A stretch of 64,000 nucleotides of DNA. Source: an uncultured Gammaproteobacteria bacterium (lineage in GTDB: Bacteria; Patescibacteriota; Microgenomatia; UBA8517). This document shows, piece by piece, positions 1-64,000 of the stretch (within the stretch, counting starts at the first letter, position 1; each line of letters starts with the position of its first letter). Made by a program: the position numbers and the translations under genes. The notes below the pieces were generated by a model that saw only the letters and a list, made by a program, of their open reading frames with translations, was not told where the DNA came from and ran no database searches. The DNA is taken from positions 244,959 to 308,958 of the forward strand of contig CAZRGC010000001.1 of NCBI GenBank assembly GCA_964599625.1, written 5' to 3'.

Positions 1-724
1 GCATGGCATCTTGGAACCTTTGGTAGTTGCCAAGACTCCTGCTGGATTCCAACTTATTGCAGGTGAACGAAGATGGAGAGCCTCCAAACTTGCAGGTCTT
101 ACCCATGTCCCTGCAATCATAAGAGAAACTTCGCCAAAGGGAATGTTGGAAATGGCTTTGGTCGAAAATGTCCAAAGAGTTGACCTAAACCCCCTCGATA
201 GAGCCAAGGGCTTTGAGAGACTTATGAATGAATTCGGCCTCACAACCAGCGAAATTGCTGTCAGGATTGGTAAGTCTGTAGCTTATGTCAGTAATTCATT
301 AAGACTCCTTTCGCTTCCGGATGCTCTAAAAGACGGACTTTTGTCGGGTTTGATTAGCGAAGGTCACGCTAGGGCACTTGCAGCAATTGACGACAGTAAC
401 TTGATGATTGAAGCCTACAAGATAATTCTTCGCGAAAGTGGTTCAGTAAGACGGGCGGAGGAGTTGGCAAGAAGAATGAAGGTTAAATCCCAACAGGTAA
501 CAAAAGCCCCAACCGAACACATGAGGGTTATTTCTGAAGAAATTGACAAGATGCAGTCAGATATGGAACATGCCTTTGTAAATGGTGATCCGGACAATGC
601 TAAGAAATCGACAGTTAAACTTATAAGATCCAGGCGTGAAACCAGAGTTTTGTTTATTTTTAAAGGCGGCCTAGACGAAACAGAGGATAAACTTCAGAGA
701 ATCTACAAAGCGGTAACCGAATAA
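1..724 (+). CDS. parB: ParB/Spo0J chromosome-partitioning protein (5' partial; N-terminal ParB box missing, ORF open to window start)
   Basis: Translation contains the ParB core LIAGERRWRASKLAGL..VPAII and a C-terminal HTH region (TTSEIAVRIGKSVAYVSNSLRLL). The reading frame is open at position 1. Confidence 0.85.
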   Translation, partial: HGILEPLVVAKTPAGFQLIAGERRWRASKLAGLTHVPAIIRETSPKGMLEMALVENVQRVDLNPLDRAKGFERLMNEFGLTTSEIAVRIGKSVAYVSNSLRLLSLPDALKDGLLSGLISEGHARALAAIDDSNLMIEAYKIILRESGSVRRAEELARRMKVKSQQVTKAPTEHMRVISEEIDKMQSDMEHAFVNGDPDNAKKSTVKLIRSRRETRVLFIFKGGLDETEDKLQRIYKAVTE

Positions 725-785
725 AAGGGAGCTTTCAAATTGTTGCTAAATCGTTAACCGAATTTTTGATCTGGAATTTTGCGCT

Positions 786-1346
786 TTAGATCGAAGAATA
801 TACGGGAAGTTTTACGAATCTGGCATTCTTTATTGGCCAGTATGCAACCCAGGCTTTGCCGCTAATATCCTTTTTGGTAATCGGACCCCAAGCTCTAGAA
901 TCTGAGGAGTGCGGTCTATTGTCTCCCATTGTAAAATACTTTCCTTCGGGAACTGTATAGGTTGTGCCCTCCGGGAGGAAAAATCCATCATTTGTAAACA
1001 AATCGCTTGCAAGATAGGGTTCATCCAGAAGATTTCCATTAATATACACATGACCTTCTTTTATCATTACTGTTTCCCCGGGAAGTGCAATCACCCTTTT
1101 AATGTATTCGTCGGTTTCCGAAACGGGTGGTGTAAACACAACTACGTCGCCTCTTATTGGATCTCTTCTATAGTATGTGACCTTTTCCGTAAGAATATAT
1201 TCCGCGTCAGGGAAATTGGGATGCATTGATTGGCCCTTGATTTTGTGAGGCCTCATGATAAGCAGGTACACAAAAAAGAATATACCTACTGCGAAGACGA
1301 CTACTTCCAAAATATCAAGAAAAAAAGCGCCGAGTTTTCCAAACAT
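786..1346 (-). CDS. lepB: Signal peptidase I (S26 family)
   Basis: N-terminal TM helix, catalytic Ser box GQSMHPNF, KRVIALPGE, and the GDNRPHSSDSR box typical of SPase I. Confidence 0.85.
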   Translation of the reverse strand: MFGKLGAFFLDILEVVVFAVGIFFFVYLLIMRPHKIKGQSMHPNFPDAEYILTEKVTYYRRDPIRGDVVVFTPPVSETDEYIKRVIALPGETVMIKEGHVYINGNLLDEPYLASDLFTNDGFFLPEGTTYTVPEGKYFTMGDNRPHSSDSRAWGPITKKDISGKAWVAYWPIKNARFVKLPVYSSI

Positions 1347-1423
1347 AGTTAATTATGTTTACTTTTCTAGCAAAATACAAGTATATAGGGATTTGTGGAT
1401 GGTACGTGATAAAATATGCCTAC

Positions 1424-1497
1424 GGACGACTAGCTCAGTTGGTTAGAGCGTTGCATTCACATTGCAAAGGTCGCTGGTTCGAGTCCAGCGTCGTCCA
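1424..1497 (+). tRNA. tRNA-Val (anticodon CAC)
   Basis: Cloverleaf folds by hand. Acceptor GGACGAC/GTCGTCC, D-arm GCTC-AGTTGGTTA-GAGC, anticodon stem TTGCA/TGCAA with loop TTCACAT, T-loop GGTTCGAGTCC. CCA is not encoded. Confidence 0.8.
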
Positions 1498-1543
1498 CAA
1501 TTGGGTTGTTGTTTTTTGTTACTGAGGATATACTGAAAAAGAC

Positions 1544-4500
1544 GTGATCTCCCCATTCAAATATTTTAAAACTACCCATTCGCGCCTTTTTGCTTTATTT
1601 CTGGTGTTTGTTTTTCTTGTTGCCGGACTTTACACAAAGTTTTTTCAAAATAAACTTCAGACCGAGGCCGGGTACCAATCTCCACAAATCTTTGTTTATG
1701 GCGGTGAAAACAGTTTTAGTGCAGGTGGCCTTATATCCTTGGCATCTACCGACGAGGCTGCGGTCCAGGTGGGAGGTTATAACATTTCGGGAAGCGCAGT
1801 TATCGATGTATACAAAGCCAACAAAGACCTACTTTTGGATTATTTGATTCACGACAAAGAAGGCAAGCAAGTAAAATCCAAGCCTGATGTTTCCAAGTTG
1901 GAGTTTGTTGGAACCACAACTCATAACATAAATACGGGTTCGTATGAAGGATCAAAAGTTCCTCTGCCTTTGTCGGAAACTGGTATTTGGTATCTCAAAG
2001 TCAAAATTGGAAATGTAAATACTGACGCCTTTGTGCTTAGGACGGGATTTGGTGTCTTAGCTAAAGAAGGTGACAATGAGTTTGTTTTTTGGGGTCAGGA
2101 CTTTAAAACCAAAAGAAGTATCGGATCTGGAACGATTAGTGTTTTGAATCTTAAAGATTCGGTATCCAGCCTTTATCAGACAGATTTTGATAATAGTGGG
2201 TTGGCCCGAGGTAATATTTCGGAAAATGCCGACATTGCTTTGGCGCAATTTGGCGAACAACTGGCAGTTGTTCCTTTGAATCTTAAATACTTAAACGTCG
2301 CTTCATACAAATCATATGTAGAAAAAGCCAGGAATACAAACTACTTTGTATTTACTGACAGGCCTTTATATAGTCCTGGTGATAAAGTGTTTTTCAAAGC
2401 TGTTATCAGAAACGACGACGACGCGCGTTACACGATTCCCTCCGGAAGTGCCAAAGTAAAAATATCTTCGGGCTGGGGGGAAGAAGAGTTTGTTTTAGAG
2501 AAAAACTACCCCATATCCCCCGACGGAACAGTATCCGGTGAGTACAGCATACCCGCGGATGCAAAACTGGGTTGGTACAACATGCAAATTAGTACAGGTG
2601 AATCGACGACTGTTAATTGGGGCGAGTCACATTGGTACAACGGCAGTGTTAGCTTTGATGTCCAGTTTTATCAAAAACCAGAGTATTCTGTTGACGTTAC
2701 TACACCAAAAACAGAGCTTGTCGCGGGAGATATGGCTGCGTTCACAATAGAGGGTAATTATTTTTCCGGACAACCCATGAGTGGCCAAAAGGTCAAATAC
2801 AGAGTGGCAGCCTCTGATTATTACGACTACAACTACTTTAGCGATGCTTCTTCCTTGCGATCTGCAATTTCGTCTGAATATAGATATGGTTACTACGGAT
2901 CTCATACAGTTTTGGAAGGGACAACGGTGTTAGACAAAAACGGCAGAAAAGATATCGAATTTGAAACGAAGATGGACTTTAATAGCGGCAAAAGTCAGGT
3001 TTTCACTATAGAAACAACTCTTGAGGACAACTCTCAAACACCGTCTTTTGCCAGAAGAAACGTTTTGGTTTACGCAGGTCGATACGGGATTTACAGGACC
3101 GATTACTCATACGGAAGTAAAGTAAACACAAAGCTCGATCTTCCTGTGCGTCTTTATGCCTATGATCAGGATGCAAGTTTGGGGAATGTGCAACTGGTTG
3201 GGAAAGTGCACTGGGAAACTTGGGAAAAGTACACTGATCCAAATCAGAAATATCCTCAGTACAGAAAAGTTGAGTCAGATCTGTCTGATATTAAAGCCAC
3301 AACCGATTCGTCTGGCAAAGCGATTTTAAGTTTCGTCCCTGAAAAATTGGGTTATTACAGAATTACTGTTCAGGGCAAAGATTCCAGAGACAATCTTATT
3401 GCTAACACATTCTATTCATACGTCACCGATCAAGATCAGCCCGCCTTTACCCAAGGCGGTGGAGAAGAAATAACTGTCAGTGCTGACAAGCAGGTGTATA
3501 ACCCGGGTGAAACTGCAAAACTAGCAATTTATTCAAAAACACCAGATAGAGATGTGTTTCTTTCGATGGAACGCGGTAGGGTAAACAGGTTTCAGGTTTT
3601 GCATCTAAATGACAATAAATCAACTATAGACATGCCTGTTTTGGATACCGACATCCCAAATATCTTTGCCAAGGTGTCATCTTTTGCGGCTTCGGCACTT
3701 GATTCCAATTCCATAAACATTAAAGTCTCAACTCTCAGCAAAAAAGTAATAGTAGATCTGAACTTTGATAATAAAAAATACGCGCCGGGTGATGATGTAA
3801 ACGTAAAAGTAACAACAAAAGACGGCCTTGGTCAGCCTGTTTCTGCAGACGTTGCACTCTGGGCTGTAGACAAGGCCATATTCGAACTTTCAGACAATAC
3901 ACTGGGGGATATATTCGAAAACTTTTGGAATGAAAGAGGAAACACAACTCAGGAAGATCACTCGCTGGAAGGAATTGTTGCCTATAGCGCAGAAGGTGGA
4001 GGATGCTTCTTGCCCGGTACAAAGGTGCTTATGGCTGACGGAAGTCAAAAAAATATTGAGGATGTCAAAAAGGGTGATTTGGTGCTTACCCGTTCGTCCG
4101 AAGCAAACGACAAATTGGTAAAAGCAAAAGTTTTGTCTACCACAAAAGCCCGTGAGTCAGGTTATTTAACAATAAACGGCACCCTCAAAGTGACTCCTAA
4201 TCATATAATTTGGGCCAATGGTGTCTGGAGAGAGGCGGGAAGTATTGAACTGGGAGACACTCTCAGAAATTCCCAAAATCAGAATGTTTTGGTTTACTCC
4301 AAAGAATGGCAAAGATACACCACGGATGTATACAATTTGAGCGTAGAAAAATACCACACTTATTTTGCAGATGGAGTCTTTGTTCACAACCAAAAAGGTG
4401 ACGCCAGAAGTACGTTTAAAGACACTGCGTACTGGAATCCCAGTATCAAAACAAACGCAAGCGGTGTCGCAAACGTCACTTTCAAACTTCCGGATAATTT

Positions 4501-6667
4501 GACAACATGGACAGTTGCTGCTGTTGCCAACACAACCGACACCAAAGTGGGTCAGACAACCAGCGAAATTGTGGTTACCAAAGACGTGATAGTGAGACCG
4601 ATATTGCCCAATATAATGAGGCTTGGTGACAACATAGTTATATCTGCATTGATACAAAATTCTACAGATGCTGATAAAAACTTTGACATAGACCTGAAGT
4701 TTGACTCGGGTGAGGTGCTTTCAAGATCGTTCAAAAATGTTCAAGTTGGTTCGGGTAGCGTTGAACGTTTTGCTTGGGAGATAAAACCCTCCAAGGAGTC
4801 AGAGGGTTCCAGTCTGGAGATTTCCGCCAAAGCCACAGATAATTCAGAAGCTCAGGACACAATTATTTCCAAAGTTGCAGTGATCCCTTTTGGATTTTTT
4901 GAGAATTTTGCAGAAACTGGCGAGGGCAATAAAAATTTTAAGGTCAGTCTATCTTCAAATATATCCAAAACAAAATCAGATATCAGATTGTCGCTTTCAC
5001 CTTCGATATTGGGAACTTTGCCAACAGCAATGAAATATTTGGTGAATTATCCGTATGGTTGTACAGAACAGATAACCAGTCGGTTTGTACCCGCAATTAT
5101 TGCCAAAGCAAATCAACAGCTATTTTCTGAAGCGCTCCAAGACAAAGATGTGAATGAAATGATTGAGACCGGTGTTGCCAAATTGCTTAATTCTCAGATG
5201 GGTAATGGCGGGTGGACCTGGTGGTTTACGGGCAACGCAGATCCGTTTATCACTTCATACGTTGCTGAATATTTGTCATATGCAAACAAACTTGGATATA
5301 AAGTTGATAAAAATGCGATGAATAGGGTTAAGGGGTATTTGGCAAGCAAGACCTATTATGACTACAAACAGCAGAAAGAAGTTAGTTTTACTGACGCCGA
5401 GTTAACTGCCAAAAATTACGGGCTCGTGATGTTGGGAGAAACGAAAAATTTGTCCAAAGTAAATTTGGATAACCTTCAACCGGACATGTTGGCATTGGCT
5501 GTTATTGTAAACTCAATGTCCGGCAACAAAAATTCCGCAACAAACGGTCTGGATAAACTTATTTCAATGGCTCAAGTTCAGGGCGACACTGTTTATTGGA
5601 ACGAAGGTGACAAAGTTAATTTTGGATCAAAAGACGCCTCGACTGCTTTTGCGATAAGGGCAATAATTGCCTCCGGCGGAGACCGTGAATTAGCTGTAAA
5701 GGCGGCCAGATATTTAGTAAGAAACAGAAAGTCTGATTATTGGTCTAACACTTTTGCAACGGCACAGGTTGTGCGCGCGCTCACAGATCTCTCTAAAACA
5801 GCAGGCGAAGCAAACCCAAGTTTCCTTTACACGGTTACAATGGACGGAAAAGAGTTGGCAAATGGGCAAGTTAAAAATGTCAAAGATACAATTGAAGACA
5901 TTGTGATTGATCCGAACAAAATAAACCAAAAAGGTTCGGATATCAAAATTGTAATGGAAGGCGAGGGTCAGCTTTATTCCACATTGGTTTCCAAATTGTT
6001 TGTCACAGATACAAAAGCAGAACCTGTCAAAAACGAACTTTCAATCAAACGCGAATATATTAACGAGAAGGGCGAAGAGTATGCATTGGCCGTTGGGGAC
6101 AGTGTTGTTGTCAAGCTAACAGTAACAGGTCCGCAGGCGCCAGAGCGTTACGGTGCAATTACAGATGAGCTGCCGTCTGGAATGGTCCCTGTTAACCCTG
6201 GTTTCAAAAACGAACAATACGGGGAAAGCCCGCTGCCAAAGTACTTCTCCTCCTCTTATGTCACTGGAATGGATGTGACCCAAAATGGCGCAGTGCTCTC
6301 TTTGTACACAATAGAGCCTGGTGTAAGTACCTACACATATCGCGCTAGAGTTGTGAGTGCAGGAAAATTCACAGTTCCTCCTGCAACAGTTTCGCTAATG
6401 TACGCACCGGAAATATATGCCAGAACTGGCGTGCAGGTGGTGACAATTGCCAGTGAATCCAAACTGATACCTGCAGCAGCATTGGGAGTTTTTCTTAAAA
6501 AATATGTGGTAAGCATTGTAATTGCAGTGCTGGGAATGATTGGTGTTATATCCCTGGTCATAAAAGCCAAAAAGACAGGGTTTAGTCTAGCCAATCTAAA
6601 AACCAGACTCGCAAAGATCTTCAATAAAAAAAACGACCACCCGCCCATAACCCCTGACGTTCAATGA
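1544..6667 (+). CDS. Bacterial alpha-2-macroglobulin-like protein (1707 aa) with N- and C-terminal TM anchors and an inserted Hint domain
   Basis: Size and domain order match bacterial A2M (YfhM/ECAM-like). The thioester motif YPYGCTEQ is at nt 5057-5071. The post-bait A2M signature TFKDTAYWNPS...LPDNLTTWTVAAVA is present. N-terminal (LFALFLVFVFLVAGL) and C-terminal (VVSIVIAVLGMIGVISLVI) hydrophobic helices flank the protein. GTG start at 1544 follows a GAGGA about 16 nt upstream. Confidence 0.8.
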   Translation: MISPFKYFKTTHSRLFALFLVFVFLVAGLYTKFFQNKLQTEAGYQSPQIFVYGGENSFSAGGLISLASTDEAAVQVGGYNISGSAVIDVYKANKDLLLDYLIHDKEGKQVKSKPDVSKLEFVGTTTHNINTGSYEGSKVPLPLSETGIWYLKVKIGNVNTDAFVLRTGFGVLAKEGDNEFVFWGQDFKTKRSIGSGTISVLNLKDSVSSLYQTDFDNSGLARGNISENADIALAQFGEQLAVVPLNLKYLNVASYKSYVEKARNTNYFVFTDRPLYSPGDKVFFKAVIRNDDDARYTIPSGSAKVKISSGWGEEEFVLEKNYPISPDGTVSGEYSIPADAKLGWYNMQISTGESTTVNWGESHWYNGSVSFDVQFYQKPEYSVDVTTPKTELVAGDMAAFTIEGNYFSGQPMSGQKVKYRVAASDYYDYNYFSDASSLRSAISSEYRYGYYGSHTVLEGTTVLDKNGRKDIEFETKMDFNSGKSQVFTIETTLEDNSQTPSFARRNVLVYAGRYGIYRTDYSYGSKVNTKLDLPVRLYAYDQDASLGNVQLVGKVHWETWEKYTDPNQKYPQYRKVESDLSDIKATTDSSGKAILSFVPEKLGYYRITVQGKDSRDNLIANTFYSYVTDQDQPAFTQGGGEEITVSADKQVYNPGETAKLAIYSKTPDRDVFLSMERGRVNRFQVLHLNDNKSTIDMPVLDTDIPNIFAKVSSFAASALDSNSINIKVSTLSKKVIVDLNFDNKKYAPGDDVNVKVTTKDGLGQPVSADVALWAVDKAIFELSDNTLGDIFENFWNERGNTTQEDHSLEGIVAYSAEGGGCFLPGTKVLMADGSQKNIEDVKKGDLVLTRSSEANDKLVKAKVLSTTKARESGYLTINGTLKVTPNHIIWANGVWREAGSIELGDTLRNSQNQNVLVYSKEWQRYTTDVYNLSVEKYHTYFADGVFVHNQKGDARSTFKDTAYWNPSIKTNASGVANVTFKLPDNLTTWTVAAVANTTDTKVGQTTSEIVVTKDVIVRPILPNIMRLGDNIVISALIQNSTDADKNFDIDLKFDSGEVLSRSFKNVQVGSGSVERFAWEIKPSKESEGSSLEISAKATDNSEAQDTIISKVAVIPFGFFENFAETGEGNKNFKVSLSSNISKTKSDIRLSLSPSILGTLPTAMKYLVNYPYGCTEQITSRFVPAIIAKANQQLFSEALQDKDVNEMIETGVAKLLNSQMGNGGWTWWFTGNADPFITSYVAEYLSYANKLGYKVDKNAMNRVKGYLASKTYYDYKQQKEVSFTDAELTAKNYGLVMLGETKNLSKVNLDNLQPDMLALAVIVNSMSGNKNSATNGLDKLISMAQVQGDTVYWNEGDKVNFGSKDASTAFAIRAIIASGGDRELAVKAARYLVRNRKSDYWSNTFATAQVVRALTDLSKTAGEANPSFLYTVTMDGKELANGQVKNVKDTIEDIVIDPNKINQKGSDIKIVMEGEGQLYSTLVSKLFVTDTKAEPVKNELSIKREYINEKGEEYALAVGDSVVVKLTVTGPQAPERYGAITDELPSGMVPVNPGFKNEQYGESPLPKYFSSSYVTGMDVTQNGAVLSLYTIEPGVSTYTYRARVVSAGKFTVPPATVSLMYAPEIYARTGVQVVTIASESKLIPAAALGVFLKKYVVSIVIAVLGMIGVISLVIKAKKTGFSLANLKTRLAKIFNKKNDHPPITPDVQ
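4004..4390 (+). other. Hint (intein/BIL-like) domain embedded in the A2M ORF, 129 aa, Cys1 ... His-Asn, followed by Gln
   Basis: Intein blocks are readable in the translation: A = CFLPGTKVLMADGS, B = TPNHIIW, F = VYNLSVEKYHTYFADG, G = VFVHN. The next residue is Q (caa at 4391-4393), not C/S/T. No endonuclease domain, so it is mini-intein sized. Confidence 0.7.
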
Positions 6668-7572
6668 GAAAAGTGCAATCACTTTTCTCCACCTCCAGTG
6701 TGAAAAAGGTGGCGGCCTTTGTTATTTTTTTAATCATCATTTTTTGCGTTCCGTATTTTTTGGTTCAGGACAAAAAAGCGTTTACTCAGGAAAAAAAGTA
6801 TAACCAAATAATATATTTTGATCAGGAGGAATTTACGAAAGGTATTTCCAAAGCAGACAAACCCATAGAACCAAAAGACTATGCAATAAGGGGTGGTGTT
6901 GTTCCCCATCATCTTTTGGCGGGATATATAATTGCTGATTTTTTTCAGAAGTTGGCATATCAAAAACCCGGCACAATAATTTTGGTTGGGCCAAACCATT
7001 TGGAAGCAGGTGAATATAAAGTTTTATCCGGCACAAACTCTTGGAATACACAGTATGGCGTTATTGATGTCAACAAAAAAATTGTGGGAGATTTGGTGGA
7101 GAAAAATCTTGTGCAAATTAATGATAAAGTGTTGGAAGAAGACCAGTCGGTGTCCGCCCCCATGACCTTCATCGCATTTTTTATGCCATATGTAAAAGTT
7201 GTACCTTTGCTTCTGAGTTCACGGATGACAAATGATGATTTGATTAGTCTTTCAGACTCCCTCGGCGATTTGTTAAAAGATGAGAAAACTGTATTGGTGT
7301 CGTCGGTAGACTTTTCTCACTATCTAAGCTTTGACGAGGCTCAGGCGCGCGACTTGGAATCTATTACTTCAATCAAAAAATTCGGGTGCCAGAAACTACT
7401 TACTTATGATAGCCAACACATGGATTCTCCTGCTTCGATATGTACTCTTTTATATTCAATGTTAAATATAGGAGCCACAAATATAGAAGTGGACACACAC
7501 GACAATTCTGCAAACATCCAAAAGTCACAAAAAGATAACACCACAAGTTATTTTTCTATATATTTCCACTAA
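6664..7572 (+). CDS. Memo-like / AmmeMemoRadiSam system protein B family protein with N-terminal TM anchor
   Basis: Motifs GVVPHHLLAGY, LVGPNH and SVDFSHY resemble the MEMO1/extradiol-dioxygenase-like family signatures. N-terminal hydrophobic helix present. Confidence 0.5.
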   Translation: MRKVQSLFSTSSVKKVAAFVIFLIIIFCVPYFLVQDKKAFTQEKKYNQIIYFDQEEFTKGISKADKPIEPKDYAIRGGVVPHHLLAGYIIADFFQKLAYQKPGTIILVGPNHLEAGEYKVLSGTNSWNTQYGVIDVNKKIVGDLVEKNLVQINDKVLEEDQSVSAPMTFIAFFMPYVKVVPLLLSSRMTNDDLISLSDSLGDLLKDEKTVLVSSVDFSHYLSFDEAQARDLESITSIKKFGCQKLLTYDSQHMDSPASICTLLYSMLNIGATNIEVDTHDNSANIQKSQKDNTTSYFSIYFH

Positions 7573-7587
7573 TGTTAAAATAATTAG

Positions 7588-8280
7588 ATGAAGAACAAGT
7601 TTTTAGGTTTATCAATTGTTGCAGCTTGGACAATTTCAATCGGAATAGGTGTGTATTCCATATTTTCTGCAACTCCATTGAATGTCATAAAGTCACCAAC
7701 AATACTAACCAACCTTCTTCAGAGAGTTACGGGAATAGTGGCGTTTATTCTACTTTTTTATCAGATATTGTTTGGGGCTTTTATGCCGTATCTTGCAGAA
7801 AAAACTGGAGGCATTATCTACAAGATCCATATTTATCAAGGCGTTTTGATATACACATTGATCTTGGCTCATCCTGTTTTCTTCCTTCTGTTTAATCATT
7901 TTGCCGGCAGGGGAGTGGATCCTTATTACGTTTTTAGTCAGGTTTGTTTCATATGCCAAAGCAAAGGGGAGGCTTACTACACATTTGGAAGAATTTCTTT
8001 CTGGTTAATAAACATAACTGTTTTTGCGGGTCTTTTTAGAACAATCAATCATTTTATGAGGGTTAATTGGAAGAAGTTCCATTTGTTGAATTACCCGGTT
8101 TTTGTTTTGGTGGGTATTCATGGTTACTTTGTGGGAAGTGATTTTTCTACTCAGCCATTTTTTGGCATGGCAATTTTGTTTTCTTTAGTATTTATGTTTG
8201 TACTTATCAAGAAAGCTCCGGAGTTATTTGCAGATTTTATGAAGTGGTTAAAAAGAGTTGATCGGGTACCGGTCACTTAA
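7588..8280 (+). CDS. Multi-TM protein with ferric-reductase-like (FRD/MsrQ-like) bis-heme His pairs
   Basis: About six TM helices. Two His-x13/x12-His pairs sit in predicted helices (HIYQGVLIYTLILAH and FHLLNYPVFVLVGIH), as in FRD / cytochrome b-type domains. Confidence 0.5.
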   Translation: MKNKFLGLSIVAAWTISIGIGVYSIFSATPLNVIKSPTILTNLLQRVTGIVAFILLFYQILFGAFMPYLAEKTGGIIYKIHIYQGVLIYTLILAHPVFFLLFNHFAGRGVDPYYVFSQVCFICQSKGEAYYTFGRISFWLINITVFAGLFRTINHFMRVNWKKFHLLNYPVFVLVGIHGYFVGSDFSTQPFFGMAILFSLVFMFVLIKKAPELFADFMKWLKRVDRVPVT

Positions 8281-8300
8281 TTTCAAAATGTGACCGGTAC
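8266..8300. terminator. Perfect 11-bp inverted repeat (gtaccggtcac / gtgaccggtac) with 13-nt loop between convergent genes; likely bidirectional terminator
   Basis: Hairpin seen directly. It overlaps the stop codon of the 7588-8280 gene and lies 12 nt from the stop of the 8312-8860 minus gene. Confidence 0.5.
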
Positions 8301-8311
8301 TCCGTATCCGA

Positions 8312-8860
8312 TTATGGCTGATTGTAAAACCGATAGCCGGTGACTTCACCTTTTTTGTTCACGATTAGAACAATGTTTTGGGCTCCGTCAAAGCTTTGGT
8401 ACTCTCCGATATTATCGGGGTGATAAATATAAACGTTACCCGAGGTGTCTGTGAACGTGAGTTCGTAGGTCTCACCAAAGGTTCCGTTGTTTATCCGTTC
8501 GCCTGGTACCAAAACAGGTTGTTCCCATTTGGGTAGGAAGTCTGCTGCACCGGCTTGACCGTATCGGAAGTGGCGCCATTCGTCCATTGTGTAGTCGCAA
8601 TAGTAGTTGTAGACGGTTTCCTCGTCTTCCAGATGCGACTCGCTCCAGCAGTGTGTGTTGTATGCACCTGCGGGTGCATATGAACGTTCCTCGTGATTGT
8701 ATTCAACGGCTTGAATCGTTTCTATGGAAACGCTCATTTCCCACACTTTTGATGTCAGGTTAACATTGACTTCGTGTGTTGCTGAGTTTACGGCGCTTCG
8801 GATCAAAATGGCGATTCCTGCCAGAACCAAGATTACAAAGAATATGTTTCTGAGTTTCAT
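8312..8860 (-). CDS. Small secreted/membrane-anchored protein, paralog family member 1 (182 aa)
   Basis: N-terminal signal/TM (FFVILVLAGIAILI). C-terminal motif TFTDTSGNVYIYHPDN is shared with the two downstream paralogs. GGGAG RBS before the ATG. Locally GC-richer. Confidence 0.6.
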   Translation of the reverse strand: MKLRNIFFVILVLAGIAILIRSAVNSATHEVNVNLTSKVWEMSVSIETIQAVEYNHEERSYAPAGAYNTHCWSESHLEDEETVYNYYCDYTMDEWRHFRYGQAGAADFLPKWEQPVLVPGERINNGTFGETYELTFTDTSGNVYIYHPDNIGEYQSFDGAQNIVLIVNKKGEVTGYRFYNQP

Positions 8861-8991
8861 GGTAACTCCCGAAATCTTGTTAAAAAGTGCTACTGGGGGA
8901 TTTTAGCACAATCTGAAGCTAAAGTCAAACTATAGGGTTTTAATGGAAATACCGGTCAAATTGGCTGTCTGGCCGGCATTTCCAAATATTC

Positions 8992-9528
8992 TCACTTAAC
9001 GCTTATGAGAGCGCCCCAAATATTGAAGCCGCCTACATAAACCTCGTCTTCCTTGAAACTGACAAAACGGGCCTGGTCGTAGACCAGCTTTTGGTAGGTG
9101 TTACCTGCTGAGTCCTCGAAATACACCTGCATGAGTGTCTCCAAGCTGTCTTCATCCAGCTTCTCGCCGTTTGCGAGTTGAGCGGTTGGCTCGATGACAT
9201 TTTGGTCATGGTTGTCCAAGGTGACATATCTGGATGTTACCCAGTCCATGTATTCAAAGGTGTAGAGGATATACGCGTCTCCGTTGCAGGAGTCGGGGCT
9301 GATACATTTGCTCTTGTCGTACTCAGTTCGTTTCGAGGTAACCGTTGCGCCTTCGGGCACTTCTTTACCCTGGTCTACCACTTTCTGGTAGGTCAGAACG
9401 CTGTATTGTGTTTTCCAGTAGAAATCTGTGGCATGCATATCCACATATTTCACAGGTAATACAACCGAAAAAAACAAGCCGACAACAACGATTATCAAGG
9501 CACCAATGCCTAAATATTTTTTGTTCAC
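8992..9528 (-). CDS. Small membrane-anchored protein, paralog family member 2 (GTG start; 178 aa)
   Basis: GGAGG lies 6 nt upstream of GTG at 9526-9528. TM helix GALIIVVVGLFFSVVL. C-terminal motif VYFEDSAGNTYQKLVYDQ. Confidence 0.6.
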   Translation of the reverse strand: MNKKYLGIGALIIVVVGLFFSVVLPVKYVDMHATDFYWKTQYSVLTYQKVVDQGKEVPEGATVTSKRTEYDKSKCISPDSCNGDAYILYTFEYMDWVTSRYVTLDNHDQNVIEPTAQLANGEKLDEDSLETLMQVYFEDSAGNTYQKLVYDQARFVSFKEDEVYVGGFNIWGALISVK

Positions 9529-9630
9529 GCAAGCCTCCAAAATTGGAAAATGTGCTAATCGAAGCCTGAATGGTAGCACAAAAAGTGAGCAGTTTGCAAA
9601 CTATAGGGATATCATATGAAGTTTGATCGG

Positions 9631-9665
9631 GTACCGGTCACTTAATTTCAAAATGTGACCGGTAG
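9631..9665. terminator. Second copy of the gtaccggtcac hairpin (10-bp stem), part of a ~45-nt duplicated segment
   Basis: Positions 9624-9664 are near-identical to 8259-8299. The copy includes a relic mini-ORF MKFDRVPVT* (9615-9644) that mirrors the C-terminus ...RVDRVPVT* of the 7588-8280 gene. Confidence 0.45.
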
Positions 9666-9680
9666 CCCGTCCGATGATTG

Positions 9681-10220
9681 CTAATCAATGTCCAAGAGGA
9701 ACCCAAAAAGATTGTATTGGCCAACATACTCGCCAATCAAACTGTAGCTTTGGAATTCTTCTGGGTCAGATGGTTCCCACATGTATGCGTAGCCACTTGA
9801 GTCAACGAAGTATATAACCATGTAGAGAGTCTCGCTCCCCTCCACGATTTTTTCGTTTTCTGCAAGTACAGGCATGGGTGTGGTTGGGAGTTGATTGTAA
9901 CCGTAGGTTGAAACCTGTCGGACAAACTCCGTGTACGTTGTTGTAAACGTAAACCACTGATATGGATTACCAAGGCAATCATCTTCGCGTGTGGGGCATG
10001 TGGTGCGGTCCGTTTTGGTCTCCATCCCGGTGGGAAGAGAACCTGTAGGGATCTTTCTGCCCTGGCCTGTAAAGTCGTGTGACGCGGCCACGTCGGCAGT
10101 CATGCGCCAAAAGTACCCCTGAACCTTCATTGACCTGCGCTCGACAGGATAATAAGCTACCCCGAGCACAAAAATGGTCAATATAGTGATTGTTATAAGC
10201 AATCCTTTGTGGTTACTCAT
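9681..10220 (-). CDS. Small membrane-anchored protein, paralog family member 3 (179 aa)
   Basis: TM helix LLITITILTIFVLGVAYY. C-terminal motif IYFVDSSGYAYMWEPSDP. GAGAGG RBS upstream. Confidence 0.6.
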   Translation of the reverse strand: MSNHKGLLITITILTIFVLGVAYYPVERRSMKVQGYFWRMTADVAASHDFTGQGRKIPTGSLPTGMETKTDRTTCPTREDDCLGNPYQWFTFTTTYTEFVRQVSTYGYNQLPTTPMPVLAENEKIVEGSETLYMVIYFVDSSGYAYMWEPSDPEEFQSYSLIGEYVGQYNLFGFLLDID

Positions 10221-10312
10221 CTGAACCTCTCTTGAACAATGTTAATAAGTGCAATACGGAATACCTATAGTAACACAACCGAGGCTAAAAGTCAAGTATT
10301 ATGGGATACCGA

Positions 10313-12568
10313 TTACCTTCTGTAGTCGTCTTTCAAGCAGTCTTCCACTGGGGTCTTGCTTTGGAATTCAATCGTTTTGGACTTAGTTCCAAAACCTGAC
10401 AAATTGTACTCTTTGTATAATGTTCTGCCGTTTGATAAGAACTGGGCCACAATTACACTGGTTTTTGATTTGTCTGCAATTAGCCTGAACTTATATTTCC
10501 CGTCTTTTGGGTTAGTTATGGAGATCATTCCCTGTTCACTTTGGTAGGTTTTGCCGTATTTGTCGGTTATCCAAAAATTTCCAGATGATGCAACCACAAC
10601 AAGGGCGGATTTTGGATCGTGATATGGGGGATCAGGGATGCTGGGTGATCCTAAAAACTCAAGAATCGAAGAAATACCTTCGGTTGAAGCAACCAACCCT
10701 GAATGTGATTGGTTTATAACTTTATTGTCTGCATTGTCGATTTGAGCACTACTAACAAGAACCGCACCGTCTCCAGATGTTGTGTTAATTTCACCGACGG
10801 GTTTACCGTCTAGCCACAACCCCTTCTTAACATCAGATTTGGATGGATTAGTTACTCTAATTTTCTCTAAAGTTGGGAATCCTGATCCGGATAGAGTTCC
10901 AACCTTTACGTCCCAAAAAGGATAGCTAAAACTGGTTGGTAAGTAATTATTTTGGGCAATCATGGTATTTACCGGCTTTAGCGACCCATTTTTTTGAATA
11001 TAGTCAGTTGTCGGCAAAAGGTTTTGAATTGATTCAGGCACTCCACAGTGTTTCAAAAACAAAGTTTTGGAAATCCTATCAACTAAATCATTACCCCAAA
11101 CTTCGTGTCCGGAATAAAGTGGATAAGAAATCGCAGAACCTTTGTTTGGCGCACCTGCCATCAAAAGCTTTTTTGCCTTTCCACCTAATTCATTTTCAAC
11201 ATAAGCCCTGCCCAAAAGTCCGCCCATGCTGTGGCCAACTATGTTTACTTTTTCTGCGTTGGGCGCAACTGAATCAATGAATGTCGCCAGTTTTGGTTCA
11301 TTGTTTAATATCTTATCCCTCCAGTCAAAATAGAAAGGTATGGTGTTCCACCCAGCATTTTCTAGTGAAGTTGTAAGATCTGCATACACATCCTTTGCGT
11401 AAGGTGCCAATGTCCAGTTGCCAACATAACCTTCTTTTTTGCAGGAAATAAACGCGTCAAGATTCCAACTGGCACCAGTTCCGGGAATTAATACAACCTT
11501 ACTTGAAGTTACCGGTACAGGAGACGGACTTGGTGTTGGGGTTGGTGAGGGTGGTGTGTCAGGGGTATAACTCATTTTCCAAACATGGTTTGTGTAGTCA
11601 CCATTTGCAACACCGCCAATAAGATAAAGATTGTTTCCAGATGCAATAAGCTGCCCACAGCAGTTTGTCTCGGGTAATTGTGGTCCGTTTTGCCAAACAC
11701 CAATCGTTCCATCTGTGTTGATTTCTGAGTAATAAACATTTTGAGTTCCATCACCTGCGATCACTAATGTGTTTGCAACCCTTGCCAGTCCAAACCTCCA
11801 CATTCCCACAGGAAGATTTGTTAGGTTTTCCCATGTACCAATTGAACCATCAGGGTTTATTGGTGCTCTAATAACTTGGTTTGAATATCCAGAAGGTGTA
11901 AAACCACCAAAAACAACAAGATGGTTATTGATAACTATCATAGAATGACCTTCTGTTTTTTCTGGCAAATTTCCTGCTGTTCTCCATGCACCAATTGTTC
12001 CGTCTGGGTTAATGTCAGAGACGTAAACTGATGTGCTGGCAAGGTTTGGGTTGTTCGCCTGACTGGATAAGGTGTTTCCGCCAGAAAAGAAAATCATATT
12101 GTCTGATACAACACTGGCACCTAAAGAAAGTGTTTGTGGTAATGGTGTTAAGTTTGTCCAAGATGAAATGTTACTATTTTCAAGTAGACCTAGCCACACC
12201 TCACCTGTATTGTTGAAGGAAGTGTCTGCGCCACCGAGAAGATATACATAGTTGCCACTTGTTGCTCCACTCAACCAATATCTGTTTGGTGGTTGTGTAG
12301 CGTTTGTGTTCCAGGCGGACAATGTTCCCGAGACTGTGACTGTTGTATTGAATCCAGTGTTGGGAACAGTGTTGTTTGCACCCCCTAGGTTAAACAAGCT
12401 ATTATCATTTGAAAATGCAAAGTTACTTGCAATCTGTAGCGGCAGATTTTCTTCCTGGATCCAATTTGATAATCCACCAGTCGCAAAAACAAGTCCTGAA
12501 CCTAGTACAAAACAGACCAAAATTACTATCACCAGAGACAACGATCTAGTAAGATAATTTTTGCTCAC
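10313..12568 (-). CDS. Secreted Kelch-repeat beta-propeller protein fused via a Pro/Thr linker to an alpha/beta-hydrolase (lipase-like, GHSMGG) domain; GTG start
   Basis: Signal/TM at N-terminus. Repeated Kelch-like blades (YLLGGAD, MIFFSGGNT, HLVVFGGF, LYLIGGVANG). Linker TPDTPPSPTPTPSPSPVPV. C-terminal domain carries the nucleophile-elbow motif VNIVGHSMGGLLGRAY (GxSxG). Confidence 0.7.
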   Translation of the reverse strand: MSKNYLTRSLSLVIVILVCFVLGSGLVFATGGLSNWIQEENLPLQIASNFAFSNDNSLFNLGGANNTVPNTGFNTTVTVSGTLSAWNTNATQPPNRYWLSGATSGNYVYLLGGADTSFNNTGEVWLGLLENSNISSWTNLTPLPQTLSLGASVVSDNMIFFSGGNTLSSQANNPNLASTSVYVSDINPDGTIGAWRTAGNLPEKTEGHSMIVINNHLVVFGGFTPSGYSNQVIRAPINPDGSIGTWENLTNLPVGMWRFGLARVANTLVIAGDGTQNVYYSEINTDGTIGVWQNGPQLPETNCCGQLIASGNNLYLIGGVANGDYTNHVWKMSYTPDTPPSPTPTPSPSPVPVTSSKVVLIPGTGASWNLDAFISCKKEGYVGNWTLAPYAKDVYADLTTSLENAGWNTIPFYFDWRDKILNNEPKLATFIDSVAPNAEKVNIVGHSMGGLLGRAYVENELGGKAKKLLMAGAPNKGSAISYPLYSGHEVWGNDLVDRISKTLFLKHCGVPESIQNLLPTTDYIQKNGSLKPVNTMIAQNNYLPTSFSYPFWDVKVGTLSGSGFPTLEKIRVTNPSKSDVKKGLWLDGKPVGEINTTSGDGAVLVSSAQIDNADNKVINQSHSGLVASTEGISSILEFLGSPSIPDPPYHDPKSALVVVASSGNFWITDKYGKTYQSEQGMISITNPKDGKYKFRLIADKSKTSVIVAQFLSNGRTLYKEYNLSGFGTKSKTIEFQSKTPVEDCLKDDYRR

Positions 12569-12607
12569 TATATTAATATAGTTTATACTCCGTGCAAGCT
12601 GTCAAGT

Positions 12608-13264
12608 ATGTTGATAAAAAATACGCCATCTTTTTGGAACAAGGCACTAAGAGTCAATAAAAAAAGCATTATTTCTAGTCCAATTTATAACGCCAAAAAC
12701 AAATTGGTAATTAAACTGATTAAGCGTTTAAATCCACCATCAATTCTCGACATTGGTGCAGGTTATGGAAATATTGAAGACTTAGTTTTGCTCGAGAGAA
12801 TTCCCACAAAACTCTTTGGAACAGACTTTGCCGGTGACGCAGTTAAGGATTTGAATAAAAGGTTCGGACCTGGCTTTAAAAAATCAAAATTGCCAAATAT
12901 CCCATTTACTAAAGATAAATTTGATTGTGTTCTTATGTTAGATGTAATCGAACATATCCCAAGTAGACTTAGTAAGAAAACCTATTTTAATATCAATCGG
13001 GTTCTCAAAAAAAATGGCCACCTAATTGTTTCAGTTCCGATAAACGAATCCCAGTCTGACACTTTGAAAAACATGCACCATCGTAAATATGACGAGGATA
13101 GCATAGTAACTGAGTTAAAGAAAAACAACTTTGATATTGTAAACGTTAAAACATTTTTTGCATTCAACAATTTTTTTTATTTAAAAAATTTTATTGTGAA
13201 CATTGGATTGTTTGGTAAAAGGAAAAGACCAAACCTTGCTGTTATTTTGGCCCAAAAGAAATGA
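12608..13264 (+). CDS. Class I SAM-dependent methyltransferase
   Basis: Motif I ILDIGAGYGNIE and post-I CVLMLDVIEHIP. Confidence 0.75.
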   Translation: MLIKNTPSFWNKALRVNKKSIISSPIYNAKNKLVIKLIKRLNPPSILDIGAGYGNIEDLVLLERIPTKLFGTDFAGDAVKDLNKRFGPGFKKSKLPNIPFTKDKFDCVLMLDVIEHIPSRLSKKTYFNINRVLKKNGHLIVSVPINESQSDTLKNMHHRKYDEDSIVTELKKNNFDIVNVKTFFAFNNFFYLKNFIVNIGLFGKRKRPNLAVILAQKK

Positions 13265-14148
13265 ACATACTTTTTCTCTCCAGATATTTTTATCCCCATA
13301 TTGGTGGGGTGGAGACGCATGTCTTGGAACTTTCCCAAGAACTTTCCAAAAACCATTCTGTTGTAGTGCTCACTCAAAATTACGACAAACTTCCCGCCCA
13401 CGAAGAATACAAAGAAATAGAAATTCACAGGTTTAAATATCCCCAAATAAAATTTTTAGGACTTTTTTCTATTTGGTCCCACTTATATAAAAACAAAAAA
13501 TTGATTGAGGAGGCAGAAATTATTCACTGCCATGATGTGTTTATCTGGTATTTGCCATTCAAATTTTTATTACCATTCAAAAAGGTATACACGACGTTCC
13601 ATGGGTGGGAAGGAGTTTGGCCAATACCCTACAAAAATATCGTTCTCAAAAAAGTATCCGCATATTTATCAAAAGGAAAAATATCTGTGGGCAAATATAT
13701 CGAAAAGTATTATGGAATAAAATCCGATTTTGTTATTTATGGCGGAGCAGTGGCGAAAATTAAAAAGCCCAAAAAGGTTAAAGATTCTGTTGTCTTTTTG
13801 GGCAGATTGGACAAAGACACGGGTGTTTTGCAATTTTTGGAATATCTGAAAAATCACAAATTTAAAAAAGTTATTTTTGTGGGGGATGGGGAATACAAAA
13901 ATGAATGTGCCAAATACGGCAAAGTTACTGGTTTTACAAACCCCAATGCTTATCTTGAGGATTCTGAGTTTGCTGCTGTTGGTGGATATTTGGGTTATAT
14001 TTCTGCCCAAACATATGGCTGCAAGATACTTACATTTTCAGACAATCCCCTGAAAAGGGACTATTGGAACGAAATAAAAAAGCAGAAGGAATTCCTCTCC
14101 TGGAAAGATGTATCCAAAGTTTATAAAAATCTTTGGGGTTTAGTATAA
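13261..14148 (+). CDS. Glycosyltransferase, GT4-like (compact, 295 aa)
   Basis: N-terminal MNILFLSRYFYPHIGGVETHVLEL is typical of GT4 N-domains. The C-terminal part resembles the GT1/GT4 core. Confidence 0.65.
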   Translation: MNILFLSRYFYPHIGGVETHVLELSQELSKNHSVVVLTQNYDKLPAHEEYKEIEIHRFKYPQIKFLGLFSIWSHLYKNKKLIEEAEIIHCHDVFIWYLPFKFLLPFKKVYTTFHGWEGVWPIPYKNIVLKKVSAYLSKGKISVGKYIEKYYGIKSDFVIYGGAVAKIKKPKKVKDSVVFLGRLDKDTGVLQFLEYLKNHKFKKVIFVGDGEYKNECAKYGKVTGFTNPNAYLEDSEFAAVGGYLGYISAQTYGCKILTFSDNPLKRDYWNEIKKQKEFLSWKDVSKVYKNLWGLV

Positions 14149-14155
14149 TTCTCTA

Positions 14156-15091
14156 ATGAAAGTTTCTGTCTGTGTGACAGTATTAAACGAAGAAAAATCG
14201 ATAGCAGAACTTCTGGAGGCGATTTTGTATCAAACCAGAAAACCCGACGAAATTGTGATTGTAGATGGCGGTTCCACGGATGGTACATTGGAAATAATTT
14301 CCAAATTTCAAAAAAGATCCAAAAAAATAAAACTTCTTACAGAAAGGTCTAGCCGTGCGAAAGGCCGCAATCTTTCTGTTGAGATTTCCAATTCGGAAAT
14401 AATCGCAATGACGGATGCCGGATGTGTTCCCCAAAAAGACTGGCTCAAAAACATTGTAAAACCGTTCCAATACAAGGTAGATGTTGTTGCAGGTTTTTAC
14501 AAAATGAAAACAACCAATAGGTTCCAAAAAGCCCTTTCTGCATTTTTGGGAATTCTTCCCCAGAATTTTGATGAAAAGTTTTTGCCTTCTACCAGGTCGA
14601 TTGCGTTTACCAAAGAAGTATGGGAAAAAGTCGGAGGTTTTCCCGAAAAAATGGACGGTACTGCGGAAGATACTGTTTTCAATTTGAAGTTAATAAGTTA
14701 TGGAATAAGGTTGTCACGCGTGAAAAATGCGGTAGTGGAGTGGGGGATGCCGGTAGATTTTAAAGAATTTTTTTGGAAAATTTACAACTATGCATTGGGT
14801 GACTCAAAATCCAAAGTGTGGGCATTTCCGGGAAAAGGACTTACGTCGCACAACATTAAAGCACTTTTTGTGGTAATCAGATATCTTTTGGGAATCTGGA
14901 TTGCCTGGGTTTGTTTTATGTATGGTCTGACTCCCCTAGTTTTGGTTCTTGTTCTTATTTATATAATTTGGTCATTCAAAAAAATTTATGATTTATTTGG
15001 GGATTGGCGCACTGCTTTGTGGGGCCCGCCGGTTCAGCTTGTTTGTGATATTGCAGTAATAGGAGGATTTATTTTGGGGCTTTTTAAGTGA
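14156..15091 (+). CDS. Glycosyltransferase family 2 with C-terminal TM helices
   Basis: VSVCVTVLNEEKSI...IVIVDGGSTDGT signature of GT2. Hydrophobic C-terminus. Confidence 0.8.
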   Translation: MKVSVCVTVLNEEKSIAELLEAILYQTRKPDEIVIVDGGSTDGTLEIISKFQKRSKKIKLLTERSSRAKGRNLSVEISNSEIIAMTDAGCVPQKDWLKNIVKPFQYKVDVVAGFYKMKTTNRFQKALSAFLGILPQNFDEKFLPSTRSIAFTKEVWEKVGGFPEKMDGTAEDTVFNLKLISYGIRLSRVKNAVVEWGMPVDFKEFFWKIYNYALGDSKSKVWAFPGKGLTSHNIKALFVVIRYLLGIWIAWVCFMYGLTPLVLVLVLIYIIWSFKKIYDLFGDWRTALWGPPVQLVCDIAVIGGFILGLFK

Positions 15092-15107
15092 AAAAAAGCG
15101 ATCTGGA

Positions 15108-15141
15108 ATGAGACTTTTGTGTTTAACAAAAGGAGCTTCCT
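15108..15141 (-). terminator. Hairpin (cttttg..caaaag core) followed on the minus strand by a T-run; intrinsic terminator for the 15174-15524 gene
   Basis: Minus-strand reading is ggaagctccttttgttaaacacaaaagtctcattcc, then agatcgc, then ttttttt. A paralogous element is at 15616-15661. Confidence 0.45.
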
Positions 15142-15173
15142 GATCAGTACTGGTTTCCCAGCTCTTTGCCCAA

Positions 15174-15524
15174 CTAGTCGCCGCCTGCTCCGTAGAGCCT
15201 ACAGATCATTGGGCTGAATACGCCTGACGTACATCGTCCGGAAATCGGATCGGGTTTGTTCGTGCCATCATAGGTAATCTCCATCTCGAAGGTAACATCG
15301 TGTGAGTCACCAAACCACCATTGGTTGTTGTTCGAGTGGCGAATTACTTCGATCTGGCTGGTTTCAACCTCGGCAAGTTCCGCGAAGCGCGCAACTGCTT
15401 TTTCTTCCGTGACTTTGTTGATGCCGCCGACGAGGCCCGCGATGATGTAGAAGATCACCAGAAAAGCAACCGATATGGCAAGCTCGACATCAGCCTGTCC
15501 ACGTTCAGAGAGTTTGAATCTCAT
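15174..15524 (-). CDS. Hypothetical protein with TadE-like N-terminal segment (116 aa)
   Basis: N-terminal ERGQADVELAISVAFLVIFYIIAG resembles the TadE/pilin-like motif (G..VEFALv + hydrophobic helix). GC-richer than surrounding DNA. Confidence 0.4.
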   Translation of the reverse strand: MRFKLSERGQADVELAISVAFLVIFYIIAGLVGGINKVTEEKAVARFAELAEVETSQIEVIRHSNNNQWWFGDSHDVTFEMEITYDGTNKPDPISGRCTSGVFSPMICRLYGAGGD

Positions 15525-15615
15525 CGATATATTCTCCTTGTTATGTGCAAACGAACTGCATAATTATCTCACAAACAGGCACAAAAGTCAAGATTATGGG
15601 GTGTTTTTGACACAA

Positions 15616-15661
15616 AAAACCGGAAGTGAGACTTTTGCTTGTGGCAAAAGGAGTTCTTCCG
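15616..15661 (-). terminator. Intrinsic terminator (ccggaag...cttccgg outer stem, cttttg/caaaag inner stem) followed by T-run on the minus strand
   Basis: Minus-strand reading ends ...cttccgg then ttttttgtgtc. The sequence is paralogous to the 15108-15141 element. Confidence 0.5.
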
Positions 15662-15685
15662 GAATGGCTTTGAGCCAACTCTTTG

Positions 15686-15907
15686 TTAATCGGCACCTTC
15701 GACTTCGGGGATCATGAGGTCGGTATCTGTTATCGTCAGCGTCAAAAGTGACCCGTCGCGCGTTGAAAGCGTGATTTTGTACGGATCTTGGCCAAGATCT
15801 GCACCAATTGGCGGGATATGAGCTGACTTTACCTCGAAACCTGGGTGAAACCCGGTCAAAAGTACGCCAAAGGCAGTGATTTTGTCAGGGGTGTTTAGAT
15901 TGGGCAT
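15686..15907 (-). CDS. Hypothetical small protein (73 aa)
   Basis: GAGGAG RBS 2 nt before ATG. No recognisable domain. Confidence 0.45.
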   Translation of the reverse strand: MPNLNTPDKITAFGVLLTGFHPGFEVKSAHIPPIGADLGQDPYKITLSTRDGSLLTLTITDTDLMIPEVEGAD

Positions 15908-15913
15908 TTCTCC

Positions 15914-16096
15914 TCACGGTAAATGTATTCCGGCTGTTGCCATCCATATGGCGTAAAGAGTCAAGAATAGCAGAAAGACAAATAGACATGTGAATGCCGT
16001 CATACATCTCCAGATCAACCCCAGATCTCTTGAGTTTAGTGCAATGCTCAGAAGAGCGCACATTGATAGTGCAACGGACATTTGTAAAAGGAACAC
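15914..16096 (-). CDS. Hypothetical small two-TM membrane protein (60 aa, GTG start)
   Basis: AAGGAG RBS 5 nt upstream of GTG. Two hydrophobic helices. Confidence 0.4.
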   Translation of the reverse strand: MFLLQMSVALSMCALLSIALNSRDLGLIWRCMTAFTCLFVFLLFLTLYAIWMATAGIHLP

Positions 16097-16207
16097 ATTT
16101 ACTCCTTATTTGTGTCAAAAAGTGCAAGTCTAAATTCTAGCTCATTTCTCCTCCTAATTCAAATTATAGGGTATGAATTAATCTTGGGCATAGAGTAGAA
16201 TAAGGCA

Positions 16208-17446
16208 ATGAGTTATATAAAAGATGCCGCCAAGGGTGTGAGTTGGATGAGCCTTTTTAGAGTTTTGTACAGGGCAATTGGCGTTGCAAGGATAGCAATA
16301 ATTGCCCACATATTAACCCCCTCTTCACTGGGTGTCTTTGGGATAGTTGCAGTGGTATTGGCATTTTTGGAAATAATAACCGAAACAGGTATTAATATAT
16401 TTTTGATTCAGGAAAGAGAGGATTCGGACAAATACATCAATACCGCCTGGTTTGTCTCAATTATCAGAGGAATTGTGATATCTGTTGCAATCTATACTAT
16501 CGCAGGGCCAATTTCTCAATTTTTTAACTCAGCAGAGTCATTTAGTCTTTTGAGATGGGCTTCCCTAATACCTTTGATAAGGGGATTTATCAATCCGTCT
16601 ATTGTCAAATTTCAAAAAGATTTGCATTTCAACAAAGAATTTGCATACAGGATATCTGTGTTTTTGGTGGAGTCGGTTATTTCCGTTTCAATAGTCATGC
16701 TTACCAAAAACCCCTTCTCTTTGGTTCTGGGACTTATCGGAGGAGCTGTTTTCGAAGTTTTATTTACGTTTTTGGTTGCCAAACCCTTACCCAAGTTTGA
16801 ATTCGATCGTGTCAAAACCAAAAAAGTTATCAATCGCGGCAAGTGGGTGACTCTGTTTGGTGTCTTTGATTATTTATATACGCAGTGCGATAACATAATC
16901 GTTGGGAGAATGTTGGGGGTTGATGCTTTGGGTATTTACCAAAATGCCTACAAAATATCCACAGCTCCGCTTACGGAAGTTGGCGATGTTTTTTTCAGAG
17001 TAACATTTCCAGTATTTTCCAAAATGTCCGACGACAAGGATAGGTTAAAAAAAGCATTCATACAAAACACAATTGTAAATACTTTGTTGATGGTTCCTGC
17101 GGGGATTGTCATTTTTGCTTTTGCTGAACTAATCGTAAACGTTTTACTTGGTTCGGGTTGGGAGGCAGCTGTTCCTGTTACCAAACTTTTGTCCGTTTTG
17201 GGAGTTGTTAGGGGAATAGCTTCCTCAACAAATTCTCTAATGGTTTCAAGGGGTCTTCAAAAATATTCAGCAATAGTTACAATTGTGAGTACAATTGGGA
17301 TGTTTGCAACAATAGTGCCGTTAACAAAAAGTTATGGTATTATTGGGGCCGGAAGCGCGGCGATAATCGGCACATTAGTTTCTGTCCCACTCACAATTTA
17401 TTTTGTAGGTAAAACTTTAAAAGCCATTGCCCTTCCCCATCAATGA
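16208..17446 (+). CDS. Polysaccharide flippase, Wzx-like (MOP superfamily)
   Basis: About 12 TM helices and the general architecture of O-unit flippases. Sits within the glycan cluster. Confidence 0.6.
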   Translation: MSYIKDAAKGVSWMSLFRVLYRAIGVARIAIIAHILTPSSLGVFGIVAVVLAFLEIITETGINIFLIQEREDSDKYINTAWFVSIIRGIVISVAIYTIAGPISQFFNSAESFSLLRWASLIPLIRGFINPSIVKFQKDLHFNKEFAYRISVFLVESVISVSIVMLTKNPFSLVLGLIGGAVFEVLFTFLVAKPLPKFEFDRVKTKKVINRGKWVTLFGVFDYLYTQCDNIIVGRMLGVDALGIYQNAYKISTAPLTEVGDVFFRVTFPVFSKMSDDKDRLKKAFIQNTIVNTLLMVPAGIVIFAFAELIVNVLLGSGWEAAVPVTKLLSVLGVVRGIASSTNSLMVSRGLQKYSAIVTIVSTIGMFATIVPLTKSYGIIGAGSAAIIGTLVSVPLTIYFVGKTLKAIALPHQ

Positions 17447-18447
17447 AAAGTGTTTTTAGCGGAAAATCCATTGTAGTTACAGGAGGTACGGGTTCGTTCG
17501 GAAGTTATTTTGTAAAAGAAATATTAACCCAAAATCCCAAACAGGTAACAATTTTCTCCAGAGACGAAGACAAACAGTATGCGATGCAATTCGAGTTATC
17601 CAAATTTGTAAATAAGTTGAAATTTGTAATCGGAGATGTAAGGGATTTGCAAAGTCTGGTTAAAAATTTTCAGAATGCTGATTTTGTAATTCATGCCGCG
17701 GCACTAAAACAAATTCCCACCTCGGAATACAACATAAGTGAAACAATCAAAACGAATGTTTTGGGTGCTCAAAATGTTGTGGAAGCTGCACTGGCAAATA
17801 ATGTTTCCAAGGTTCTGTCTATAAGCACAGACAAAGCGGTGGAGCCTGTTAACGTAATGGGTATGACCAAAGCGCTTCAGGAAAGGATTTTTATTCTGGC
17901 AAACATCAACAGGGGTAAAAGTAAAACAAAATTCGCATCGGTAAGATATGGGAATGTTGCAAATTCCAGAGGTTCAATAATCCCTCTGTTCAAAAAACAA
18001 ATAGAAAAAGGTCTATCTCTGACAGTCACGGATCTGGAAATGACCAGATTTATTCTTACTCTAAAAGAAGCAACAGGGCTTGTCACTTATGCATTTGAAA
18101 ATATGAATGGCGGCGAGATATTTATACCAAACATAAAAGCTCTCAAGATTCACGACCTGGCAAAAGTTATGATAAAAAATTCGGGGAACAAAAAACTCAA
18201 AGTAGAAGAAATTGGCGTGCGCCCGGGAGAAAAACTACACGAAACACTCATTTCGGCCACAGAGTCCAAAAGAGCAATAAAAGCAAAAGGCTATTATATT
18301 CTGACGCCGGAAATAAAAACAAATAAGCTGGTCAAAAAGATTAAGACAAAAAATAAATATTCAGATTTTGTTTACTCATCCGACAAGGTTGAACTAATGA
18401 ACGGAAATGAAGTAGAACATCTTTTGGCTTCCCAAAAAATATTTTAA
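17443..18447 (+). CDS. UDP-GlcNAc 4,6-dehydratase (CapD/PseB/FlaA1 family)
   Basis: GKSIVVTGGTGSFGS Rossmann motif, ISTDKA and the downstream KxxxE region characteristic of CapD/PseB. Overlaps the preceding stop. Confidence 0.8.
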   Translation: MKSVFSGKSIVVTGGTGSFGSYFVKEILTQNPKQVTIFSRDEDKQYAMQFELSKFVNKLKFVIGDVRDLQSLVKNFQNADFVIHAAALKQIPTSEYNISETIKTNVLGAQNVVEAALANNVSKVLSISTDKAVEPVNVMGMTKALQERIFILANINRGKSKTKFASVRYGNVANSRGSIIPLFKKQIEKGLSLTVTDLEMTRFILTLKEATGLVTYAFENMNGGEIFIPNIKALKIHDLAKVMIKNSGNKKLKVEEIGVRPGEKLHETLISATESKRAIKAKGYYILTPEIKTNKLVKKIKTKNKYSDFVYSSDKVELMNGNEVEHLLASQKIF

Positions 18448-19166
18448 ATACTTTTTGGACCTTTCCATTTTTTGCTCCCCAGTGTCATATCCACCGTAAG
18501 CGGAGGCCCTTTGTATTCATTCAATGTAATTTTTCCAACTTTTGGGGACACCTTTTTGGCAAGTGTGTACATACTCATTTTTTTTGGTCCAACGATATGT
18601 AAAACACCTTTTCGTTTTTGGTTGATAACCTTCCTAATTTCCAAAGCAAGAGAGTCGGCAAATAAATAGTTTCCAAATCTGTCCGTAAACGCTTTGGGGT
18701 AAGGCCAAGGTTCGCGTTTTACAAAATTTGTTCTAATTATCAAAGTGTTTTTGATACCCGACTCTTTGGAAACCATCTCTGATGCAAGTTTGGTAAGCGA
18801 ATAAAAATTTTTGGGATATGGTATGTCGTTTTCAAAAAATGGGGCGTGTTTGCCGTCAAAAACACAGGCTGTGGAGATTAGAACAAAATAAATATTTTTA
18901 TCGACTTTTTTAATCGCTTCAACTATGTTTTGAGTGCCTTCGACGTTTACTGACCAGGCGTTGGTTTTTTTAAGTTCGCATTTTCTTATGTCGGTTGCAG
19001 CTGCAGTATGAACAATTATTTTTGGATTAACTTTTTTTATATATTTTAATACCTTGCGGTAGTCTGTTATATCCATTTCAGAATGTTTGGGAGCATAAGA
19101 ATTTGGGTATATTTTTAAAAGTTCAGAACCAAGTTTGCCACTGCCTCCTGTAATTAGAATACTCAT
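18444..19166 (-). CDS. NAD(P)-dependent sugar-nucleotide reductase/epimerase (RmlD-like)
   Basis: MSILITGGSGKLGSEL, IVHTAA and ISTACVFDG motifs. Confidence 0.65.
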   Translation of the reverse strand: MSILITGGSGKLGSELLKIYPNSYAPKHSEMDITDYRKVLKYIKKVNPKIIVHTAAATDIRKCELKKTNAWSVNVEGTQNIVEAIKKVDKNIYFVLISTACVFDGKHAPFFENDIPYPKNFYSLTKLASEMVSKESGIKNTLIIRTNFVKREPWPYPKAFTDRFGNYLFADSLALEIRKVINQKRKGVLHIVGPKKMSMYTLAKKVSPKVGKITLNEYKGPPLTVDMTLGSKKWKGPKSI

Positions 19167-19190
19167 GGTATTATATGTGCAAAGAATATC

Positions 19191-21428
19191 ATGAAATTGT
19201 CAAAAAATCCCGAAGTTTCTGTAATAATAGTGCATTACGGAGCAACAAAAGAAATTTTTGAGACCTTTAAACATTTGGCGCAAATACACTCCAAAAAGAA
19301 GAATGTGGAATTCTTGCTTGTAGACAATGATGAAAGAAAAACATCAGGAAAGAAAATTGCAAACAAGTATAAATGGGTCAAATATCTTAACCCGGGTAAA
19401 AATCTCGGTTTTGGGGGCGGAAGAAACTATGCGGAAAGATTTGCAAGTGGAAAGTACCTCTTGATGATGGATTCGGACGTCGTTCTTAAGAATAACGATT
19501 TTGTAAAACTTCTGAGTTTCATCAAAAGCAAAAAAGATTCCGGAATTGTTGCTCCCAAACTTGTTAACATTTCTGGCAAATATACTCCAAGTGCAACGTT
19601 GGAACTTACACCGCTCAGAGGGATTTATTACTTATCACTCATAAATAAATATTTTGGCAAAGTCAGATTGATTAAAAATTATCTTTTGTCGGATTGGGAT
19701 AGAAAAGGTGTTAAAAAAGTTGATGTTGCTCAACTTGGAGCCTTTTTTATATCCAGAAAAGATTTTATAAAGTCGGGGAAATTTGACGAGCAAATGTTTT
19801 TGTATTTCGAAGAAAATGATTTGGCCAAAAGAGTTCAAAATATTGGTAAAAAAGTTTATCTTTTGGGTGACACAACAGCAACACATCTTGAGTCCACGGG
19901 AACTCCAAAATCTTCCGATAAAATCCAAAGAGTTTTTCGTAAAAGCAGATTTAGATATTTCTCAAAACACTACGGATATCTGCAGGCCATGTTGGTTGAT
20001 TTTTTTGCCAATATAAACAAAGAATCATTGATTTTTGCTGCAATATTTATATTGGGGGCGTTTCTTAGGTTTTACAAAGTCACGGAGAACTTGGTTTTCA
20101 ACGGAGAAATGGGTTATGACTACCTTACAATCAAAGGGTTTGCTGATCGGGGAGAAATTCCATTAATTGGTCCCAGAACGTCTCATGAGTGGTTTTTTAT
20201 TGGGCCGATTTTTTACTGGATATTTGAATTACTTTTTATTTTTACCAATTATAAGGTGGAGTCTGGCGCATATTTCTTTGCAATTTTAGGGTCGCTTGCT
20301 GTGCCGATTTGTTACAAAGTGGTAAAGCATTTTTTTGGCAGCAGATCGGGTCTTGTTTCCTCATTTTTACTTAGTATTTCGCCGCTTTGGGTCGCACTTG
20401 GGAGAGATGCACGTTTTAATGCTTTTACCGCAATCTTGTTTTTCCCTTTTTACTATCTTTTGGTTAAAAACATTGAGGACAATAAAAATAACTATTTATT
20501 GCTTGGACTCTTGTTGGGTATTATGTTCAGTTTTTTTCCAAGTCCCATTCTTTTGGTACCTGCTGCCTTTGCAGCAATATATTTCTTCAGAAAAAAGTTT
20601 TTGTGGAAGGATGTTGCAACTGCCGCATTTGGGTTTTTGATACCTTTGGCAACTTACATTTATTACAATCTGACTACAGGTTTTGAAATAATTTCTAATT
20701 TGGCAAAATGGATACCGTACAGAATCTTGGGATTTGTCGGTTTGTATCAAAAGAACACGGTTTCCAAGGATATACTTGCATCGAATTTTAACGGTGTTTT
20801 TGATTTTTTTCGGTCTACATTTTTTAGGCAAGAAAACATAGCTGCCTATATATTGTTTTTTGTGGTAGTTGGTTTTTTTGTATATCGGCACAACAATTTA
20901 CGGCTAAAAATATTACTTATGGTTTCGGCGGTTAGTTATTTGGGTTTATTTTTGCATGGGGCCCCACCATCCCATTACTACCTTGTCATTTATCCCGTTC
21001 CTATAATTTTGACCGCAGTATTTTTGGACAGAATTATGGATAAATATATCTACATTGCTATAGCTTTTCTGATTTTTGTTTCCGCCACATCATTGAATTA
21101 TTACTTTTCGGATAAGTGGTTTTTTGTAAATAATAAAAAATCATCTGAAGACCTGACATACATACCATTTACTCTTCAAAAAGAAGTTGCTAGTTATATA
21201 GCAAAAGACTCTATGGGCGCCACGGTTGCCATTAATCGTGTTGGGCCCTTGGACCAATTCCGTGACGATTTCTCACTAAATTATCAATACCTTTTGAATT
21301 TGAAAGGAGTCAATATAAGTAAAGATTCCGATGTCTCCTACACTATTTATGAAGACACAAGATTTTTGGATACAAAAAACCCTGTTCACTGGGTAGGTAA
21401 CATTGCAGTCGTAAAATATGAAAAATAA
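19191..21428 (+). CDS. GT2 glycosyltransferase fused to a large C-terminal multi-TM (GT-C/ArnT-like) domain (745 aa)
   Basis: N-terminal VSVIIVHYGA...LLVDNDE...MMDSDV GT2 motifs. The C-terminal ~450 aa has >10 TM helices. Confidence 0.7.
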   Translation: MKLSKNPEVSVIIVHYGATKEIFETFKHLAQIHSKKKNVEFLLVDNDERKTSGKKIANKYKWVKYLNPGKNLGFGGGRNYAERFASGKYLLMMDSDVVLKNNDFVKLLSFIKSKKDSGIVAPKLVNISGKYTPSATLELTPLRGIYYLSLINKYFGKVRLIKNYLLSDWDRKGVKKVDVAQLGAFFISRKDFIKSGKFDEQMFLYFEENDLAKRVQNIGKKVYLLGDTTATHLESTGTPKSSDKIQRVFRKSRFRYFSKHYGYLQAMLVDFFANINKESLIFAAIFILGAFLRFYKVTENLVFNGEMGYDYLTIKGFADRGEIPLIGPRTSHEWFFIGPIFYWIFELLFIFTNYKVESGAYFFAILGSLAVPICYKVVKHFFGSRSGLVSSFLLSISPLWVALGRDARFNAFTAILFFPFYYLLVKNIEDNKNNYLLLGLLLGIMFSFFPSPILLVPAAFAAIYFFRKKFLWKDVATAAFGFLIPLATYIYYNLTTGFEIISNLAKWIPYRILGFVGLYQKNTVSKDILASNFNGVFDFFRSTFFRQENIAAYILFFVVVGFFVYRHNNLRLKILLMVSAVSYLGLFLHGAPPSHYYLVIYPVPIILTAVFLDRIMDKYIYIAIAFLIFVSATSLNYYFSDKWFFVNNKKSSEDLTYIPFTLQKEVASYIAKDSMGATVAINRVGPLDQFRDDFSLNYQYLLNLKGVNISKDSDVSYTIYEDTRFLDTKNPVHWVGNIAVVKYEK

Positions 21429-21996
21429 TTTGGAGATAATAACTCTTAAAAAAAACAACATTAAAAACTTTGCCAAAGAACGCAATATTCTTCTAAGAAA
21501 TTCAAAATCGGATTGGGTTTTTTTCAAAGATTCCGACGAGGTGATAAGTAAAAAACTTCTTAAAGAAATAAAGTCAGCAACCAGAAATGACAAAGTTAAC
21601 GGTTACTATGTTTTTAGGAAAAATTTTTTGTTTGGAAAGTATGCCGGAACTGACAAGATTTTACGCTTGGGTAGAAAGGAAAGAGGAAAATGGGTGCGGG
21701 CTGTCCACGAAGTTTGGATAGTAAGCGGAAACAAAGGAGAATTAAAAAACTTTCTGGTTCATCGCGACAACTCTTCTGTTTCGGACTTGGTCAAAAAAAT
21801 CAACAATTATTCCGATATTCACGCTTTGGAGAACAGAAAGGAAGGTAAAAGATCCGATCTTGTTAAGATAATATTTTTTCCCATTTTCAAATTTATTCAA
21901 AGTATATTCGAGGGCAGAAGTGTTGCAATGAGCGTGTTACAATCATTTCACTCGCTTTTGTCATGGTTAAAGTTATGGGAATTACAAAAAGACTAA
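21418..21996 (+). CDS. GT2-family C-terminal fragment (WaaE/KdtX-like region without the N-terminal Rossmann start); possibly truncated or split gene
   Basis: Translation starts inside the GT2 fold (NFAKERNILLRNSKSDWVFFKDSDEV matches the ...ARN...DWxxFLDADE region). The NEEKxI/DGGSTD N-terminus is absent. Overlaps the end of the previous gene. Confidence 0.45.
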   Translation: MKNNLEIITLKKNNIKNFAKERNILLRNSKSDWVFFKDSDEVISKKLLKEIKSATRNDKVNGYYVFRKNFLFGKYAGTDKILRLGRKERGKWVRAVHEVWIVSGNKGELKNFLVHRDNSSVSDLVKKINNYSDIHALENRKEGKRSDLVKIIFFPIFKFIQSIFEGRSVAMSVLQSFHSLLSWLKLWELQKD

Positions 21997-23108
21997 CACT
22001 CCAAAATATATTCATTTTTTTGTTCTTTGCGATTTTTCCTTTTGGCCAAATAATACGAGTTGGTGTTCTTCATCCATTGGACACTGTTGCGTTCATTGGT
22101 GGATTTATCGCTTTGGCTCTAAATTACAAAAAGCCAGCCCTTTTTAAGTTTCTGGAAAATTTTCTTGTGGTGCTTTTTTTTGGGTGGATATTCTCATTTT
22201 TTATTTTTGAGTCAACGGAAATATTGTACGGTTTTCTTTATTTGCTTCGACTGGCCGCCTATTTTTACTTCTTTTTGTACATTTACAACTTTGTAAAAAA
22301 GTCCGATAAAAACAAACAGCTTGTTTTAAATTCTTTACTTTTAATATCTGTTGTATCGGCATTTTTTGGGTGGATTCAATTTTTTTGGGTTCCGGATATT
22401 AAGCCGTTTTTTACGTACGGCTGGGACGAACATTTGTTTAGACTTGTTGGCACTTTTTTGGACCCCACATATTTGGGTCTAATAATAGTTTTTGGGTTGT
22501 TGCTTGCTATAGATAAAAAAATAAAAACACTATTTATTTTCCTTTTTGTATCATTAGCGTTTACTTATTCACGCGCTTCTTACTTGGCTTTTTTGGCAGG
22601 GGCGGGTTATTTGGCTTTTGCATCCGGGAAACTTGGCAGATGGGTTTTGATACTCGCAAGTTTGATTATTATTGTTTTGGCATTGCCCACATCCAAAAAT
22701 CACAGTATCGAAATCACCAGAATGTTTTCTGTTGTTGCACGTGTGGAGAATTACAAAACAACCCTTGGAATATTTAAAGAATCCCCGATTTTTGGTGTAG
22801 GCTTTAACAACCTTTGTCTTGCATATAACAGATTTGTCGGTTACCAGTCAGTTTCCTCGCACGCATGCTCGGGTTCAGACTCAAGTATTTTGTTTTTGCT
22901 GGCAACTGGAGGAATTGCGGGTTTGTTTTCGTTTCTCCTGATTGCAAGAGTTACCTGGAGGTTTACAAAAAGCAAGGTTTTTAGGTCTGTGCTTGTGGCA
23001 CTTATTGTTCACTCGTTATTTTCCAACTCTTTGTTTTATCCCTGGATATTATCTTTTGTGTTGGTGCTTCTGGCTATGTTTTTAGGTGACGAAATGAAGG
23101 GTGAGTGA
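21963..23108 (+). CDS. O-antigen ligase/polymerase-like (Wzy/WaaL family) membrane protein
   Basis: Ten or more TM helices with a large loop. Position at the end of the glycan cluster. Confidence 0.5.
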   Translation: MVKVMGITKRLTLQNIFIFLFFAIFPFGQIIRVGVLHPLDTVAFIGGFIALALNYKKPALFKFLENFLVVLFFGWIFSFFIFESTEILYGFLYLLRLAAYFYFFLYIYNFVKKSDKNKQLVLNSLLLISVVSAFFGWIQFFWVPDIKPFFTYGWDEHLFRLVGTFLDPTYLGLIIVFGLLLAIDKKIKTLFIFLFVSLAFTYSRASYLAFLAGAGYLAFASGKLGRWVLILASLIIIVLALPTSKNHSIEITRMFSVVARVENYKTTLGIFKESPIFGVGFNNLCLAYNRFVGYQSVSSHACSGSDSSILFLLATGGIAGLFSFLLIARVTWRFTKSKVFRSVLVALIVHSLFSNSLFYPWILSFVLVLLAMFLGDEMKGE

Positions 23109-23798
23109 GGTGTTGGTTTCGTTGCCGGCTTTGTCTTTGGCTTTTACGTCAAACTTATTTTCACCTTCGTTTAGAGTGGTTGTAAACTGAAACTTTCCTT
23201 CCTCGTCGACAGAAACAAATCGTTCATTAATTGTTATTTCCACTTCTGCCTCGGCTTTTCCTTGGATTGTCACCTGTCTTTGTTTGGAGCCAATATACTG
23301 GGCACCATCTAGTGGGGTTTCTATAGTGAGAGTTGGAGGTTTGTTGTCATAAAAAACTTTCCCGCTTGTGGAGTCTTGGCTGATGTTTCCTGCAGTGTCT
23401 ACAGCGGTTGCAGAAAAGGAATTCTCTCCGTCTGCCAGATCTAACGAAAAACTAAAATGCCCGTCTTTGTTTGCCAAAACTTCCTGCGCTACACCATTAA
23501 ATTCAAGTTTGATGGTTGCGCCTGCCTCGGAGTTACCTGAAAGGTCCAGTCTTTGGTTATTTGTGTTGTCGGGGTATGTATTAAATTTTGGAGGAGCCGG
23601 TGGGGTTTTGTCGTTTTGAGATATTGCTTTTCCGCTTTTTCCAAGGTCTGAAACAATTGTTGCAAACCTGCCCAATATTGGGCTACCGAAGAAAAATATC
23701 AAAGCAAGTGTTGCAATTGATACCAAAACAAGCGTGATTGCTTTTTTAATGTTGTTTTTTTCTTCTACTGCTTCACGTCTGGAATATAGTCGTCCCAT
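23082..23798 (-). CDS. Membrane-anchored protein with bacterial Ig-like (Big) repeats
   Basis: N-terminal TM. Repeated DxAGN-containing Ig-like segments (ATAVDTAGNIS, DVKAKDKAGNETN). Confidence 0.5.
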   Translation of the reverse strand: MGRLYSRREAVEEKNNIKKAITLVLVSIATLALIFFFGSPILGRFATIVSDLGKSGKAISQNDKTPPAPPKFNTYPDNTNNQRLDLSGNSEAGATIKLEFNGVAQEVLANKDGHFSFSLDLADGENSFSATAVDTAGNISQDSTSGKVFYDNKPPTLTIETPLDGAQYIGSKQRQVTIQGKAEAEVEITINERFVSVDEEGKFQFTTTLNEGENKFDVKAKDKAGNETNTSLTLHFVT

Positions 23799-23819
23799 TT
23801 GTTAGCCCAGTATACCAAA

Positions 23820-24029
23820 TTATGCAAAAAACGGATCAGGGTGATCTGTGCCGCCCATTTTTTCTATTTTATCTATATCTTCCAGTGTTAGGTTTTTGCC
23901 CTCTCTCAACCTTTTTACGCCAATTCTTATGGTTGGCGAAATTTGTTTATCGGGATCGTCAACATCAAAGCCTTTGGCATAGGCTTCTTGTATTGTTGAG
24001 AGTAATATTTCGGATAGTCTTCTTTCCAT
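23820..24029 (-). CDS. Hypothetical small protein (69 aa)
   Basis: ORF only; ends 5 nt from the tRNA-Thr. Confidence 0.35.
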   Translation of the reverse strand: MERRLSEILLSTIQEAYAKGFDVDDPDKQISPTIRIGVKRLREGKNLTLEDIDKIEKMGGTDHPDPFFA

Positions 24030-24033
24030 TTTG

Positions 24034-24104
24034 AGCCGATGGGGGGAATCGAACCCTCGTCCGCGGTTTACGATACCGCTGCTTTACCACTAAGCTACAT
24101 CGGC
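24034..24104 (-). tRNA. tRNA-Thr (anticodon CGT)
   Basis: Reverse complement folds. Acceptor GCCGATG/CATCGGC, D-arm GCTT-AGTGGTA-AAGC, anticodon stem GCGGT/ACCGC with loop ATCGTAA, T-loop TTCGATT. One A-C mismatch in the T-stem. No encoded CCA. Confidence 0.75.
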
Positions 24105-24275
24105 TTGTGAAGCCTCTTTCGCTCGGCTTCGCCTAAAGCTACATCGGCGCGTCGAAAATAGCTTCGTTTTCTGCAAAAAAATGATTTTTTGCATCATTAC
24201 TGCGCTTTTTCTCCTTTCAAAATCGTACCGATTTTGTTCCGAATTATAACACGCGGAGAGTGTGATGAATTAAAA

Positions 24276-24995
24276 TTAATACCCTGTAAATTTCTCTGTT
24301 CTAATCTTATCGTCTGAGATTTTCATCTTTTCCATGGTTTCTTCCATTGCGTCAACAAGCCCTGGAGGTCCGCAAAGCCAGTATGTGGGATTGTGTATAT
24401 TTCCGGCGGCTTTTCTTAGTAATTTTTCGTCAATCCTACCCGTTAATCCGTTCCATTTTCTTTTGCTCTCTTCGGGGTGGGAGACCGTAACAAACAGCTT
24501 TAAATTTTTCCACTGCTTTTCCCAGGTGGCTAGTTCGTCAAGAAAGGCGGTTTCTTCCGGGGTTGAATTTGAATACACCAAAGCAATTTTTGTGTCCAGA
24601 TTTTTATCGATTGCGTATTTGATCATGCTTCTGAATGGAGTTACGCCAATTCCTCCGGCAATAAATATGTGGTTTCCTGATTCTTTTTCGTCAAGGACAA
24701 AAGTGCCGCTTGGCCCCTCTGCATCAATGATTGTTCCAACCGGTAGAGTGTCTAAGGTTTGTTTGTACCCTGATTCTTCCCGTATTCGGGTAGTGACTCT
24801 TAAAATATTACCTTCCGTGGGTGAGGTGGATGTAGTAAAGTGTCTGGTGGCACCTCTTGGGTCGGGGAACTTGAGTTCTGGGAGAGTAAAGTAAAAATAT
24901 TGACCGGGAATCCAATCCAACTTCCTGTCTGGCTCCCAAAAAAATGATTTGGTTCCTTTTGCTTCTTCCGTGACTTTAATAAGCTTTAACTTCAT
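24276..24995 (-). CDS. FAD/NAD(P)-binding oxidoreductase, ferredoxin-NADP reductase-like
   Basis: RHFTTS (RxYS FAD-binding) and GGIGVTPF NAD(P)-binding motifs. Confidence 0.75.
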   Translation of the reverse strand: MKLKLIKVTEEAKGTKSFFWEPDRKLDWIPGQYFYFTLPELKFPDPRGATRHFTTSTSPTEGNILRVTTRIREESGYKQTLDTLPVGTIIDAEGPSGTFVLDEKESGNHIFIAGGIGVTPFRSMIKYAIDKNLDTKIALVYSNSTPEETAFLDELATWEKQWKNLKLFVTVSHPEESKRKWNGLTGRIDEKLLRKAAGNIHNPTYWLCGPPGLVDAMEETMEKMKISDDKIRTEKFTGY

Positions 24996-25159
24996 GTCTA
25001 CATTATACCCTAACGTTTTGGTTTGTCTTTGATGCCAAGTTGGTTCATGCGGTTTATCGCATCCGCTCTTTTTTTGTATGGACCTCCCAAATGAATTTTG
25101 GAGTGACTGCCTATTATGTAATAACCCTCTTTTCTTTTTATTATCACAATTAAAGTATA

Positions 25160-26434
25160 TCAGTCCAATATTTTGTTTTTTATAAAGAAAACAAAACCGT
25201 TATCCGTAACTGTTTTTATTGCGTCAACGGGAGATGTAAATTGCCCGACAACAAAATTTTTCATTGTCAGATTTTCATTTTTGATGAGATTTTTGCTGTC
25301 GTAATAAAAATGAAAAAGTGTAAGCATGTTCCATGCAAAAAGAAGCGAAAAAGTAACATATATAATATTTTTCCTGTAATTTTTCATAATTTCGGAAATT
25401 CCAAAAATAAAAAACGGCGACGCAGAGATTGCAAATCTTTGACCGTACCCCGCCGAGGTGTTGGCAGACCAAAAAGAACAAATCAAAAACAGGATTGAGA
25501 CAGTAAGTATAAAGATATATTTTTTGGTTTTGATAAGTCCCAAAAGACCCAATAAATAAACAGGTGTCCACACAAAAAGACCCCTTTTTGGTGAAAGGAA
25601 AAACTCAAAAATCTGTTCGAATGTAAAATTAAAAGTGCCGGAAGCTCCAGTTATGTAAGGAGAGGTAAACACACCCCCGTACATTAAGTAGTAACTTGCA
25701 AAAAGAGGTGCCGAAAAAATGATAAATCCGACAGGAAGCATGACTGCATGGTCCCATTTTGGCTTTACTTTTGTTAAATTAATCAAGGCTGGAATTGCAA
25801 GGACGACATCTGCCACTCTGGTTATCATTAATAACCCGGTCAGTCCTCCCATAAGAAAAAAGTTAAGAAATTTATCCTTTAACTTGTGAGATGCAAAAAG
25901 AAGCAATGACACAATAAAAAAAGCAGGTTGGTGAGAAAGTGCCGGCTCAAAAGAAGAATAATAAAAAAGGTTTGAGCAAACAAAAAACAGTAAAACTGCA
26001 AAAACGGAGGTTGTTTTATCGTAAAAATTCTCCAGATATTTTTGAGTGAAATAAATTCCGCCGATTGCGAACAGAATTCCTGTTATTCCCGGACCTATTT
26101 CCAAAAGCAAACTAAATTTATCTTGGACAAAAGTATAAATTATTGCCAACGAAGGTATCCAAAAAAGCCCTGTTCCAATTGGGAACGGGTTTTTGTATAT
26201 CCCCAACGGGCCCAGTGATGCATTCCAAAAGACTCTGCTAAAAACATATTTGGGGCCTTGGAAATTTTCCAGATGGTTGAATATCGGACCAAAGTTTAGG
26301 CTTTTTTCAAAGAAAATAGCGTTTGTGTAACTGTAATATCCGTTCCCGTCACCATAAATACCATGACCAGAAACTACAAAGTGGATTATGTAGATTATGA
26401 AGCAGGTGATAAAAATGAAAAAATATTTTTTCAA
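25160..26434 (-). CDS. Multi-TM membrane protein, putative GT-C-type glycosyltransferase (low confidence)
   Basis: About 12 TM helices. Resembles PMT/ArnT-like polytopic proteins; function not established. Confidence 0.5.
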   Translation of the reverse strand: MKKYFFIFITCFIIYIIHFVVSGHGIYGDGNGYYSYTNAIFFEKSLNFGPIFNHLENFQGPKYVFSRVFWNASLGPLGIYKNPFPIGTGLFWIPSLAIIYTFVQDKFSLLLEIGPGITGILFAIGGIYFTQKYLENFYDKTTSVFAVLLFFVCSNLFYYSSFEPALSHQPAFFIVSLLLFASHKLKDKFLNFFLMGGLTGLLMITRVADVVLAIPALINLTKVKPKWDHAVMLPVGFIIFSAPLFASYYLMYGGVFTSPYITGASGTFNFTFEQIFEFFLSPKRGLFVWTPVYLLGLLGLIKTKKYIFILTVSILFLICSFWSANTSAGYGQRFAISASPFFIFGISEIMKNYRKNIIYVTFSLLFAWNMLTLFHFYYDSKNLIKNENLTMKNFVVGQFTSPVDAIKTVTDNGFVFFIKNKILD

Positions 26435-26781
26435 GATTTAGACTGCTTACTTTCTTTTTGGATCAAGTTCCAATGATATTTATATAAAGGAATACCCACA
26501 AGGAGCATAGAAAGTGCGGTTGAAGCTTGTCTTTGGCGCTGTCTTTGGGTTTCTGTTTCCTGCATTCTTTTTTGTTCGGCAATTTCTTCGTCTGTTAGTT
26601 TTACTTCTTTTCCTTCGGGAGTGAATTTTGTTGGAACAGAATAATTTTCGTACCTGTCTGCACCTTTGAACAAATAAACTTTGATTCCCAAATCCACAAG
26701 TTGAATTGATCCAATTACCCCAACCAAAAGTCCAATAAAAGAAAAAAGATACAGGTATAAAAGTCTAATGGAGAATTTCAT
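26431..26781 (-). CDS. Small membrane protein (116 aa) with two TM helices and a charged RQRQRQ segment
   Basis: The ORF track shows a long N-terminal extension. The only in-frame ATG giving a TM start is MKFSIRLL at 26781. Confidence 0.45.
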   Translation of the reverse strand: MKFSIRLLYLYLFSFIGLLVGVIGSIQLVDLGIKVYLFKGADRYENYSVPTKFTPEGKEVKLTDEEIAEQKRMQETETQRQRQRQASTALSMLLVGIPLYKYHWNLIQKESKQSKS

Positions 26782-26800
26782 GAATTTAGTATAACAAAAA

Positions 26801-27787
26801 TTGTATAATTTGTGGATTATGTCGAATTTTTGGCAAAAATTAAGTAAGCCATTTACAGTTTTGGCGCCCATGGACGACGTTACCGATAACGTTTTTAGGC
26901 AAGTTGTACTTTCTTCTGCCCGCCCGGACGTCTTTTTTACAGAATTTACAAGCGCCGATGGGCTTGTTTTCAATAGCCATGGTGTACCCAGAAGAAAACT
27001 GACTTTTACCCAAAATCAAAGACCGATTGTAGCTCAGATTTGGGGAAATAACCCCGAAAATATGGAAAAAGCCGCCAAAATTGTAAAGGAGTTGGATTTT
27101 GACGGGATAGATATAAATATGGGTTGCCCGGTGCGTGAAGTCGTACGCGCAAAAGCAGGAGCAGGCCTCATTGGAGAGTATGATTCGGTGGGTAAAATTA
27201 TTGACGCGGTCAAAAAAGGGGCCAAGGGTCTACCTGTGTCTGTAAAAACCAGGTTAGGAATAAATCAAAACATAGCGGAGGAATGGGCAACTTTTTTGCT
27301 GCGACAAGAAATTACTGCCTTGACAATACATGGCCGTACTGCAAAGCAAATGTCCAAAGGCAGTGCAGATTGGGATGAAATTGGCAAAATTGTGAAAATT
27401 AAAAATCAAATTTCACCCGAAACTTTGGTTATCGGCAATGGTGATATCAAAAATTACTCAGAAGTGAAAATGGCGCGTGAAAATTATGATGTAGATGGAG
27501 TCATGGTGGGTCGTGGAATTTTTGATAACCCATGGGTTTTTGACAAAACAGATAGGACAAGAACCACAAAAGAGTATTTTGATTTAATGGAAATGCATAT
27601 TAACCTGTTCCAAAAAACATGGGGAGATTCTAAAAACTTTGCCATACTCAAAAAATTTTTTAAGATCTATATCAAAGATTTTCGTGGTGCGGCTGAGCTA
27701 AGACAGGAATTTATGGAAAGTAAAAGCAAGGAGGAAGTCTCTGTGTTAATGGAAAAATTTAGAGCTACCGCGATTTCAGGGACATAG
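26801..27787 (+). CDS. dus: tRNA-dihydrouridine synthase (Dus family)
   Basis: FTVLAPMDDVTD, IWGNNPE and DINMGCPVREV motifs of the FMN TIM-barrel Dus family. Start may be the ATG at 26819. Confidence 0.85.
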   Translation: MYNLWIMSNFWQKLSKPFTVLAPMDDVTDNVFRQVVLSSARPDVFFTEFTSADGLVFNSHGVPRRKLTFTQNQRPIVAQIWGNNPENMEKAAKIVKELDFDGIDINMGCPVREVVRAKAGAGLIGEYDSVGKIIDAVKKGAKGLPVSVKTRLGINQNIAEEWATFLLRQEITALTIHGRTAKQMSKGSADWDEIGKIVKIKNQISPETLVIGNGDIKNYSEVKMARENYDVDGVMVGRGIFDNPWVFDKTDRTRTTKEYFDLMEMHINLFQKTWGDSKNFAILKKFFKIYIKDFRGAAELRQEFMESKSKEEVSVLMEKFRATAISGT

Positions 27788-27815
27788 TCCGAAGAAGTCG
27801 CGGTAGCTTTTTGGG

Positions 27816-28067
27816 CTACTTGGTTTTGTAAAGCAGGAAGCCGAGTACGCCGATGGTGATAACATCCAGCCAGACAAAGCTGCCCGCGGCAATATGGTAC
27901 GAACCGCCGTTGACTAGCGCGCCGATGACTCCAATGGTCAGGCCCCCACAGATGCTGAGAACCAACAGAACTCCCAGGGGAATTAACCCGTGCCACCAAG
28001 GTCGGCCTGTGTCGCGATACCGCATACAGAGCCAGATGGTGAGTCCAACCTCGAGTAAAAACAACAT
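27816..28067 (-). CDS. Small two-TM membrane protein (83 aa), GC-rich
   Basis: AGGAG 8 nt upstream of the ATG at 28067. The longer ORF-track version lacks an RBS. Confidence 0.5.
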   Translation of the reverse strand: MLFLLEVGLTIWLCMRYRDTGRPWWHGLIPLGVLLVLSICGGLTIGVIGALVNGGSYHIAAGSFVWLDVITIGVLGFLLYKTK

Positions 28068-28166
28068 TCTACACACTCCTAGGGTGATTTTGACGTGCTG
28101 TCTTTTGCAAAGACAGGAAATTCTACCACAAAGTAGCATGTTGTCCGTGTTAGAATTGGGAAAATT

Positions 28167-29264
28167 ATGAAAAACACAATTCAGTGCCCATTTTGTAATA
28201 AAGAGTTTGAAGCCACTGATGCCCTTAAACATCAAATTGAGGAGCAGCTCAAAGAGTCATTGGATGTAAAACACAAACTGGATCTGGAACAGGCAAAAAA
28301 ACAGGCAGCAAGTGAAGCTTCTGCAAATATCACAAAAGATTTGGAAGCCGAACGCGAACGCTCAAAAAAGTTAACTTCGCAAATAGATGAACTTTTGGGA
28401 GAAGTGAGAAAACTAAGGGAAAAAGATGAAGAACGCGAGATAGAAATGAAAAAGCGATTATTGGAGGAGGAGGAAAAAATCAAAAAAGATGTCAGGCAGA
28501 AGTCCGAGGATGAGCACAAGCTTAAGGATTTGGAAAAAGACAAAAAACTTCAGGATGCTTTGGACCAAATAGAATCCTTAAAGACAAAAATCCAACAAGG
28601 CTCACAGCAAACTCAAGGTGAAACTTTGGAATTGGAAATGGAAACAAAATTGAGGTCCGAATTCCCAACTGATGTTATTACGGAGGTTAAAAAGGGTCAA
28701 AGGGGAGCGGACATCTCACAGGAGGTCATTGACAGAAACGGCAGAAACTGTGGAAAGATTTTGTGGGAAAGTAAAAATGCCCAGTGGAGCGAAGGTTGGC
28801 TGGACAAACTTAAGGAAGACCAGAGACAAGCAAAAGCAGACATTTCTGTGCTTGTAAGTGTCAACTTGCCCGAAGGAGTAGAAAGCTTTGTGTACAAAAA
28901 CGGCGTTTGGATTTGCGGTGTCAAATATTTTGTTGGTTTGGCTTTTGCTTTGCGATACAACTTGGTTAGTTTGCATAATGAGCGGATTTCAAGCGAAGGT
29001 AAGGATGAAAAAATGAAGATTTTATACTCATACCTTACCGGTTCTGAGTTTCGCAATAGGGTATCGGGAATTGTAGACGCATTTAGTAACCTGCAGGAAG
29101 AGTTGGAAAAAGAAAAACGGTATTTTAATGTTAAATGGGCAAAACAAGAAAAAGAAATCAGAAAAGTAATTGACCATACACACGGGATGTACGGCGACCT
29201 TCAGGCAGTAATTGGCAAGAGTTTACCCGAAATCAAGACCATGGAACTTGAGGGAGGTGACTAA
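28167..29264 (+). CDS. DUF2130-like protein: N-terminal zinc ribbon (CPFCNKEF), long Glu/Lys-rich coiled coil, conserved C-terminal domain
   Basis: Architecture and C-terminal block (GQRGADISQEV...NCGKILWESKN...WSEGWLDKLKEDQR) match the DUF2130 family as I recall it. Confidence 0.55.
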   Translation: MKNTIQCPFCNKEFEATDALKHQIEEQLKESLDVKHKLDLEQAKKQAASEASANITKDLEAERERSKKLTSQIDELLGEVRKLREKDEEREIEMKKRLLEEEEKIKKDVRQKSEDEHKLKDLEKDKKLQDALDQIESLKTKIQQGSQQTQGETLELEMETKLRSEFPTDVITEVKKGQRGADISQEVIDRNGRNCGKILWESKNAQWSEGWLDKLKEDQRQAKADISVLVSVNLPEGVESFVYKNGVWICGVKYFVGLAFALRYNLVSLHNERISSEGKDEKMKILYSYLTGSEFRNRVSGIVDAFSNLQEELEKEKRYFNVKWAKQEKEIRKVIDHTHGMYGDLQAVIGKSLPEIKTMELEGGD

Positions 29265-30013
29265 ATTTTCTTTGGCTTCCAATGACTTTTTGTGGGAACA
29301 ATAATTTCTCCAAGGGAAACAAAGTCCGAAGCTTGGGAATCTTTGAAATAGGAAACGTTTAAACCCAGTCTATTTGAAAAATCAGTGTTTAGTACGGCAA
29401 AGTAGTCGCCCTTTATTCTGCTTCTTGTGCGAACACCGCCTGTGTAAAATGCATCCAAAATCCCCCTGCCATGACGTGATTTGTAGGCAAGTTCCAAATC
29501 CACAAAATCCGCGACTTTTCCCAGAATGGCGGTTGTGCCGGGTATTTCTTTTTCTATTTGCTTTTTGAATTTAAGAAAAACTTTCTTTTGTTCCGGAAAA
29601 GTTTTTTCGTATGTGTCCCAAAGACTTATTTTATAAGGATTGACCGCAACCTCACCTTTAAAAGAAACCTCTTGTTCAAATGGAAGTCCTTTTTCCCAGG
29701 TCCTGACCACATGGTGGGCGTCAAGCATTTTTTCCAATGTTAATCCGTCGAGTCTGTATATCTCATACCCCTTTTCGGATAACTTAATTCTTTGTTCTTT
29801 GGAGAAGCTAGGGAAGTTGAGTCTGAGCTCTTCCTGTCTTTTAGCACCTTCTTCCAAAGCTTTTCTGAATTTTTCGGAAGCTTCCTGGCGCTCTTTGAAG
29901 GTGGTTACCGAATTTGCCGAAATTTCGGCAAGAATTTTGACTACCCCAGTCATATCCGGGCCCGGGTTGGCCCAGGATCTTCTGTGAGGATTGTCCCTAT
30001 CGGGATAAGACAT
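29261..30013 (-). CDS. Hypothetical protein (250 aa)
   Basis: Long ORF with no recognisable motif. Overlaps the previous stop. Confidence 0.5.
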   Translation of the reverse strand: MSYPDRDNPHRRSWANPGPDMTGVVKILAEISANSVTTFKERQEASEKFRKALEEGAKRQEELRLNFPSFSKEQRIKLSEKGYEIYRLDGLTLEKMLDAHHVVRTWEKGLPFEQEVSFKGEVAVNPYKISLWDTYEKTFPEQKKVFLKFKKQIEKEIPGTTAILGKVADFVDLELAYKSRHGRGILDAFYTGGVRTRSRIKGDYFAVLNTDFSNRLGLNVSYFKDSQASDFVSLGEIIVPTKSHWKPKKI

Positions 30014-30025
30014 GAGAGAAATATA

Positions 30026-30283
30026 TCACGTTCTGTCTTTCCAATTCCACCATTTCAGGAGTTCTGGTTTGTGAGTTTTATTTTCGGCAAAGTAAACCGC
30101 ACAGCGGAAAACATAAAGCATACATCTGTCTACATGTGTTCCCATTCTATTCATGAGTGCCCTGTACATTATTTCGGGGTTTTTGCCTTTGAGGTCTTCT
30201 ATTTTTTTGATTCCAATACTTTGTAAATCTTTTGCGATACTTTTTCCTACTCCCGGGATTTTTGTTAAAGGATCAAAGCCCAT
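30026..30283 (-). CDS. Small helix-hairpin-helix domain protein (85 aa)
   Basis: LTKIPGVGKSIAKDL is an HhH motif. The family resembles small HhH proteins (Cdd1/PF11731-like). Confidence 0.55.
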   Translation of the reverse strand: MGFDPLTKIPGVGKSIAKDLQSIGIKKIEDLKGKNPEIMYRALMNRMGTHVDRCMLYVFRCAVYFAENKTHKPELLKWWNWKDRT

Positions 30284-30286
30284 GTT

Positions 30287-31057
30287 TTGGAGATATTAGC
30301 AGGAAACGCCAAATTTTGCACCCGGAGGTATAATATGGGTATGAACGAGCAAAAAGGAGGTAGAAATTTTGGTGCAGGGACTTTTTTGGGAGACACGGGC
30401 ATTGATTTTTTTGACCAGGCAATCGACGTGCAAGTGGAACAAATGGGCTGGTCTCACGCATGCCCCGTGATTGATGAGGTTGTATCCAAGTACGGCGCAG
30501 AGTGGACTCTCAAAAGATATGCCGAAACAAATTTTGTTTTTGGAGTGATTACCTCTGAAGCCAAAAAACACAGACCAAACTTGCATGACCAGTTGACACA
30601 ACCTGTTAAAAGACTGGAGAATGAAGTTCCCGGCCGCAGTTTTAATATGCGTTTTATTCCGGAGACTTTTCCCAAAGAAATGTCGCCTCTTTCAACCCCT
30701 TGGGGGTATGCTCTACCCCGTGTGATTGTGGAACAAATGGGCAGGGGGGAAAACAACAAAGACAGGACAGAACTTAGAATTTTGCGAGCCCTGAGTGTGA
30801 TCGAAAGCGGAGTCAAAAAATCAAGATCTCCTGTTGAACTTTTGGTTCGTACGGGAGAGATGGTTACACATCTTGATGCAGATCCCAAAGCAGTTTTATC
30901 ACATATTTTGGCTGCTGGGATTTTGGAAGAAGAGGGCACAAAACAAATATTCAGAGAAATCAAAAGGCGTATTGATCAATGGGCACCCAACCTCAAGAAA
31001 GCATATAACTCAATGACCCCAGAGGAAAGAGTGGAGTTGGGAATAATAAGCTTCTAA
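30287..31057 (+). CDS. Hypothetical protein (256 aa)
   Basis: ORF only. Alternative start at MGMNEQ (30335). Confidence 0.5.
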   Translation: MEILAGNAKFCTRRYNMGMNEQKGGRNFGAGTFLGDTGIDFFDQAIDVQVEQMGWSHACPVIDEVVSKYGAEWTLKRYAETNFVFGVITSEAKKHRPNLHDQLTQPVKRLENEVPGRSFNMRFIPETFPKEMSPLSTPWGYALPRVIVEQMGRGENNKDRTELRILRALSVIESGVKKSRSPVELLVRTGEMVTHLDADPKAVLSHILAAGILEEEGTKQIFREIKRRIDQWAPNLKKAYNSMTPEERVELGIISF

Positions 31058-31072
31058 AAAGTAGGGTGGATA

Positions 31073-31312
31073 TTGATTTTTTGTTGTTACGGTTCTACTA
31101 TGAATATAGTTATGTCCAAAAGATCTGCCAAATCTGTTAAGTCCTCCAGGTCTACCTATCCCGTTGCCAATACCCATCACCTTTTGCTAGCGGGTGCCGC
31201 GGCCACATTGGCTGTTGCAGTTGGGCTTTTGACAATTCTTTTGCATCAAAAAGCGTTGGTTTCTCCAAAGGGTGTAGTCAGTGGGGTAAGCACCGAATCT
31301 TCGTTAAGATAG
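31073..31312 (+). CDS. Hypothetical small membrane-anchored protein (possibly starting at 31100)
   Basis: Single hydrophobic helix LLLAGAAATLAVAVGLLTILL. Weak support. Confidence 0.3.
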   Translation: MIFCCYGSTMNIVMSKRSAKSVKSSRSTYPVANTHHLLLAGAAATLAVAVGLLTILLHQKALVSPKGVVSGVSTESSLR

Positions 31313-31361
31313 TATTTATGCTTCGTTAGTAATACTTTATTTTATACACATTGTTTGTGTG

Positions 31362-31390
31362 TTGACATTTAAGTAAATTAGAGTTAAAAA
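31362..31390 (+). promoter_or_regulatory. Sigma-70-like promoter: TTGACA (31362-31367), 17-nt spacer, TAAAAA, in an AT-rich 87-nt intergenic region
   Basis: Read directly. Lies 10-20 nt upstream of the GHKL gene start, implying a near-leaderless transcript. Confidence 0.35.
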
Positions 31391-31399
31391 TAGTTAATT

Positions 31400-33166
31400 G
31401 TGATTAATATGAGTAAATTAAATACAAAAATAATTTCAACTGAAGAAGCAGCAAAACTATTGGGTGTTACCAGACAAACGCTTTACAAACTTGCGGACAA
31501 GAAAGAAATTCGCGGGCGGAAAGTTGGCAGGAAGTATAAGTTCATGGAACAAGATGTTTTATCCTACGTGAGTACACATTTTGAAAAAGAAGATGACGGA
31601 TACAGGGAGTGGGAACTCAAGGGAGACTTTGCAACCGAGGGAATTAAAAAGATGGCTAAGCGAACTTTTCAAGAACTTGCCTCCAATATTGAAGAGCTTA
31701 TAGCAAACTCATATGACGCCGACGCTACCAATGTTAAAGTTGTTGTTAATAACGACAAACGAACTTTAAGCATTATTGACAACGGTCTTGGTATGGACGA
31801 GGAAGCCTTGACTTCGTTTGTCGTCTATGGGAAAAGTGATAAAGACTCCAGCTATCATTCACCTAAATTTAAGAGATCTCCAATTGGCGAGTATGGAATG
31901 GGTGGAAAACTAGCCATCACAAATATATGTCGCAAATGCAAGATAATTACTAGGAAAAATGGTCTTGAACATATCTTTAACATGAATAGGGCCGACTTGG
32001 ACAAAGCAAAGTATATTAGCGACCTAAAGAGTAAAGTCATAACAAAGCGGTGTGACCCCACATTTACCGGCACGGAAATATACATGGAAGACTTGTTTTC
32101 GAGAACAATTGACACCGATAGGCTTCAGGAACGTTTTTCTACCAAGATGCCGTTGAGTCAGAACTTTAAAATTGAACTTTTGTTGGTGGAAAATAACGAA
32201 AAAGTTGACTTAGAAATACGTGAGCCAATATTTGATTTCGAAAAAAAGTTCGATTTTGATGACGTTTTGCCCAAGGTTGGAAATGTAAAAATGACTATCT
32301 TTTTTACAAAGGAGCCTATACCCGCAACGAAACAAGGTGTTTGGACAAAAGTTAACGGAAGAATAGTGAATGAAAAAGCCGAATGGTTTGATCTTTTTAA
32401 AGCAACATCAGGTCATAGATATAGGTACAGACTTTTCGGCTATGGCGAAGCAGATGGGTTGAAAGATTATGTAACTTTTTCCAAGAACGATTTTATAGAT
32501 TGCCCAGAATACAATGAATATTGGGAGTTTGGCCACAAAAACATCGTTAAAGTTCAAAACGCATTATTAAAAGAAGACGAAAATGCCAAAAAAGAACACG
32601 ATCGAACAGTGGTGAAGACGGTTGAAAAGGTTGTTAATGAAATAATTTCAAAATTAGATGATCCCCAAACACTTGGCCAGTTGGAAGCACGCATTAAAAA
32701 AGAATTCACCAAGGAAAAAGAAAATGCACCAGAAAATCCTTACCCAAATATTGACGTGATCGAAAAGGAGGCCGAAAAGGTGGCGTCAAATGTAAAACGT
32801 GGAAAGGACAAAAGGGAGAGGAGAAACCAATCAATTGCACCAAGCGATAGAGCTTCGTATTCAGGTAAAAACTATATTATCGTTCCCGTAGACCTTTCTG
32901 AAAATGGTGATATTGTAAAGTTTACAAAAGACAAAAATCTCATTGAAATAAACGAACGCCACCCATTGTATACACGAGCTTCACGCAATAGTTCATTGGA
33001 GGACTTAATAATGAACCTTTCCTTTACCGAAATTGCATATGATTACAGTGATGGAAATTTTGTAAGTTTTGACACTGTATTTAATGAACTTGCAAGAATT
33101 GCATCAAAACATGCCAAGGTGAACGAAGTTTTTGAAATGCCGGCCGACATTCAAAATGAAATCTGA
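31400..33166 (+). CDS. HTH (excisionase/MerR-type) - GHKL (Bergerat-fold, MORC/Hsp90-like) ATPase protein, 588 aa
   Basis: N-terminal EAAKLLGVTRQTLYKLADKKEIRGRKVGRKYKF HTH. N-box ELIANSYDADA, G1 box IIDNGLGM, G2 box IGEYGMGGKLA. Long C-terminal region has a possible transducer-like domain and a Lys/Glu-rich segment. ATG at 31409 is the likely start; the track uses GTG at 31400. Confidence 0.7.
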   Translation: MINMSKLNTKIISTEEAAKLLGVTRQTLYKLADKKEIRGRKVGRKYKFMEQDVLSYVSTHFEKEDDGYREWELKGDFATEGIKKMAKRTFQELASNIEELIANSYDADATNVKVVVNNDKRTLSIIDNGLGMDEEALTSFVVYGKSDKDSSYHSPKFKRSPIGEYGMGGKLAITNICRKCKIITRKNGLEHIFNMNRADLDKAKYISDLKSKVITKRCDPTFTGTEIYMEDLFSRTIDTDRLQERFSTKMPLSQNFKIELLLVENNEKVDLEIREPIFDFEKKFDFDDVLPKVGNVKMTIFFTKEPIPATKQGVWTKVNGRIVNEKAEWFDLFKATSGHRYRYRLFGYGEADGLKDYVTFSKNDFIDCPEYNEYWEFGHKNIVKVQNALLKEDENAKKEHDRTVVKTVEKVVNEIISKLDDPQTLGQLEARIKKEFTKEKENAPENPYPNIDVIEKEAEKVASNVKRGKDKRERRNQSIAPSDRASYSGKNYIIVPVDLSENGDIVKFTKDKNLIEINERHPLYTRASRNSSLEDLIMNLSFTEIAYDYSDGNFVSFDTVFNELARIASKHAKVNEVFEMPADIQNEI

Positions 33167-33989
33167 AAACATAGTTAAAAAACGAAAAAAGTACCGATTT
33201 ATAAACAGAAAACATTATCAGCCATCCGAGGTTGACAAAGAAAGGATGCGGTTGGTTAAGCGCCTTTACGACGAATACGGGACACTTAGTAAGGTTGGTA
33301 GCTTGTTGAAACTTACGCGCGAACGAGTTAGGCAGCTTTTGAACAAGGGGGAAAAATACAAACTGTTTACATATGAGTTAACAAGGGATAGGGTTTTGGG
33401 TGAAGCTGTAAATAGAATAAGTAAGGAACGGTTGAGGGATCTGATTTTTACTACTAAAAACCAATTTGATATATCTTCAATCTTGGAAATAGATATGCAC
33501 CTCCTTCAAAGGTTGATGAAATATTACAATATTGACCTGGAGTCATATAAGCAGGATGCAAGGTATAAAAAATGTATTTCTCAGTATTCAGAGATGGTTA
33601 GTCAGATTGGTTATCATCCTTCAACAACGGTTATGCAAAGGAACAAAGAATGGAGAAAGATTTGGGTAAAAATCGATAGGTTATGGGGAAGCTTCGACAA
33701 CTTTAGGAGGGAATTCGGAATCCAAAAACCAAAACATAAGATGCACCCAAACACTATTGTGGCCTGGCGTTTGAGTAAAGAGAAAAGAATGGCAAAAAAG
33801 AAAGAAAAAGTTAGCAATGTTTATAAACTTGTTAAAAACTCTGGCCCAATAGGTTGTTTGAAGATATCCAAACAGACTGGTTACAGGAGACAAAACGTAA
33901 ACATATACTTGAATCAGTTAATTAGCTCAGGAGTAATCCAAAGGATCGGCGAAGGAGTGAAGACACTTTATATCCCTGTAAGCAATTAG
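33132..33989 (+). CDS. Putative DNA-binding regulator with sigma-70 region-4-like HTH and C-terminal winged helix
   Basis: TLSKVGSLLKLTRERVRQLL resembles the sigma region 4 HTH. C-terminal VYKLVKNSGPIGCLKISKQTGYRRQNVNIYLNQLISSGVIQRIGEG is MarR/ArsR-like wHTH. Start may be MKSENIV at 33156. Overlaps the GHKL gene's end. Confidence 0.5.
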   Translation: MKCRPTFKMKSENIVKKRKKYRFINRKHYQPSEVDKERMRLVKRLYDEYGTLSKVGSLLKLTRERVRQLLNKGEKYKLFTYELTRDRVLGEAVNRISKERLRDLIFTTKNQFDISSILEIDMHLLQRLMKYYNIDLESYKQDARYKKCISQYSEMVSQIGYHPSTTVMQRNKEWRKIWVKIDRLWGSFDNFRREFGIQKPKHKMHPNTIVAWRLSKEKRMAKKKEKVSNVYKLVKNSGPIGCLKISKQTGYRRQNVNIYLNQLISSGVIQRIGEGVKTLYIPVSN

Positions 33990-34438
33990 TCTTCAGTTGG
34001 AGATATATAAGGAAGCATTAAGTTGAACAGATGTTCGTTGAGGAATATTTTTTGCATGATCAAAGTGTTTGCTTCTTCCTGCTTGTCTAATGCAGTCCAA
34101 AGTGGGTCTTTGTCAGCCATTACACTTTCCTCTACAACTTCCAAAGTTTTTCCCGAAAATTTATCTTCTCTAATGGACCAGGCGATTGCGCGATAAGCCA
34201 AAATATATGTTGCCCCTGTTTGTATGGTTCTGTGGGCGTGCTCGAACAATGCCCCAAGTGTTTCTGTTGTAAGATCATCGTTTCTTATGAGGGCCTCCAG
34301 AGTTCTGCTGCACGCTGCCAGTTCTTCACCCATTCTTTCAACCTCTGACGGATTACCAAAAGTTTCGTAAAAACGCCTTATTTGCTCTTTTGCGGGTAGT
34401 TCGCTTGGATCTTCTTCTTGGTGATTTTCCGGACTCAT
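33986..34438 (-). CDS. Hypothetical protein (150 aa)
   Basis: ORF only. Confidence 0.5.
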   Translation of the reverse strand: MSPENHQEEDPSELPAKEQIRRFYETFGNPSEVERMGEELAACSRTLEALIRNDDLTTETLGALFEHAHRTIQTGATYILAYRAIAWSIREDKFSGKTLEVVEESVMADKDPLWTALDKQEEANTLIMQKIFLNEHLFNLMLPYISPTED

Positions 34439-34482
34439 GGGTGAAGTGTAACACAGAAGATCCAGATTCCAAGGGGAAAGAC

Positions 34483-35127
34483 TTATCTCAAAAATTTCTG
34501 AAGGGCTTGGGTTGCCACCTCCAAGTCTTCTTTGTTAATTATGAAAGAAAACTCGGTGTAGGTGGAAATAACTTCCGTAAAATTGATTTTATGAACTGCC
34601 AAAGCGGCTTGAATTGTATATAGCACATTTGGCACTGGCAAGTATTCTTGGGAAAACCTAACAGTCACACCAACCCTGTCCCTGTAGCTTGCTTTGGGTT
34701 CCTGGCCAAAGTGTTCGACAATTGCATCAAAAAGCGATTGAGGAGCAATTACCGTAATTTCTGTCATGCTTTGTGTCACCGTAAAAAAGGCGTTTTCGGG
34801 AACTGTTATTTTTTGGTAAAGGCTGGCGAGTTTTTCCCTGGTTTCGGTAGTTTTGGCAAAAGAAATATCACACAGAGGGGATTTGATACTTAGGTCGTCC
34901 AGAGATACTTGCGGTCTAAGGTTTGTAAACCCACTCTCCTCCTGAGAAATCCTTGTTAGTGCCACAACAATAGTTCCTTTGTTCACTTTTTTGAAAGTTT
35001 TTTCTTCTACCTGCTGCAGGATTTTTTGGGCATAGGCGCTAAAGTTCAAAAGTCCCTCATTCATGGCCTGAAGTGCCACGTCGTCTTCCATAAGTATAGT
35101 TCTGGTTGCTTCGGTAATGGTCACCAT
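34483..35127 (-). CDS. Hypothetical protein, possible tandem ACT-like fold (214 aa)
   Basis: Weak resemblance to ACT-domain repeats. Not secure. Confidence 0.45.
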   Translation of the reverse strand: MVTITEATRTILMEDDVALQAMNEGLLNFSAYAQKILQQVEEKTFKKVNKGTIVVALTRISQEESGFTNLRPQVSLDDLSIKSPLCDISFAKTTETREKLASLYQKITVPENAFFTVTQSMTEITVIAPQSLFDAIVEHFGQEPKASYRDRVGVTVRFSQEYLPVPNVLYTIQAALAVHKINFTEVISTYTEFSFIINKEDLEVATQALQKFLR

Positions 35128-35224
35128 AATTGTTATATTTATTACAAATAATGTATTTTTGTTAAATACTTTTAGTTATTTTACATTATTCAATCTCAAA
35201 AGTACAATTCAAGTTTGTCTTACT

Positions 35225-36118
35225 ATGTCAAACGAACGATTGATAGAACAGGTGCAAGGTGTACAAAGCCTTTATAGCGGCGTAAACCATAATGCCAGTT
35301 GGGAGAGGAGTTACAACGCAGACGGGCGTGTTTACTCAAAACCCGCACACATAAATGAAGATTGGAGGGAATTTTTGTACGAGTCGGTTAATCAAAACCG
35401 CAGACGGGCGCTGATGCGCTGTTATGTAAGCAATGACATTTTGGGACAGCTGTCTGAGCTCCCTATAGAAGCAGCTGTGCCAATGGGTAAAGAGTATTTA
35501 ATTTGGGTTGGTCAAAACAGGCATCCAAAAGTGTCAAAAACACGTGACGTGGTAAATTTACCCGCTTCCCAAGACACTTTGCTTCCGGGCAGGTTTAGAG
35601 TTGATACGAGTCTTCGTGCGGAAGACGCTGTAAAGCTTACGGAACTTTGGGGGCAGTTTGGCTGGACCCGCGAGGCGGTTGGTGATTTTGTCACAAACAG
35701 CGCAAACGGAAACCCAATTGTATTGATAAGAAATAACGAGGGGGAAGTTGTTGGGGTAATGACTGCGGAGTCTGTGGAATTTGGCGCGCGCCGTTTGGTG
35801 GAAATCACGGAATTATCGGTGGACGCCAGATATCGGGGTAAACATTTGGCATCAATTCTTATTCGTGAGTTATCCAAACTCAGTTTGGAGCATTGGCAGG
35901 ATGCATTGGTGTTTGGTGAATACAATCTTACAACCCGTTCTTACCAGTCGGCTGCTCGGGCGGGGCAGCTTCCCGGACAAATTGGGGCAGTTGATGGGGT
36001 GTTACGAGATCATGTTGGCATAGAAACAGGCATGGGAAATCAAACGGTAGAAGATTGGGACACTCGTTGGCTGCATAATTTTCTTGTAATGTACCAACCA
36101 AACGGAAAAATCCGCTAA
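35225..36118 (+). CDS. Protein with C-terminal GNAT N-acetyltransferase domain
   Basis: GEVVGVMTAE...LSVDARYRGKHLASILIREL is the GNAT motif A (R-x-x-G-x-A) region. N-terminal 180 aa unassigned. The ORF-track start at 35117 is preceded by no RBS and encodes a hydrophobic junk extension. Confidence 0.6.
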   Translation: MSNERLIEQVQGVQSLYSGVNHNASWERSYNADGRVYSKPAHINEDWREFLYESVNQNRRRALMRCYVSNDILGQLSELPIEAAVPMGKEYLIWVGQNRHPKVSKTRDVVNLPASQDTLLPGRFRVDTSLRAEDAVKLTELWGQFGWTREAVGDFVTNSANGNPIVLIRNNEGEVVGVMTAESVEFGARRLVEITELSVDARYRGKHLASILIRELSKLSLEHWQDALVFGEYNLTTRSYQSAARAGQLPGQIGAVDGVLRDHVGIETGMGNQTVEDWDTRWLHNFLVMYQPNGKIR

Positions 36119-36122
36119 TAAT

Positions 36123-37136
36123 ATGAACGTTTATTACAATTCACATCACAAAAAACACAATCCGCCCAATGAAATATTTAACGGCAATCGTGATATGCAT
36201 CAGGAAGTGCCGGAAAGAGTGGATCAGATTTTGCGTGCCTTGGAAAATACCAACCACATAATTACCGACATCCGCCCAGACGCAACAGAAACAAAAGCTC
36301 TAACTTCAACTTTGTCCAAAATACACAAGCGGGAATATGTTGAATATTTGCAACAAACCGACTTTGGCGGTGAATATGTTTATCCTAGTGTTTTTCCGTA
36401 TCGTAACGAAACTTATTTTTCCGATCATCCCGTTGCTGCACGCGGTTATTATAGTTTTGATACATACACACCGTTAAGTGACACTACTTATGCTGCTGCG
36501 TTGGAGTCTGCATTTTTAGCACAAAAATCAGCAAGCGAGGTTCTTGTAACAGGTGAAACAAGTTATGCTCTTTGCAGACCCCCGGGACACCATGCCGAGC
36601 CAGCAAGAATGGGTGGGTATTGTTACTTTAATAATGGCGGTGTCGCCGCACAAACTTTATTGGATGCGGATCCCAAAAACCGTGTGACAATTTTGGATGT
36701 GGATTTTCATCACGGAAACGGTGCAGAAAAAATATTCGGAGAGACAGATCGCGTCCTGACAATTTCCATCCATGCGGACCCCAACCAAAAATTCCCTTTT
36801 TTTTCGGGACAAAAAACAAGCGAATACATTGGCAACGTTAATTATCCGATGTCTTTGGGAACTGGAAATATTGAATATGAAAAAGTTTTGCATTTGGCAC
36901 TAAAAGAAATAATAAAAAACAAAACAACACATCTTGTTGTATGTTTTGGTGCGGATACTCACGAAAGCGACCCTATTGGAGGTTTCAAACTTACAACTGA
37001 TTTTTATACAAAAATGGCCGGGCAAATTAACGAACCTGAAATTCCAACAGTCATTGTTCAGGAAGGTGGGTATAATACTTCTTTATTGGGGGATAATGTC
37101 GTCGCTTTTTTGGAGGGATTTAACCAGACTCTTTAA
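36123..37136 (+). CDS. Histone-deacetylase-family (HDAC/AcuC/acetylpolyamine amidohydrolase) zinc hydrolase
   Basis: LCRPPGHHAE, ILDVDFHHGNG and VVCFGADTHESDPIGG motifs of the arginase/deacetylase fold. Confidence 0.85.
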   Translation: MNVYYNSHHKKHNPPNEIFNGNRDMHQEVPERVDQILRALENTNHIITDIRPDATETKALTSTLSKIHKREYVEYLQQTDFGGEYVYPSVFPYRNETYFSDHPVAARGYYSFDTYTPLSDTTYAAALESAFLAQKSASEVLVTGETSYALCRPPGHHAEPARMGGYCYFNNGGVAAQTLLDADPKNRVTILDVDFHHGNGAEKIFGETDRVLTISIHADPNQKFPFFSGQKTSEYIGNVNYPMSLGTGNIEYEKVLHLALKEIIKNKTTHLVVCFGADTHESDPIGGFKLTTDFYTKMAGQINEPEIPTVIVQEGGYNTSLLGDNVVAFLEGFNQTL

Positions 37137-37786
37137 TCTCCGTATAAATAAACTAGGCCACCGACAATCACGTTTTTTACGTTCCTTATTAAATAAATTT
37201 GTTCTATCTCGCTCGGAAAGTCGTTGAGATATCGTCTGACGGGAAGAAAAAGATTGAGAATCGGAATTTCCGGCAAAATATCGTTACCGCCACAGCAGTT
37301 ATATTGCGGATAAGCAAACGGATCCCGTGTGCCGCTAAGCATCTCTGCAACCATTTTCTCTCCTTTGGTGTCTACAACTTCCTCTTTGAAACCACCGCCC
37401 TGATAAAGTTTTTCTATAGTGTTTTGGTCTTTTAACCTTATAAAGAATATGGGCAACCTTCCTGTTTCCTGGTCCCCGTAACCCAGAACTATTGTTAGTT
37501 TGTCATCTATCATTTTTCGAATATCCTGCTCACAGTTTTTGGTAACCGCTTTTGTATTGCACTCACTGGCCTTTGGAAATATATCGGTGAAGATGTACAT
37601 AATTTTGTCTTTATTGGATTGGAGCCAACCAGTCCTCATTTTGATTACTGATCGGTTATGCAAATCGTTGGAGTGTAAAAGAAATAGTGAAATGCCAAAA
37701 TATCCGGCAATTAAAATCCCTAGCAAAGCCAACAAAGACAGAAATGCAAGATTAATTTTCATAGTTTGGGACAATTTCTTATTCAT
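37133..37786 (-). CDS. Hypothetical secreted/membrane-anchored protein
   Basis: Signal/TM MKINLAFLSLLALLGILIAG. Start uncertain (37786 or 37762). Confidence 0.45.
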   Translation of the reverse strand: MNKKLSQTMKINLAFLSLLALLGILIAGYFGISLFLLHSNDLHNRSVIKMRTGWLQSNKDKIMYIFTDIFPKASECNTKAVTKNCEQDIRKMIDDKLTIVLGYGDQETGRLPIFFIRLKDQNTIEKLYQGGGFKEEVVDTKGEKMVAEMLSGTRDPFAYPQYNCCGGNDILPEIPILNLFLPVRRYLNDFPSEIEQIYLIRNVKNVIVGGLVYLYGD

Positions 37787-37796
37787 TAATTTTTGT

Positions 37797-38267
37797 TCAG
37801 TTGAGTATAACAATCGCTGCGTTGAGTATTGTGGCAAAACTCACCCATAGTAGATATGGCATAAGCAGGTAGGCCGCCAACCGGGATATGGGGTAAAATT
37901 TTTTAATCGTTGTTAAAATCAGCACCCACATTGTCACAATCACTATTAACCCCAACAAAGGAGATCTTAGCCCAAAAAAAATAGGTGACCAAATAAAATT
38001 AACTACCAGTTGTACTAGAAAATACTTTCCTGCCTCTCTTGTTTTCTTTTTTTGCCAGCCCTGTTTCCAAATTAAATAAAAAGCCACACCCATCAAAAAA
38101 TACAACAAAGTCCAAACTGGTCCAAAGATCCAGTTTGGCGGGGCAAAGAAGGGTTTTTCTAATGTGGAGTACCAAGTGGGAATAGCGTTGAGGGTAAATG
38201 GGGTTCCAAGAAAACCCACTAATTCACACGCAATTATGAAGATAATAAGTTTGGGAAAGTTTTTCAT
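37797..38267 (-). CDS. tspO: TspO/MBR family tryptophan-rich sensory protein
   Basis: Five TM helices. Conserved block LNAIPTWYSTLEKPFFAPPNWIFGPVWTLLYFLMG. Confidence 0.8.
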   Translation of the reverse strand: MKNFPKLIIFIIACELVGFLGTPFTLNAIPTWYSTLEKPFFAPPNWIFGPVWTLLYFLMGVAFYLIWKQGWQKKKTREAGKYFLVQLVVNFIWSPIFFGLRSPLLGLIVIVTMWVLILTTIKKFYPISRLAAYLLMPYLLWVSFATILNAAIVILN

Positions 38268-38407
38268 CGTTGTTTGATAAAAAATAACTTTACCTACGGC
38301 ACTGCTCACCTCAAAATTAATTGTACAACTTAAAAGGTTGAAACAACACCAAAATTATAAGGTTTTTAGTAAGTGTTATACTCGATCTAGAAACTAACCT
38401 TTGCGAT

Positions 38408-39043
38408 ATGAAGAAAAGAAAACGCTTGGTTTTGCCGCTTCTGGTTGGAGTTTTTGTTACTTTGGGGATCGGTTGTTTTTTACTTAAAAATTTACTCTTG
38501 AGGTTTGAAGCACCAAGACAAGATACTCCAGATATTCAGTACACAATAAGCAAGAATAAAACCTTAGATGCCATTGTCGGAGATTTAAAGTATTACGACT
38601 TTATCAAAGACGAAAGAGCATTTACTTTTGTACTGGAGCATACACAAGACAACACCAAGGGCGGAGAAAATTTTATCAAAGTAGGCAAAGGCAGTAAAAC
38701 AATTGAAAGGGGATCGGTTTATACAATTTCCCAAAGCATGAATGCCTGGGAGTTGGCTTCAGTTCTTCTTAATGACGGCATACACCAGGATTGTGATCAT
38801 GGTTGTCCTGAAAGTAATTTCATCCCGGAACTTCTTCCTGGTGGAGATTTGGCACCAACAATAAAAGAAAAATATTCCTGGGTAAAAACGTATGAAGATT
38901 GTGTCAAAGCAATAGGCCATGATGGTGGCCAGCTTTCAAGCGAGCAATATTATGAAAGAACAGGTATAAGAAGGTGTGTTTCTCCTGATGGTAGAGAATT
39001 TACCCAAGGCAAAGAAGGCTGGTCAGATAAGCCATCTCCATAA
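38408..39043 (+). CDS. Hypothetical membrane-anchored protein (211 aa)
   Basis: N-terminal TM. No clear family. Confidence 0.5.
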   Translation: MKKRKRLVLPLLVGVFVTLGIGCFLLKNLLLRFEAPRQDTPDIQYTISKNKTLDAIVGDLKYYDFIKDERAFTFVLEHTQDNTKGGENFIKVGKGSKTIERGSVYTISQSMNAWELASVLLNDGIHQDCDHGCPESNFIPELLPGGDLAPTIKEKYSWVKTYEDCVKAIGHDGGQLSSEQYYERTGIRRCVSPDGREFTQGKEGWSDKPSP

Positions 39044-39122
39044 TTTGTTTAAATCGTATGTAGATACCCCTACTTGAGGTCTCACCTCTATACAAAACAT
39101 ACCATCTTGGCTTCATGAAGAA

Positions 39123-39587
39123 CTAAAACTTCCAACCTTCGTTTTTGAAGAAGTCAAATCGATTGAAACATTCAATTTTTTCCTGTTTACAAACAAATGG
39201 AATCTTCGTCTTTAATGAATTTTCTGAGTATCTCTCATCGCTAATCATGCTTAACTTATCGACTTTTGCAAGTGCAATCAAATAAGGGTCAGCTTGGTCA
39301 TTGGGATTGTTAACATCTACAAGATTAGGATATTTGTTAATTATCAATTTGGCTTCAACAACAATGTCAGGCTCTAATGTTTTTCGATATAGTGATTTAT
39401 ACTTTCCAACCCATTTTTTGAGCTGATCAACTTTCGCTGAGATTTCATCAACAACAGCATCACAAATGATTATTTTACCACTAATTATCGCTTCATCCAG
39501 CTTATTCCAAAAAGATGGAAAGTAGTCAAATGGAGTATTATTGGCACAGGTTATTAGAACACTAGAATCAATCAAATACTTTTTCAT
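39123..39587 (-). CDS. DUF4411-like PIN-fold protein (putative nuclease/toxin component)
   Basis: Starts MKKYLIDSSVLI with acidic residues spaced as in PIN-like domains. Overlaps the upstream ImmA gene stop by 4 nt (ATGA coupling). Confidence 0.6.
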   Translation of the reverse strand: MKKYLIDSSVLITCANNTPFDYFPSFWNKLDEAIISGKIIICDAVVDEISAKVDQLKKWVGKYKSLYRKTLEPDIVVEAKLIINKYPNLVDVNNPNDQADPYLIALAKVDKLSMISDERYSENSLKTKIPFVCKQEKIECFNRFDFFKNEGWKF

Positions 39588-40735
39588 AATCTAGCTTCCA
39601 GTTTGGTTAACGTTTCACTTTTTATACTTAAATAATCAAGTGCCTCGCTGTAGTCGATCCTATTAATTCTGTAGGCATCAAGTATGTTTTCGACAAAGGA
39701 CCTACTATTATTTTTCAAATATTTAATGTAAAAATTTCCACCCTTTGCTTTCGGTTTTTCTCTATAGTTATTTTTAAACTTATGATTATGTAGTTCAAAA
39801 ATGTCCTTATTTATTTTCTTATTAATGAGAAGTCTTCTAAGAACAACTTCTCTACTTACATTAAATACTTTCCCTAATACTTCTAAGTCCGTATCAAAGT
39901 TGCTGAAGTCTAAATCTAACGTCAGAAGTTTTTGATTCAAAATATTAGTTGGGACTAAAACAGAACCAGCTATATAATTGCAAGCAACTTCAACCCTGTC
40001 GTTAGATTGAAAATTGAGAACATTATTTTCGTCAGAAATTGCGTCCTTGCCGAAAATAAAATGTGCAAGTTCATGAATTAGCGTGAAGATTCTGGGATTC
40101 GGGTAGTCATTGGTGTTGAGGACAATAACAGGTGCGGCATCATCATAAATTGCGAAACCTTTAGCTTCAACTGTGGGGAATCCTAACTCAAGAATGTAAA
40201 TACCTTTAGCTTCAACTATCTTTTTCCAATAATTAAGTTGATCGAATGCACCTTTATTTCTCGTTACATCATCAAAATTTACCTCTAATAATTTAAGGAT
40301 CTTTTTACCGATTTCCTCATAACTGTTAACGTTGCTTAACTTTCGTAACTCATTAACAAATTTATTATCACCATCACCAAAGACGTCCTTAGCAATATTT
40401 TGAATTCTCACAGCCTTTCGTATCGCAAGTATGGTATCAGGGGTAAATTCACCACTGTGAAGATCAATTAACTTCCTAAATTTGGCAGGTATTTTTTCAG
40501 ATGGTTCTTTATCGAGTAAAAAAACTACAGAAGGTCGTTTATACACTTTTGCCAAAAGCCTTAGATTGGCTATCGGTACTTCTTCTTCACCATTTTCCCA
40601 AGCAAGTAATTTGTTGCTGTCGATTTTTAACTTTGTGGCCGCTTGTTGTTCAGTTAGGCCCAAGGTCTTCCTAGCCCATTTTAGTAGAACGGGATTGATT
40701 AACATCTCGCTAGTTGCACCCATTTTGTCCACCAT
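39584..40735 (-). CDS. XRE-family HTH fused to ImmA/IrrE-family zinc metallopeptidase (COG2856)
   Basis: N-terminal LLKWARKTLGLTEQQAATKLKIDSNKLLAWENGE is the HTH_XRE segment. The HExxH IHELAHFIFG sits in the ImmA/IrrE-like core. Confidence 0.8.
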   Translation of the reverse strand: MVDKMGATSEMLINPVLLKWARKTLGLTEQQAATKLKIDSNKLLAWENGEEEVPIANLRLLAKVYKRPSVVFLLDKEPSEKIPAKFRKLIDLHSGEFTPDTILAIRKAVRIQNIAKDVFGDGDNKFVNELRKLSNVNSYEEIGKKILKLLEVNFDDVTRNKGAFDQLNYWKKIVEAKGIYILELGFPTVEAKGFAIYDDAAPVIVLNTNDYPNPRIFTLIHELAHFIFGKDAISDENNVLNFQSNDRVEVACNYIAGSVLVPTNILNQKLLTLDLDFSNFDTDLEVLGKVFNVSREVVLRRLLINKKINKDIFELHNHKFKNNYREKPKAKGGNFYIKYLKNNSRSFVENILDAYRINRIDYSEALDYLSIKSETLTKLEARL

Positions 40736-40782
40736 ACTTCTATAATACTAGTTATTAAAATTCATGTCCAAACAAAAACGGG

Positions 40783-40812
40783 TTCGATTCCCATCACCAG
40801 TATCACTAATCT
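40783..40812 (+). other. tRNA 3'-half-like fragment (AAAACGGGTTCGATTCCCATCACC), inverted relative to the adjacent tRNA-Gly
   Basis: Matches the T-arm consensus GGTTCGATTCC and is 14/15 identical to the tRNA-Gly T-arm. No complete cloverleaf. Confidence 0.35.
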
Positions 40813-40835
40813 CCAGGCCAATGCCCAAAAACAAA

Positions 40836-40862
40836 AAAACCTGGCTCGACCAGGTTTTTAAG
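40836..40862. terminator. Palindromic hairpin cctgg-ctcga-ccagg flanked by an A-run and a T-run (bidirectional intrinsic terminator)
   Basis: aaaaaaacctggctcgaccaggttttt read directly. Downstream of the tRNA-Gly 3' end on the minus strand. Confidence 0.5.
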
Positions 40863-40896
40863 GCTAAATATGAAGCTTTTTTGTTTTATTACCGTA

Positions 40897-40970
40897 TGGA
40901 GCGGGATACGGGAGTCGAACCCGTTTTTATACCTTGGGAAGGTATCGTTAGACCGTTTAACTAATCCCGC
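40897..40970 (-). tRNA. tRNA-Gly (anticodon CCC), CCA encoded
   Basis: Reverse complement GCGGGAT-TA-GTTA-AACGGTC-TAAC-G-ATACC-TTCCCAA-GGTAT-AAAA-ACGGG-TTCGACT-CCCGT-ATCCCGC-T-CCA folds as a canonical cloverleaf. Confidence 0.8.
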
Positions 40971-41037
40971 AATATATGGCTATTATAACATTCACGCAAG
41001 CACAGCCAACAAAGATTTATTGTTGTAATATTTACAT

Positions 41038-44000
41038 ATGGATGTTTTGGAAAAACCCTTGTTTATGAAGCGCGAAAGGGTGGTGATAGACTCCAAAGTC
41101 GAAGTTAAGTATCCCGAAAAAACCTGGTCTGTGGAGCAGTCGTATAGGGATATATATCAAAATCATTTAGACGCACAAGTGAAACGAAGTGTGGACGGAC
41201 TGTTGGCCGATGTTTCTGGTGCGGTTGACGGTGACACGGAAGCTGTGCTGCAAAACGACAGTCTAAGAAAAGTTGCCTACGAATATCTTGCCACAAAAGG
41301 CCACACACCAAGAGAGATGCGTGAGCAAATGGTTGATTTTCTTACCCAAAACATCACGGGTAAAACCAAGAGGGAACAATCTGAACTTGCAGAAATAGTT
41401 GAAAACCACAACATTCTTCTTCCTAAAGTCGAAGTCCTGGCAAGGGATGACCATGGAAACGAAAGCTGGATTGATAAAGATACTTTGGAATTGGACCCGC
41501 TTAGGGATTTGCGGATTATCGGGTTTAGGATAAGCGATGACGGCGAAGGATACGACGCAAACCTTAAAACAATTTTTTACTCATCCGGCAAGGATTCCCT
41601 TGACCAGGTGGGTAAATTCGGTGAAGGCGGAAAAATGAGCGAAATTCTTTTGCAGCAAAAAGGTTTCACAATAGAATCACGGTCTGCATATTCATATGAT
41701 GACAAAGAAGGGCATCATGACATGCTTTGGAAAGGGCGCCCCAGAGTGTCCAAAGAAGGCTCAATGGAACTTCATGTCACCCAGGTGGAACTATCGGCCC
41801 CGATTCCCAAAGGATCAGTTACGGAGGTTGTCTTTCGCGGTCCAGACATCGAAGATCAAGACGTAAAACAAATCACGGAATGTGTTAAATCTTTGGGGCA
41901 ACCTCAAATAATTTATGACAAACATAGGCGCGCGGGAGATTGGTTTTATTATTCCTCGTATGACCCTGCTAAGCCACTTGTTGGTGTGAGCAGGGATTAT
42001 GATGCCCTAATGGTTCAGGGAATTAGAGTAGTGCCCGTAAACACCGAAAGCAATTTACTTTTTGGTTATAGCACCTTTGACAAGAATGCTCTTAATGCAC
42101 GCGACAGGAATAAATACACCCCTGAATTTTTGGAATCGGTGAAAGACTTCTGGCTGCATGCGCCGCGGCACACTATTAAGTTGTATTTTGACGCAATGGA
42201 ACCAAAAAATGGTAAAAAGGTTTTTAATTCATTTGAGCAGGGAGTTTTTAAACACCTGCTGACAATGTACCCACCCGAGGATGGAGGAAGCCCTACACAT
42301 GCGGAACTTCAAAAATTCCGCAAGAGTGTTCTTGCAGAAGTTTTGGAAAGAACAAAAGGCAGTCATTTCAAAAGATTGTACTTTGCAACCGGAGATGAAA
42401 GACATGATTTTGGATTTTATCTGGATTCTAATGTTATTGTTGTAGATCCGCGCAGATGGGGTTTGGATTTTGAAGAAGATTTTTTGGCGGAGGAGCTGGG
42501 TAATCGGTTTGTATCCCGGGATGAACTCAGGAAAAATTTAAGAAGACACAAGGGGTGGGAAAATTCAGTTGAGTTGAGTGACGAAGAAAAGCTAAATGCA
42601 GAAGTCTGGTTTGACAATATAAAGGAGTTTGTCTTTTCGCAGATCGAAGGTAAAGATGATGAACTTTTTGGCGGCAGATTTGTTTTTGCCAAGTTTGTTA
42701 ACGGGGGAGACTTGGTTAGAGTTGAAAAAGAAGGCGGAGACGAACTGACAGATGACTACTACCATAACAACTCAGAAATGCTGGTAATAAATTGGGAATT
42801 GGCTAAAACTTTTCATGACCCGGAAGCATTGAAAAGATTGGTTGCAGTTTACATTATGGCCCAGGACGGATATCTGAATTCAAGCTTCCACTTTGGGGGA
42901 CCTCAGGAGACTGCCAACAAGTTTATTCAAAAAAGGTGGGAGGGTGTTGTTGATTACAAAAAAGCCGAAATAAATCATAGAGTAGACCCGGAAGAGTTTA
43001 TGCGGATGTTTGAGGCTTTGTGGTCCAGAGAAACTGATGAATCGGTTTTTGCGTTTAATACTTTCAGAAATCTGTCGGAGAGGGTTGTTGATACAGGTGA
43101 TATAGATGACGGACTTTTTCTCCTAAATGAACACAAGGATGTTGATCCAAGAATTATTGCAGTACTCACACAAAATGTATTTAGAACAAAAGATGGTTTT
43201 GCCCGGTATGTGGCGGAAGAAGGCTCGTACAAAGTCGAGCTTTTTGGGTTTGATGATATGCAGCTAATATCGGAAAAAGGCGGAAACAAAACTTACTACT
43301 ACAAAGATCATGTATTTATGGAACTTCCCGAATTTGATTATGTTAAGTATAAAAAAGATATTGTCTACAGACACGACAAAACACTTTACAGGTCGTCACC
43401 CGAAAATGTAATTGAATGGGAGGTTGAATCCAAAAAATATCTTAAATTTGGCGAAGGTTTTTGCTACGCAAGAGTTGGGCATATTAGTTTTGCACAGGAG
43501 CAAATTGACGATATTGTCGGAAATTTGAAAGTTGTTGACAGAAATAGCCAAACTTTAAAACAAACGGAACTTCTGGACGGGCATATTGACACTTCGGTTC
43601 CCCTTAAATACGGCAAAGGCAATTGGGATAAACCTGTAAGATTTTTTGAGGATGTTGTTCAAAATCATTTGAACGCGGGTAAGGTTGAAATCAGATTTCT
43701 ATTAGAGAGAAATGGCGAAAATGTTTGGGTTGAGGCGGCAGAGCTTTCTGATAGAGACTTGATTTTGGGCATAAAGTTTGAGGATGATGGACGGGGTTAT
43801 GCACCGGAAAGCCTGGAGAGGATGGGCAGGTCCGAAAAAGACAGTCCCTTGGACGAAGGTAAATATGGTGAGGGAACCAAAATGTTAATGGCTGCGGCAT
43901 GCAGAAATCAGATTGGTCTGGTTTTTGACTCTTATTGCGTCCGAAACGGAGAAAAAATAAGTTGGCAGGCAACAGCCGAAACGGGCACACGGCAGATTGT

Positions 44001-45150
44001 CGAAAAAGGCGGGGTGACAGATGTAAATATGGCAGGATTTGATTTGCAGTCAACTGGTGCAAACAAAAATACTTCTGCGACAACAATATATTTTAAAGAC
44101 TTAGAGTCCGATTTTTATAAAAAATGCATGGAAGTTGTGGATCCCAGGGCTGAAAACGGCGGGCTATCTAGATATGTAAGGACACTTGCCGGTGGAGTTG
44201 GAGTTTTGCATTCGGTAGGGCCTGTAAAAGTTTTGGCAGACGAAAAAGGCGATGTCTACGAAAACGGAATACTAATGAGTACAGAGTCAACTGCTTTGGG
44301 CAGTTTGGATGTTCCGGACATTTCGGCAAACAGGGAACGCGACACAATAAAACCGGAAAGATTGAAACAATATGTTGATTTTCTGATGTCACACACCGGT
44401 GATCCTGTTTTGGTTGAAAAGGTTCTAGAAAGGATTGTGAAAGGTGGTATTTATGATTACCAGGACATAAGTGATATTTTTAACAACATAGAAGGCACCC
44501 CGCTGAATATCGGTGTTTGGAAAGAAGTTGCGCACGAAAAGTTTGGTAATGTGATTATTTTCAATGGAATAATTGTTCCGGAGTCTAAAAGATATTTAGA
44601 GTACCACGGATACGACACAATAATTTACGCATCTGGCTCAAAGGGAAAGGAAAGGTTGGCAAAGGCATGTTTTCCGAGTGTCAAAGAGCTGATAAAAAGG
44701 AGTAAACTTGAACCTGTCATAATACCCGAACCAACAAGACAAAAAGTTGAGGCTGTTGTTGACACGCTTGCAGATAAAGTTTTGGAAATAATTGACCAAG
44801 GGGGATTGGCGGAGGCAACAAACAGACAGTTTGTGGCACTTCTTAGAGATAAAAATAGGCTGCATGAAACTATTGAATACTCCAAATTGGACCCGTTCAT
44901 TTTGGGTGAAGCCAAAGGCGAAATGAAGACTGTGATAAGCGAATACCTGCTTCACAATACACACGACTTAAACATGGTTCTTTTGCATGAGTGGGCACAT
45001 CATTTGAGCGGGGGAAGCGATCTGGAGCCAAAGTTTGTTGCAACACTTCTGGCGATAGGTTTGGGTATTAAACCAGTACCCGTAAATACGGCAAACCCGT
45101 CACCTGCAAAGAATTACAGACGTAGTAGAAGAAGGAAATCTAACAACTGA
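41038..45150 (+). CDS. Giant hypothetical protein (1370 aa) with two degenerate GHKL-ATPase-like modules and a C-terminal HExxH motif
   Basis: Module 1 has N-box-like DIYQNHLDAQ, then ISDDGEGYD and GKFGEGGKMSE. Module 2 has VVQNHLNAGK, then FEDDGRGYA and GKYGEGTKMLM. These match the order N-box, DxGxG, GxxGxG of Bergerat-fold ATPases. C-terminal LLHEWAHHLSGGSD. Confidence 0.6.
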   Translation: MDVLEKPLFMKRERVVIDSKVEVKYPEKTWSVEQSYRDIYQNHLDAQVKRSVDGLLADVSGAVDGDTEAVLQNDSLRKVAYEYLATKGHTPREMREQMVDFLTQNITGKTKREQSELAEIVENHNILLPKVEVLARDDHGNESWIDKDTLELDPLRDLRIIGFRISDDGEGYDANLKTIFYSSGKDSLDQVGKFGEGGKMSEILLQQKGFTIESRSAYSYDDKEGHHDMLWKGRPRVSKEGSMELHVTQVELSAPIPKGSVTEVVFRGPDIEDQDVKQITECVKSLGQPQIIYDKHRRAGDWFYYSSYDPAKPLVGVSRDYDALMVQGIRVVPVNTESNLLFGYSTFDKNALNARDRNKYTPEFLESVKDFWLHAPRHTIKLYFDAMEPKNGKKVFNSFEQGVFKHLLTMYPPEDGGSPTHAELQKFRKSVLAEVLERTKGSHFKRLYFATGDERHDFGFYLDSNVIVVDPRRWGLDFEEDFLAEELGNRFVSRDELRKNLRRHKGWENSVELSDEEKLNAEVWFDNIKEFVFSQIEGKDDELFGGRFVFAKFVNGGDLVRVEKEGGDELTDDYYHNNSEMLVINWELAKTFHDPEALKRLVAVYIMAQDGYLNSSFHFGGPQETANKFIQKRWEGVVDYKKAEINHRVDPEEFMRMFEALWSRETDESVFAFNTFRNLSERVVDTGDIDDGLFLLNEHKDVDPRIIAVLTQNVFRTKDGFARYVAEEGSYKVELFGFDDMQLISEKGGNKTYYYKDHVFMELPEFDYVKYKKDIVYRHDKTLYRSSPENVIEWEVESKKYLKFGEGFCYARVGHISFAQEQIDDIVGNLKVVDRNSQTLKQTELLDGHIDTSVPLKYGKGNWDKPVRFFEDVVQNHLNAGKVEIRFLLERNGENVWVEAAELSDRDLILGIKFEDDGRGYAPESLERMGRSEKDSPLDEGKYGEGTKMLMAAACRNQIGLVFDSYCVRNGEKISWQATAETGTRQIVEKGGVTDVNMAGFDLQSTGANKNTSATTIYFKDLESDFYKKCMEVVDPRAENGGLSRYVRTLAGGVGVLHSVGPVKVLADEKGDVYENGILMSTESTALGSLDVPDISANRERDTIKPERLKQYVDFLMSHTGDPVLVEKVLERIVKGGIYDYQDISDIFNNIEGTPLNIGVWKEVAHEKFGNVIIFNGIIVPESKRYLEYHGYDTIIYASGSKGKERLAKACFPSVKELIKRSKLEPVIIPEPTRQKVEAVVDTLADKVLEIIDQGGLAEATNRQFVALLRDKNRLHETIEYSKLDPFILGEAKGEMKTVISEYLLHNTHDLNMVLLHEWAHHLSGGSDLEPKFVATLLAIGLGIKPVPVNTANPSPAKNYRRSRRRKSNN

Positions 45151-45672
45151 GTCCAGACTGTGAATTTTTAACCCCGCAGCATTGGCAATTTCTACAATCT
45201 CAGACTTGGATATTCCTTTTTGGAACATGCCACGGCTCTCGCTGGACCAAAAACCGTCTTTGTGTTTTTTCCAATAACCTGCCTCCGCCACTTTTTGCAC
45301 TTCAGATTTTGAACGTGTGAGTAGAACCATTACACCGGATTTACTAAGGTACTTAGACGATTTGGCAAGAACAGAAACACGATCATCTGCATCAGCTAAA
45401 ACGTTAAGAACAAACGCATTAACCACAATGTCAAACTTCCCGTAAGGTTTTTCCGAAAACCCGAATGGTGGGTAAGGATCGTACCCGACCGCGTCGAATC
45501 CAAGATTTTGATAATAAGGAATATCAATTCCCTTTCCGCAACCGTAATCCAGAATACGCCTGGCACTTATCAGTTTGGCAAAACCTGTCTCTGTGACAAA
45601 TCTTGCAACAACTGACGGACCCCGTCTACCTGGAACAGTCCGTTCCGGATGATATTCAAACTCACGAGTCAT
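45100..45672 (-). CDS. Class I SAM-dependent methyltransferase (190 aa)
   Basis: Motif I ILDYGCGKG and post-I FDIVVNAFVLNVL. Its 3' end overlaps the giant gene's 3' end by 51 nt (convergent). Confidence 0.65.
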   Translation of the reverse strand: MTREFEYHPERTVPGRRGPSVVARFVTETGFAKLISARRILDYGCGKGIDIPYYQNLGFDAVGYDPYPPFGFSEKPYGKFDIVVNAFVLNVLADADDRVSVLAKSSKYLSKSGVMVLLTRSKSEVQKVAEAGYWKKHKDGFWSSESRGMFQKGISKSEIVEIANAAGLKIHSLDSVVRFPSSTTSVILCR

Positions 45673-46151
45673 TATCTTGGTAGTGTTAGTACGTTCCCAG
45701 GATGAATACTGTTGGGGTTAACCAACTTGTTTGCTTTTGCAATTTCCACCCATTTGTACCCGTCACCATATGATCTGACTGCAATTTTCCAAAGACTGTC
45801 ACCTTTTTCAACTGTGTATGTGTCTTTTGATATTGCTGTTTGTGTGCTGGTTTGCGAAATTGTGTTGGTTGCTGTTGGTTTTTTTGCAGCAGCTTCCGGG
45901 ATCATCAACTTTTGACCGACTTCAAGCTTTTGGCTTGTAAGTTTATTGGCAGAGTAAATATCAACCCAGTTGTAACCTGAGCCGTATGAATCTTCTGCAA
46001 TCGACCAAAGTGTTTCACCTTTTTTAACAACATATTCTCCAGAAACTTCGGTTTTGGTGTCGGTGTTGGTAACTATTTCTCCGTTTTTGTCTTTGAAATA
46101 ATTAACCACAAGGATTCCCGTTACGATAATTACCAATGCACCCAAAAACAT
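45672..46151 (-). CDS. LysM-domain protein (two LysM repeats) with N-terminal TM anchor
   Basis: YVVKKGETLWSIAEDSYGSGYNWVDIYSANKL and YTVEKGDSLWKIAVRSYGDGYKWVEIAKANKL. Confidence 0.75.
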   Translation of the reverse strand: MFLGALVIIVTGILVVNYFKDKNGEIVTNTDTKTEVSGEYVVKKGETLWSIAEDSYGSGYNWVDIYSANKLTSQKLEVGQKLMIPEAAAKKPTATNTISQTSTQTAISKDTYTVEKGDSLWKIAVRSYGDGYKWVEIAKANKLVNPNSIHPGNVLTLPR

Positions 46152-46362
46152 ACTAATTTCACTTTCGTTAAGTTTGAGAGTTTTGAGGAACTTTTGTAAA
46201 TTAAAATTCAGATATATTCACCGCCTTCCGCCTTCGATTATGTTTGGAGCAGTGAACAGGGCAGTGTCGAATTAGTTGAATTTACTTGAGAGATCAAAAC
46301 CAGTCAAGGGGATTTTGACCAAAAAAAACTCCGGCAAGTTTTTATTCTTACCGGAGATTGTC

Positions 46363-46563
46363 CTACGACTCTTTGTAAAGAGAATACCCTTCGCGTTTTT
46401 CCACAAGTATGTCTGTTTCATTGGGCCCGGTTTGGCAGGCGTCAATAATGACATATGCTTTTGGGGTCATTGCAGCAATGTCCATTGCAACGCCAAAAGG
46501 CAGATTTATGCACTTCGTGCACTCAAACGATTCGCATTCGCAAAAAACATCGATCGTTTCCAT
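46363..46563 (-). CDS. Small Cys-motif protein, paralog 1 (66 aa; CEC-x3-EC-x3-C ... DAC)
   Basis: METIDVFCECESFECTKCINLPFG...IIDACQTGPNETD...EGYSLY. Similar to the adjacent paralog. Confidence 0.5.
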   Translation of the reverse strand: METIDVFCECESFECTKCINLPFGVAMDIAAMTPKAYVIIDACQTGPNETDILVEKREGYSLYKES

Positions 46564-46574
46564 TTTGACCTTAA

Positions 46575-46778
46575 TTAATCGGGCCTGATGTAAACGGTGT
46601 AGCCGTCTTCTGAGGATGACAATTTGTCTTCTGTCTGCGGTCCGCGGGTGCAGTCGTCGACTATTACAATCGCGCCTGCAATTTCGGTGATGTTTTTGAG
46701 TGTGTCAACGGTGACACGGACTGAAAGCCCGCATTCAGGGTCGCCGCATTCGCAAACCAGATTCGTTGTTGAAACCAT
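46575..46778 (-). CDS. Small Cys-motif protein, paralog 2 (67 aa)
   Basis: AGGAGG RBS 5 nt before the ATG at 46778. VCECGDPECGLSV...IVDDCTRGPQTED...DGYTVY. Confidence 0.55.
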   Translation of the reverse strand: MVSTTNLVCECGDPECGLSVRVTVDTLKNITEIAGAIVIVDDCTRGPQTEDKLSSSEDGYTVYIRPD

Positions 46779-46786
46779 TGATCCTC

Positions 46787-46969
46787 CTAGAAAAAACTTG
46801 GTGGTTTGATTGAGAAGATCCCAATCCATTGGATAATAAGCCCGAGTGCAAAAACTCCCAACACAACATAGAAACCGATTTCGAATTGGTTGAGGTTTGT
46901 GAGCTTAAGTACCAGTGCCGCGACAACCGACAGAATCATTAGGCCTGTGCCTATGAAAATGTTTTTCAT
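46787..46969 (-). CDS. Small two-TM membrane protein (60 aa)
   Basis: ATGA stop/start overlap with the upstream gene. Confidence 0.45.
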   Translation of the reverse strand: MKNIFIGTGLMILSVVAALVLKLTNLNQFEIGFYVVLGVFALGLIIQWIGIFSIKPPSFF

Positions 46970-47277
46970 GAACTTTCGCTCATGTTGTCGTTGTAAAGAC
47001 GGTAGGTGATTGTCCCTTCTAGAAACTCCTTGCTTGATGCCGGTTTGAACACTGCTTTCACCTGGCCGTTGTGGTTGCCGTTTTCATCCCACAACATTGT
47101 GTTGAATGTATGTGTGGAATCGGCGATTGTGTGTTCGGAGCATCCCCGCAAGATCACTTTGATCTGTTTTTCGCCATCTTTGGCGAGAAAATCAATGCTT
47201 TCGCCACGGACAAGAAGTTTTTCCAAAAGATCAACCCAGAGGTTGTCAAACTTGAGCTCAACTGTTCGGAAGCCCAT
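46966..47277 (-). CDS. Hypothetical protein (103 aa)
   Basis: AAGGAG RBS 5 nt before ATG. Confidence 0.55.
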   Translation of the reverse strand: MGFRTVELKFDNLWVDLLEKLLVRGESIDFLAKDGEKQIKVILRGCSEHTIADSTHTFNTMLWDENGNHNGQVKAVFKPASSKEFLEGTITYRLYNDNMSESS

Positions 47278-47369
47278 TTTTACTCCTTATGCTTTGTGGA
47301 TAAATGTCGGAAAGTGCAAAACTGAAGGCTGAATACTAGCATTTCTGAACCTGAAGTGTCAATTAATCT

Positions 47370-47942
47370 TCACAAAATAGTAAGCAGAAATTTTGAATCA
47401 TCGGTAAGTGACACCCCAACTTCTTGTATGCTGACACCTGATTTTTCTGCCTCTTTTTTTAGATAACGTTCGAAAGACTCATGCGGGTTACCAAGATACC
47501 TTTTTGCCAATTTCTCCGGATCGGCTGCGGCTAGTGCGATTTGTGATAGTTTTCCGTGTGGGGTGGAAATTATGGACATATCTTTTATATACATTCTTTT
47601 TGTGTCGGCTGGGGCGGATATTTGTATTTGGGTTGCAATATCCGCAGATATCGGAAAATCCATTTTCACGGACAGTTGCACAGCCAAAAAACCTTGTTCA
47701 ATTTTTGTATCCAAAGTCAAAAGCGACGCTCTTATGGGCGGATTTGAATCAATAGCTTCCTTGAATGTTTTTGAAAGAAGTGCTGATATTTCGGAAGCGT
47801 CCAACTCCACGCAAAATGAATTTCCTTGGGATAAGGTTTCTATTGCCTGTGTTACCAAATCTGGTTTGGGAATATTTATTTCTTTAAACATTTTTTCAAA
47901 AAAAACGCCTGGTGGTTTTTGTGCCTCCAGGCGCGGGAACAT
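47370..47942 (-). CDS. Hypothetical protein (190 aa)
   Basis: ATG at 47942 overlaps the stop of the upstream 79-aa gene (TAATG), supporting this start over 47999. Confidence 0.5.
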   Translation of the reverse strand: MFPRLEAQKPPGVFFEKMFKEINIPKPDLVTQAIETLSQGNSFCVELDASEISALLSKTFKEAIDSNPPIRASLLTLDTKIEQGFLAVQLSVKMDFPISADIATQIQISAPADTKRMYIKDMSIISTPHGKLSQIALAAADPEKLAKRYLGNPHESFERYLKKEAEKSGVSIQEVGVSLTDDSKFLLTIL

Positions 47943-48181
47943 TATTTCTTTATGAGTTTTACGATTTCGTATATAAAAAGGCCGAACCCGACCATGCAAA
48001 CGAAACCGCCAATGGCAAATCCTGCCATAGCACCCAGGTGTCCAACAAACATCGTAGCGATGCTTTGGAAGTTGCCGTTAAAGGCGCTGAGAGCCCCAAA
48101 GCCCATGTTGAGAAGGGCAAAGAGAAAACTCCCAATTTCGATAACACAACCTGAAATAAAAACTATCAATGCGCGCTTCAT
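47942..48181 (-). CDS. Small multi-TM membrane protein (79 aa)
   Basis: AAGGAG RBS 4 nt before the ATG at 48181. Gly-rich helices. Confidence 0.5.
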   Translation of the reverse strand: MKRALIVFISGCVIEIGSFLFALLNMGFGALSAFNGNFQSIATMFVGHLGAMAGFAIGGFVCMVGFGLFIYEIVKLIKK

Positions 48182-48325
48182 AGATTCTCCTTGAATCCGT
48201 GATTCACAACAAAATTTGTGATATTGAATTTTACAATATAACAAGTTCGAAGTCAAGATTATAGGCCAATTTTTAGGCACAAAAAACCTGGAGGGGCTTT
48301 AATATCCTTTCTCCAGGTTGGATTC

Positions 48326-48682
48326 TTAGCAGGCAGGGTAGTAGTTTGTCGAGAAAATTCCCCGACGTTCGTAGACTTGGATTTCTTGACCGACCGCAAG
48401 TGTTTGAAAACAGGCCTGGCTTACGTCGGAGGTTACACGGTAGTTTTCGATGACGTAAGTTACGCTCCAATACGGCCGTGTAATTGGTATCAGTACTTTG
48501 CCTGCGGGCAAAAGCGTAGTTCTGGTACCGGAGTCTTTGCTTTCAACATGCGAAATGCCTGCGAATTCGGGTTTGGCAAGGGACTGATCGATGCTGTATG
48601 CAACAATATATCCCAGCAGGGCGATGGCCACCACCAAAAGCATCATGATAACGATTTCTGTTATGTCAAATCTCATTATCAT
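48326..48682 (-). CDS. Hypothetical TM-anchored protein (118 aa)
   Basis: AGGA before ATG. N-terminal hydrophobic helix. Confidence 0.5.
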   Translation of the reverse strand: MIMRFDITEIVIMMLLVVAIALLGYIVAYSIDQSLAKPEFAGISHVESKDSGTRTTLLPAGKVLIPITRPYWSVTYVIENYRVTSDVSQACFQTLAVGQEIQVYERRGIFSTNYYPAC

Positions 48683-48683
48683 C

Positions 48684-49100
48684 CTAGCCTTCGGGCTCTA
48701 CATTTGCCTCGGATTTCCAGTCTCCTTGCGGGCGCCATTGTGAAACATCCAAACCATTTTCCAATGCCGCATTTAAAGCCTCGAAATCTTCGTCGCTCAG
48801 CGAATGGATGTAGTTGTTCCACCAGTGATACCATTTCCAGTATTCTGCTGTTGGTGCATCGTTTTCGCCTGTTGGGTTTTGGACCCCAAACCTTGTGAGC
48901 ATCTTGACTGCCGATTTTTGCTGTTCTTTGGCCGCAAGTATGTCGGCGTAGACTCCTTCAGACTGGCTTTCGGGAATTCTTCCATGGGTGAGCTCGTGCC
49001 GCATCCCAAAGGTGAACGCTCCGATCTGGTCGATTATGAAATAAACCAGAACTTCTGAGCCCTCTTCAATGGCTTTTTCAAACCATTCTTGTTGGAACAT
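48684..49100 (-). CDS. Hypothetical protein (138 aa) with HExxH-like motif (FGMRHELTHG)
   Basis: GGAGGA RBS 3 nt before ATG. Trp-rich C-terminus. Confidence 0.5.
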   Translation of the reverse strand: MFQQEWFEKAIEEGSEVLVYFIIDQIGAFTFGMRHELTHGRIPESQSEGVYADILAAKEQQKSAVKMLTRFGVQNPTGENDAPTAEYWKWYHWWNNYIHSLSDEDFEALNAALENGLDVSQWRPQGDWKSEANVEPEG

Positions 49101-49112
49101 TTGTCCTCCACA

Positions 49113-49451
49113 CTATTTGATGGCCAAAAGCGCTTGCCGAAGATCTCCCGTGGTGACAGAAACGGTCGCCTCTTTGTCGGCTGTGACAAAATACAAGTCG
49201 AGCGTGCTTGGGGTTGACCCTTGGCGAACACGTTTTTGTGTTTCTCCCAGGCGGGAATCGGCTTTTTTGGACTTTTTATCCTTGAGAAACGTGGAGGTCC
49301 AGAGGATTCTCCAAGGAATGCTGGCGGTAATTTGGACCTCAGAATTGACCGTTGCGGTCAAACTCACCTGGGGACCATTTTTCTCCAGCCTGACGTCAAG
49401 AGCACCACTTGAGGGAGTGATACTGGCAAATTTCTGTAAGGTTACAGACAT
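49113..49451 (-). CDS. Hypothetical protein (112 aa), first gene of the small-protein operon
   Basis: AGGAG RBS upstream. Ser/Thr-rich. Confidence 0.5.
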   Translation of the reverse strand: MSVTLQKFASITPSSGALDVRLEKNGPQVSLTATVNSEVQITASIPWRILWTSTFLKDKKSKKADSRLGETQKRVRQGSTPSTLDLYFVTADKEATVSVTTGDLRQALLAIK

Positions 49452-49623
49452 TTGAAATCTCCTATTAATGAGCTAGATTTGAATACTATCGGTAAACTTG
49501 CGTAGTATACCAAATACCCTTGGAAATGACATTAAAAAACAACTGGAGTGGTAGCTAATAAACTAGTTGGCTAGTTTTTGGCCATAAGTTTGACCAACAT
49601 GGAATTTGTGGTAAATTTTAAAA

Positions 49624-50259
49624 ATGGACGGAAGCTCAAAAATTGACCACGATCCCACATTCGATGTGGTGGAGATTGTAAAAATCAAATACAAAAATAT
49701 TGAGTTCAACGTTTCTGCTGGTGATATCATGAAGGAATTTAGAAGTTCAGATGCCATAGTTATTCCTTCGTCCCCCGAGCTTGACTTGCAAAGTGGTGTA
49801 ATCGAAAACCTGGTTGATGATGAATATGGAGATGGGCCATTTAAGGCACTCGCGGCAAAGAAAAAACAGATGAGCATACCGGATCATGTTCCGATGTGTA
49901 CCGCCGTCGATGCAATTTATCAAGGAAAAGACTTTGTATTTGTAAACATTCAACCCCCGTATGATGAGGATGATCAAACTTTTGAAGGTGTTAGGGAGTC
50001 TGCATTCAACTGTTTCAAAGAAGCCAACTTCAACGAGGCTCAATCCATAGTTGTTCCTGCACTGGGTAATGGTATGTGGCACGTTCCTATAAATGAAAGT
50101 GTTTCGGCTATTGCCGAAGCAGCAAAATCTTTTATAGATGAGATGACTAAGGAGGGTAACGAACCTGCACTAAGAAAGATAAGTATTGTTTTATATAAAC
50201 CCAAGACTGAAGACGGACCATTGATTAAAGACTCCGTAATCAAACTATTTTCCCAGTGA
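49624..50259 (+). CDS. Macro-domain protein (ADP-ribose binding/processing)
   Basis: DAIVIPSSPELDLQSGVIENL and IVVPALGNGMWHVP correspond to the Macro-domain ligand-binding loops. TTGACC-16-TAAATT promoter upstream. Confidence 0.65.
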   Translation: MDGSSKIDHDPTFDVVEIVKIKYKNIEFNVSAGDIMKEFRSSDAIVIPSSPELDLQSGVIENLVDDEYGDGPFKALAAKKKQMSIPDHVPMCTAVDAIYQGKDFVFVNIQPPYDEDDQTFEGVRESAFNCFKEANFNEAQSIVVPALGNGMWHVPINESVSAIAEAAKSFIDEMTKEGNEPALRKISIVLYKPKTEDGPLIKDSVIKLFSQ

Positions 50260-50298
50260 AGCTTCAATACAAACGGTATCGACGAGACATATATGACA

Positions 50299-50538
50299 TT
50301 AAACTAAATTGTGTTTTTTGATAAACGCTCGGCCCGACCCAGACTTGAGATATTTTTCAAATTTAAAAGCTGTAATCTTTTCACTAAAAGCGAAATACGA
50401 AATCAGTTTCAAGGGTTTTAGATTTCTTGTTGTATTAATTTGGCCAGAATTGTGGCGTTTTAACCTGTCCTTTAAGTTATTTGTACAACCAATGTAGGTC
50501 CGTCCATTTGAACAAAACAGTATGTAAATATAATACAT
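50299..50538 (-). CDS. GIY-YIG nuclease-family small protein (YhbQ/UPF0213-like, 79 aa)
   Basis: YYIYILFCSNGRTYIGCTNNLKDRLKRHNSG is a GIY-x10-YIG ... R ... N catalytic core. No additional DNA-binding domain. Confidence 0.7.
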   Translation of the reverse strand: MYYIYILFCSNGRTYIGCTNNLKDRLKRHNSGQINTTRNLKPLKLISYFAFSEKITAFKFEKYLKSGSGRAFIKKHNLV

Positions 50539-50612
50539 ATTGTTTCAGTATATCCGCTTTCGCTCTGACGGCGGGTAAACCTCGCCGTAGTCGAGCTTCA
50601 GCGAGACGAAGG

Positions 50613-50903
50613 CGGGATCGACGAGACTCGAACTCGCAACCTCTTCCGTGCTAAACCCAAGTCGGGTTTTGGACTATCTCATCATCCAGTTTTTCAACTT
50701 AGGACGCCAGGTATATAGTCTCTACACATTTATCCTTCGATTACGCTCAGGACTTACAGCCCTAAACATCATCTAGAAATTTAGCTCGGGATTCTCTTCT
50801 TTCGAAGTATTTTCCGAATTAGCCTGGTTTTACATCCCGGTATTACTACCAGGAGCTGCCACTTTTGACAGGGAAGCGCTCTAGCCAATTGAGCTACGAC
50901 CCC
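50613..50903 (-). tRNA. tRNA-Asp (anticodon GTC) interrupted by a 217-nt group I intron in the anticodon loop
   Basis: 5' exon (50868-50903) is GGGGTCG-TA-GCTC-AATTGGCTA-GAGC-G-CTTCC-CTGT. 3' exon (50613-50650) is CAC-GGAAG-AGGTT-GCGAG-TTCGAGT-CTCGT-CGATCCC-G. Joined, they give a canonical 74-nt tRNA with anticodon loop CUGUCAC, as in bacterial tRNA-Asp. Confidence 0.65.
50651..50867 (-). ncRNA. Group I self-splicing intron (217 nt) within tRNA-Asp
   Basis: 5' exon ends in U, pairing with internal guide GCAG 8 nt into the intron (P1 with U.G). The intron ends in G. Core elements R-like GUGUAGAGACUAUA and S-like GAGAUAGUCCAAA are present, with GACUA/UAGUC able to form P7. Size is similar to the smallest known tRNA introns. 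Confidence 0.6.
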
Positions 50904-50913
50904 AGATTTATCT

Positions 50914-50989
50914 GGGTATACAAGGCGAATGCCTTACGACCCCTTTTAGCTTCTAAAAGGGTATACAAGGCGAATGCCTTACGACCCCT
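50914..50989 (-). repeat. Two tandem 31-nt direct repeats (gggtatacaaggcgaatgccttacgacccct), separated by a 14-nt palindrome, immediately upstream of tRNA-Asp
   Basis: Each repeat ends with tacgacccc, the reverse complement of tRNA-Asp nt 1-9 (GGGGTCGTA). Each contains the hairpin aaggc-gaat-gcctt. The spacer ttttagcttctaaaa is itself palindromic. Confidence 0.6.
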
Positions 50990-51209
50990 AACTCTGAGTA
51001 TTTTATCACGGTACAAGCAAATTTCCGAGTGGCAAGCTTTGCTCACCAATAATAGTCTTTGGCAGCGTTAAGTTTTCACCTTGCGTTTGGTAAACATTCA
51101 GGCCGAAGTTTTTTTATCCTATAACTTGATTTTCTACACAATAAGGGGTAAAATTTGGCCTTAGTTTTTAATTGCACATTTCAAGAAAATTACGCGAAAG
51201 GACATATCT

Positions 51210-52244
51210 ATGTTCAAGAAAATTTTGCCCGTCATTTTTGCGGTTTCGCTCTTGATCACCGCATGCGGGGCCGGAATGGGCGAAGCGCCTGTTAACCCAG
51301 ACGGCTGTTCGTACGATTACAGCGTCACTTTTTACGGCGCGAACGTTGATCCGTTGGAACTCAAAATCACATCCCACGCAAGTTGGGTGCAGGACGAGGA
51401 TGATCCAGAATATTACCATCTTGTCGTTGATAACGACGAAGTTTGGCAGGGTCTGGTTGCCCGTCACAATGACGTTGTTGCCAAGCTCAACGCTGGCCTT
51501 TCGTTGTTGTTTGTGGATTCAGAATTCCTTCAAGGAGCCAAGTATTCCGAGATGGACGGTGAACCTGTTTCACTCACCTCCTCAAGCTATCGTGAGTGTC
51601 CAAACCCCGAGCAGTATGGGTTCTGGGACAACGGTTTTTATCACGGTTTGCCTTTTGAGGAGATGGACAACAACGGATACCTCACTTCAACCCGTATTGG
51701 TGACACAACGACGTTTGTCGAAGTGCGATCGGCGAAGAACAGTGTTGTGAACTATTCGTTCCCAACGGCTTATCTTGAGACGATTTACAACTACGCTTTC
51801 GGCCGCGGTGAGACAAACCTTTCACTCGATGCCCAATATGTGGAAATACCCCGCCCCGACATGCCCGACGGACTCACTTACTCGCAAGCAATGCTTGATC
51901 AAATGGTGAATGCCGACGCAGACGGCCGCGAAGCTGTTTCTTTCACCCTTAACATCGAGGACTTTGAAGGACGCGCCCAGCTTAAGCCTGTGATAGCCAA
52001 AGGCATCGAACTTGCCGCGGCGCAAGAAGGCAGTCCTGTACTTGCGACCATTCATGCGATGATGAGTTCGGGTCAGCGCCAGATCGCATATGCCAGTATG
52101 CACGGAAGTTTCTCCATCAAAGGAGCCTTCTTCCTTGGTATTGGTGGAGTCAATGGCGGCGGCTATATCGACGGTCAGGCCGGCAGTAATGCCTGGTTCG
52201 AAGATGTGGTGAAGGCTTCGGTCTACATCACTCCGCAAGAGTAA
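51210..52244 (+). CDS. Hypothetical lipoprotein (signal peptide + lipobox LITAC), GC-rich
   Basis: MFKKILPVIFAVSLLITAC|GAG. Confidence 0.6.
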   Translation: MFKKILPVIFAVSLLITACGAGMGEAPVNPDGCSYDYSVTFYGANVDPLELKITSHASWVQDEDDPEYYHLVVDNDEVWQGLVARHNDVVAKLNAGLSLLFVDSEFLQGAKYSEMDGEPVSLTSSSYRECPNPEQYGFWDNGFYHGLPFEEMDNNGYLTSTRIGDTTTFVEVRSAKNSVVNYSFPTAYLETIYNYAFGRGETNLSLDAQYVEIPRPDMPDGLTYSQAMLDQMVNADADGREAVSFTLNIEDFEGRAQLKPVIAKGIELAAAQEGSPVLATIHAMMSSGQRQIAYASMHGSFSIKGAFFLGIGGVNGGGYIDGQAGSNAWFEDVVKASVYITPQE

Positions 52245-52270
52245 TTTTTTTGTGGTAAGTCAAACCGCTT

Positions 52271-54106
52271 TTGGAGAAATCTGGAAGCGGTTTTTTTGTG
52301 GTAAAAATCCTGTTGTATACTAAACTCGTGACGGATAAAAAATTCCTCAACAATATAGAGATATCAGAACTTCTTAGGGATGTAGCTGCAGCCTACCAAC
52401 TCAAAGATTCGGGTGGTGCTAGATTCAAAATAATTGCATACCAACGTGCTGCCGATGCAGTGGAGCACGCAACAAGTGAACTCAAAGATTTGTGGGATGA
52501 CGGAAAACTCAAAGAAATTCCGGGAGTTGGTGCGAGTATTGCGGAACATCTTTCCGAACTTTTTTCTACAGGTAGATCAAAACATTTTGATGAATTAATG
52601 GAAGGGTTACCAAAAAGCATGTTTGAATTTATGAAAGTTCCCGGAATTGGACCCAAAACCGCATATAAGTTGGCACATGATTTGAGTCTAAAATCTCTGA
52701 GCGATCTGGAAAAAGCCGCCAAAAAAGGAAGAATTGCAGAACTTGAAGGATTTGGAGAACAGTCGCAAAAAGACATATTGGATTCCATTGGAACAGTTCG
52801 CAAAAGGATCAAACGACACCTTCTTCCATACGCAATGGAAATTTCAGGAAGGGTTATTGATTATCTATTGGCCAATAAAGCCGTTAAAAAAGCCGATACT
52901 TTGGGAAGTTTAAGGCGCAAAGTTTCCACAATTGGCGATATTGATATTGCAGCAGCAACGGAAGATCCGGAGAAAGTGTTGGAATATTTTACAAAGTTTC
53001 CCAATACTCAAAAAATTTTGGAAAAAGGAACAAGAACTGCGGCAATAATTTTACCTGGTGCGGTGCAGGTTGATTTAATGGTAGAAACGCCCGAGGCTTA
53101 CGGCAGTTTGTTGCAGCATTTCACGGGTTCCAAACATCATAACATTGCACTTCGTGAGTTGGCTCTCAAAAAAGGTTTTAGTTTGTCGGACTACGGTGTC
53201 AAAAAAGTCGGGTCCGAAAAACTTATCAAGTTTGACGGCGAAGAAAAGCTTTACAACTTTTTCGGTTTGGATTTTATTCCACCGGAGATGCGCGAAGATA
53301 CAGGAGAGATTAGTGTTTCAATGGAACACAAACTTCCAAAACTTGTTGAAATAAAAGACATAAAAGCCGACCTCCAGATTCATTCGGATTTTGATGTAGA
53401 AACAAGCCACGACGTTGGTGCCTCTTCGATGGAAGAACTTGTTAAAAAAGCTGACGAAAAGGGATATGAGTATATTGCATTTACGGATCACAACCCAAGC
53501 CAAAAGGGACATTCTGCAAAAGATTTTGTGGAAATTCTCAAAAAACGCCGTGAAAGAATTGAAAAATTAAATTACTCACTCAAAAATATGAATATAAAAA
53601 ATGTTCAAAAAGTTTTCAATAGCCTTGAAATAGACATAATACCAAATGGGGATCTACCTGTGCCGCAGGAGGCCTTGGATGAATTAGATTTTGCACTGGT
53701 TTCCATACATTCAAGTTTTGAAGGCGAACGCGATGCCAATACAAAAAGGGTCTTAAAAGCACTTTCAAATCCCAAAGTCAAAATATTTGCCCATCCAACC
53801 GGAAGGAAACTAAATGAACGGGAAGGCGTGGATCTTAATTGGCCCGAGATATTTGAATTTTGCCTTAAGAGGGGCAAGTGGATTGAAATAAACTGCGACC
53901 CGATGAGGTTGGATCTGCCTGACATATTGGTGCGTGAAGGCGTTAAGCTTGGTATCAAATTTAGTTTGGGTACAGACTCGCATCACAAAGACATGATGAA
54001 TAATATTCCGTTCGGTATAACTGTTGCCAGACGCGGGTGGGCAGAAAAAAAGGATATTGTAAACACACTTTCGTACGTGGATTTTTGCAAAGCTTTCGCA
54101 GTATAA
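52271..54106 (+). CDS. polX: DNA polymerase X family protein with C-terminal PHP domain
   Basis: Pol-beta-like HhH motifs (IPGVGASIAEHL, VPGIGPKTAYKL). Nucleotidyltransferase motif GSLRRKVSTIGDIDIAA. PHP-domain histidines (IHSDFD, AFTDHN). The true start is probably downstream of the annotated ATG. Confidence 0.85.
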   Translation: MEKSGSGFFVVKILLYTKLVTDKKFLNNIEISELLRDVAAAYQLKDSGGARFKIIAYQRAADAVEHATSELKDLWDDGKLKEIPGVGASIAEHLSELFSTGRSKHFDELMEGLPKSMFEFMKVPGIGPKTAYKLAHDLSLKSLSDLEKAAKKGRIAELEGFGEQSQKDILDSIGTVRKRIKRHLLPYAMEISGRVIDYLLANKAVKKADTLGSLRRKVSTIGDIDIAAATEDPEKVLEYFTKFPNTQKILEKGTRTAAIILPGAVQVDLMVETPEAYGSLLQHFTGSKHHNIALRELALKKGFSLSDYGVKKVGSEKLIKFDGEEKLYNFFGLDFIPPEMREDTGEISVSMEHKLPKLVEIKDIKADLQIHSDFDVETSHDVGASSMEELVKKADEKGYEYIAFTDHNPSQKGHSAKDFVEILKKRRERIEKLNYSLKNMNIKNVQKVFNSLEIDIIPNGDLPVPQEALDELDFALVSIHSSFEGERDANTKRVLKALSNPKVKIFAHPTGRKLNEREGVDLNWPEIFEFCLKRGKWIEINCDPMRLDLPDILVREGVKLGIKFSLGTDSHHKDMMNNIPFGITVARRGWAEKKDIVNTLSYVDFCKAFAV

Positions 54107-54133
54107 CTTGCAACATTGTGTTAACATATAATC

Positions 54134-54718
54134 ATGCCTTTTTTGATAATTCTTGGAATTCTCGCAATTATTGGCCTCTGGCTTGTTGGTGAATATAATT
54201 TTTTTGTTACCACAAAGACCCGAGTTGGCGCTGCAATTCAAGAAATCGGAAACCAGCTCAAACGCCAAGCAGAACTTATCCCCAACCTGGAAGCCTCCGT
54301 CAAAGGTTATCTTAAACACGAAAAATCAATTTTTGATGAACTTACAGAAGCTCGCAAAGATGTTGTGAGTGCAGCAAAAAGTGGTGATCTGAACAAGATG
54401 GCAGATGCAGGAGCCAGATTTTCCGAAGTTCTCCCCAGGCTTCAGGTAGTTTTGGAGAGCAATCCGGAAATAAAAGGTGCGCAAGTTGTCGAAAATTTGA
54501 TGGGTGAACTTAGAGACACCTCCGACAAAGTTATGTATTCCAGAAGGCTTCTTATAGATCTCACTGCTGATTACAACGTCAAAAGAGTAACGTTTCCAAG
54601 CAATATCGTTGCGGGAATGTTTAAGTTTGACGAGCTTAAGGGTTTGGAAACTCCAACATCTGGTGGTGCATTTTCGGTCTCTGAGTCCGAAATGAAATCG
54701 CCAAAAGTTAACCTCTAA
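54134..54718 (+). CDS. lemA: LemA family protein
   Basis: N-terminal TM plus the conserved LemA block FFVTTKTRVGAAIQEIGNQLKRQAELIPNL. Confidence 0.8.
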   Translation: MPFLIILGILAIIGLWLVGEYNFFVTTKTRVGAAIQEIGNQLKRQAELIPNLEASVKGYLKHEKSIFDELTEARKDVVSAAKSGDLNKMADAGARFSEVLPRLQVVLESNPEIKGAQVVENLMGELRDTSDKVMYSRRLLIDLTADYNVKRVTFPSNIVAGMFKFDELKGLETPTSGGAFSVSESEMKSPKVNL

Positions 54719-55927
54719 ATGAGTTCAGAGAGATTCAATGAGTTAAGACGTAATAAATTTAATCTTTTTTGGTGCAGATTTTTTGTTGATTTGAATGCTT
54801 TGAATTCTGTTGTTCAACTTTTTTACTTGCAGCGCGGCGTAACACCAGCCCAGATATTTTGGACAGGTGTTGCCTGGTCGGTGGGAACGCTCCTTTTTGA
54901 TATTCCATCCAGTTATTTAGCAGACAGGTGGGGAAGACGAAAGACCATACTTACGGGGGTTGTAATAAATGTAATTGCCAATGCATATCTTTTTTGGGCG
55001 TATGGGTTTTGGTCGTTTTTCCTTTACACGTTTATTTTTGCTATTTCTTATTCATTCTTTTTTGGGGTTGAAGACGCCCTTTTGTACGACACTTTAAAAG
55101 AGATGAAACAGGAGCGTGTGGTTATGAAAACTGCCGGCAAATATGCCTCCGCCGGGAGAATCTCAAAAATTTTATTACCAATTGTGGGAATGTTTATCGC
55201 AAAAGATCTGGCCCCAGAGCAGTTTAATATTTTGCTTTCAATAAACTTGATTAGTTCGGTGGTGGCGGTTTATTTTGCTTGGGTACTGGTTGAGCCTAAA
55301 AGATTTGAGGAAAAACTGAAGATGAAATTAAATGCCTTTACAGACGGTATTTTTACTTTTTTGAAGTCTGAGGCGCTTAGGTCGTTTGCCTTCAATAAAA
55401 GCTTAATTTTTATCGGGAGTTTTGTGTTTTGGAGGTTTTATCAAAACGCACTTTTGGAACGAGGATTTTCTGTTTTGTACTTGGGTCTTATATATCCAGT
55501 AAGTAATGCGCTTTTGGTAATTTTCTTTATTCTAGTCCCAAAAATTACGGAAAAAATTGAAAGGCTACATATTTTGAACGGAGTTGCCTATGTTATGCTT
55601 TTTTCACTTTTTATTTTTATATTTACAGAAAACCAACTTGCCTTATACCTTACATCTATCTCCATTTTGACAGTAGCAACAATCAGAGATCCGCTTTTTA
55701 CGCAACAAATACAATGGCGGCTCAAGTCAGTTAATAGAGCCACGACAGGATCAATCTTGGGGATTTTCAAAGGGGTTAGCGACATACCCGTTTTGATATT
55801 GTCGGGATATTTGGCCAGCTACGGAGGAAAGCTGGTTCTTGTTTTACCTGTTCTTCTTACCCTGGCTGTCTTGGTTTTATTTAGGATTAAGAAAGAATAT
55901 ATAATATCTGGAGTAGCAAACGAATAA
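54719..55927 (+). CDS. MFS transporter
   Basis: Twelve TM helices with the MFS loop motif DRWGRRK. Confidence 0.7.
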   Translation: MSSERFNELRRNKFNLFWCRFFVDLNALNSVVQLFYLQRGVTPAQIFWTGVAWSVGTLLFDIPSSYLADRWGRRKTILTGVVINVIANAYLFWAYGFWSFFLYTFIFAISYSFFFGVEDALLYDTLKEMKQERVVMKTAGKYASAGRISKILLPIVGMFIAKDLAPEQFNILLSINLISSVVAVYFAWVLVEPKRFEEKLKMKLNAFTDGIFTFLKSEALRSFAFNKSLIFIGSFVFWRFYQNALLERGFSVLYLGLIYPVSNALLVIFFILVPKITEKIERLHILNGVAYVMLFSLFIFIFTENQLALYLTSISILTVATIRDPLFTQQIQWRLKSVNRATTGSILGIFKGVSDIPVLILSGYLASYGGKLVLVLPVLLTLAVLVLFRIKKEYIISGVANE

Positions 55928-56862
55928 TGAAAAATATTTACGAAGTACAATCTGCAAATAAAACAAAAAGTGCTTTGATAGTGGCGTTCTTTTTGGTTTT
56001 TGTATTTTTGGCAACTTACGTAATCACAAAAGCATTTGGATATTACATGGGTTACGAGCCGGGCGGTTTAGGTTATTTTGGAATGGCTTTTATAATTTCC
56101 GGAATTTCCAGTTTTGTAAGTTATTACTATTCCGACAAAATTGTGTTGGGGATTTCAGGTGCCCGCCCGGCAAATAAAGCTGAGGATAAAATTTTCTCGC
56201 AAGTTGTGGAGAATTTGTGTATTGGGGCAGGAATCCCAAAACCCAAACTTTATGTGATTGAAGATACTGCCATGAATGCATTTGCAACAGGGCGTGACCC
56301 CGAACACGGAGTAGTTTGTGCAACCACGGGAATTTTGGGCACTTTAAATAGAACCGAGCTGGAAGGTGTTATGGCGCATGAGTTGAGCCATATCAGAAAC
56401 TATGACACACGTCTAATGTCCGTTGTCTCTGTAATGGTAGGACTTATTGCACTTTTGGCTGACTGGTTTATGCGCAGTATGTGGTGGGGAGGAGGAAGAC
56501 GCGACAGAGACGACGACAAAGGAAATATCGGTGCAATAATAATGGTGGTGGGTATAATTTTTGCAATCATCTCGCCAATCATTGGACAGCTTATACAGTT
56601 AGCAATATCAAGAAGGCGTGAGTTTATGGCAGACGGCGGGTCGGTGGAACTAACCAGGCAGCCACAGGGACTTATTTCTGCACTTCAAAAAATTTCCGCG
56701 GATAGGGAGCCCTTGGAAGCAGCCAACAAAGCCACAGCACACCTATACATAATGAATCCGTTCAAAGAGAAGTCTCACGGGACAGTTGGCTGGTTTTCGG
56801 GCCTTTTTAACACACATCCACCGGTGGCCGAACGCATCAAGGCACTACAAAATATGCTTTGA
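55927..56862 (+). CDS. htpX: Zinc metalloprotease HtpX (M48)
   Basis: HELSHIRNYD HExxH in an M48 membrane-protease context. N-terminal TM helices. Confidence 0.85.
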   Translation: MKNIYEVQSANKTKSALIVAFFLVFVFLATYVITKAFGYYMGYEPGGLGYFGMAFIISGISSFVSYYYSDKIVLGISGARPANKAEDKIFSQVVENLCIGAGIPKPKLYVIEDTAMNAFATGRDPEHGVVCATTGILGTLNRTELEGVMAHELSHIRNYDTRLMSVVSVMVGLIALLADWFMRSMWWGGGRRDRDDDKGNIGAIIMVVGIIFAIISPIIGQLIQLAISRRREFMADGGSVELTRQPQGLISALQKISADREPLEAANKATAHLYIMNPFKEKSHGTVGWFSGLFNTHPPVAERIKALQNML

Positions 56863-56874
56863 GTAAAGTATGAT

Positions 56875-57192
56875 ATGGGCATGGCAAAGCTAACCAAGCA
56901 GGATGTTTTGCATGTTGCAAACCTGGCTAATCTAAAACTTACAGAAGAAGAAATTTCAATATTTTTTTCTCAGCTTTCTTCCGTTGTTGAATTTGTGAGT
57001 CAGCTTAACGAAGTTGACACTGAAGGCATCGAGCCTACAAGCCAAACCACAGGGCTTGAAAATGTATTGAGAGAAGATTCACCCGATTCAGAAATATGTT
57101 TTTCTCAAGACGCGGCACTTAGTGGAACCGATTCTGTTTATAACGGACTTTTCAAGGTAAAGGCTATTCTTTCGGAAAGGAGTACAAAATAA
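56875..57192 (+). CDS. gatC: Asp-tRNA(Asn)/Glu-tRNA(Gln) amidotransferase subunit C
   Basis: Small protein LTKQDVLHVANLANLKL...VDTEGIEP typical of GatC, directly preceding gatA. Confidence 0.8.
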   Translation: MGMAKLTKQDVLHVANLANLKLTEEEISIFFSQLSSVVEFVSQLNEVDTEGIEPTSQTTGLENVLREDSPDSEICFSQDAALSGTDSVYNGLFKVKAILSERSTK

Positions 57193-57193
57193 T

Positions 57194-58591
57194 ATGAAGC
57201 TCCCGCTTACAATTAAAGAAACACAGGGCGGCCTTGTAAATAAAGATTTTTCTGCTGTGGAACTTGTTGACGGTTATCTTTCGCAAATAGAAAAATACAA
57301 CAAAGAATACAATGTGTTTTTGACAATAACCGATGAAGAGGCTTACAAAAAAGCTAAGGTTGTAGACGCTACACTGGCAAACGACCCCAAAGCTTTGGAA
57401 AATTTTCCGCTTTTGGGAGTAACTGTTTCCTACAAAGACATTTTTTCCACAAAAGGAATGCGCACAACCGCCTCTTCCAAAGTATTAGAAAGTTATGTTC
57501 CGCAGTATTCGGCAACAGCGGTGAAAAGGATGGAAAACGCTGGGACAATAATGATTGGAAAAACCAACTGTGACGCATGGGCCCATGGCGCGAGCGGCGA
57601 AAATAGTGACTTTGGAGTAACACTGAATCCTTGGAATAAAGAATATGTTCCCGGGGGCAGTAGTAGTGGTAGTGCGGCTTCGGTAAGTGCAAACATGTCT
57701 TTGGTTTCTTTGGGTACGGACACGGGTGGCTCTGTAAGGCAGCCGGCAAATTTTACATACACTGTGGGGCTTAAACCCACGTACGGAGCTATTCCCCGTT
57801 TTGGTGTTATTTCTATGGCATCGTCTTTGGACACAGTTGGTTCGTTTGCACACTCGGTTTCCGATATAGAAAAAATATTTGATGTGTTGAAAGGCGAAGA
57901 CGGTTTTGATGCGGTTGTAAAAAATACGGAATATAAAGAACCCAAGCCCAAATACAAAATTGGAATTGCAAAAGAATATTTTGGTGAAGGTATCAATAAA
58001 GAAGTAGGGGATGAAATCGAGAAAGTTAAAAAGGTTTATGAGTCAGTGGGTGCAGAATTTGTGGAAGTATCCCTTCCGCATACAAAATATGCTGTGCCTG
58101 TTTATTATATTGTTCAACCCGCCGAGGTTTCTTCGAATTTAGGGAGATTTGACGGAATAAGGTATGGAAACGGTAGGGAAAGTTTTGGACAGGAAGCTAA
58201 AAGAAGGATAATGCTTGGGACATACGTTCTGTCTTCGGGGTATTATGATGCCTACTATCTTAAAGCACAAAAAGTCAGGTCAAAACTTATTCAAGACTTT
58301 GATAATGCTTTCGATAAAGTGGATGCAATACTTTCCCCCGTCTCTCCAACCCCGCCATTCAAAATTGGAGAAAACGCGAGTGATCCACTGGCCATGTATT
58401 TGGCCGATGTTTATACCTGCGCCATAAATCTGGCAGGAATTCCCTCGTTGGCAATTCCCTCGGGTTTTACCAAAAATAAGCTTCCTTTAGGTTTTCAGCT
58501 TATCGGTCCAAGATTTTCGGAGCCTGTACTTTTTGACTTGGGTAAAGCTTTTGAAACAGAAACAGATTACAAACCGCAAGCCGCCTTATGA
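57194..58591 (+). CDS. gatA: Glu-tRNA(Gln) amidotransferase subunit A (amidase signature)
   Basis: Amidase signature GGSSSGSAASV...GTDTGGSVRQPA. Confidence 0.9.
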   Translation: MKLPLTIKETQGGLVNKDFSAVELVDGYLSQIEKYNKEYNVFLTITDEEAYKKAKVVDATLANDPKALENFPLLGVTVSYKDIFSTKGMRTTASSKVLESYVPQYSATAVKRMENAGTIMIGKTNCDAWAHGASGENSDFGVTLNPWNKEYVPGGSSSGSAASVSANMSLVSLGTDTGGSVRQPANFTYTVGLKPTYGAIPRFGVISMASSLDTVGSFAHSVSDIEKIFDVLKGEDGFDAVVKNTEYKEPKPKYKIGIAKEYFGEGINKEVGDEIEKVKKVYESVGAEFVEVSLPHTKYAVPVYYIVQPAEVSSNLGRFDGIRYGNGRESFGQEAKRRIMLGTYVLSSGYYDAYYLKAQKVRSKLIQDFDNAFDKVDAILSPVSPTPPFKIGENASDPLAMYLADVYTCAINLAGIPSLAIPSGFTKNKLPLGFQLIGPRFSEPVLFDLGKAFETETDYKPQAAL

Positions 58592-59853
58592 CGATCACCG
58601 GAGAATATACAAAATTATTTAAGAAAACAAAGTTTGGATATTTGTGGGGTTCACAAATTCTTTCGCAAGTGACTATCCACATAATGAACTTCCTGCTTCT
58701 TGCCAAGCTTTATGAAACAACCGGATCTTCGATTGCCACTGCGCTTTTGTGGGTGGCTTATTCTTTGCCTGCTTTATTTTTTGGCCCGATCGGAGCCGCG
58801 GTTGTTGACATAGTGTCCAGAAGAAAACTTCTGATGTATACAAATATTTTACAAGCGGCTGCAGTGTTTCTTTTTGTATTGGTTCATTCCCAAAATATAT
58901 TTATCCTTTATGCGTTGGTATTGATATATTCACTTTTTAATCAGTTTTATGTTCCAGCAGAAGCTTCATACCTTCCGTCTGCCGTGAATAAAGACGACCT
59001 TCCTCAGGCAAACAGTTTGTTTTTTATTAGCCAGCAAGGCTCTTTGATTTTGGGTTTTGGGCTCGCAGGAATAATACAAAAGTTGGTCGGCTTTGAGGGT
59101 GCGATGATTTTGTGCGGTGTCTTGTTGTTCTTTGCTTTTGTGTGCACCTACTTACTGCCGGAGGTGAAACCACAGACTGAGCTTCCAGAAAAAATTGAGA
59201 AGGCGCTCAAACAGTTTTTTGACAGCATATTCGAAGGATACGATTTTATAAAGGCAAACAAGTTGGTTCTTTACCCGCTCGCTCTTCTTTTGGGTATTCA
59301 AACCGCCTTGAATATAATTGTTGTGAGTTTGCCTGTGATAGCGGTGCAGATTTTGGGGATTTCAGTTAACTATTCAGGTCTTTCTATAGTGGTGCCGGCG
59401 GGAATCGGTGCGATGTTGGGATCGGTTGCAATACCGAGGTTGTTGTCAAAACAAAAGCGAAAGAAAAAAGTTATTGAAAGCTCTTTGTTGTTTATTGCGG
59501 TAGCTTTTTTGTCTATGACTTTGGGGATACCACTGCTCCCGGTTTATATGAGAGTTATTGTTACACCGCTTTTGATAATGCTTGTGGGTTTTGGGTTTGT
59601 GGGTGTAAATATTCCCACACTCACTTTTTTGCAGTCAGTGACTCCCACATGGCTTTTGGGTAGAGTTATGGGGAACATGTTTTTCTTTTTAACAATAATT
59701 TCTTTGTTCCCTGTGCTTTTTTCGGGAACAATTACAGAAATATTTGGAATAAGGACTCTTCTGACTATAATCGGAATTGGGGCCTTTGCTGTTTATATGT
59801 TTTCCAAAAGAAACGGTACAGCTTTTATCAGGGAGGAAATGAAAAATGTCTAA
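58588..59853 (+). CDS. MFS transporter inserted between gatA and gatB
   Basis: Twelve TM helices. Overlaps both neighbours. Confidence 0.7.
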   Translation: MTITGEYTKLFKKTKFGYLWGSQILSQVTIHIMNFLLLAKLYETTGSSIATALLWVAYSLPALFFGPIGAAVVDIVSRRKLLMYTNILQAAAVFLFVLVHSQNIFILYALVLIYSLFNQFYVPAEASYLPSAVNKDDLPQANSLFFISQQGSLILGFGLAGIIQKLVGFEGAMILCGVLLFFAFVCTYLLPEVKPQTELPEKIEKALKQFFDSIFEGYDFIKANKLVLYPLALLLGIQTALNIIVVSLPVIAVQILGISVNYSGLSIVVPAGIGAMLGSVAIPRLLSKQKRKKKVIESSLLFIAVAFLSMTLGIPLLPVYMRVIVTPLLIMLVGFGFVGVNIPTLTFLQSVTPTWLLGRVMGNMFFFLTIISLFPVLFSGTITEIFGIRTLLTIIGIGAFAVYMFSKRNGTAFIREEMKNV

Positions 59854-61153
59854 CAAATTTACACCCATAATCGGATTGGAAATACACATTGAGCCGAACA
59901 CAAAAAGTAAAATGTTCTGCAGATGTCCTCAGGATCATTTTGGCAAAAAACCAAATACTCAGACATGTCCTATTTGTTTGGGTCTTCCGGGTGCACTTCC
60001 GTTTGCAAACAAAGAAGCCATAAGAAAAACTATAAAGTTGGGTTTGGCGTTGGGGGCTTCGATAAGCAAGTTTTCAAAGTTTTACAGGAAGAACTATTTT
60101 TATCCGGACTTACCCAAAGCTTTTCAGACTTCACAGCTTGATTCCCCGCTTTGTGTGGGGGGTGAGCTTTTGGGGAAACATATAAACCATATTCATTTGG
60201 AAGAAGATGCAGGCAAACTTATGCATGAGAATTTGGATGGGGAAAAAGTTTCTTTGGTTGATTTCAACCGTAGCGGATGTGCACTTATCGAAATTGTAAC
60301 AGAACCGGACTTTCACGACACAGAAAGTGTAACCGCTTTTGTAAAAGAAATGCAGCTTATTGCCAAATACTTAGATGTGAGCGGTGCGGATATGGAAAAG
60401 GGTTCGATGAGATTGGAAGCAAACGTTTCTTTGAGTCCGGATGGCAACCTTCCCGACTACAAAGTTGAACTTAAAAACATAAACTCGTTTAAGTTTCTTG
60501 GCAAGGCAATTTCTGCAGAACTGACAAGACAGGAAAATGCACTTTTGAATGGAGAAAAACTTGTTCAGGAGACACGTGGTTATGACGAAATTAAACAAAC
60601 AACTTTTTCCCAGAGAACCAAGGCAGACGCTCATGATTACAGATATTTCCCCGAAGCCGACTTGCCCCCTATGCGTTTTAACGATGCCGAGATTGAACAA
60701 ATAAAAGATCAGATCACAGAACTTCCATCGGACAGAAGATCTAGATTTACCAACCTCTACAGGATATCCAAGGATTTCGCAGACATTCTTGTGTCTGACC
60801 CAGTACGTGCAGAATATTTTGAAGAAGCGGTCAAAGTAGGGGCAAAAGAAAATTTGGATCCTAAATCTATTGCTGACTTTATGATAAATAAAAAGTTGGA
60901 CTCAGAATTTCCTGAGCCCGCAGGCCTGGTTAAAAAAGTTTATGAACTTGGAAAAGTTGAGTATGCAAATCAGGAAGATACACTTTCTGCAGTGAGGGCT
61001 GTAGTTGTCGAAAATTCTAAGGCAGTAACCGACTATCAAAACGGCAATGGAAATGTGATAGGATTTTTGATTGGTATGGTGCAGAAGAAACTTGGAGGTA
61101 AGGGAAATGTAAACGTAGTACGTGAAGGGCTTTTAAAAGAACTGCAAAAATGA
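59846..61153 (+). CDS. gatB: Asp-tRNA(Asn)/Glu-tRNA(Gln) amidotransferase subunit B
   Basis: N-terminal PIIGLEIHIEPNTKSKMFCRCP and C-terminal GatB/YqeY region. Confidence 0.9.
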   Translation: MSNKFTPIIGLEIHIEPNTKSKMFCRCPQDHFGKKPNTQTCPICLGLPGALPFANKEAIRKTIKLGLALGASISKFSKFYRKNYFYPDLPKAFQTSQLDSPLCVGGELLGKHINHIHLEEDAGKLMHENLDGEKVSLVDFNRSGCALIEIVTEPDFHDTESVTAFVKEMQLIAKYLDVSGADMEKGSMRLEANVSLSPDGNLPDYKVELKNINSFKFLGKAISAELTRQENALLNGEKLVQETRGYDEIKQTTFSQRTKADAHDYRYFPEADLPPMRFNDAEIEQIKDQITELPSDRRSRFTNLYRISKDFADILVSDPVRAEYFEEAVKVGAKENLDPKSIADFMINKKLDSEFPEPAGLVKKVYELGKVEYANQEDTLSAVRAVVVENSKAVTDYQNGNGNVIGFLIGMVQKKLGGKGNVNVVREGLLKELQK

Positions 61154-61836
61154 GTGACAAAAAAGAGGTATCAAATCTAACTCTAATAGCTGCCAGAAAA
61201 GCAAACAACGAATTGGGCAAAGTCCTGGGGGAAGATGGGAAACCATTATTAGGAAGTGAAGCAGGAGTAAAAATTCTGAACAAATACGAAGAGTCTGAAG
61301 TAAATAGAGATAATTCTCACAAAGATCCGCTCACGGAACTTCTCAATAGACGAGGTGTTAAGGAGGAATCAGAACGTGTGTTGGGTATATTGCGACGTGA
61401 GAAAGATTATAGAGGTTTCACCGTTATCGTTGCTGACATGATCGGGCTTAAAAAAATAAACCAAGATCTTGGAGAAATTGGTGCAGATCGAATTTTGATT
61501 CAGTCTTCTCAAGCTTTAAAATCTAGCGCAACAAGAGCAACTGATTTGGTTTCCAGATGGGGAGGGGATGAGTTTGTGTTAATTCTTTTTAACCAGGATC
61601 CTGATAGCGTTGCAAACGTTTGCGATAGAGTTGTATCTACACAACCTTTTGTAGATTTTACAGACAAAAAAGTTCAGTTCAATGTTGGATACAAGACATT
61701 TGGTCCCGAAATCACTGACGTATACAGCGCGGTGGAGCATTGTGTTAACTTAATTGATGATGTTAAAGCCACCAGACCCAAAGATGATACGGGAAGAGTT
61801 GTTGGTGATGGTGTTATAGTCAAATTAGATGAGTAA
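61150..61836 (+). CDS. GGDEF-domain protein (putative diguanylate cyclase) without obvious sensor domain
   Basis: RWGGDEFVLIL with upstream RRGVKEE...FTVIVADMIGLKKIN. Confidence 0.75.
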   Translation: MSDKKEVSNLTLIAARKANNELGKVLGEDGKPLLGSEAGVKILNKYEESEVNRDNSHKDPLTELLNRRGVKEESERVLGILRREKDYRGFTVIVADMIGLKKINQDLGEIGADRILIQSSQALKSSATRATDLVSRWGGDEFVLILFNQDPDSVANVCDRVVSTQPFVDFTDKKVQFNVGYKTFGPEITDVYSAVEHCVNLIDDVKATRPKDDTGRVVGDGVIVKLDE

Positions 61837-64000
61837 ATTTGTCCACCTGCATTGTCATACAGAGTATTCCCTTTTGGATGGCCTAAGCAATATCAAAAAA
61901 CTTATTGGTTACGCCAAAGAGCAGGGGATGGACTCGATTGCCATAACAGATCATGGCGTAATGTACGGTGAGATTGAATTTTATAAACAAGCCCAAAAAC
62001 AGGGTATAAAACCAATCTTGGGAATGGAAGGCTATATTGTGCCTGGAGATTTAAAGGAAAGAGCGGAAAAAGGCAGAGGGAAAAACTATCACCTTCTGCT
62101 TTTAGCCAAAGATTTGGAGGGTTATAAAAATTTAATGAAGCTTTCTTCAATTGCGCATTTGGATGGATATTATTACAGACCAAGATTTGATCGGGAAACA
62201 CTTAAAAAATACTCAAAAGGGTTGATTGCAACGTCTACTTGTCCTCAGGGGGAGATTGGGCAAGCTTTATTAAATGACGACTATAAGGAAGCAAAAAAAA
62301 TAACCGAGTGGTATTTGGATGTTTTTAAAGACGACTACTACATGGAGATTCAAAGGCATGAATACAATAAATGGACAGACAAAGCGCCTACAGACGAAAT
62401 ACGTAATAACTTGATTGAGCTTTTGAGTAGCGAAAATAAATGGAATGACGGAATAATCAAACTGAGCAGGGATCTTGGTATTCCTCTTGTTGCTACCAAT
62501 GACGCACACTATATAAAACAGGAAGACGCATTTGCTCAGGACGTTTTGGTTTGTATTGCGACCGGGAAAAACGTCACCGACACAAAAAGATTGAGATATA
62601 TCGATGCACAGACATTTGACGTTAAAACCCCCGATTCTATGGAAGCGCTTTTTGCAGATCATCCAGATGCAATATCAAATACTGTAAAAGTTGCAGAAAA
62701 GTGCAATGTAGAAATTGAGCTAGGTAAGTGGTTTTTCCCAATATATCCGTTAGAAAAAGATCAGACTGCAGACCAAGTCCTCAGGGATCTTGCACACGAA
62801 AAGTTGACCGAGAAATTTCCTAACGCAACCGACGAAATGAAAAGCCGTATTGATTATGAGTTGGATATTATTTGCACAAAAGGTTACGCGCCTTACTTTT
62901 TGATAGTTAGGGCATTGGTCAATTGGGCCAATAGCGCCGGAATTATTACCAACACAAGGGGCTCGGCCGCGGGTAGTTTTGTATCATTTTGTTTGGGAAT
63001 TACAACTGTAGATCCTATTAAATATTATCTTCCTTTTGAGCGTTTTCTTAACCCGTTTAGGCCTAGTCCTCCCGATATTGATTTTGATGTTTCCGATATA
63101 AAGCGTGATCAAGTTATCAAATACATGGCAGATACATATGGCCATGATAAAGTGGCCCAAATTTGTACTTTTGGAAGGATGTTAAGTAGGGCAGCCGTAC
63201 GTGACGTTGCCCGCGTATTGGGTTATTCCTATTCAATTGGGGACAGGATTGCCAAAATGATTCCACCGCCTAAACAGGGATTTCCCATAACCATACCCAA
63301 AGCTTTGGCAGAAGTCCCCGACCTCAAAAAAGCCTACGACGAAGACTCTGACACCAAAAAGATTATGGATTTGGCAATTCAGTTAGAAGGAAGTGCGAGG
63401 CATATTTCGGTTCACGCCGCGGGTGTTGTTGTTGCCCCAACAGATATTACAGATTTTAGCCCGGTACAAAGGGAGCCTTCAGGGGAAAAAATAATTACAC
63501 AGTACGAAATGCATGCCAGTGAAGATGTTGGGCTTATCAAATTTGATATCTTGGGTATAAGAAACCTTTCTATTCTCGGACGTGCAGTGGAGATTGTTGA
63601 GGGGATTCGTGGGACCAAGGTAGATCTTAGAAAAATTCCTTTGGATGACGGTAAGACTTTTGAAATGCTTGCTAGGGGTGAGACGATGGGAGTTTTTCAG
63701 ATGGCGGGTGGGGGAATGACAAAGCATCTAAAGGATTTGAAGCCGACCAGAATAGAAGATCTGATGGCTATGGTTGCACTTTACCGACCTGGTCCGATGT
63801 CGCAAATACCAGAATATATAAAAAGGAAAAGAGATCCGGGATTGGTTAAATATCTCGACCCCCGAATGGAAAAGTTTTTGGGGGCTTCGTATGGCTTAAT
63901 TGTTTATCAGGACGACCTTTTGTTCTGCGCCCTAGACTTGGCAGGATACACTTGGGAAGAAGCAGACAAATTCAGAAAAGCTGTTGGTAAAAAAATTCCG
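61829..64000 (+). CDS. dnaE: DNA polymerase III alpha subunit (3' partial, continues beyond window)
   Basis: Hand translation from the ATG at 61829 gives MSKFVHLHCHTEYSLLDGLSNIKKLIGYAKEQGMDSIAITDHGVMYGEIEFYK (PHP domain) in a frame open to the window end. Not in the ORF track because no stop falls within the window. Confidence 0.85.
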   Translation, partial: MSKFVHLHCHTEYSLLDGLSNIKKLIGYAKEQGMDSIAITDHGVMYGEIEFYKQAQKQGIKPILGMEGYIVPGDLKERAEKGRGKNYHLLLLAKDLEGYKNLMKLSSIAHLDGYYYRPRFDRETLKKYSKGLIATSTCPQGEIGQALLNDDYKEAKKITEWYLDVFKDDYYMEIQRHEYNKWTDKAPTDEIRNNLIELLSSENKWNDGIIKLSRDLGIPLVATNDAHYIKQEDAFAQDVLVCIATGKNVTDTKRLRYIDAQTFDVKTPDSMEALFADHPDAISNTVKVAEKCNVEIELGKWFFPIYPLEKDQTADQVLRDLAHEKLTEKFPNATDEMKSRIDYELDIICTKGYAPYFLIVRALVNWANSAGIITNTRGSAAGSFVSFCLGITTVDPIKYYLPFERFLNPFRPSPPDIDFDVSDIKRDQVIKYMADTYGHDKVAQICTFGRMLSRAAVRDVARVLGYSYSIGDRIAKMIPPPKQGFPITIPKALAEVPDLKKAYDEDSDTKKIMDLAIQLEGSARHISVHAAGVVVAPTDITDFSPVQREPSGEKIITQYEMHASEDVGLIKFDILGIRNLSILGRAVEIVEGIRGTKVDLRKIPLDDGKTFEMLARGETMGVFQMAGGGMTKHLKDLKPTRIEDLMAMVALYRPGPMSQIPEYIKRKRDPGLVKYLDPRMEKFLGASYGLIVYQDDLLFCALDLAGYTWEEADKFRKAVGKKIP

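Follow-up and report, generated by a model that had tools for sequence, protein, structure and literature searches.

A duplicated GHKL ATPase fused to a putative zinc protease in Patescibacteria, a candidate single-chain ATP clamp

GHKL ATPases are normally dimeric, with N-terminal domains that close on ATP, and in Hsp90, MutL, MORC, and type II topoisomerases ATP dimerises the two N-terminal domains into a closed clamp. The GHL proteins used for comparison here (Hsp90/TRAP1/GRP94, MutL/MLH1/PMS1, MORC2/3/4, SMCHD1, and GyrB/ParE/Topo II/Topo VI-B) are homodimers joined via a C-terminal dimerisation domain. Repetition of such modules within one chain is exemplified by sacsin, a eukaryotic protein of 4579 aa that carries repeated Hsp90-like 'SRR' supradomains together with DnaJ and HEPN domains. 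Fusion to an effector is exemplified by paraMORC and VcSduA, which join a GHKL(+S5) ATPase to a hydrolytic effector at the C-terminal end of the chain, an effector thought to be under the control of the ATPase (PMC2292703, PMC12137116). MORC and paraMORC genes are found in operons with restriction-modification (RM) components, namely methylases, SF2 helicases, and endonucleases (PMC2292703).

For the protease part, the comparison set comprises the minimal zincins, that is, M48 (HtpX, BepA), WLM/Wss1, SprT/Spartan, and the minigluzincins (proabylysin, projannalysin, and selecase). In M48, the third zinc ligand is a distal Glu, tens of residues after the HExxH motif, while in SprT/WLM proteins it is a His and activation is DNA dependent. 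An ATPase and a zincin share one polypeptide in FtsH (AAA+ ATPase plus M41 HExxH protease), which offers a functional analogy only, as FtsH is a membrane-anchored AAA+ hexameric unfoldase whereas the protein described here is soluble and uses GHKL modules. To our knowledge, the classical energy-dependent proteases (Lon, FtsH, Clp, HslUV, and the proteasome) are all AAA+ driven.

The gene analyzed here lies in a stretch of 64,000 nucleotides (the window) from an uncultivated, small-genome bacterium of the candidate phyla radiation (CPR). It starts with ATG and encodes the 1370 aa stated in the original prediction (Table 1). The same prediction placed it 68 nt after a tRNA-Gly gene; the distance is right, to which can be added that the tRNA lies on the minus strand, making the two a divergent pair. 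The product is acidic (pI 4.6-6.4 per domain) apart from a non-conserved basic tail. This tail is missing from most aligned relatives (P0001 and P0004 stop before it) and is variable where present. A promoter and terminator scan of the locus gave nothing usefully above shuffled controls.

Table 1. Features of the gene, its product, and the adjoining genes (positions in the window)
Feature	Position	Strand	Remarks
tRNA-Gly(CCC)	40897..40970	-	divergent from the large ORF
Whole gene	41038..45150	+	156 kDa, pI 5.35, 0 predicted transmembrane helices
Module 1, aa 15-375	41080..42162	+	N-terminal beta-hairpin, GHKL ATP-binding domain, small beta-rich second domain
N-box of module 1, D38-IYQ-N42-HL-D45-A46	41149..41175	+	Asp at general-base position, 63/65
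Helical insert, aa 47-124	41176..41409	+	module 1 only; poorly conserved
G1, predicted ATP-lid loop, and G2 of module 1	41536..41637	+	lower pLDDT at 178-195
Linker/middle region, aa 376-714	42163..43179	+	mostly helical; three-strand plus helix element near aa 551-611
Beta-rich domain, aa 715-844	43180..43569	+	pLDDT ~90
Module 2, aa 845-1120	43570..44397	+	GHKL domain and small second domain
N-box of module 2, D872-VVQ-N876-HLNA	43651..43677	+	D872 63/65, N876 65/65
G1, ATP-lid (aa 930-943), and G2 of module 2	43783..43884	+	lid pLDDT <50
Helical connector, aa 1121-1230	44398..44727	+	follows module 2 (model A)
Minimal zincin-fold metallopeptidase domain, aa ~1231-1345	44728..45072	+	three-stranded sheet, active-site helix, C-terminal helix
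HExxH...D, H1317-E1318-xx-H1321 ... D1328	44986..45021	+	putative zinc ligands and catalytic base
Basic C-terminal tail, aa 1346-1370	45073..45147	+	non-conserved; holds 51-nt methyltransferase overlap
Class I methyltransferase, 190 aa	45100..45672	-	Pfam Methyltransf_23, E 6.7e-13

The protein contains two homologous modules, at aa 15-375 and aa 845-1120. The internal repeats noticed in the original prediction are well above chance, as the N-terminal and C-terminal halves match by blastp with an E of 3e-7 across 259 columns, and profiles of the two modules built from 65 relatives align by hhalign with a probability of 100% (E 1e-42, 254 columns). The predicted order of GHKL motifs is likewise kept in both repeats, each of which holds an N-box (RDIYQNHLDA, aa 37-46; EDVVQNHLNA, aa 871-880), a G1 motif (DDGEGY, aa 167-172; DDGRGY, aa 916-921), a G2 motif (GKFGEGGKM, aa 192-200; GKYGEGTKM, aa 941-949), and a GSxT-like match to motif IV (G-T/S-x-h), with G259-S-x-T in module 1 and S1013-x-T1015 in module 2. 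The GHKL N-box pattern E-x-x-x-N-x-x-D is represented by D38-x3-N42-x2-D45 and D872-x3-N876-x2-N879.

Conservation of these residues was counted across 65 diverse relatives at ~20% identity. The N-box Asn, which in GHKL ATPases binds Mg, is present in 65/65 relatives in each module (N42 and N876), as are G192/E196/G197, G941/E945/G946, and the basic residues R357, R1099, and R1101, while the G1 Asp is found in 65/65 (D167) and 64/65 (D916). Overall, motifs II, III, and IV of both modules, including D167xGxG171/D916xGxG920 and G192xxGEG197/G941xxGEG946, are invariant or at least 90% conserved. At the general-base position, four residues before the N-box Asn, both modules have Asp and not Glu in 63/65 relatives. 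With Asp where the canonical residue is Glu, both modules may hydrolyse ATP only slowly or may serve as ATP-binding switches.

The structure was modelled as two separate halves, aa 845-1370 (model A, pLDDT 81.7) and aa 1-844 (model B, pLDDT 85.8). A Bergerat fold, whose absence from either module had been named as the result that would undo the original prediction, is present in the models of both, each of which is a predicted alpha/beta sandwich of the GHKL type. The best Foldseek match is MORC4 (E 5.5e-5), followed by GyrB and MutL, the matches being moderate in quality, with target-normalised TM scores of 0.35-0.38. In structure comparison, the modules align across 190-243 residues with ParE, MutL, and MORC, and their closest fold matches are GHL ATPases, second domain included.

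The likeness to GHL ATPases covers the Bergerat fold and the N-box, G1, ATP-lid, G2, and GSxT motifs. In the GHL subclass, an S5-fold transducer supplies a conserved basic residue to the gamma-phosphate; here too, a second domain comes after the nucleotide-binding domain, and its invariant basic residues, candidates for such a contact, lie roughly as far along the chain as expected. This domain ends in an invariant RDR motif in module 1 (aa 355-357) and an invariant RER motif in module 2 (aa 1099-1101). The G2 pattern G-K-F/Y-G-E-G-x-K resembles that of MORC/Hsp90-type HATPase_c_3 proteins. Unlike the homodimeric GHL proteins, however, the CPR protein has its two modules in one chain, a 78-residue helical insert in module 1, and Asp in place of the general-base Glu, and it has no DNA-gate, endonuclease, CW, or client-binding domains. 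It also falls below every Pfam and NCBIfam gathering score (HATPase_c, 15.9 versus 26.4 bits; HATPase_c_3, 13.5 versus 25), while the cut-off of HATPase_c_3 or HATPase_c is passed by relatives (P0076, 27.8; P0105, 32.5; P0092, 27.0; P0120, 28.3). A faint Pfam MPN635_N match in the precomputed annotations of three relatives was absent in direct hmmscan and was dropped. No sequence-level relationship to sacsin was detected, and sacsin, unlike the CPR protein, has no protease domain. The original prediction had further drawn a comparison with the gene at 31400 in the window, which encodes HTH_17 and HATPase_c_3 domains (E 8.7e-21). This likeness holds at the superfamily level and goes no closer, as the 31400 product aligns with the module profiles across the G1-G2 stretch only, at 1-2 bits.

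The C-terminal HExxH, carried at aa 1315-1326 by the sequence LLHEWAHHLSGG and described at the outset as zinc-peptidase-like, does sit in a predicted zincin-fold domain, where a mixed beta-sheet precedes the active-site helix that bears it. H1317, E1318, H1321, D1328, and F1333 are each invariant in 65/65 relatives, and the sole candidate for a third zinc ligand is the putative one at D1328, +7 from H1321. As in the minimal zincins, the core consists of a three-stranded sheet, the HExxH helix, and a following helix, and the motif 'h-x-h-N-E-x-L-L ... L-x-x-h-h-x-H-E-h-x-H' aligns with Spartan, HtpX, and selecase. In sequence-profile comparison, the domain comes closest to the SprT domain of Spartan (E 0.003), with HtpX (3cqb) at E 0.04-0.1; in fold comparison, M48 and minigluzincins match as well as or better than SprT/Spartan. 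A sequence search of the PDB with the single protein gave nothing, and profiles gave only marginal zincin matches. Membership of M48 (HtpX/BepA) was rejected, as no invariant Glu follows the HExxH and the conserved part ends ~25 residues later, and so was membership of SprT/WLM, as the residue invariant after the HExxH is Asp and not His and there is no Pfam match. The domain differs from M48 and the minigluzincins, with their distal Glu, and from WLM/SprT, with their His, in its putative Asp ligand at +7, and from all of the minimal zincins in being fused to ATPase modules and in reaching no Pfam peptidase cut-off (Peptidase_M48, SprT-like, and WLM were unmatched by the window protein).

An exhaustive HMMER search, from which the extent of the family was taken, yielded 409 cluster representatives. 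About 80 of the 154 listed representatives have 1300 aa or more and the same layout of two modules plus zincin, and a C-terminal HExxH is found in 78/82 long proteins (81 representatives and the window protein); a shorter class of ~1000 aa retains the two modules and the C-terminal HExxH. Full-length homologues share 46-70% identity when close and about 20% when distant. Identity to distant relatives is 26% in module 1, 33% in module 2, and 24% in the zincin but about 10% in the linkers, so that conservation, as far as alignments tell, is concentrated in the three predicted catalytic parts. All family members that can be placed taxonomically are from Patescibacteria/CPR metagenome-assembled genomes, and the representatives are annotated as "hypothetical protein" at most. 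A k-mer-seeded homologue search found six relatives only, to which the 65-sequence alignment as query added none (the related-locus search was seeded with a 7-sequence alignment), and patterns covering roughly a third of the known members matched ten GTDB species representatives. Such rarity speaks against a core role in housekeeping, and the counter-reading raised at the outset, that of a housekeeping protein with wide conservation and a known function, does not describe the family. No family in Pfam, NCBIfam, PADLOC, or PHROGs and no literature account found matches the architecture, which the original prediction had rightly not recognised as a described family, and by its sequence signatures the family appears to be a previously undescribed combination, a tandem GHKL ATPase fused to a zinc protease.

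We regard as established that the module is duplicated, that both copies have the motifs and predicted folds described, that the three catalytic centres are conserved throughout the family, and that no partner gene is conserved. As no neighbour is conserved in 15 independent loci, no transmembrane helix is predicted, and the protein is acidic, we read it as a probably soluble, cytoplasmic, and stand-alone protein. The chances seem to us about even that it is a single-chain, pseudo-dimeric GHL-type ATP clamp that gates its fused zincin protease. In such a clamp, both modules would bind ATP, the N-box Asn, G1 Asp, and G2 glycines being invariant in both, and ATP would, by analogy with the dimeric GHL proteins, bring modules 1 and 2 of the same chain together, with the intervening ~470 residues as permanent tether and clamp body. 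Closing and opening of the clamp could then capture or position a macromolecular substrate and gate the HExxH...D site, the outcome being ATP-regulated proteolysis; we infer all of these dynamic steps. It could further be speculated that the CPR family represents an energy-dependent protease with a GHKL engine and not an AAA+ one, in which an intramolecular ATP clamp feeds or exposes substrates to a minimal zincin, a proposal that is tentative and that we hold to be rather doubtful.

Genomic context bears on two other explanations. The original prediction saw a partner in the convergent class I methyltransferase gene, whose 51-nt overlap with the large gene is confirmed, and a joint action of the two proteins like that of a restriction-modification or defence pair could draw on this adjacency, on the same convergent arrangement in the close relative L022, and on a weak resemblance of the enzyme to Dnd-related and mad2 methyltransferases. 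The partnership does not hold, however: asked whether the methyltransferase is always present near the family, tblastn found it at 0/21 fetched loci with a family member, convergent orientation excludes co-transcription, and the overlap falls in the non-conserved tail. Methyltransferase homologues (85% and 55% identity) always directly follow a LysM gene, the co-directional pair occurring in the window, L022, L023, and L024, the last of which has no family member nearby. As expected of the probable operon, the LysM and methyltransferase ORFs in the window run on the same strand and have base 45672 in common. We assign the methyltransferase to the LysM gene and consider its joint action with the 1370-aa protein, already contradicted, very improbable. 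A single-protein anti-phage or conflict system, with a MORC/paraMORC-like GHKL clamp as the sensor of foreign DNA or of a phage protein and the zincin as the effector that cuts a target of host or phage origin, we consider unlikely, although defence proteins do include GHKL domains with C-terminal effectors, for example paraMORC3-nuclease and paraMORC4-TIR fusions (PMC2292703) and the Shedu protein VcSduA, with a PD-(D/E)xK domain (PMC12137116). The CPR protein shares with these a GHKL ATPase and a C-terminal hydrolytic effector in one chain, but it has two modules where they have one each, and a zincin in place of nucleases or TIR domains. In favour of such a system, the phyletic distribution within CPR is sparse, and some family genes lie close to genes of mobile or defence type: the window carries a tRNA and an HTH-M78/DUF4411 pair, P0004 adjoins genes for a serine recombinase, ParB-methyltransferase, and helicase-nuclease, P0061 a tyrosine recombinase gene, and P0129 an HTH and M78 pair. 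Yet at nine other loci housekeeping functions predominate among the neighbours (tRNA synthetases, FtsZ/FtsA, GTPases, and transporters), and where paraMORC and VcSduA usually lie in RM or defence neighbourhoods, no MORC/paraMORC-style operonic association with RM components is seen. PADLOC-DB 2.0 gave 0 families at E up to 1 for the window protein, PHROGs gave no match, and phage, plasmid, and IMG/VR collections held no relatives. The GC content of the gene is native, whereas the adjacent toxin-antitoxin-like pair is AT-rich; no att-like direct repeats of the tRNA-Gly 3' end occur across 28.5-41 kb; and the gene is syntenic and vertically inherited between two Woesebacteria genomes, its counterpart in Ca. 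Woesebacteria CP066686 having 54.5% identity versus 58-78% for flanking housekeeping genes. Positive evidence for the defence or conflict system first envisaged is thus lacking, and we favour an accessory role in the cytoplasm, as a chaperone-protease or in processing, over one in defence.

The catalytic parts themselves allow other readings. A DNA-associated protease, in which a MutL/MORC/topoisomerase-like clamp encircles or loads on DNA and an SprT/Wss1-like zincin degrades DNA-bound or cross-linked proteins, would suit both the Spartan profile match and the alignment of the modules with DNA-handling GHL enzymes, and a weak SprT-like Pfam match is seen in the relative P0013. The acidity of every domain up to the non-conserved tail, the failure to recognise any DNA-binding domain, the Asp at +7 where WLM/SprT proteins have His, and the equal or better M48 and minigluzincin fold matches all speak against it, however, and we think it quite improbable. 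The Asp in both N-boxes and the sub-threshold Pfam scores might instead be taken to indicate a non-catalytic scaffold or pseudoenzyme, or a GHKL-type protein kinase in place of an ATPase-protease. Invariance of nucleotide- and zinc-binding residues at about 20% identity would not be expected of a pseudoenzyme, though, and with GHL ATPases complete with second domain as the top fold matches and no DHp or other phospho-acceptor domain detected, such readings carry only a slim chance.

If the preferred reading of ATP-gated proteolysis is true, proteolysis would join the list of GHKL outputs (DNA strand passage, mismatch signalling, chromatin compaction, chaperoning, and phosphotransfer), studies of how GHL clamps use ATP asymmetrically would gain a natural single-chain model, and a function would be given to a large, so far unannotated protein of Patescibacteria, a group whose genomes of ~1 Mb rarely spare 4 kb for one gene. 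Under the more speculative reading of a protease with a GHKL engine, the family would form a new mechanistic class of ATP-regulated protease beside Lon, FtsH, Clp, HslUV, and the proteasome, and would be the first GHL clamp built as a pseudo-heterodimer from a single chain. Evolution has apparently fused two GHKL modules and a protease, and the three active centres seem to have stayed intact in hundreds of divergent CPR proteins. Assignment of the methyltransferase to the LysM gene, in turn, removes a false lead.

Between and after the modules, the chain offers fewer landmarks. No specific fold match was found for the beta-rich domain at aa 715-844. The first ~50 residues of the connector align weakly with the stretch after module 1 (hhalign P 0.002). 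The element at aa 551-611 is possibly a degenerate zincin-like fold without HExxH, and Q623, also in the middle region, is kept in 63/65 relatives.

The big gene encodes an acidic (pI 5.35), soluble protein of 156 kDa in which a GHL-type module is duplicated in tandem and no segment looks transmembrane (Kyte-Doolittle score over 19 residues 1.4 at most). Every motif cited by the original prediction could be located in it, and the internal duplication claimed there proved real when the halves were compared by blastp and the modules by profile-profile alignment. In the former, aa 119-373 match aa 872-1117 (E 3e-7) and aa 17-46 match aa 850-880; in the latter, profiles built from 65 relatives align module 1 (aa 15-375) with module 2 (aa 845-1120) over 254 columns (probability 100%, E 1e-42). 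Module 1 is set apart from module 2 by a helical insert of ~78 residues that immediately follows the N-box helix.

Positions of the features discussed (nucleotides of the window, or residues of the window protein where marked aa)
Feature	Position	Strand	Remarks
Big gene	41038..45150	+	ATG start; 1370 aa
tRNA-Gly(CCC)	40897..40970	opposite to big gene	68 nt before big-gene start
N-box motifs	aa 37-46 (module 1), aa 871-880 (module 2)		window protein
G1 motifs	aa 167-172 (module 1), aa 916-921 (module 2)		window protein
G2 motifs	aa 192-200 (module 1), aa 941-949 (module 2)		window protein
C-terminal HExxH motif	aa 1315-1326		LLHEWAHHLSGG; window protein
Methyltransferase	45100..45672	-	190 aa; convergent; overlaps last 51 nt of big gene
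LysM-domain gene	45672-46151	-	base 45672 common to LysM and methyltransferase ORFs
LysM-methyltransferase pair	45100-46151	-	
HTH-M78 and DUF4411 genes	39123-40735	-	overlapping
T-arm-like stem-loop	40777-40795	-	GATGGGAATCGAACCCGTT; ~100 nt past tRNA-Gly 3' end
HTH_17 + HATPase_c_3 gene and the Sigma70_r4/TrmB-like gene after it	31400-33989	+	first protein 588 aa
Alpha-2-macroglobulin gene	1544-6667	+	1707 aa

The window protein scores 15.9 bits against Pfam HATPase_c (cut-off 26.4) and matches no NCBIfam, PADLOC or PHROGs model; four relatives pass the cut-off of HATPase_c_3 or HATPase_c. AlphaFold2 models were made with family alignments in two parts, aa 1-844 (pLDDT 85.8, pTM 0.67) and aa 845-1370 (pLDDT 81.7, pTM 0.65). 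Foldseek against the PDB ranked the MORC4 ATPase top (E 5.5e-5, probability 1.0, 368 columns), followed by GyrB, the MutL N-terminal domain (probability 0.98-0.99) and GRP94. The original prediction would have been refuted by the lack of a Bergerat fold in both modules, an outcome that did not arise. The sole long low-confidence loop within module 2 falls right between G1 and G2, where an ATP lid would be expected. The alignments are longer than a nucleotide-binding domain alone, so each module probably has a second, transducer-like domain as well, at the C-terminal edge of which lies an invariant RDR (355-357) in module 1 and RER (1099-1101) in module 2. The S5 domain of MutL, topoisomerase, Hsp90 and MORC proteins supplies a basic finger (PMC2292703), and these arginines are candidates for a finger of that type. 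Both N-boxes have Asp in place of Glu as the general-base residue in 63 of 65 relatives, which may mean that ATP hydrolysis is slow or that the modules are switch-like.

The domain at the C-terminus belongs to the zincins. A search profile of 25 sequences matched the Spartan SprT domain (E 0.003), HtpX (E 0.043) and selecase (E 0.065), each match spanning a strand, the 'NExLL' and the 'LHExxH' segment. The third zinc ligand is a distal Glu in M48 and minigluzincins and a His in WLM and SprT; here the sole candidate is the invariant D1328, an Asp at +7 and a putative ligand unlike any of these, so that the domain is filed in none of these families. The minimal zincins that the domain resembles are typically latent until activated, as are minigluzincin zymogens and the DNA-activated Wss1 and Spartan, and such latency would fit a gated effector.

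A word-seeded search returned only six relatives: four full-length proteins with 46-70% identity, among them one encoded in a Candidatus Woesebacteria MAG, and a pair of ~1500-aa proteins with ~24% identity. With aa 845-1370 as the query, an exhaustive HMMER search yielded 409 cluster representatives at E <= 1e-3, of which 108 reach E <= 1e-30. Our own domain HMMs were mapped on 154 listed representatives of the 409 and on the window protein; among these, nearly all of the 82 proteins of at least 1300 aa comprise, in that order, module 1, linker, module 2 and C-terminal HExxH, the last falling within the final 260 residues in 78. The matches listed also include a shorter class (~900-1150 aa) with the modules closer together and a C-terminal HExxH in 44 of 54, a few proteins of ~1900 aa and one of 6439 aa. 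This last relative (P0127; NCBI contig, ~96-102 kb) has two copies of the GHKL-like module at ~aa 2444-3155, placing the tandem module inside much larger proteins as well.

In an alignment of 65 sequences (~20% mean identity), the invariant residues are Q41, N42, D45, A46, D167, G171, G192, E196, G197, W231, Y344, D356, R357 and E400 on the module 1 side, N876, G918, G930, G941, E945, G946, S965, R1099 and R1101 on the module 2 side, and H1317, E1318, H1321, D1328 and F1333 in the HExxH domain. Distant members are 26% identical in module 1, 33% in module 2 and 24% in the HExxH domain, against ~10% in the linkers; conservation is centred on the first three. Both sets of nucleotide-binding motifs and the zincin centre are intact and under purifying selection family-wide. 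Source annotations give members no name past "hypothetical protein". Nameable hosts are CPR/Patescibacteria MAGs (Woesebacteria, Parcubacteria, Moraniibacteriota, Paceibacterota, Peribacteria, Shapirobacteria), and other organism names on a few members belong to automatically labelled TPA MAGs.

In locus L022, from a close relative whose methyltransferase is 85% identical, the big gene (2584-6697, minus strand) is split at a run of seven C into ORFs of 638 and 752 aa, owing to faulty assembly or else to a genuine frameshift or pseudogene; the cluster is represented by the 752-aa fragment, and hence the first search gave no 100% match for the window protein. Faint or weak precomputed matches to Pfam PF25856 (MPN635_N, from an uncharacterised Mycoplasma pneumoniae protein) on relatives P0061, P0092 and P0129 (loci L010, L026 and L025) were not reproduced by direct hmmscan.

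Among the closest known things are GHL ATPases and minimal zincins. Single-chain GHKL-effector fusions occur in paraMORC and Shedu-type proteins (PMC2292703, PMC12137116), with a nuclease or TIR domain as effector; Sacsin likewise repeats Hsp90-like modules within one chain, and FtsH offers a functional analogy only. Two GHKL modules together with a peptidase occur in none of these, no model in Pfam, NCBIfam, PADLOC or PHROGs covers the family, and no description was found in the literature searched. The family is one of known folds in a new, conserved architecture, for which we infer a mechanism. The two modules would form within one chain what Hsp90, MutL, MORC and topoisomerases form as an ATP-closed N-terminal dimer, the ~470 residues that connect them (helical regions and a beta-rich domain, aa 715-844) would stand in for the usual C-terminal dimerisation domain, and clamp closure would gate the protease. 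The boldest reading, that of a GHKL-powered, ATP-gated protease, is possible, if less likely than not.

The original prediction envisaged a defence or conflict system, of which the tandem GHKL modules and the zincin stand and the methyltransferase partner does not. The methyltransferase is of class I, SAM-dependent (Pfam Methyltransf_23, E 6.7e-13), and matches NCBIfam dnd_rel_methyl at E 3.6e-13, yet scores far below its cut-off. By tblastn, no copy was found in 21 fetched loci with a family member, and its homologues at 100%, 85% and 55% identity each directly follow a LysM gene of the same orientation. This order is common to the window and metagenomic contigs L022, L023 and L024, the last of which has no family member nearby, and the pair looks like a conserved two-gene unit.

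Judged on genomic context, a defence role is less likely than was assumed. The gene is stand-alone: all-against-all comparison of neighbours at 15 independent loci found no conserved partner, the sole recurrent neighbour being leucyl-tRNA synthetase (3 of 15), and neighbours at nine other loci are mostly housekeeping genes (tRNA synthetases, FtsZ/FtsA, RsgA and YchF GTPases, MgtC, transporters). The downstream side is syntenic with Ca. Woesebacteria CP066686 (LysM, PolX, LemA, MFS, M48, GatCA), where the big protein is 54.5% identical and the syntenic neighbours 58-78%, and the GC content of the gene (41-42%) is that of its surroundings. No relatives were found in phage, plasmid and IMG/VR collections. 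Some copies adjoin recombinases or M78/HTH pairs, and the family is apparently rare in CPR species (ten GTDB representatives matched, by search patterns that pick up roughly one in three known members), both of which make an accessory or conflict role possible.

The HTH-M78/DUF4411 pair upstream of the big gene (35% GC, ~42% nearby) and the 31-34 kb segment (37% GC) look foreign. The HTH + Peptidase_M78 (ImmA/IrrE-like) gene matches the PADLOC RmrA and CapP models (E 1e-12 to 1e-13) and overlaps a PIN-like DUF4411 gene; given the low GC and the place beside tRNA-Gly, they are probably an acquired toxin-antitoxin or defence-regulator pair. The stem-loop that resembles a tRNA T-arm, not called by ARAGORN, may be left over from a tRNA and mark an integration site; a search for att-like direct repeats across 28.5-41 kb found none. 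The 588-aa, paraMORC-like HTH_17 + HATPase_c_3 protein (E 8.7e-21), followed by a Sigma70_r4/TrmB-like protein, is encoded in the ~12 kb (29.3-41.0 kb) that separate the big gene from the conserved DUF2130/Dus genes. The corresponding interval in CP066686 measures only ~2 kb; the variable island seems to lie here and not at the big gene. Elsewhere in the window, a bacterial alpha-2-macroglobulin (MG2, A2M_BRD, A2M, TED, bMG10) has a Hint/intein-like insertion (PT-HINT, Intein_splicing) at ~aa 813-949.

Follow-up and report, generated by a model that had tools for sequence, protein, structure and literature searches.

Group I introns in the tRNA-Asp(GUC) genes of Patescibacteria, inserted between anticodon positions 35 and 36, have been described by Nakagawa et al. 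(mSystems 2026; PMC13011429). The survey of 4,934 complete genomes, which used sub-threshold intron matches at E < 1e-4, counted 28 introns at 35/36, of which 19 belong to Patescibacteria; the assigned subgroup was IA for 25 of the 28, and IC for no Patescibacteria tRNA intron. The tRNA-Asp of GCA_001029755.1 (class Microgenomatia) showed GTP-dependent self-splicing in vitro and the ligated product was sequenced; an omega G-to-C mutant of the same intron failed to splice. Relatives have no tRNA-Asp copy other than the intron-bearing one, and such genes are mis-annotated by tools as another tRNA, tRNA-Ala (PMC13011429).

An earlier catalogue, Williams 2020 (10.1101/2020.01.27.920355), extended the tRNA settings of group I introns from 4 to 21 in about 81,000 genomes. 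It looks for a sub-threshold Intron_gpI match (18-20 bits) inside an ARAGORN split-tRNA call; this detection logic of the tFind catalogue, including the rule of U at -1 and G at omega, is also the one used here. Asp(GUC) 35/36 is called by tFind in two published genomes (PMC13011429).

The classical introns differ from ours in host tRNA and position: tRNA-Leu(UAA) at 34/35 (cyanobacterial and plastid), tRNA-fMet at 33/34, and Agrobacterium tRNA-Arg(CCU) and Azoarcus tRNA-Ile(CAU), both at 36/37. The P7 and J8/7 motifs of the classical bacterial tRNA introns are nevertheless similar to those reported below. The classical introns are listed as IC3, in contrast to IA for most of the 35/36 introns (PMC13011429). 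A sequence-only reading of the present locus had known of tRNA introns in these four hosts and so considered an Asp intron unusual; its list is the pre-2020 one, and the Asp 35/36 setting is published.

The locus studied here lies in a stretch of DNA of 64,000 nucleotides, analysed as a whole and called the window below. With a probability of roughly 0.93, we read it as a functional tRNA-Asp(GUC) gene of a Patescibacteria bacterium (Microgenomatia/Woesebacteria-like), split at 35/36 by a 217-nt, endonuclease-free group I ribozyme. Judged by sequence, the intron is an ortholog of one already published for the same bacterial group, at the same site, and validated by experiment; the finding is real, and it is already known.

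Comparison with the published introns

Sequences for comparison were taken from Table S3 of PMC13011429. The exons of GCA_001029755.1 agree with those of the window at 73/74 positions and its intron is 63% identical over aligned positions; for GCA_030583725.1 (also class Microgenomatia) the values are 72/74 and 70% over aligned positions. The Patescibacteria 35/36 introns have the host gene, insertion site, P1 U.G pair and omega G in common with the window intron. The blocks GGCUAAUUCGG, AAUCCCGAGCUAAA and GUGUAGAGACUAUA are present in all of them, and AUGAGAUAGUCC corresponds to AUAAGAUAGUCC in GCA_001029755.1. By synteny the bacterial group is the same, and the species are different. The window intron is longer (217 nt, compared with 184-196 nt for the published ones); the extra length comes from its extended P6 arm and from a P5 unlike theirs. 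An A.C mismatch in P4 also sets it apart from the published Patescibacteria introns.

The tRNA-Asp gene

The gene occupies window positions 50903..50613 on the minus strand and consists of a 36-nt exon, a 217-nt intron and a 38-nt exon:

50868..50903, minus strand: tRNA-Asp 5' exon, 36 nt; acceptor 5' strand, D arm, 5' anticodon stem and loop bases C32 U33 G34 U35
50651..50867, minus strand: group I intron, 217 nt, without an ORF; identified by Rfam RF00028, by covariation in 18 sequences and by its absence from an intronless allele
50613..50650, minus strand: tRNA-Asp 3' exon, 38 nt; C36 A37 C38, 3' anticodon stem, variable loop, T arm and acceptor 3' strand

The 5' exon (minus strand, 50903..50868) reads GGGGTCGTAGCTCAATTGGCTAGAGCGCTTCCCTGT and ends in U35, which is a partner in the U.G pair of P1. 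The 3' exon (minus strand, 50650..50613) reads CACGGAAGAGGTTGCGAGTTCGAGTCTCGTCGATCCCG, with the discriminator G73 at 50613. The window allele of tRNA-Asp is marked by its D-loop base (GGCUAGAGC). When the exons are joined in silico, ARAGORN returns tRNA-Asp(gtc) with a regular cloverleaf, the anticodon loop CUGUCAC and discriminator G, and the program also recovers the split gene with its 217-nt intron when run with the intron option. The two halves, 217 nt apart, that the sequence-only reading had assigned to tRNA-Asp(GUC) are thus borne out both by the reading of the exons and by ARAGORN on the joined exons.

Default searches give a different picture. Over the whole window, ARAGORN with default settings lists tRNA-Val, tRNA-Thr and tRNA-Gly only and misses the tRNA-Asp locus; Rfam at the gathering threshold returns the same three tRNAs and no intron. 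No second tRNA-Asp is found by default ARAGORN within the 64-kb window.

Downstream of the discriminator, positions 50612-50611 are CC, followed by T, so that the CCA end of the tRNA is partly encoded; with a partly templated 3' CCA, a CCA-adding enzyme would be needed.

The group I intron

The intron starts with CAAAAGUGGCAG and ends with GGGUUUAG (...UUUAG), with the omega G at 50651. The sequence-only reading had also expected an intron-terminal G, a 5' exon ending in U and paired with a GCAG guide, and R-like and S-like elements forming P7; it had proposed an Rfam scan, folding of the 217 nt and a survey of tRNA-Asp genes in related genomes as checks. All three structural expectations agree with what we find: omega G is where it was placed, U35 stands opposite the first G of GCAG, and intron nt 146-153 pair with nt 191-197. 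Read 5' to 3' along the minus strand, the elements are as follows:

50856..50862, minus strand: internal guide sequence GUGGCAG, intron nt 6-12, read from the sequence
50835..50854, minus strand: P2 hairpin, UCCUGGUA-GUAA-UACCGGGA, 8 bp with a GNRA tetraloop
50823..50827, minus strand: P3 5' strand CCAGG, partner 50711..50707
50785..50818, minus strand: P4-P5 domain; P4 UUCGGAA/UCCCGAG, P5 CUUC-GAAA-GAAG
50733..50778, minus strand: extended P6 arm, intron nt 90-135
50715..50722, minus strand: P7 5' strand G(A)GACUAU, the 'R' element, with a bulged A; partner 50677..50671; invariant in 18/18 sequences
50707..50711, minus strand: P3 3' strand CCUGG, supported by the covariation count
50683..50706, minus strand: P8 hairpin CGUCC-UA-AGUU-GAAA-AACU-GGAUG, with a GAAA loop
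50671..50677, minus strand: P7 3' strand AUAGUCC, the 'S' element, with J8/7 AUGAG directly before it; invariant in 18/18 sequences
50653..50669, minus strand: P9 hairpin AAACCC-GACUU-GGGUUU, followed by A and the omega G

The Rfam scan, run with an E-value threshold on 901 nt, matches RF00028 (Intron_gpI) at 50883..50655 on the minus strand over model positions 1-253, the full length of the model, with E = 2.3e-8. The score is 39.3 bits and does not reach the curated gathering score of 50 for this family. Apart from Intron_gpI, the E-value threshold scan gives no Rfam family in the intron region, group II included.

The guide sequence GUGGCAG is complementary to all seven bases of the anticodon loop, CUGU|CAC. 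In P1, the exon bases CUGU pair with GCAG (intron nt 9-12), with U35 in a wobble pair with the first G of GCAG; 5/5 pairs are standard and invariant in 18/18 sequences. G8 of the intron may instead pair with intron C1, which would lengthen P1. In P10, the guide bases GUG (intron nt 6-8) pair with CAC, bases 1-3 of the 3' exon. The triplet 5' of GCAG is GUG in 11/18 homologs, and its final G, the partner of C36, is present in all. P7 is formed by GAGACUAU (intron nt 146-153) and AUAGUCC (intron nt 191-197), with the R element inside a wider GUGUAGAGACUAUAUA block; the layout around its 5' strand agrees with the Rfam consensus, and we infer that P7 is the guanosine-binding helix. The 217 nt show no P7.1/P7.2 insertions. 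The extended P6 arm exceeds that of most homologs in length and is common to the closest homolog locus (L021) and, in part, to L024.

Folded alone, the intron reaches -69.2 kcal/mol; compared with 200 dinucleotide shuffles, this is z = -4.9. Its centroid fold contains P1, P2, P3, P4, P5, P6, P8 and P9. RNAalifold, run on the alignment of homologs described below, gives a local hairpin over the P7 5' strand and not the P3/P7 pseudoknot; the canonical P7 pairing was used instead.

Homologs and covariation

To collect homologs, one genome per species was scanned with a pattern consisting of the P7/J8-7 core and the first bases of the 3' exon. The scan yields 21 loci; in 15 of these, a homologous intron interrupts a tRNA-Asp gene at the identical site. 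Most of these homolog loci come from MAGs titled Woesebacteria, Microgenomates or Patescibacteria, and several from MAGs titled 'uncultured Gammaproteobacteria'. The locus closest to the window is L021, with 80.6% identity over tRNA and intron.

The 15 scan homologs, the window and two published sequences were aligned with MAFFT (alignment A1, 18 sequences). A1 has no variation in the exons, in the core blocks GGCUAAUUCGG, AAUCCCGAGCUAAA, GUGUAGAGACUAUA and AGAUAGUCC, or at the omega G preceding the 3' exon. Pairs were counted for the tRNA cloverleaf together with P1-P5 and P7-P9, with P7 treated as a pseudoknot. Standard pairs occupy 95.7% of the pair cells, compared with 38-50% when the partners are slid, and 28/64 pairs show changes on both sides, a number reached by 0/500 column shuffles.

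Compensatory changes among the 18 sequences fall in P2, P3, P5, P8 and P9. They affect 5/6 tested pairs in P2 and 5/5 outer pairs in P8; in P3, changes are two-sided in 3/5 pairs and 98.9% of cells are paired; and the P9 hairpin is found at the equivalent place in the homologs, again with compensatory changes. The MAFFT register is imperfect at P2 (75% paired) and at P9, where the window's own helix is out of register. P1, P4 and P7 are without variation in A1, apart from one P4 pair in the window, and thus neither support nor contradict the fold. The exceptional pair joins window positions 50813 and 50790 (intron nt 55 and 78), which are A.C in the window and G-C in 17/17 homologs; the adjoining pair is A-U in the window intron, not G.U.

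The same core pattern also caught two tRNA-Leu(UAA) introns, at 7122-7217 in L020 (a Hydrococcus cyanobacterium MAG) and at 6313-6408 in L029 (a MAG titled Candidatus Gracilibacteria); the two tRNA-Leu(UAA) genes are near-identical, with 269-nt group I introns, and the Gracilibacteria contig may be a mis-binned cyanobacterial one. Among viral contigs, the scan gave a single group I intron, in L035 (IMGVR_UViG_3300037091_000121); its core at 8265-8349 has the same P7/J8-7 motifs and no surrounding tRNA. Seven MAGs titled 'uncultured Gammaproteobacteria bacterium' (L014, L015, L017, L019, L022, L023 and L031) contain the Patescibacteria-type tRNA-Asp intron. In the first six, the flanking gene order is common to the window and the Patescibacteria MAGs; L031, a contig of 1180 nt, aligns with the window over tRNA and intron only. 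The Gammaproteobacteria label on these seven third-party assemblies looks wrong.

Intronless and intron-bearing alleles

The gene for a 344-aa protein adjoining the tRNA (51210-52244) is found with identical sequence on nine metagenome contigs, and a 211-aa protein on the other side of the tRNA leads to four further metagenome contigs. Four contigs (L001, L006, L007 and L008) carry an uninterrupted tRNA-Asp that reads ...CCCTGTCACGGAAG... (also ...GCGCTTCCCTGTCACGGAAGAGG...), with the junction CCCTGTCACGG and the anticodon loop CUGUCAC; in two others, L010 and L011, the gene contains the window's intron. On either side of the tRNA, L001 agrees with the window at 99.2% (2773 nt) and 97.3% (1728 nt) identity. 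With flanks this similar, the 217 nt amount to a clean presence/absence difference between haplotypes. No sample with both alleles was seen; the intron-bearing and intronless alleles come from different samples.

The intronless allele also fixes the insertion point. Because the intron and the 3' exon both start with C, the junction is ambiguous by one base (C/C), and the requirement of group I introns for U at -1 and G at omega settles the ambiguity at 35/36, the position between anticodon nucleotides that had been proposed from the window sequence.

In relatives with 63-73% nucleotide identity, the syntenic gene contains the intron. The intronless allele would thus more probably have arisen by precise loss or by replacement of the allele than represent the ancestral state.

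Flanking region

The genes around the tRNA encode PolX (52271-54106), a LemA-family protein, an MFS transporter and an M48 peptidase. Over these genes the window is syntenic with loci from Patescibacteria- and Woesebacteria-titled MAGs at 63-73% nucleotide identity; with tblastx, most segments have 62-80% amino-acid identity. The syntenic loci have the intron-bearing tRNA-Asp in the same place, beside PolX, LemA and the M48 peptidase. This synteny indicates that the window comes from a Patescibacteria bacterium related to Microgenomatia/Woesebacteria. A phage origin was considered and dropped, as blastn of 48000-54000 against a phage collection gave no match.

Downstream of the tRNA, at a distance of 75 nt and on its strand, begins a free-standing GIY-YIG ORF of 79 aa (50299-50538, minus strand; Pfam PF01541, E = 6e-16). 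We considered it as a homing endonuclease for the intron and rejected it, since its position is external to the intron and L001 has it next to an intronless tRNA-Asp as well. Of the related loci, L018 alone has a nearby homolog of this ORF. The contigs L006 and L007 diverge from the window immediately past the tRNA 3' end, which suggests that the GIY-YIG ORF, too, is a cassette that varies.

Two exact direct repeats of 31 nt (50914-50944 and 50959-50989), 45 nt apart, immediately precede the tRNA. Each contains, in this order, the first 9 nt of the tRNA (GGGGTCGTA, compare 50895-50903), AGGCATTC and 13 upstream nt (GCCTTGTATACCC), the last being sequence that normally lies upstream of the tRNA-Asp gene. 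Hairpins are formed by their spacers with the GGGGT of the unit that follows. L001, an intronless haplotype, lacks the repeats; they could stem from a leader duplicated in tandem or be a scar of recombination. Further upstream, the window retains at 51026-51075 the last ~50 nt of a gene for a 135-aa protein of the PDDEXK_5 nuclease family. In other haplotypes, L002 (18-425) and L004 and L009 (84-491 in both), the full gene sits between the tRNA and the 344-aa gene; L001 has none of it. The stretch upstream of the tRNA-Asp gene is a structural-variation hotspot.

Alternative readings

The locus might instead be a decaying pseudogene, that is, a tRNA-Asp inactivated by a group I-derived insertion that has lost splicing. 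An Rfam score of 39.3 bits against a gathering score of 50 would fit such a history, as would the A.C mismatch in P4, which is found in the window allele alone (1/18) and might weaken folding, and the occurrence of intronless alleles in closely related populations. We nevertheless regard decay as very improbable: the catalytic-core blocks are identical to those of 17 homologs, one of which has been shown to splice; P1, P10, the omega G and P7 are intact; so are the exons, which are identical to functional tRNA-Asp genes (73/74 with GCA_001029755.1); the same intron-bearing allele is present in two independent samples; and in relatives the intron-bearing gene is the only tRNA-Asp copy (PMC13011429). 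By analogy with the ortholog, we infer that the window copy itself splices.

Other doubts concern the boundaries and the type of intron. ARAGORN places the intron 4 nt further 3', with the loop CUGUCAA, and calls several of the homologs tRNA-Ala(tgc); the same mis-annotation is described in PMC13011429. On such boundaries, or with a two-base shift read as tRNA-Ala, the gene would encode another tRNA. This is less probable still, since the intronless allele has CUGUCAC, only the 35/36 placement provides both the U(-1).G pair in P1 and a terminal G, and the spliced junction of the ortholog has been sequenced (PMC13011429). An intron removed by proteins (of the archaeal/eukaryotic endonuclease type) or a group II intron is hardly credible: we found no point in favor of either, the group I motifs and helices are present and covary, the insertion site is other than the canonical 37/38, and the region matches neither group II nor any other Rfam family.

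Under the group I reading, transcription would yield a 291-nt precursor in which the guide GCAG and the exon bases CUGU form P1, so that the U.G wobble of U35 comes to lie at the 5' splice site. A free guanosine occupying P7 would then attack after U35. The guide bases GUG would pair with CAC of the 3' exon in P10, the terminal G of the intron would enter the same site, and ligation of the exons would give a tRNA with the anticodon loop CUGUCAC.

Significance

Since default tRNA finders and the curated Rfam threshold miss the gene, a genome like this one would be scored as lacking tRNA-Asp and its completeness would be underrated; this point about annotation and completeness was already made in PMC13011429. 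The window intron leaves general knowledge of group I introns unchanged. The described tRNA-Asp intron lineage of Patescibacteria gains the window member and at least 15 more from the genome scan.

The sole new point, and a mildly new one, is the presence/absence of an endonuclease-free intron between haplotypes with 97-99% identical flanks. Group I introns without an endonuclease gene are viewed in the literature as largely immobile. That the two alleles mean that such introns are still being gained or cleanly lost in a probably single-copy tRNA-Asp in wild Patescibacteria populations is a tentative suggestion, which we consider rather unlikely; possible routes would be reverse splicing, recombination with cDNA of the spliced tRNA, or allele exchange. 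The natural intron-plus/intron-minus pair offers material for work on how an intron that has no endonuclease gene turns over.

Follow-up and report, generated by a model that had tools for sequence, protein, structure and literature searches.

The question raised by this locus is why the start of a tRNA gene should be repeated, together with a small hairpin, upstream of the gene itself. Within the 64,000-nt stretch of DNA analysed here (all of it referred to as the window), a reading made from the sequence alone had reported two identical 31-nt units, each continuing from the first nine nucleotides of tRNA-Asp into an AAGGC-AUUC-GCCUU hairpin, with the nine nucleotides occurring three times, and all of this was borne out. 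The two 31-nt copies (50914-50944 and 50959-50989) are 100% identical, hairpin 1 (AAGGC-ATTC-GCCTT) is found in both, and the 9-mer GGGGTCGTA has three sites, at 50895, 50935 and 50980, and no other in the window (0.16 expected, with 0 of 100 shuffles reaching three). All motifs and structures are read in tRNA sense, which is the minus strand. The unit proper comprises 30 of the 31 nt, base 50989 being a flanking base shared by coincidence, and its makeup at 50988-50959 is GGGGTCGTA-AGGCATTCGCCT-TGTATACCC. Each unit is thus a composite of tRNA-Asp nucleotides 1-9 fused to a 21-nt leader core (hairpin 1 plus GUAUACCC), and that core is typical for the tRNA-Asp of this genus.

Even at a tolerance of 3 mismatches the 30-mer GGGGTCGTAAGGCATTCGCCTTGTATACCC has just two sites in the 64-kb window (0 expected from 100 shuffles), and no further copy was found in the window at that tolerance, in 163 related loci or in viral contigs, so that across these collections the units do not have the copies beyond the locus that a common dispersed repeat, the refutation named by the sequence-only reading, would show. 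Tandem Repeats Finder reported nothing at the repeats, Rfam gave no match on the units, and an exact-pattern scan of JGI metagenome contigs for the leader pattern GCCTTGTATACCC-N8-16-GGGGTYGTA gave no match. The features of the locus are as follows.

51024 to 51067, minus strand: remnant of a PD-(D/E)XK endonuclease gene, with its last 8 codons (..AAKDYYW) and stop at 51043-51067 and the conserved 3'-UTR block AGCTTGCCACTCGGA at 51024-51038
51000 to 51009, minus strand: extended -10 box GTGATAAAAT, colinear with the TGGTAAAAT promoter elsewhere and followed after 11 nt by the distal 9-mer
50959 to 50989, minus strand: distal unit, with the 9-mer at 50980-50988, hairpin 1 at 50967-50980 and GTATACCC at 50959-50966
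50944 to 50958, minus strand: spacer S1, TTTTAGAAGCTAAAA, forming with CCC (50959-50961) and GGG (50941-50943) hairpin 2 (9 bp, loop AAG)
50914 to 50944, minus strand: proximal unit, identical to the distal unit, with the 9-mer at 50935-50943, hairpin 1 at 50922-50935 and GTATACCC at 50914-50921
50904 to 50913, minus strand: spacer S2, AGATAAATCT, the native 10-nt leader, common to the intronless strain L001
50868 to 50903, minus strand: 5' exon of tRNA-Asp(GUC), 36 nt, ending at the U of the anticodon GU|C
50651 to 50867, minus strand: probable group I intron without an ORF, 217 nt, starting CAAAAGUGG and ending UUUAG
50611 to 50650, minus strand: 3' exon of tRNA-Asp, as given by ARAGORN with introns
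50299 to 50538, minus strand: ORF for a GIY-YIG nuclease of 79 aa, downstream of the tRNA (context, outside the repeat)
50278 to 50288, minus strand: GTCTCGTCGAT, an 11-nt repeat of tRNA 3' sequence found at 50617-50627, bracketing the GIY-YIG cassette with the tRNA

Along the minus strand the order is therefore the -10 box GTGATAAAAT (51009-51000), 11 nt, unit 1 (50988-50959), S1 (50958-50944), unit 2 (50943-50914), S2 (50913-50904) and then the tRNA, beginning GGGGTCGTAGCTCAATTGG at 50903. The 14-nt palindrome reported between the units holds as a 14-nt gap if the units are counted as 31 nt, but structurally it is a 15-nt spacer within a 9-bp hairpin. A second palindromic spacer, AGATAAATCT, which the earlier reading had missed, lies between the proximal unit and the real tRNA, and together with CCC (50914-50916) and G1-G3 of the tRNA (50901-50903) it makes a hairpin 2 of 7 bp with loop AA. 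In both cases hairpin 2 is formed by leader CCC pairing with G1-G3 of the next 5' end by way of a palindromic spacer. The two units of the window are identical at 30 of 30 positions, yet their spacers, TTTTAGAAGCTAAAA and AGATAAATCT, are unrelated.

The tRNA-Asp(gtc) gene itself (50611-50903, with a 217-nt intron) was found by ARAGORN with introns allowed; default ARAGORN did not detect it. The Rfam group I intron model RF00028 aligned over its full length to 50655-50883 (39.3 bits, E 2.5e-8, in a 1-kb search in which the gathering score of 50 was not reached), and an Rfam search at the gathering score did not find the intron. The insert, CAAAAG...TTTAG, follows ..CCCUGU, and strains L001, L006, L007 and L008 have uninterrupted CCCTGTCACGGAAG at this place, so the insert shows a precise presence/absence polymorphism, its absence leaving an intact tRNA, with U before the 5' splice site and G as the last intron base, as expected of such introns. 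Intron-allowed ARAGORN miscalled several orthologues as tRNA-Ala(tgc) or tRNA-Stop and misplaced the intron (loci giving trouble were L019, L040, L042, L045, L046, L098, L099 and L103).

The adjoining gene for a PolX-family polymerase places the host, an ultra-small uncultured CPR bacterium, in Patescibacteria, Microgenomates/Woesebacteria (best species representative 83% aa identity). The tRNA-Asp gene lies directly upstream of the PolX gene in most of 80 related genomes and carries an intron in about 11 of them. Contigs encoding an identical neighbouring lipoprotein were used to define haplotypes of the locus, and three were found. Haplotype 1 (L001, L006, L007, L008) is of the same species, its flanks having 99.1% and 97.3% nucleotide identity to the window, and has an intronless tRNA-Asp with one leader module and no copy of the 9-mer, the leader reading ..TTATATAAT-TACCTGTTACC-AGGC-TAA-GCCTTGTATACCC-AGATAAATCT-tRNA. 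Haplotype 2 is the window. Haplotype 3 (L003, L004, L009) has the window sequence from the distal unit outward, with an ORF of 135 aa where the window has 39 nt (window 51076-51114 compared with L004 117-566). The contigs of L004 and L009 begin inside the unit and, because an assembly at k=31 breaks at a repeat with two contexts, haplotype 3 strains carry at least two units too.

The sequence that haplotype 1 has in common with the window begins within the hairpin 1 loop (window 50926) and is taken up again at 51115, everything between these points having been replaced. The right-hand breakpoint is common to all three haplotypes, at window 51115 (CCTATAACTTGATTTTCT), just upstream of the divergently transcribed lipoprotein gene, which suggests that this may be a recurrent recombination boundary. 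Although these strains are 97-99% identical, their versions of the locus differ as a mosaic; in this comparison across strains, which had been proposed as a check on the repeats, the intronless strain has a single leader module and no 9-mer copy.

The position of the distal 9-mer is explained by comparison with other species. The promoter was placed by homology to about 40 endonuclease-tRNA junctions; a promoter and terminator scan of the locus had returned nothing on the tRNA strand. In other species the TGGTAAAAT promoter follows or overlaps the stop codon of an endonuclease gene, that stop codon typically lying inside or right before the -10 box (TGG TAA AAT). The order endonuclease C-terminus, 3' UTR, -10 box, leader of ~10 nt and GGGGTCGTA is colinear in the window, L004, L096, L021, L090, L031 and L162, and the consensus of the junctions is C-terminus, optional UTR block AGCTTGCCACTCGGA, TG(G/A)TAAAAT, about 10 nt and G(G/A)GGTCGTA. 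After GTCGTA the window, L004 and L090 continue with AGGC.. (the leader module), and the other junctions with the D-arm GCTCAA. Over 111 loci the -10 box most commonly lies 9-11 nt from tRNA-Asp +1, and its distance to the distal 9-mer is 11 nt in the window, 10 nt in L090 and 8 nt in L020, where an 18-nt remnant of the 3' end of the endonuclease gene is left (GACTTTTACTGTTAAAAT, 16 of 18 identical). Because it is located exactly at the tRNA start of other species' endonuclease cassettes, the distal 9-mer is, on this sequence comparison, most probably a stump of the tRNA displaced by leader reiteration. A promoter within the units, with TATACC as -10 box, was considered and rejected, as the conserved final T is missing and L090 has GAATACCC. 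Of the promoter or processing signals that the units had been proposed to be, the promoter lies upstream of the distal unit and outside the units, whereas a role in processing is consistent with the covarying hairpins in a predicted leader of ~90 nt described below.

An intact gene of 135 aa corresponding to the remnant is present in strains L003, L004 and L009. The L004 ORF matches PF11645 (E 6e-19, score 68.8, cut-off 26.1) and, over its full length, PDB 2OST (E 6.5e-6; database title 'Putative endonuclease'), which we take to be the structure of I-Ssp6803I, and its relatives are named 'group I intron-associated PD-(D/E)XK endonuclease' at NCBI. Six PolX-anchored genomes have a homologue directly ahead of tRNA-Asp and co-oriented with it, and a survey of PF11645 genes upstream of tRNAs (metagenome loci L096-L160 plus L031, L037, L046 and L061) found that in about 50 of 65 metagenome loci the gene is followed, 3-60 nt downstream, by a tRNA of the same orientation. 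The closest relatives of the endonuclease adjoin tRNA-Asp with the intron present or absent, and remoter ones lie 3-9 nt from tRNA-Pro or beside tRNA-Arg, Ala, Thr, Glu or Tyr; as the gap to tRNA-Pro is only 3-9 nt, that tRNA would be co-transcribed with the endonuclease gene. From these arrangements PF11645 appears to be a family of tRNA-gene-associated selfish genes, extending beyond its single known intron-encoded member. A tblastn search for longer endonuclease remnants upstream of L020, L017, L034, L021, L010 and L001 gave nothing significant.

Among 72 genome loci (L010-L089), an intron was found in 4 of 6 with the endonuclease gene compared to 7 of 66 without it (Fisher p=0.004). Together with the sporadic presence of the gene among strains, this co-occurrence is indirect evidence for a putative site-specific cleavage of alleles that lack the endonuclease or the intron. 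Many endonuclease-positive loci are intronless, though some (L037) share the anticodon-arm sequence. The suggestion that the repeats relate to intron homing or mobility is upheld in so far as the array is on a haplotype with the intron and an endonuclease gene or its remnant, but this is an association only, and endonuclease-plus-intron loci of other genera are without units. No unit arrays were found beside the closer endonuclease relatives L161-L163 and L167-L169, and endonuclease and intron occur together without units in at least 15 other species, and the array is therefore dispensable for homing or splicing.

The 3' side of the same tRNA looks like the site of a second nuclease cassette, to judge from its ORF and its bracketing copies, with the GIY-YIG gene putatively targeting the tRNA 3' end. 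An exact-protein look-up of the GIY-YIG ORF returned no record. L006 and L007 have 60 nt in place of this ORF, L162 has a GIY-YIG gene bracketed alike, and a copy of the 3' end follows after 64-75 nt in L090 (19 nt) and in L010 (18 nt). A 211-aa ORF beside the cassette (49624-50259, plus strand) has a weak, sub-threshold match to the Macro domain (E 0.004).

Partial copies of a tRNA 5' end were also seen elsewhere. In the window, the 5' end of tRNA-Thr(CGU) (24104-24033, minus strand) is repeated exactly over 13 nt (GCCGATGTAGCTT, 24148-24136) 44 nt upstream, the copy being followed by a 31-nt insert containing a hairpin (region 24033-24148, minus strand); strain L166 retains the copy, but there a -10 box, TGTTATAAT, is 20 nt upstream of the copy and not ~97 nt. 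A looser form of the same architecture (tRNA 5'-end copy, small AAGC..GCTT-type hairpin, complement of the tRNA 5' end, short spacer) is present in other Microgenomates at L017, L020, L021, L034/L035 and L051, with L017 duplicating 18 nt (8 of leader and 10 of tRNA) and L051 17 nt of a tRNA-Gly.

A two-unit array was found in L090/L091, a related species whose lipoprotein is 72% identical and whose endonuclease is 70% identical; the order there is endonuclease gene, TGGTAAAAT, 10 nt, two units and an intron-containing tRNA-Asp. Unit 1 of L090 is GGGGTCGTA-AGGCT-TAAC-AGTCTT-GAATACCC with spacer AAATCAGATTT, and unit 2 is GGGGTCGTA-AAACC-TTAAC-GGTTTT-GTATACCC with spacer TTATAAAATAA, so that its units have diverged (stems AAGGCT/AGTCTT versus AAAACC/GGTTTT). 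L010, which is free of both endonuclease and intron, has AAGGCA-GAGT-TGCCTT-GTATACCC-AAGTTACTCTT-tRNA. None of the four units that bear a 9-mer (two species) has a change in the 9-mer or in AUACCC, the surrounding intergenic DNA being unalignable.

Minimum free energy folds gave hairpin 1 plus hairpin 2 in 6 of 6 units. The stem and loop of hairpin 1 are variable in sequence, and G-U pairs occur on the tRNA-sense strand only, in helix 1; in helix 2 every pair (100%) is Watson-Crick, and three positions vary among AU, UA and GC. In a structural alignment (N-padded and hand-registered, a MAFFT alignment having been out of structural register), 95.5% of cells pair and 6 pairs are changed on both sides, compared to at most 61% pairing in slid controls. 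The covariation score was reached by 0 of 500 shuffles, a count biased towards structure as it comes from six hand-registered units of three species. Within that set pairs are kept by compensatory changes, as in a conserved structured RNA, and the covariation argues for a probable constraint at the RNA level. A hairpin across -1/+1 as a general trait of Microgenomates tRNA leaders was rejected, such hairpins being found at 5 of 299 tRNAs compared to 33 of 1495 control positions (2.2%); all 5 are leader-module loci.

We consider the best explanation, to which we give a probability of roughly 55%, to be that the array, at a hot spot of homing, is a pre-tRNA leader that was generated by recombination, is transcribed and is under structural constraint, any function being putative. 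A twice-reiterated module of 'tRNA stump plus leader' would lie between the promoter of an endonuclease cassette and the intron-bearing tRNA-Asp. The leader module (hairpin 1, GUAUACCC and palindromic spacer) would be the native tRNA-Asp leader of the genus, and on the endonuclease/intron haplotype this module plus tRNA nucleotides 1-9 would have been reiterated, with the promoter-proximal 9-mer as the stump of the tRNA start that belonged to the cassette promoter. The leader module without the 9-mer occurs in alleles lacking both endonuclease and intron. The array may have originated by illegitimate or unequal recombination at the 9-mers as the locus was repeatedly broken and repaired in homing. 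Simple tandem duplication is excluded as its origin because the spacers differ, being unalignable between identical units. Two origins would fit: alleles that differed in their spacers may have recombined unequally or illegitimately, or gene conversion may have acted on the homologous part of an old duplication. Nine bases are very little homology for unequal crossing-over, and the 30/30 identity of units with unalignable spacers needs gene conversion or a recent inter-allelic event. Recombination scars at the tRNA 5' end are the best-supported of the several suggestions made by the sequence-only reading, given the mosaic locus, the distal 9-mer at the tRNA-start position relative to the imported promoter, and the identical units with unrelated spacers.

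Because the promoter of the cassette lies upstream of the distal unit, the units would be transcribed from it as part of a 5' leader of ~90 nt; where transcription starts, where RNase P cuts and which hairpins form in vivo are predictions from sequence. Each unit would fold into two hairpins, the upstream 9-mer being an alternative partner for the leader CCC, and RNase P would remove the leader at the true +1. The structural constraint suggests that the leader may matter for folding, processing or stability of the precursor. In a more specific reading, the leader would be a switch in which the ..AUACCC 'anti-5'' sequence pairs either with the real tRNA G1-G3 or with an upstream decoy, the decoys timing the availability of the acceptor strand during transcription and self-splicing, and the whole being inherited as a block with endonuclease and intron. 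Hairpin 2 would here mask the RNase P site and the 5' strand of the acceptor, and this would be a kind of switch undescribed in CPR bacteria; we regard it as improbable, though not negligibly so.

Other explanations have to be weighed against a constrained leader. The units could be relics of tandem tRNA-Asp copies, such as one carried along with the endonuclease cassette, whose middle (D arm, anticodon arm and the greater part of the T arm) has been lost, perhaps once the endonuclease had cut an intronless copy. Left over would be the 5' strand of the acceptor, a hairpin and the 3' strand of the acceptor (..CCC), the CCC/GGG pairing then being acceptor-stem complementarity. The distal 9-mer at the tRNA start position would fit such relics, as would several other loci: the L020 insert AGCGGAAGCTTGGCGCCCTC can be aligned with two parts of the tRNA at that locus, the T-loop and the acceptor 3' strand (15 of 20, p=0.02), the 17-nt 5' copy at L051 (tRNA-Gly) is followed by sequence aligning to the tRNA 3' half (p=0.02), and L021 reads -10 box, GTAGCT (tRNA nucleotides 7-12), ATCCCC, second -10 box, tRNA. 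At the locus studied here, however, and at its nearest counterparts, similarity to the tRNA beyond nucleotides 1-9 is no better than in shuffled sequence (p of 0.42 for the window, 0.14 and 0.77 for L090 and 0.10 for L010), the leader core occurs without the 9-mer in L001 and L010, where it behaves like a leader rather than a truncated gene, none of 111 loci was found to have two intact tRNA-Asp genes in tandem, and five different spacers that are all perfect palindromes are left unexplained, which makes this origin doubtful in our view. A purely neutral origin, which we rate as a minority possibility, would have repeated double-strand breaks near the tRNA 5' end repaired by microhomology joining and fold-back (snap-back) synthesis, duplicating the junction and leaving palindromic filler, with templated correction keeping the hairpins perfect. 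The Watson-Crick-only pairing of hairpin 2 (all 22 variable pairs, with centres of 2-5 nt) is also expected, free of selection, from templated quasi-palindrome correction or fold-back repair, and the unalignable spacers between otherwise identical units, the remnants of the endonuclease to which the units of the window, L090 and L020 are linked, and the sporadic occurrence of similar single 5' copies at other tRNAs (6 of 299) are all in keeping with repair. What such repair does not predict is that the two-unit layout, the 9-mers and G(U/A)AUACCC persist across species whose flanking genes are only ~70% identical, or that hairpin 1 contains a G-U pair along with compensatory replacement of GG/CC by AA/UU, both typical of selection at the RNA level.

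A site acting at the DNA level, whether for binding, decoying or immunity towards the endonuclease or as an att-like recombination site for an integrase-type element, is very unlikely. PD-(D/E)XK homing endonucleases recognise pseudo-palindromic targets, as with I-Ssp6803I; the units do co-occur with the endonuclease haplotype in the genus, and the tRNA 3' end is also duplicated around the GIY-YIG cassette. The palindromes, though, differ wholly in sequence among units and so offer no conserved protein site, close relatives of the endonuclease (66-70% aa) function in unit-free loci, and the target expected by analogy would be the intron insertion site in the anticodon loop, not nucleotides 1-9; integrases or recombinases are absent from the ORF and Pfam lists of the neighbourhood, and only 31-36 nt lie between the 9-mers. 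Least credible of all are a mini CRISPR array, a dispersed REP/MITE repeat or a repeat-encoded peptide. The layout is repeat-spacer-repeat, and mechanical ORFs cross the repeats (50865-51071 on the plus and 50894-51049 on the minus strand), but unit periods of 45 and 40 nt, and of 43/44 nt in L090, break the reading frame, the window (up to 3 mismatches), the 163 related loci and the viral contigs gave no further copies, and two repeats only, with palindromic spacers of 15 and 10 nt, bear out the earlier statement that this is not a CRISPR array.

The constrained leader favoured here can be set beside several known systems. Like the partial tRNA duplications of att-type or accretion sites, the locus has exact short copies of a tRNA end beside an intact tRNA, strain-variable and in series, and the 3' side of the same tRNA, with its 11-19-nt 3'-end copy beyond a small cassette, is like those systems too. 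Unlike them, the units copy the 5' end, and only 9 nt of it, there is no integrase, the 31-36 nt between copies are the gene's own leader and not cargo, and the copies lie downstream of the promoter, inside the predicted transcribed leader. The arrangement of endonuclease and intron resembles the collaborative homing described for phages (PMC3984707). The two elements co-occur here (72 genome loci, Fisher p=0.004, as above), but that model covers endonuclease and intron, repeat arrays are not part of the described systems, and many of the endonuclease-positive loci found here have no intron. I-Ssp6803I is a PD-(D/E)XK endonuclease encoded within a cyanobacterial tRNA-fMet group I intron, and the gene studied here is like it in belonging to PF11645 and in having as host a tRNA gene whose anticodon loop is interrupted by a probable group I intron; it differs in being free-standing and directly upstream of the tRNA, its stop codon in or beside the tRNA promoter, with 8 codons left in the window. 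Like structured tRNA leaders removed by RNase P, the array lies between promoter and +1, has hairpins and would presumably be removed at +1. We know of no described leader with exact copies of the tRNA's first nine bases and a covarying hairpin across the RNase P site, and our literature searches returned no description of such units.

For annotators, the locus is a warning that default tRNA finders miss or misname these intron-containing tRNA-Asp genes, and it draws attention to a family of endonuclease genes almost always abutting tRNA genes. If the explanation given here is true, a single tRNA gene of a Microgenomates bacterium records layered invasion by selfish elements, in that an endonuclease gene has been built into its promoter, a group I intron interrupts the anticodon and the 3' end adjoins a GIY-YIG cassette. 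The host gene would have stayed intact while its 5' boundary was repeatedly rebuilt, the tRNA start being duplicated and the old one left as a stump in a structured leader. This leader RNA, with covarying hairpins spanning the predicted RNase P site, would have an effect on precursor folding that is testable in vitro, and the locus as a whole would be a testable case in CPR bacteria of something like collaborative homing.
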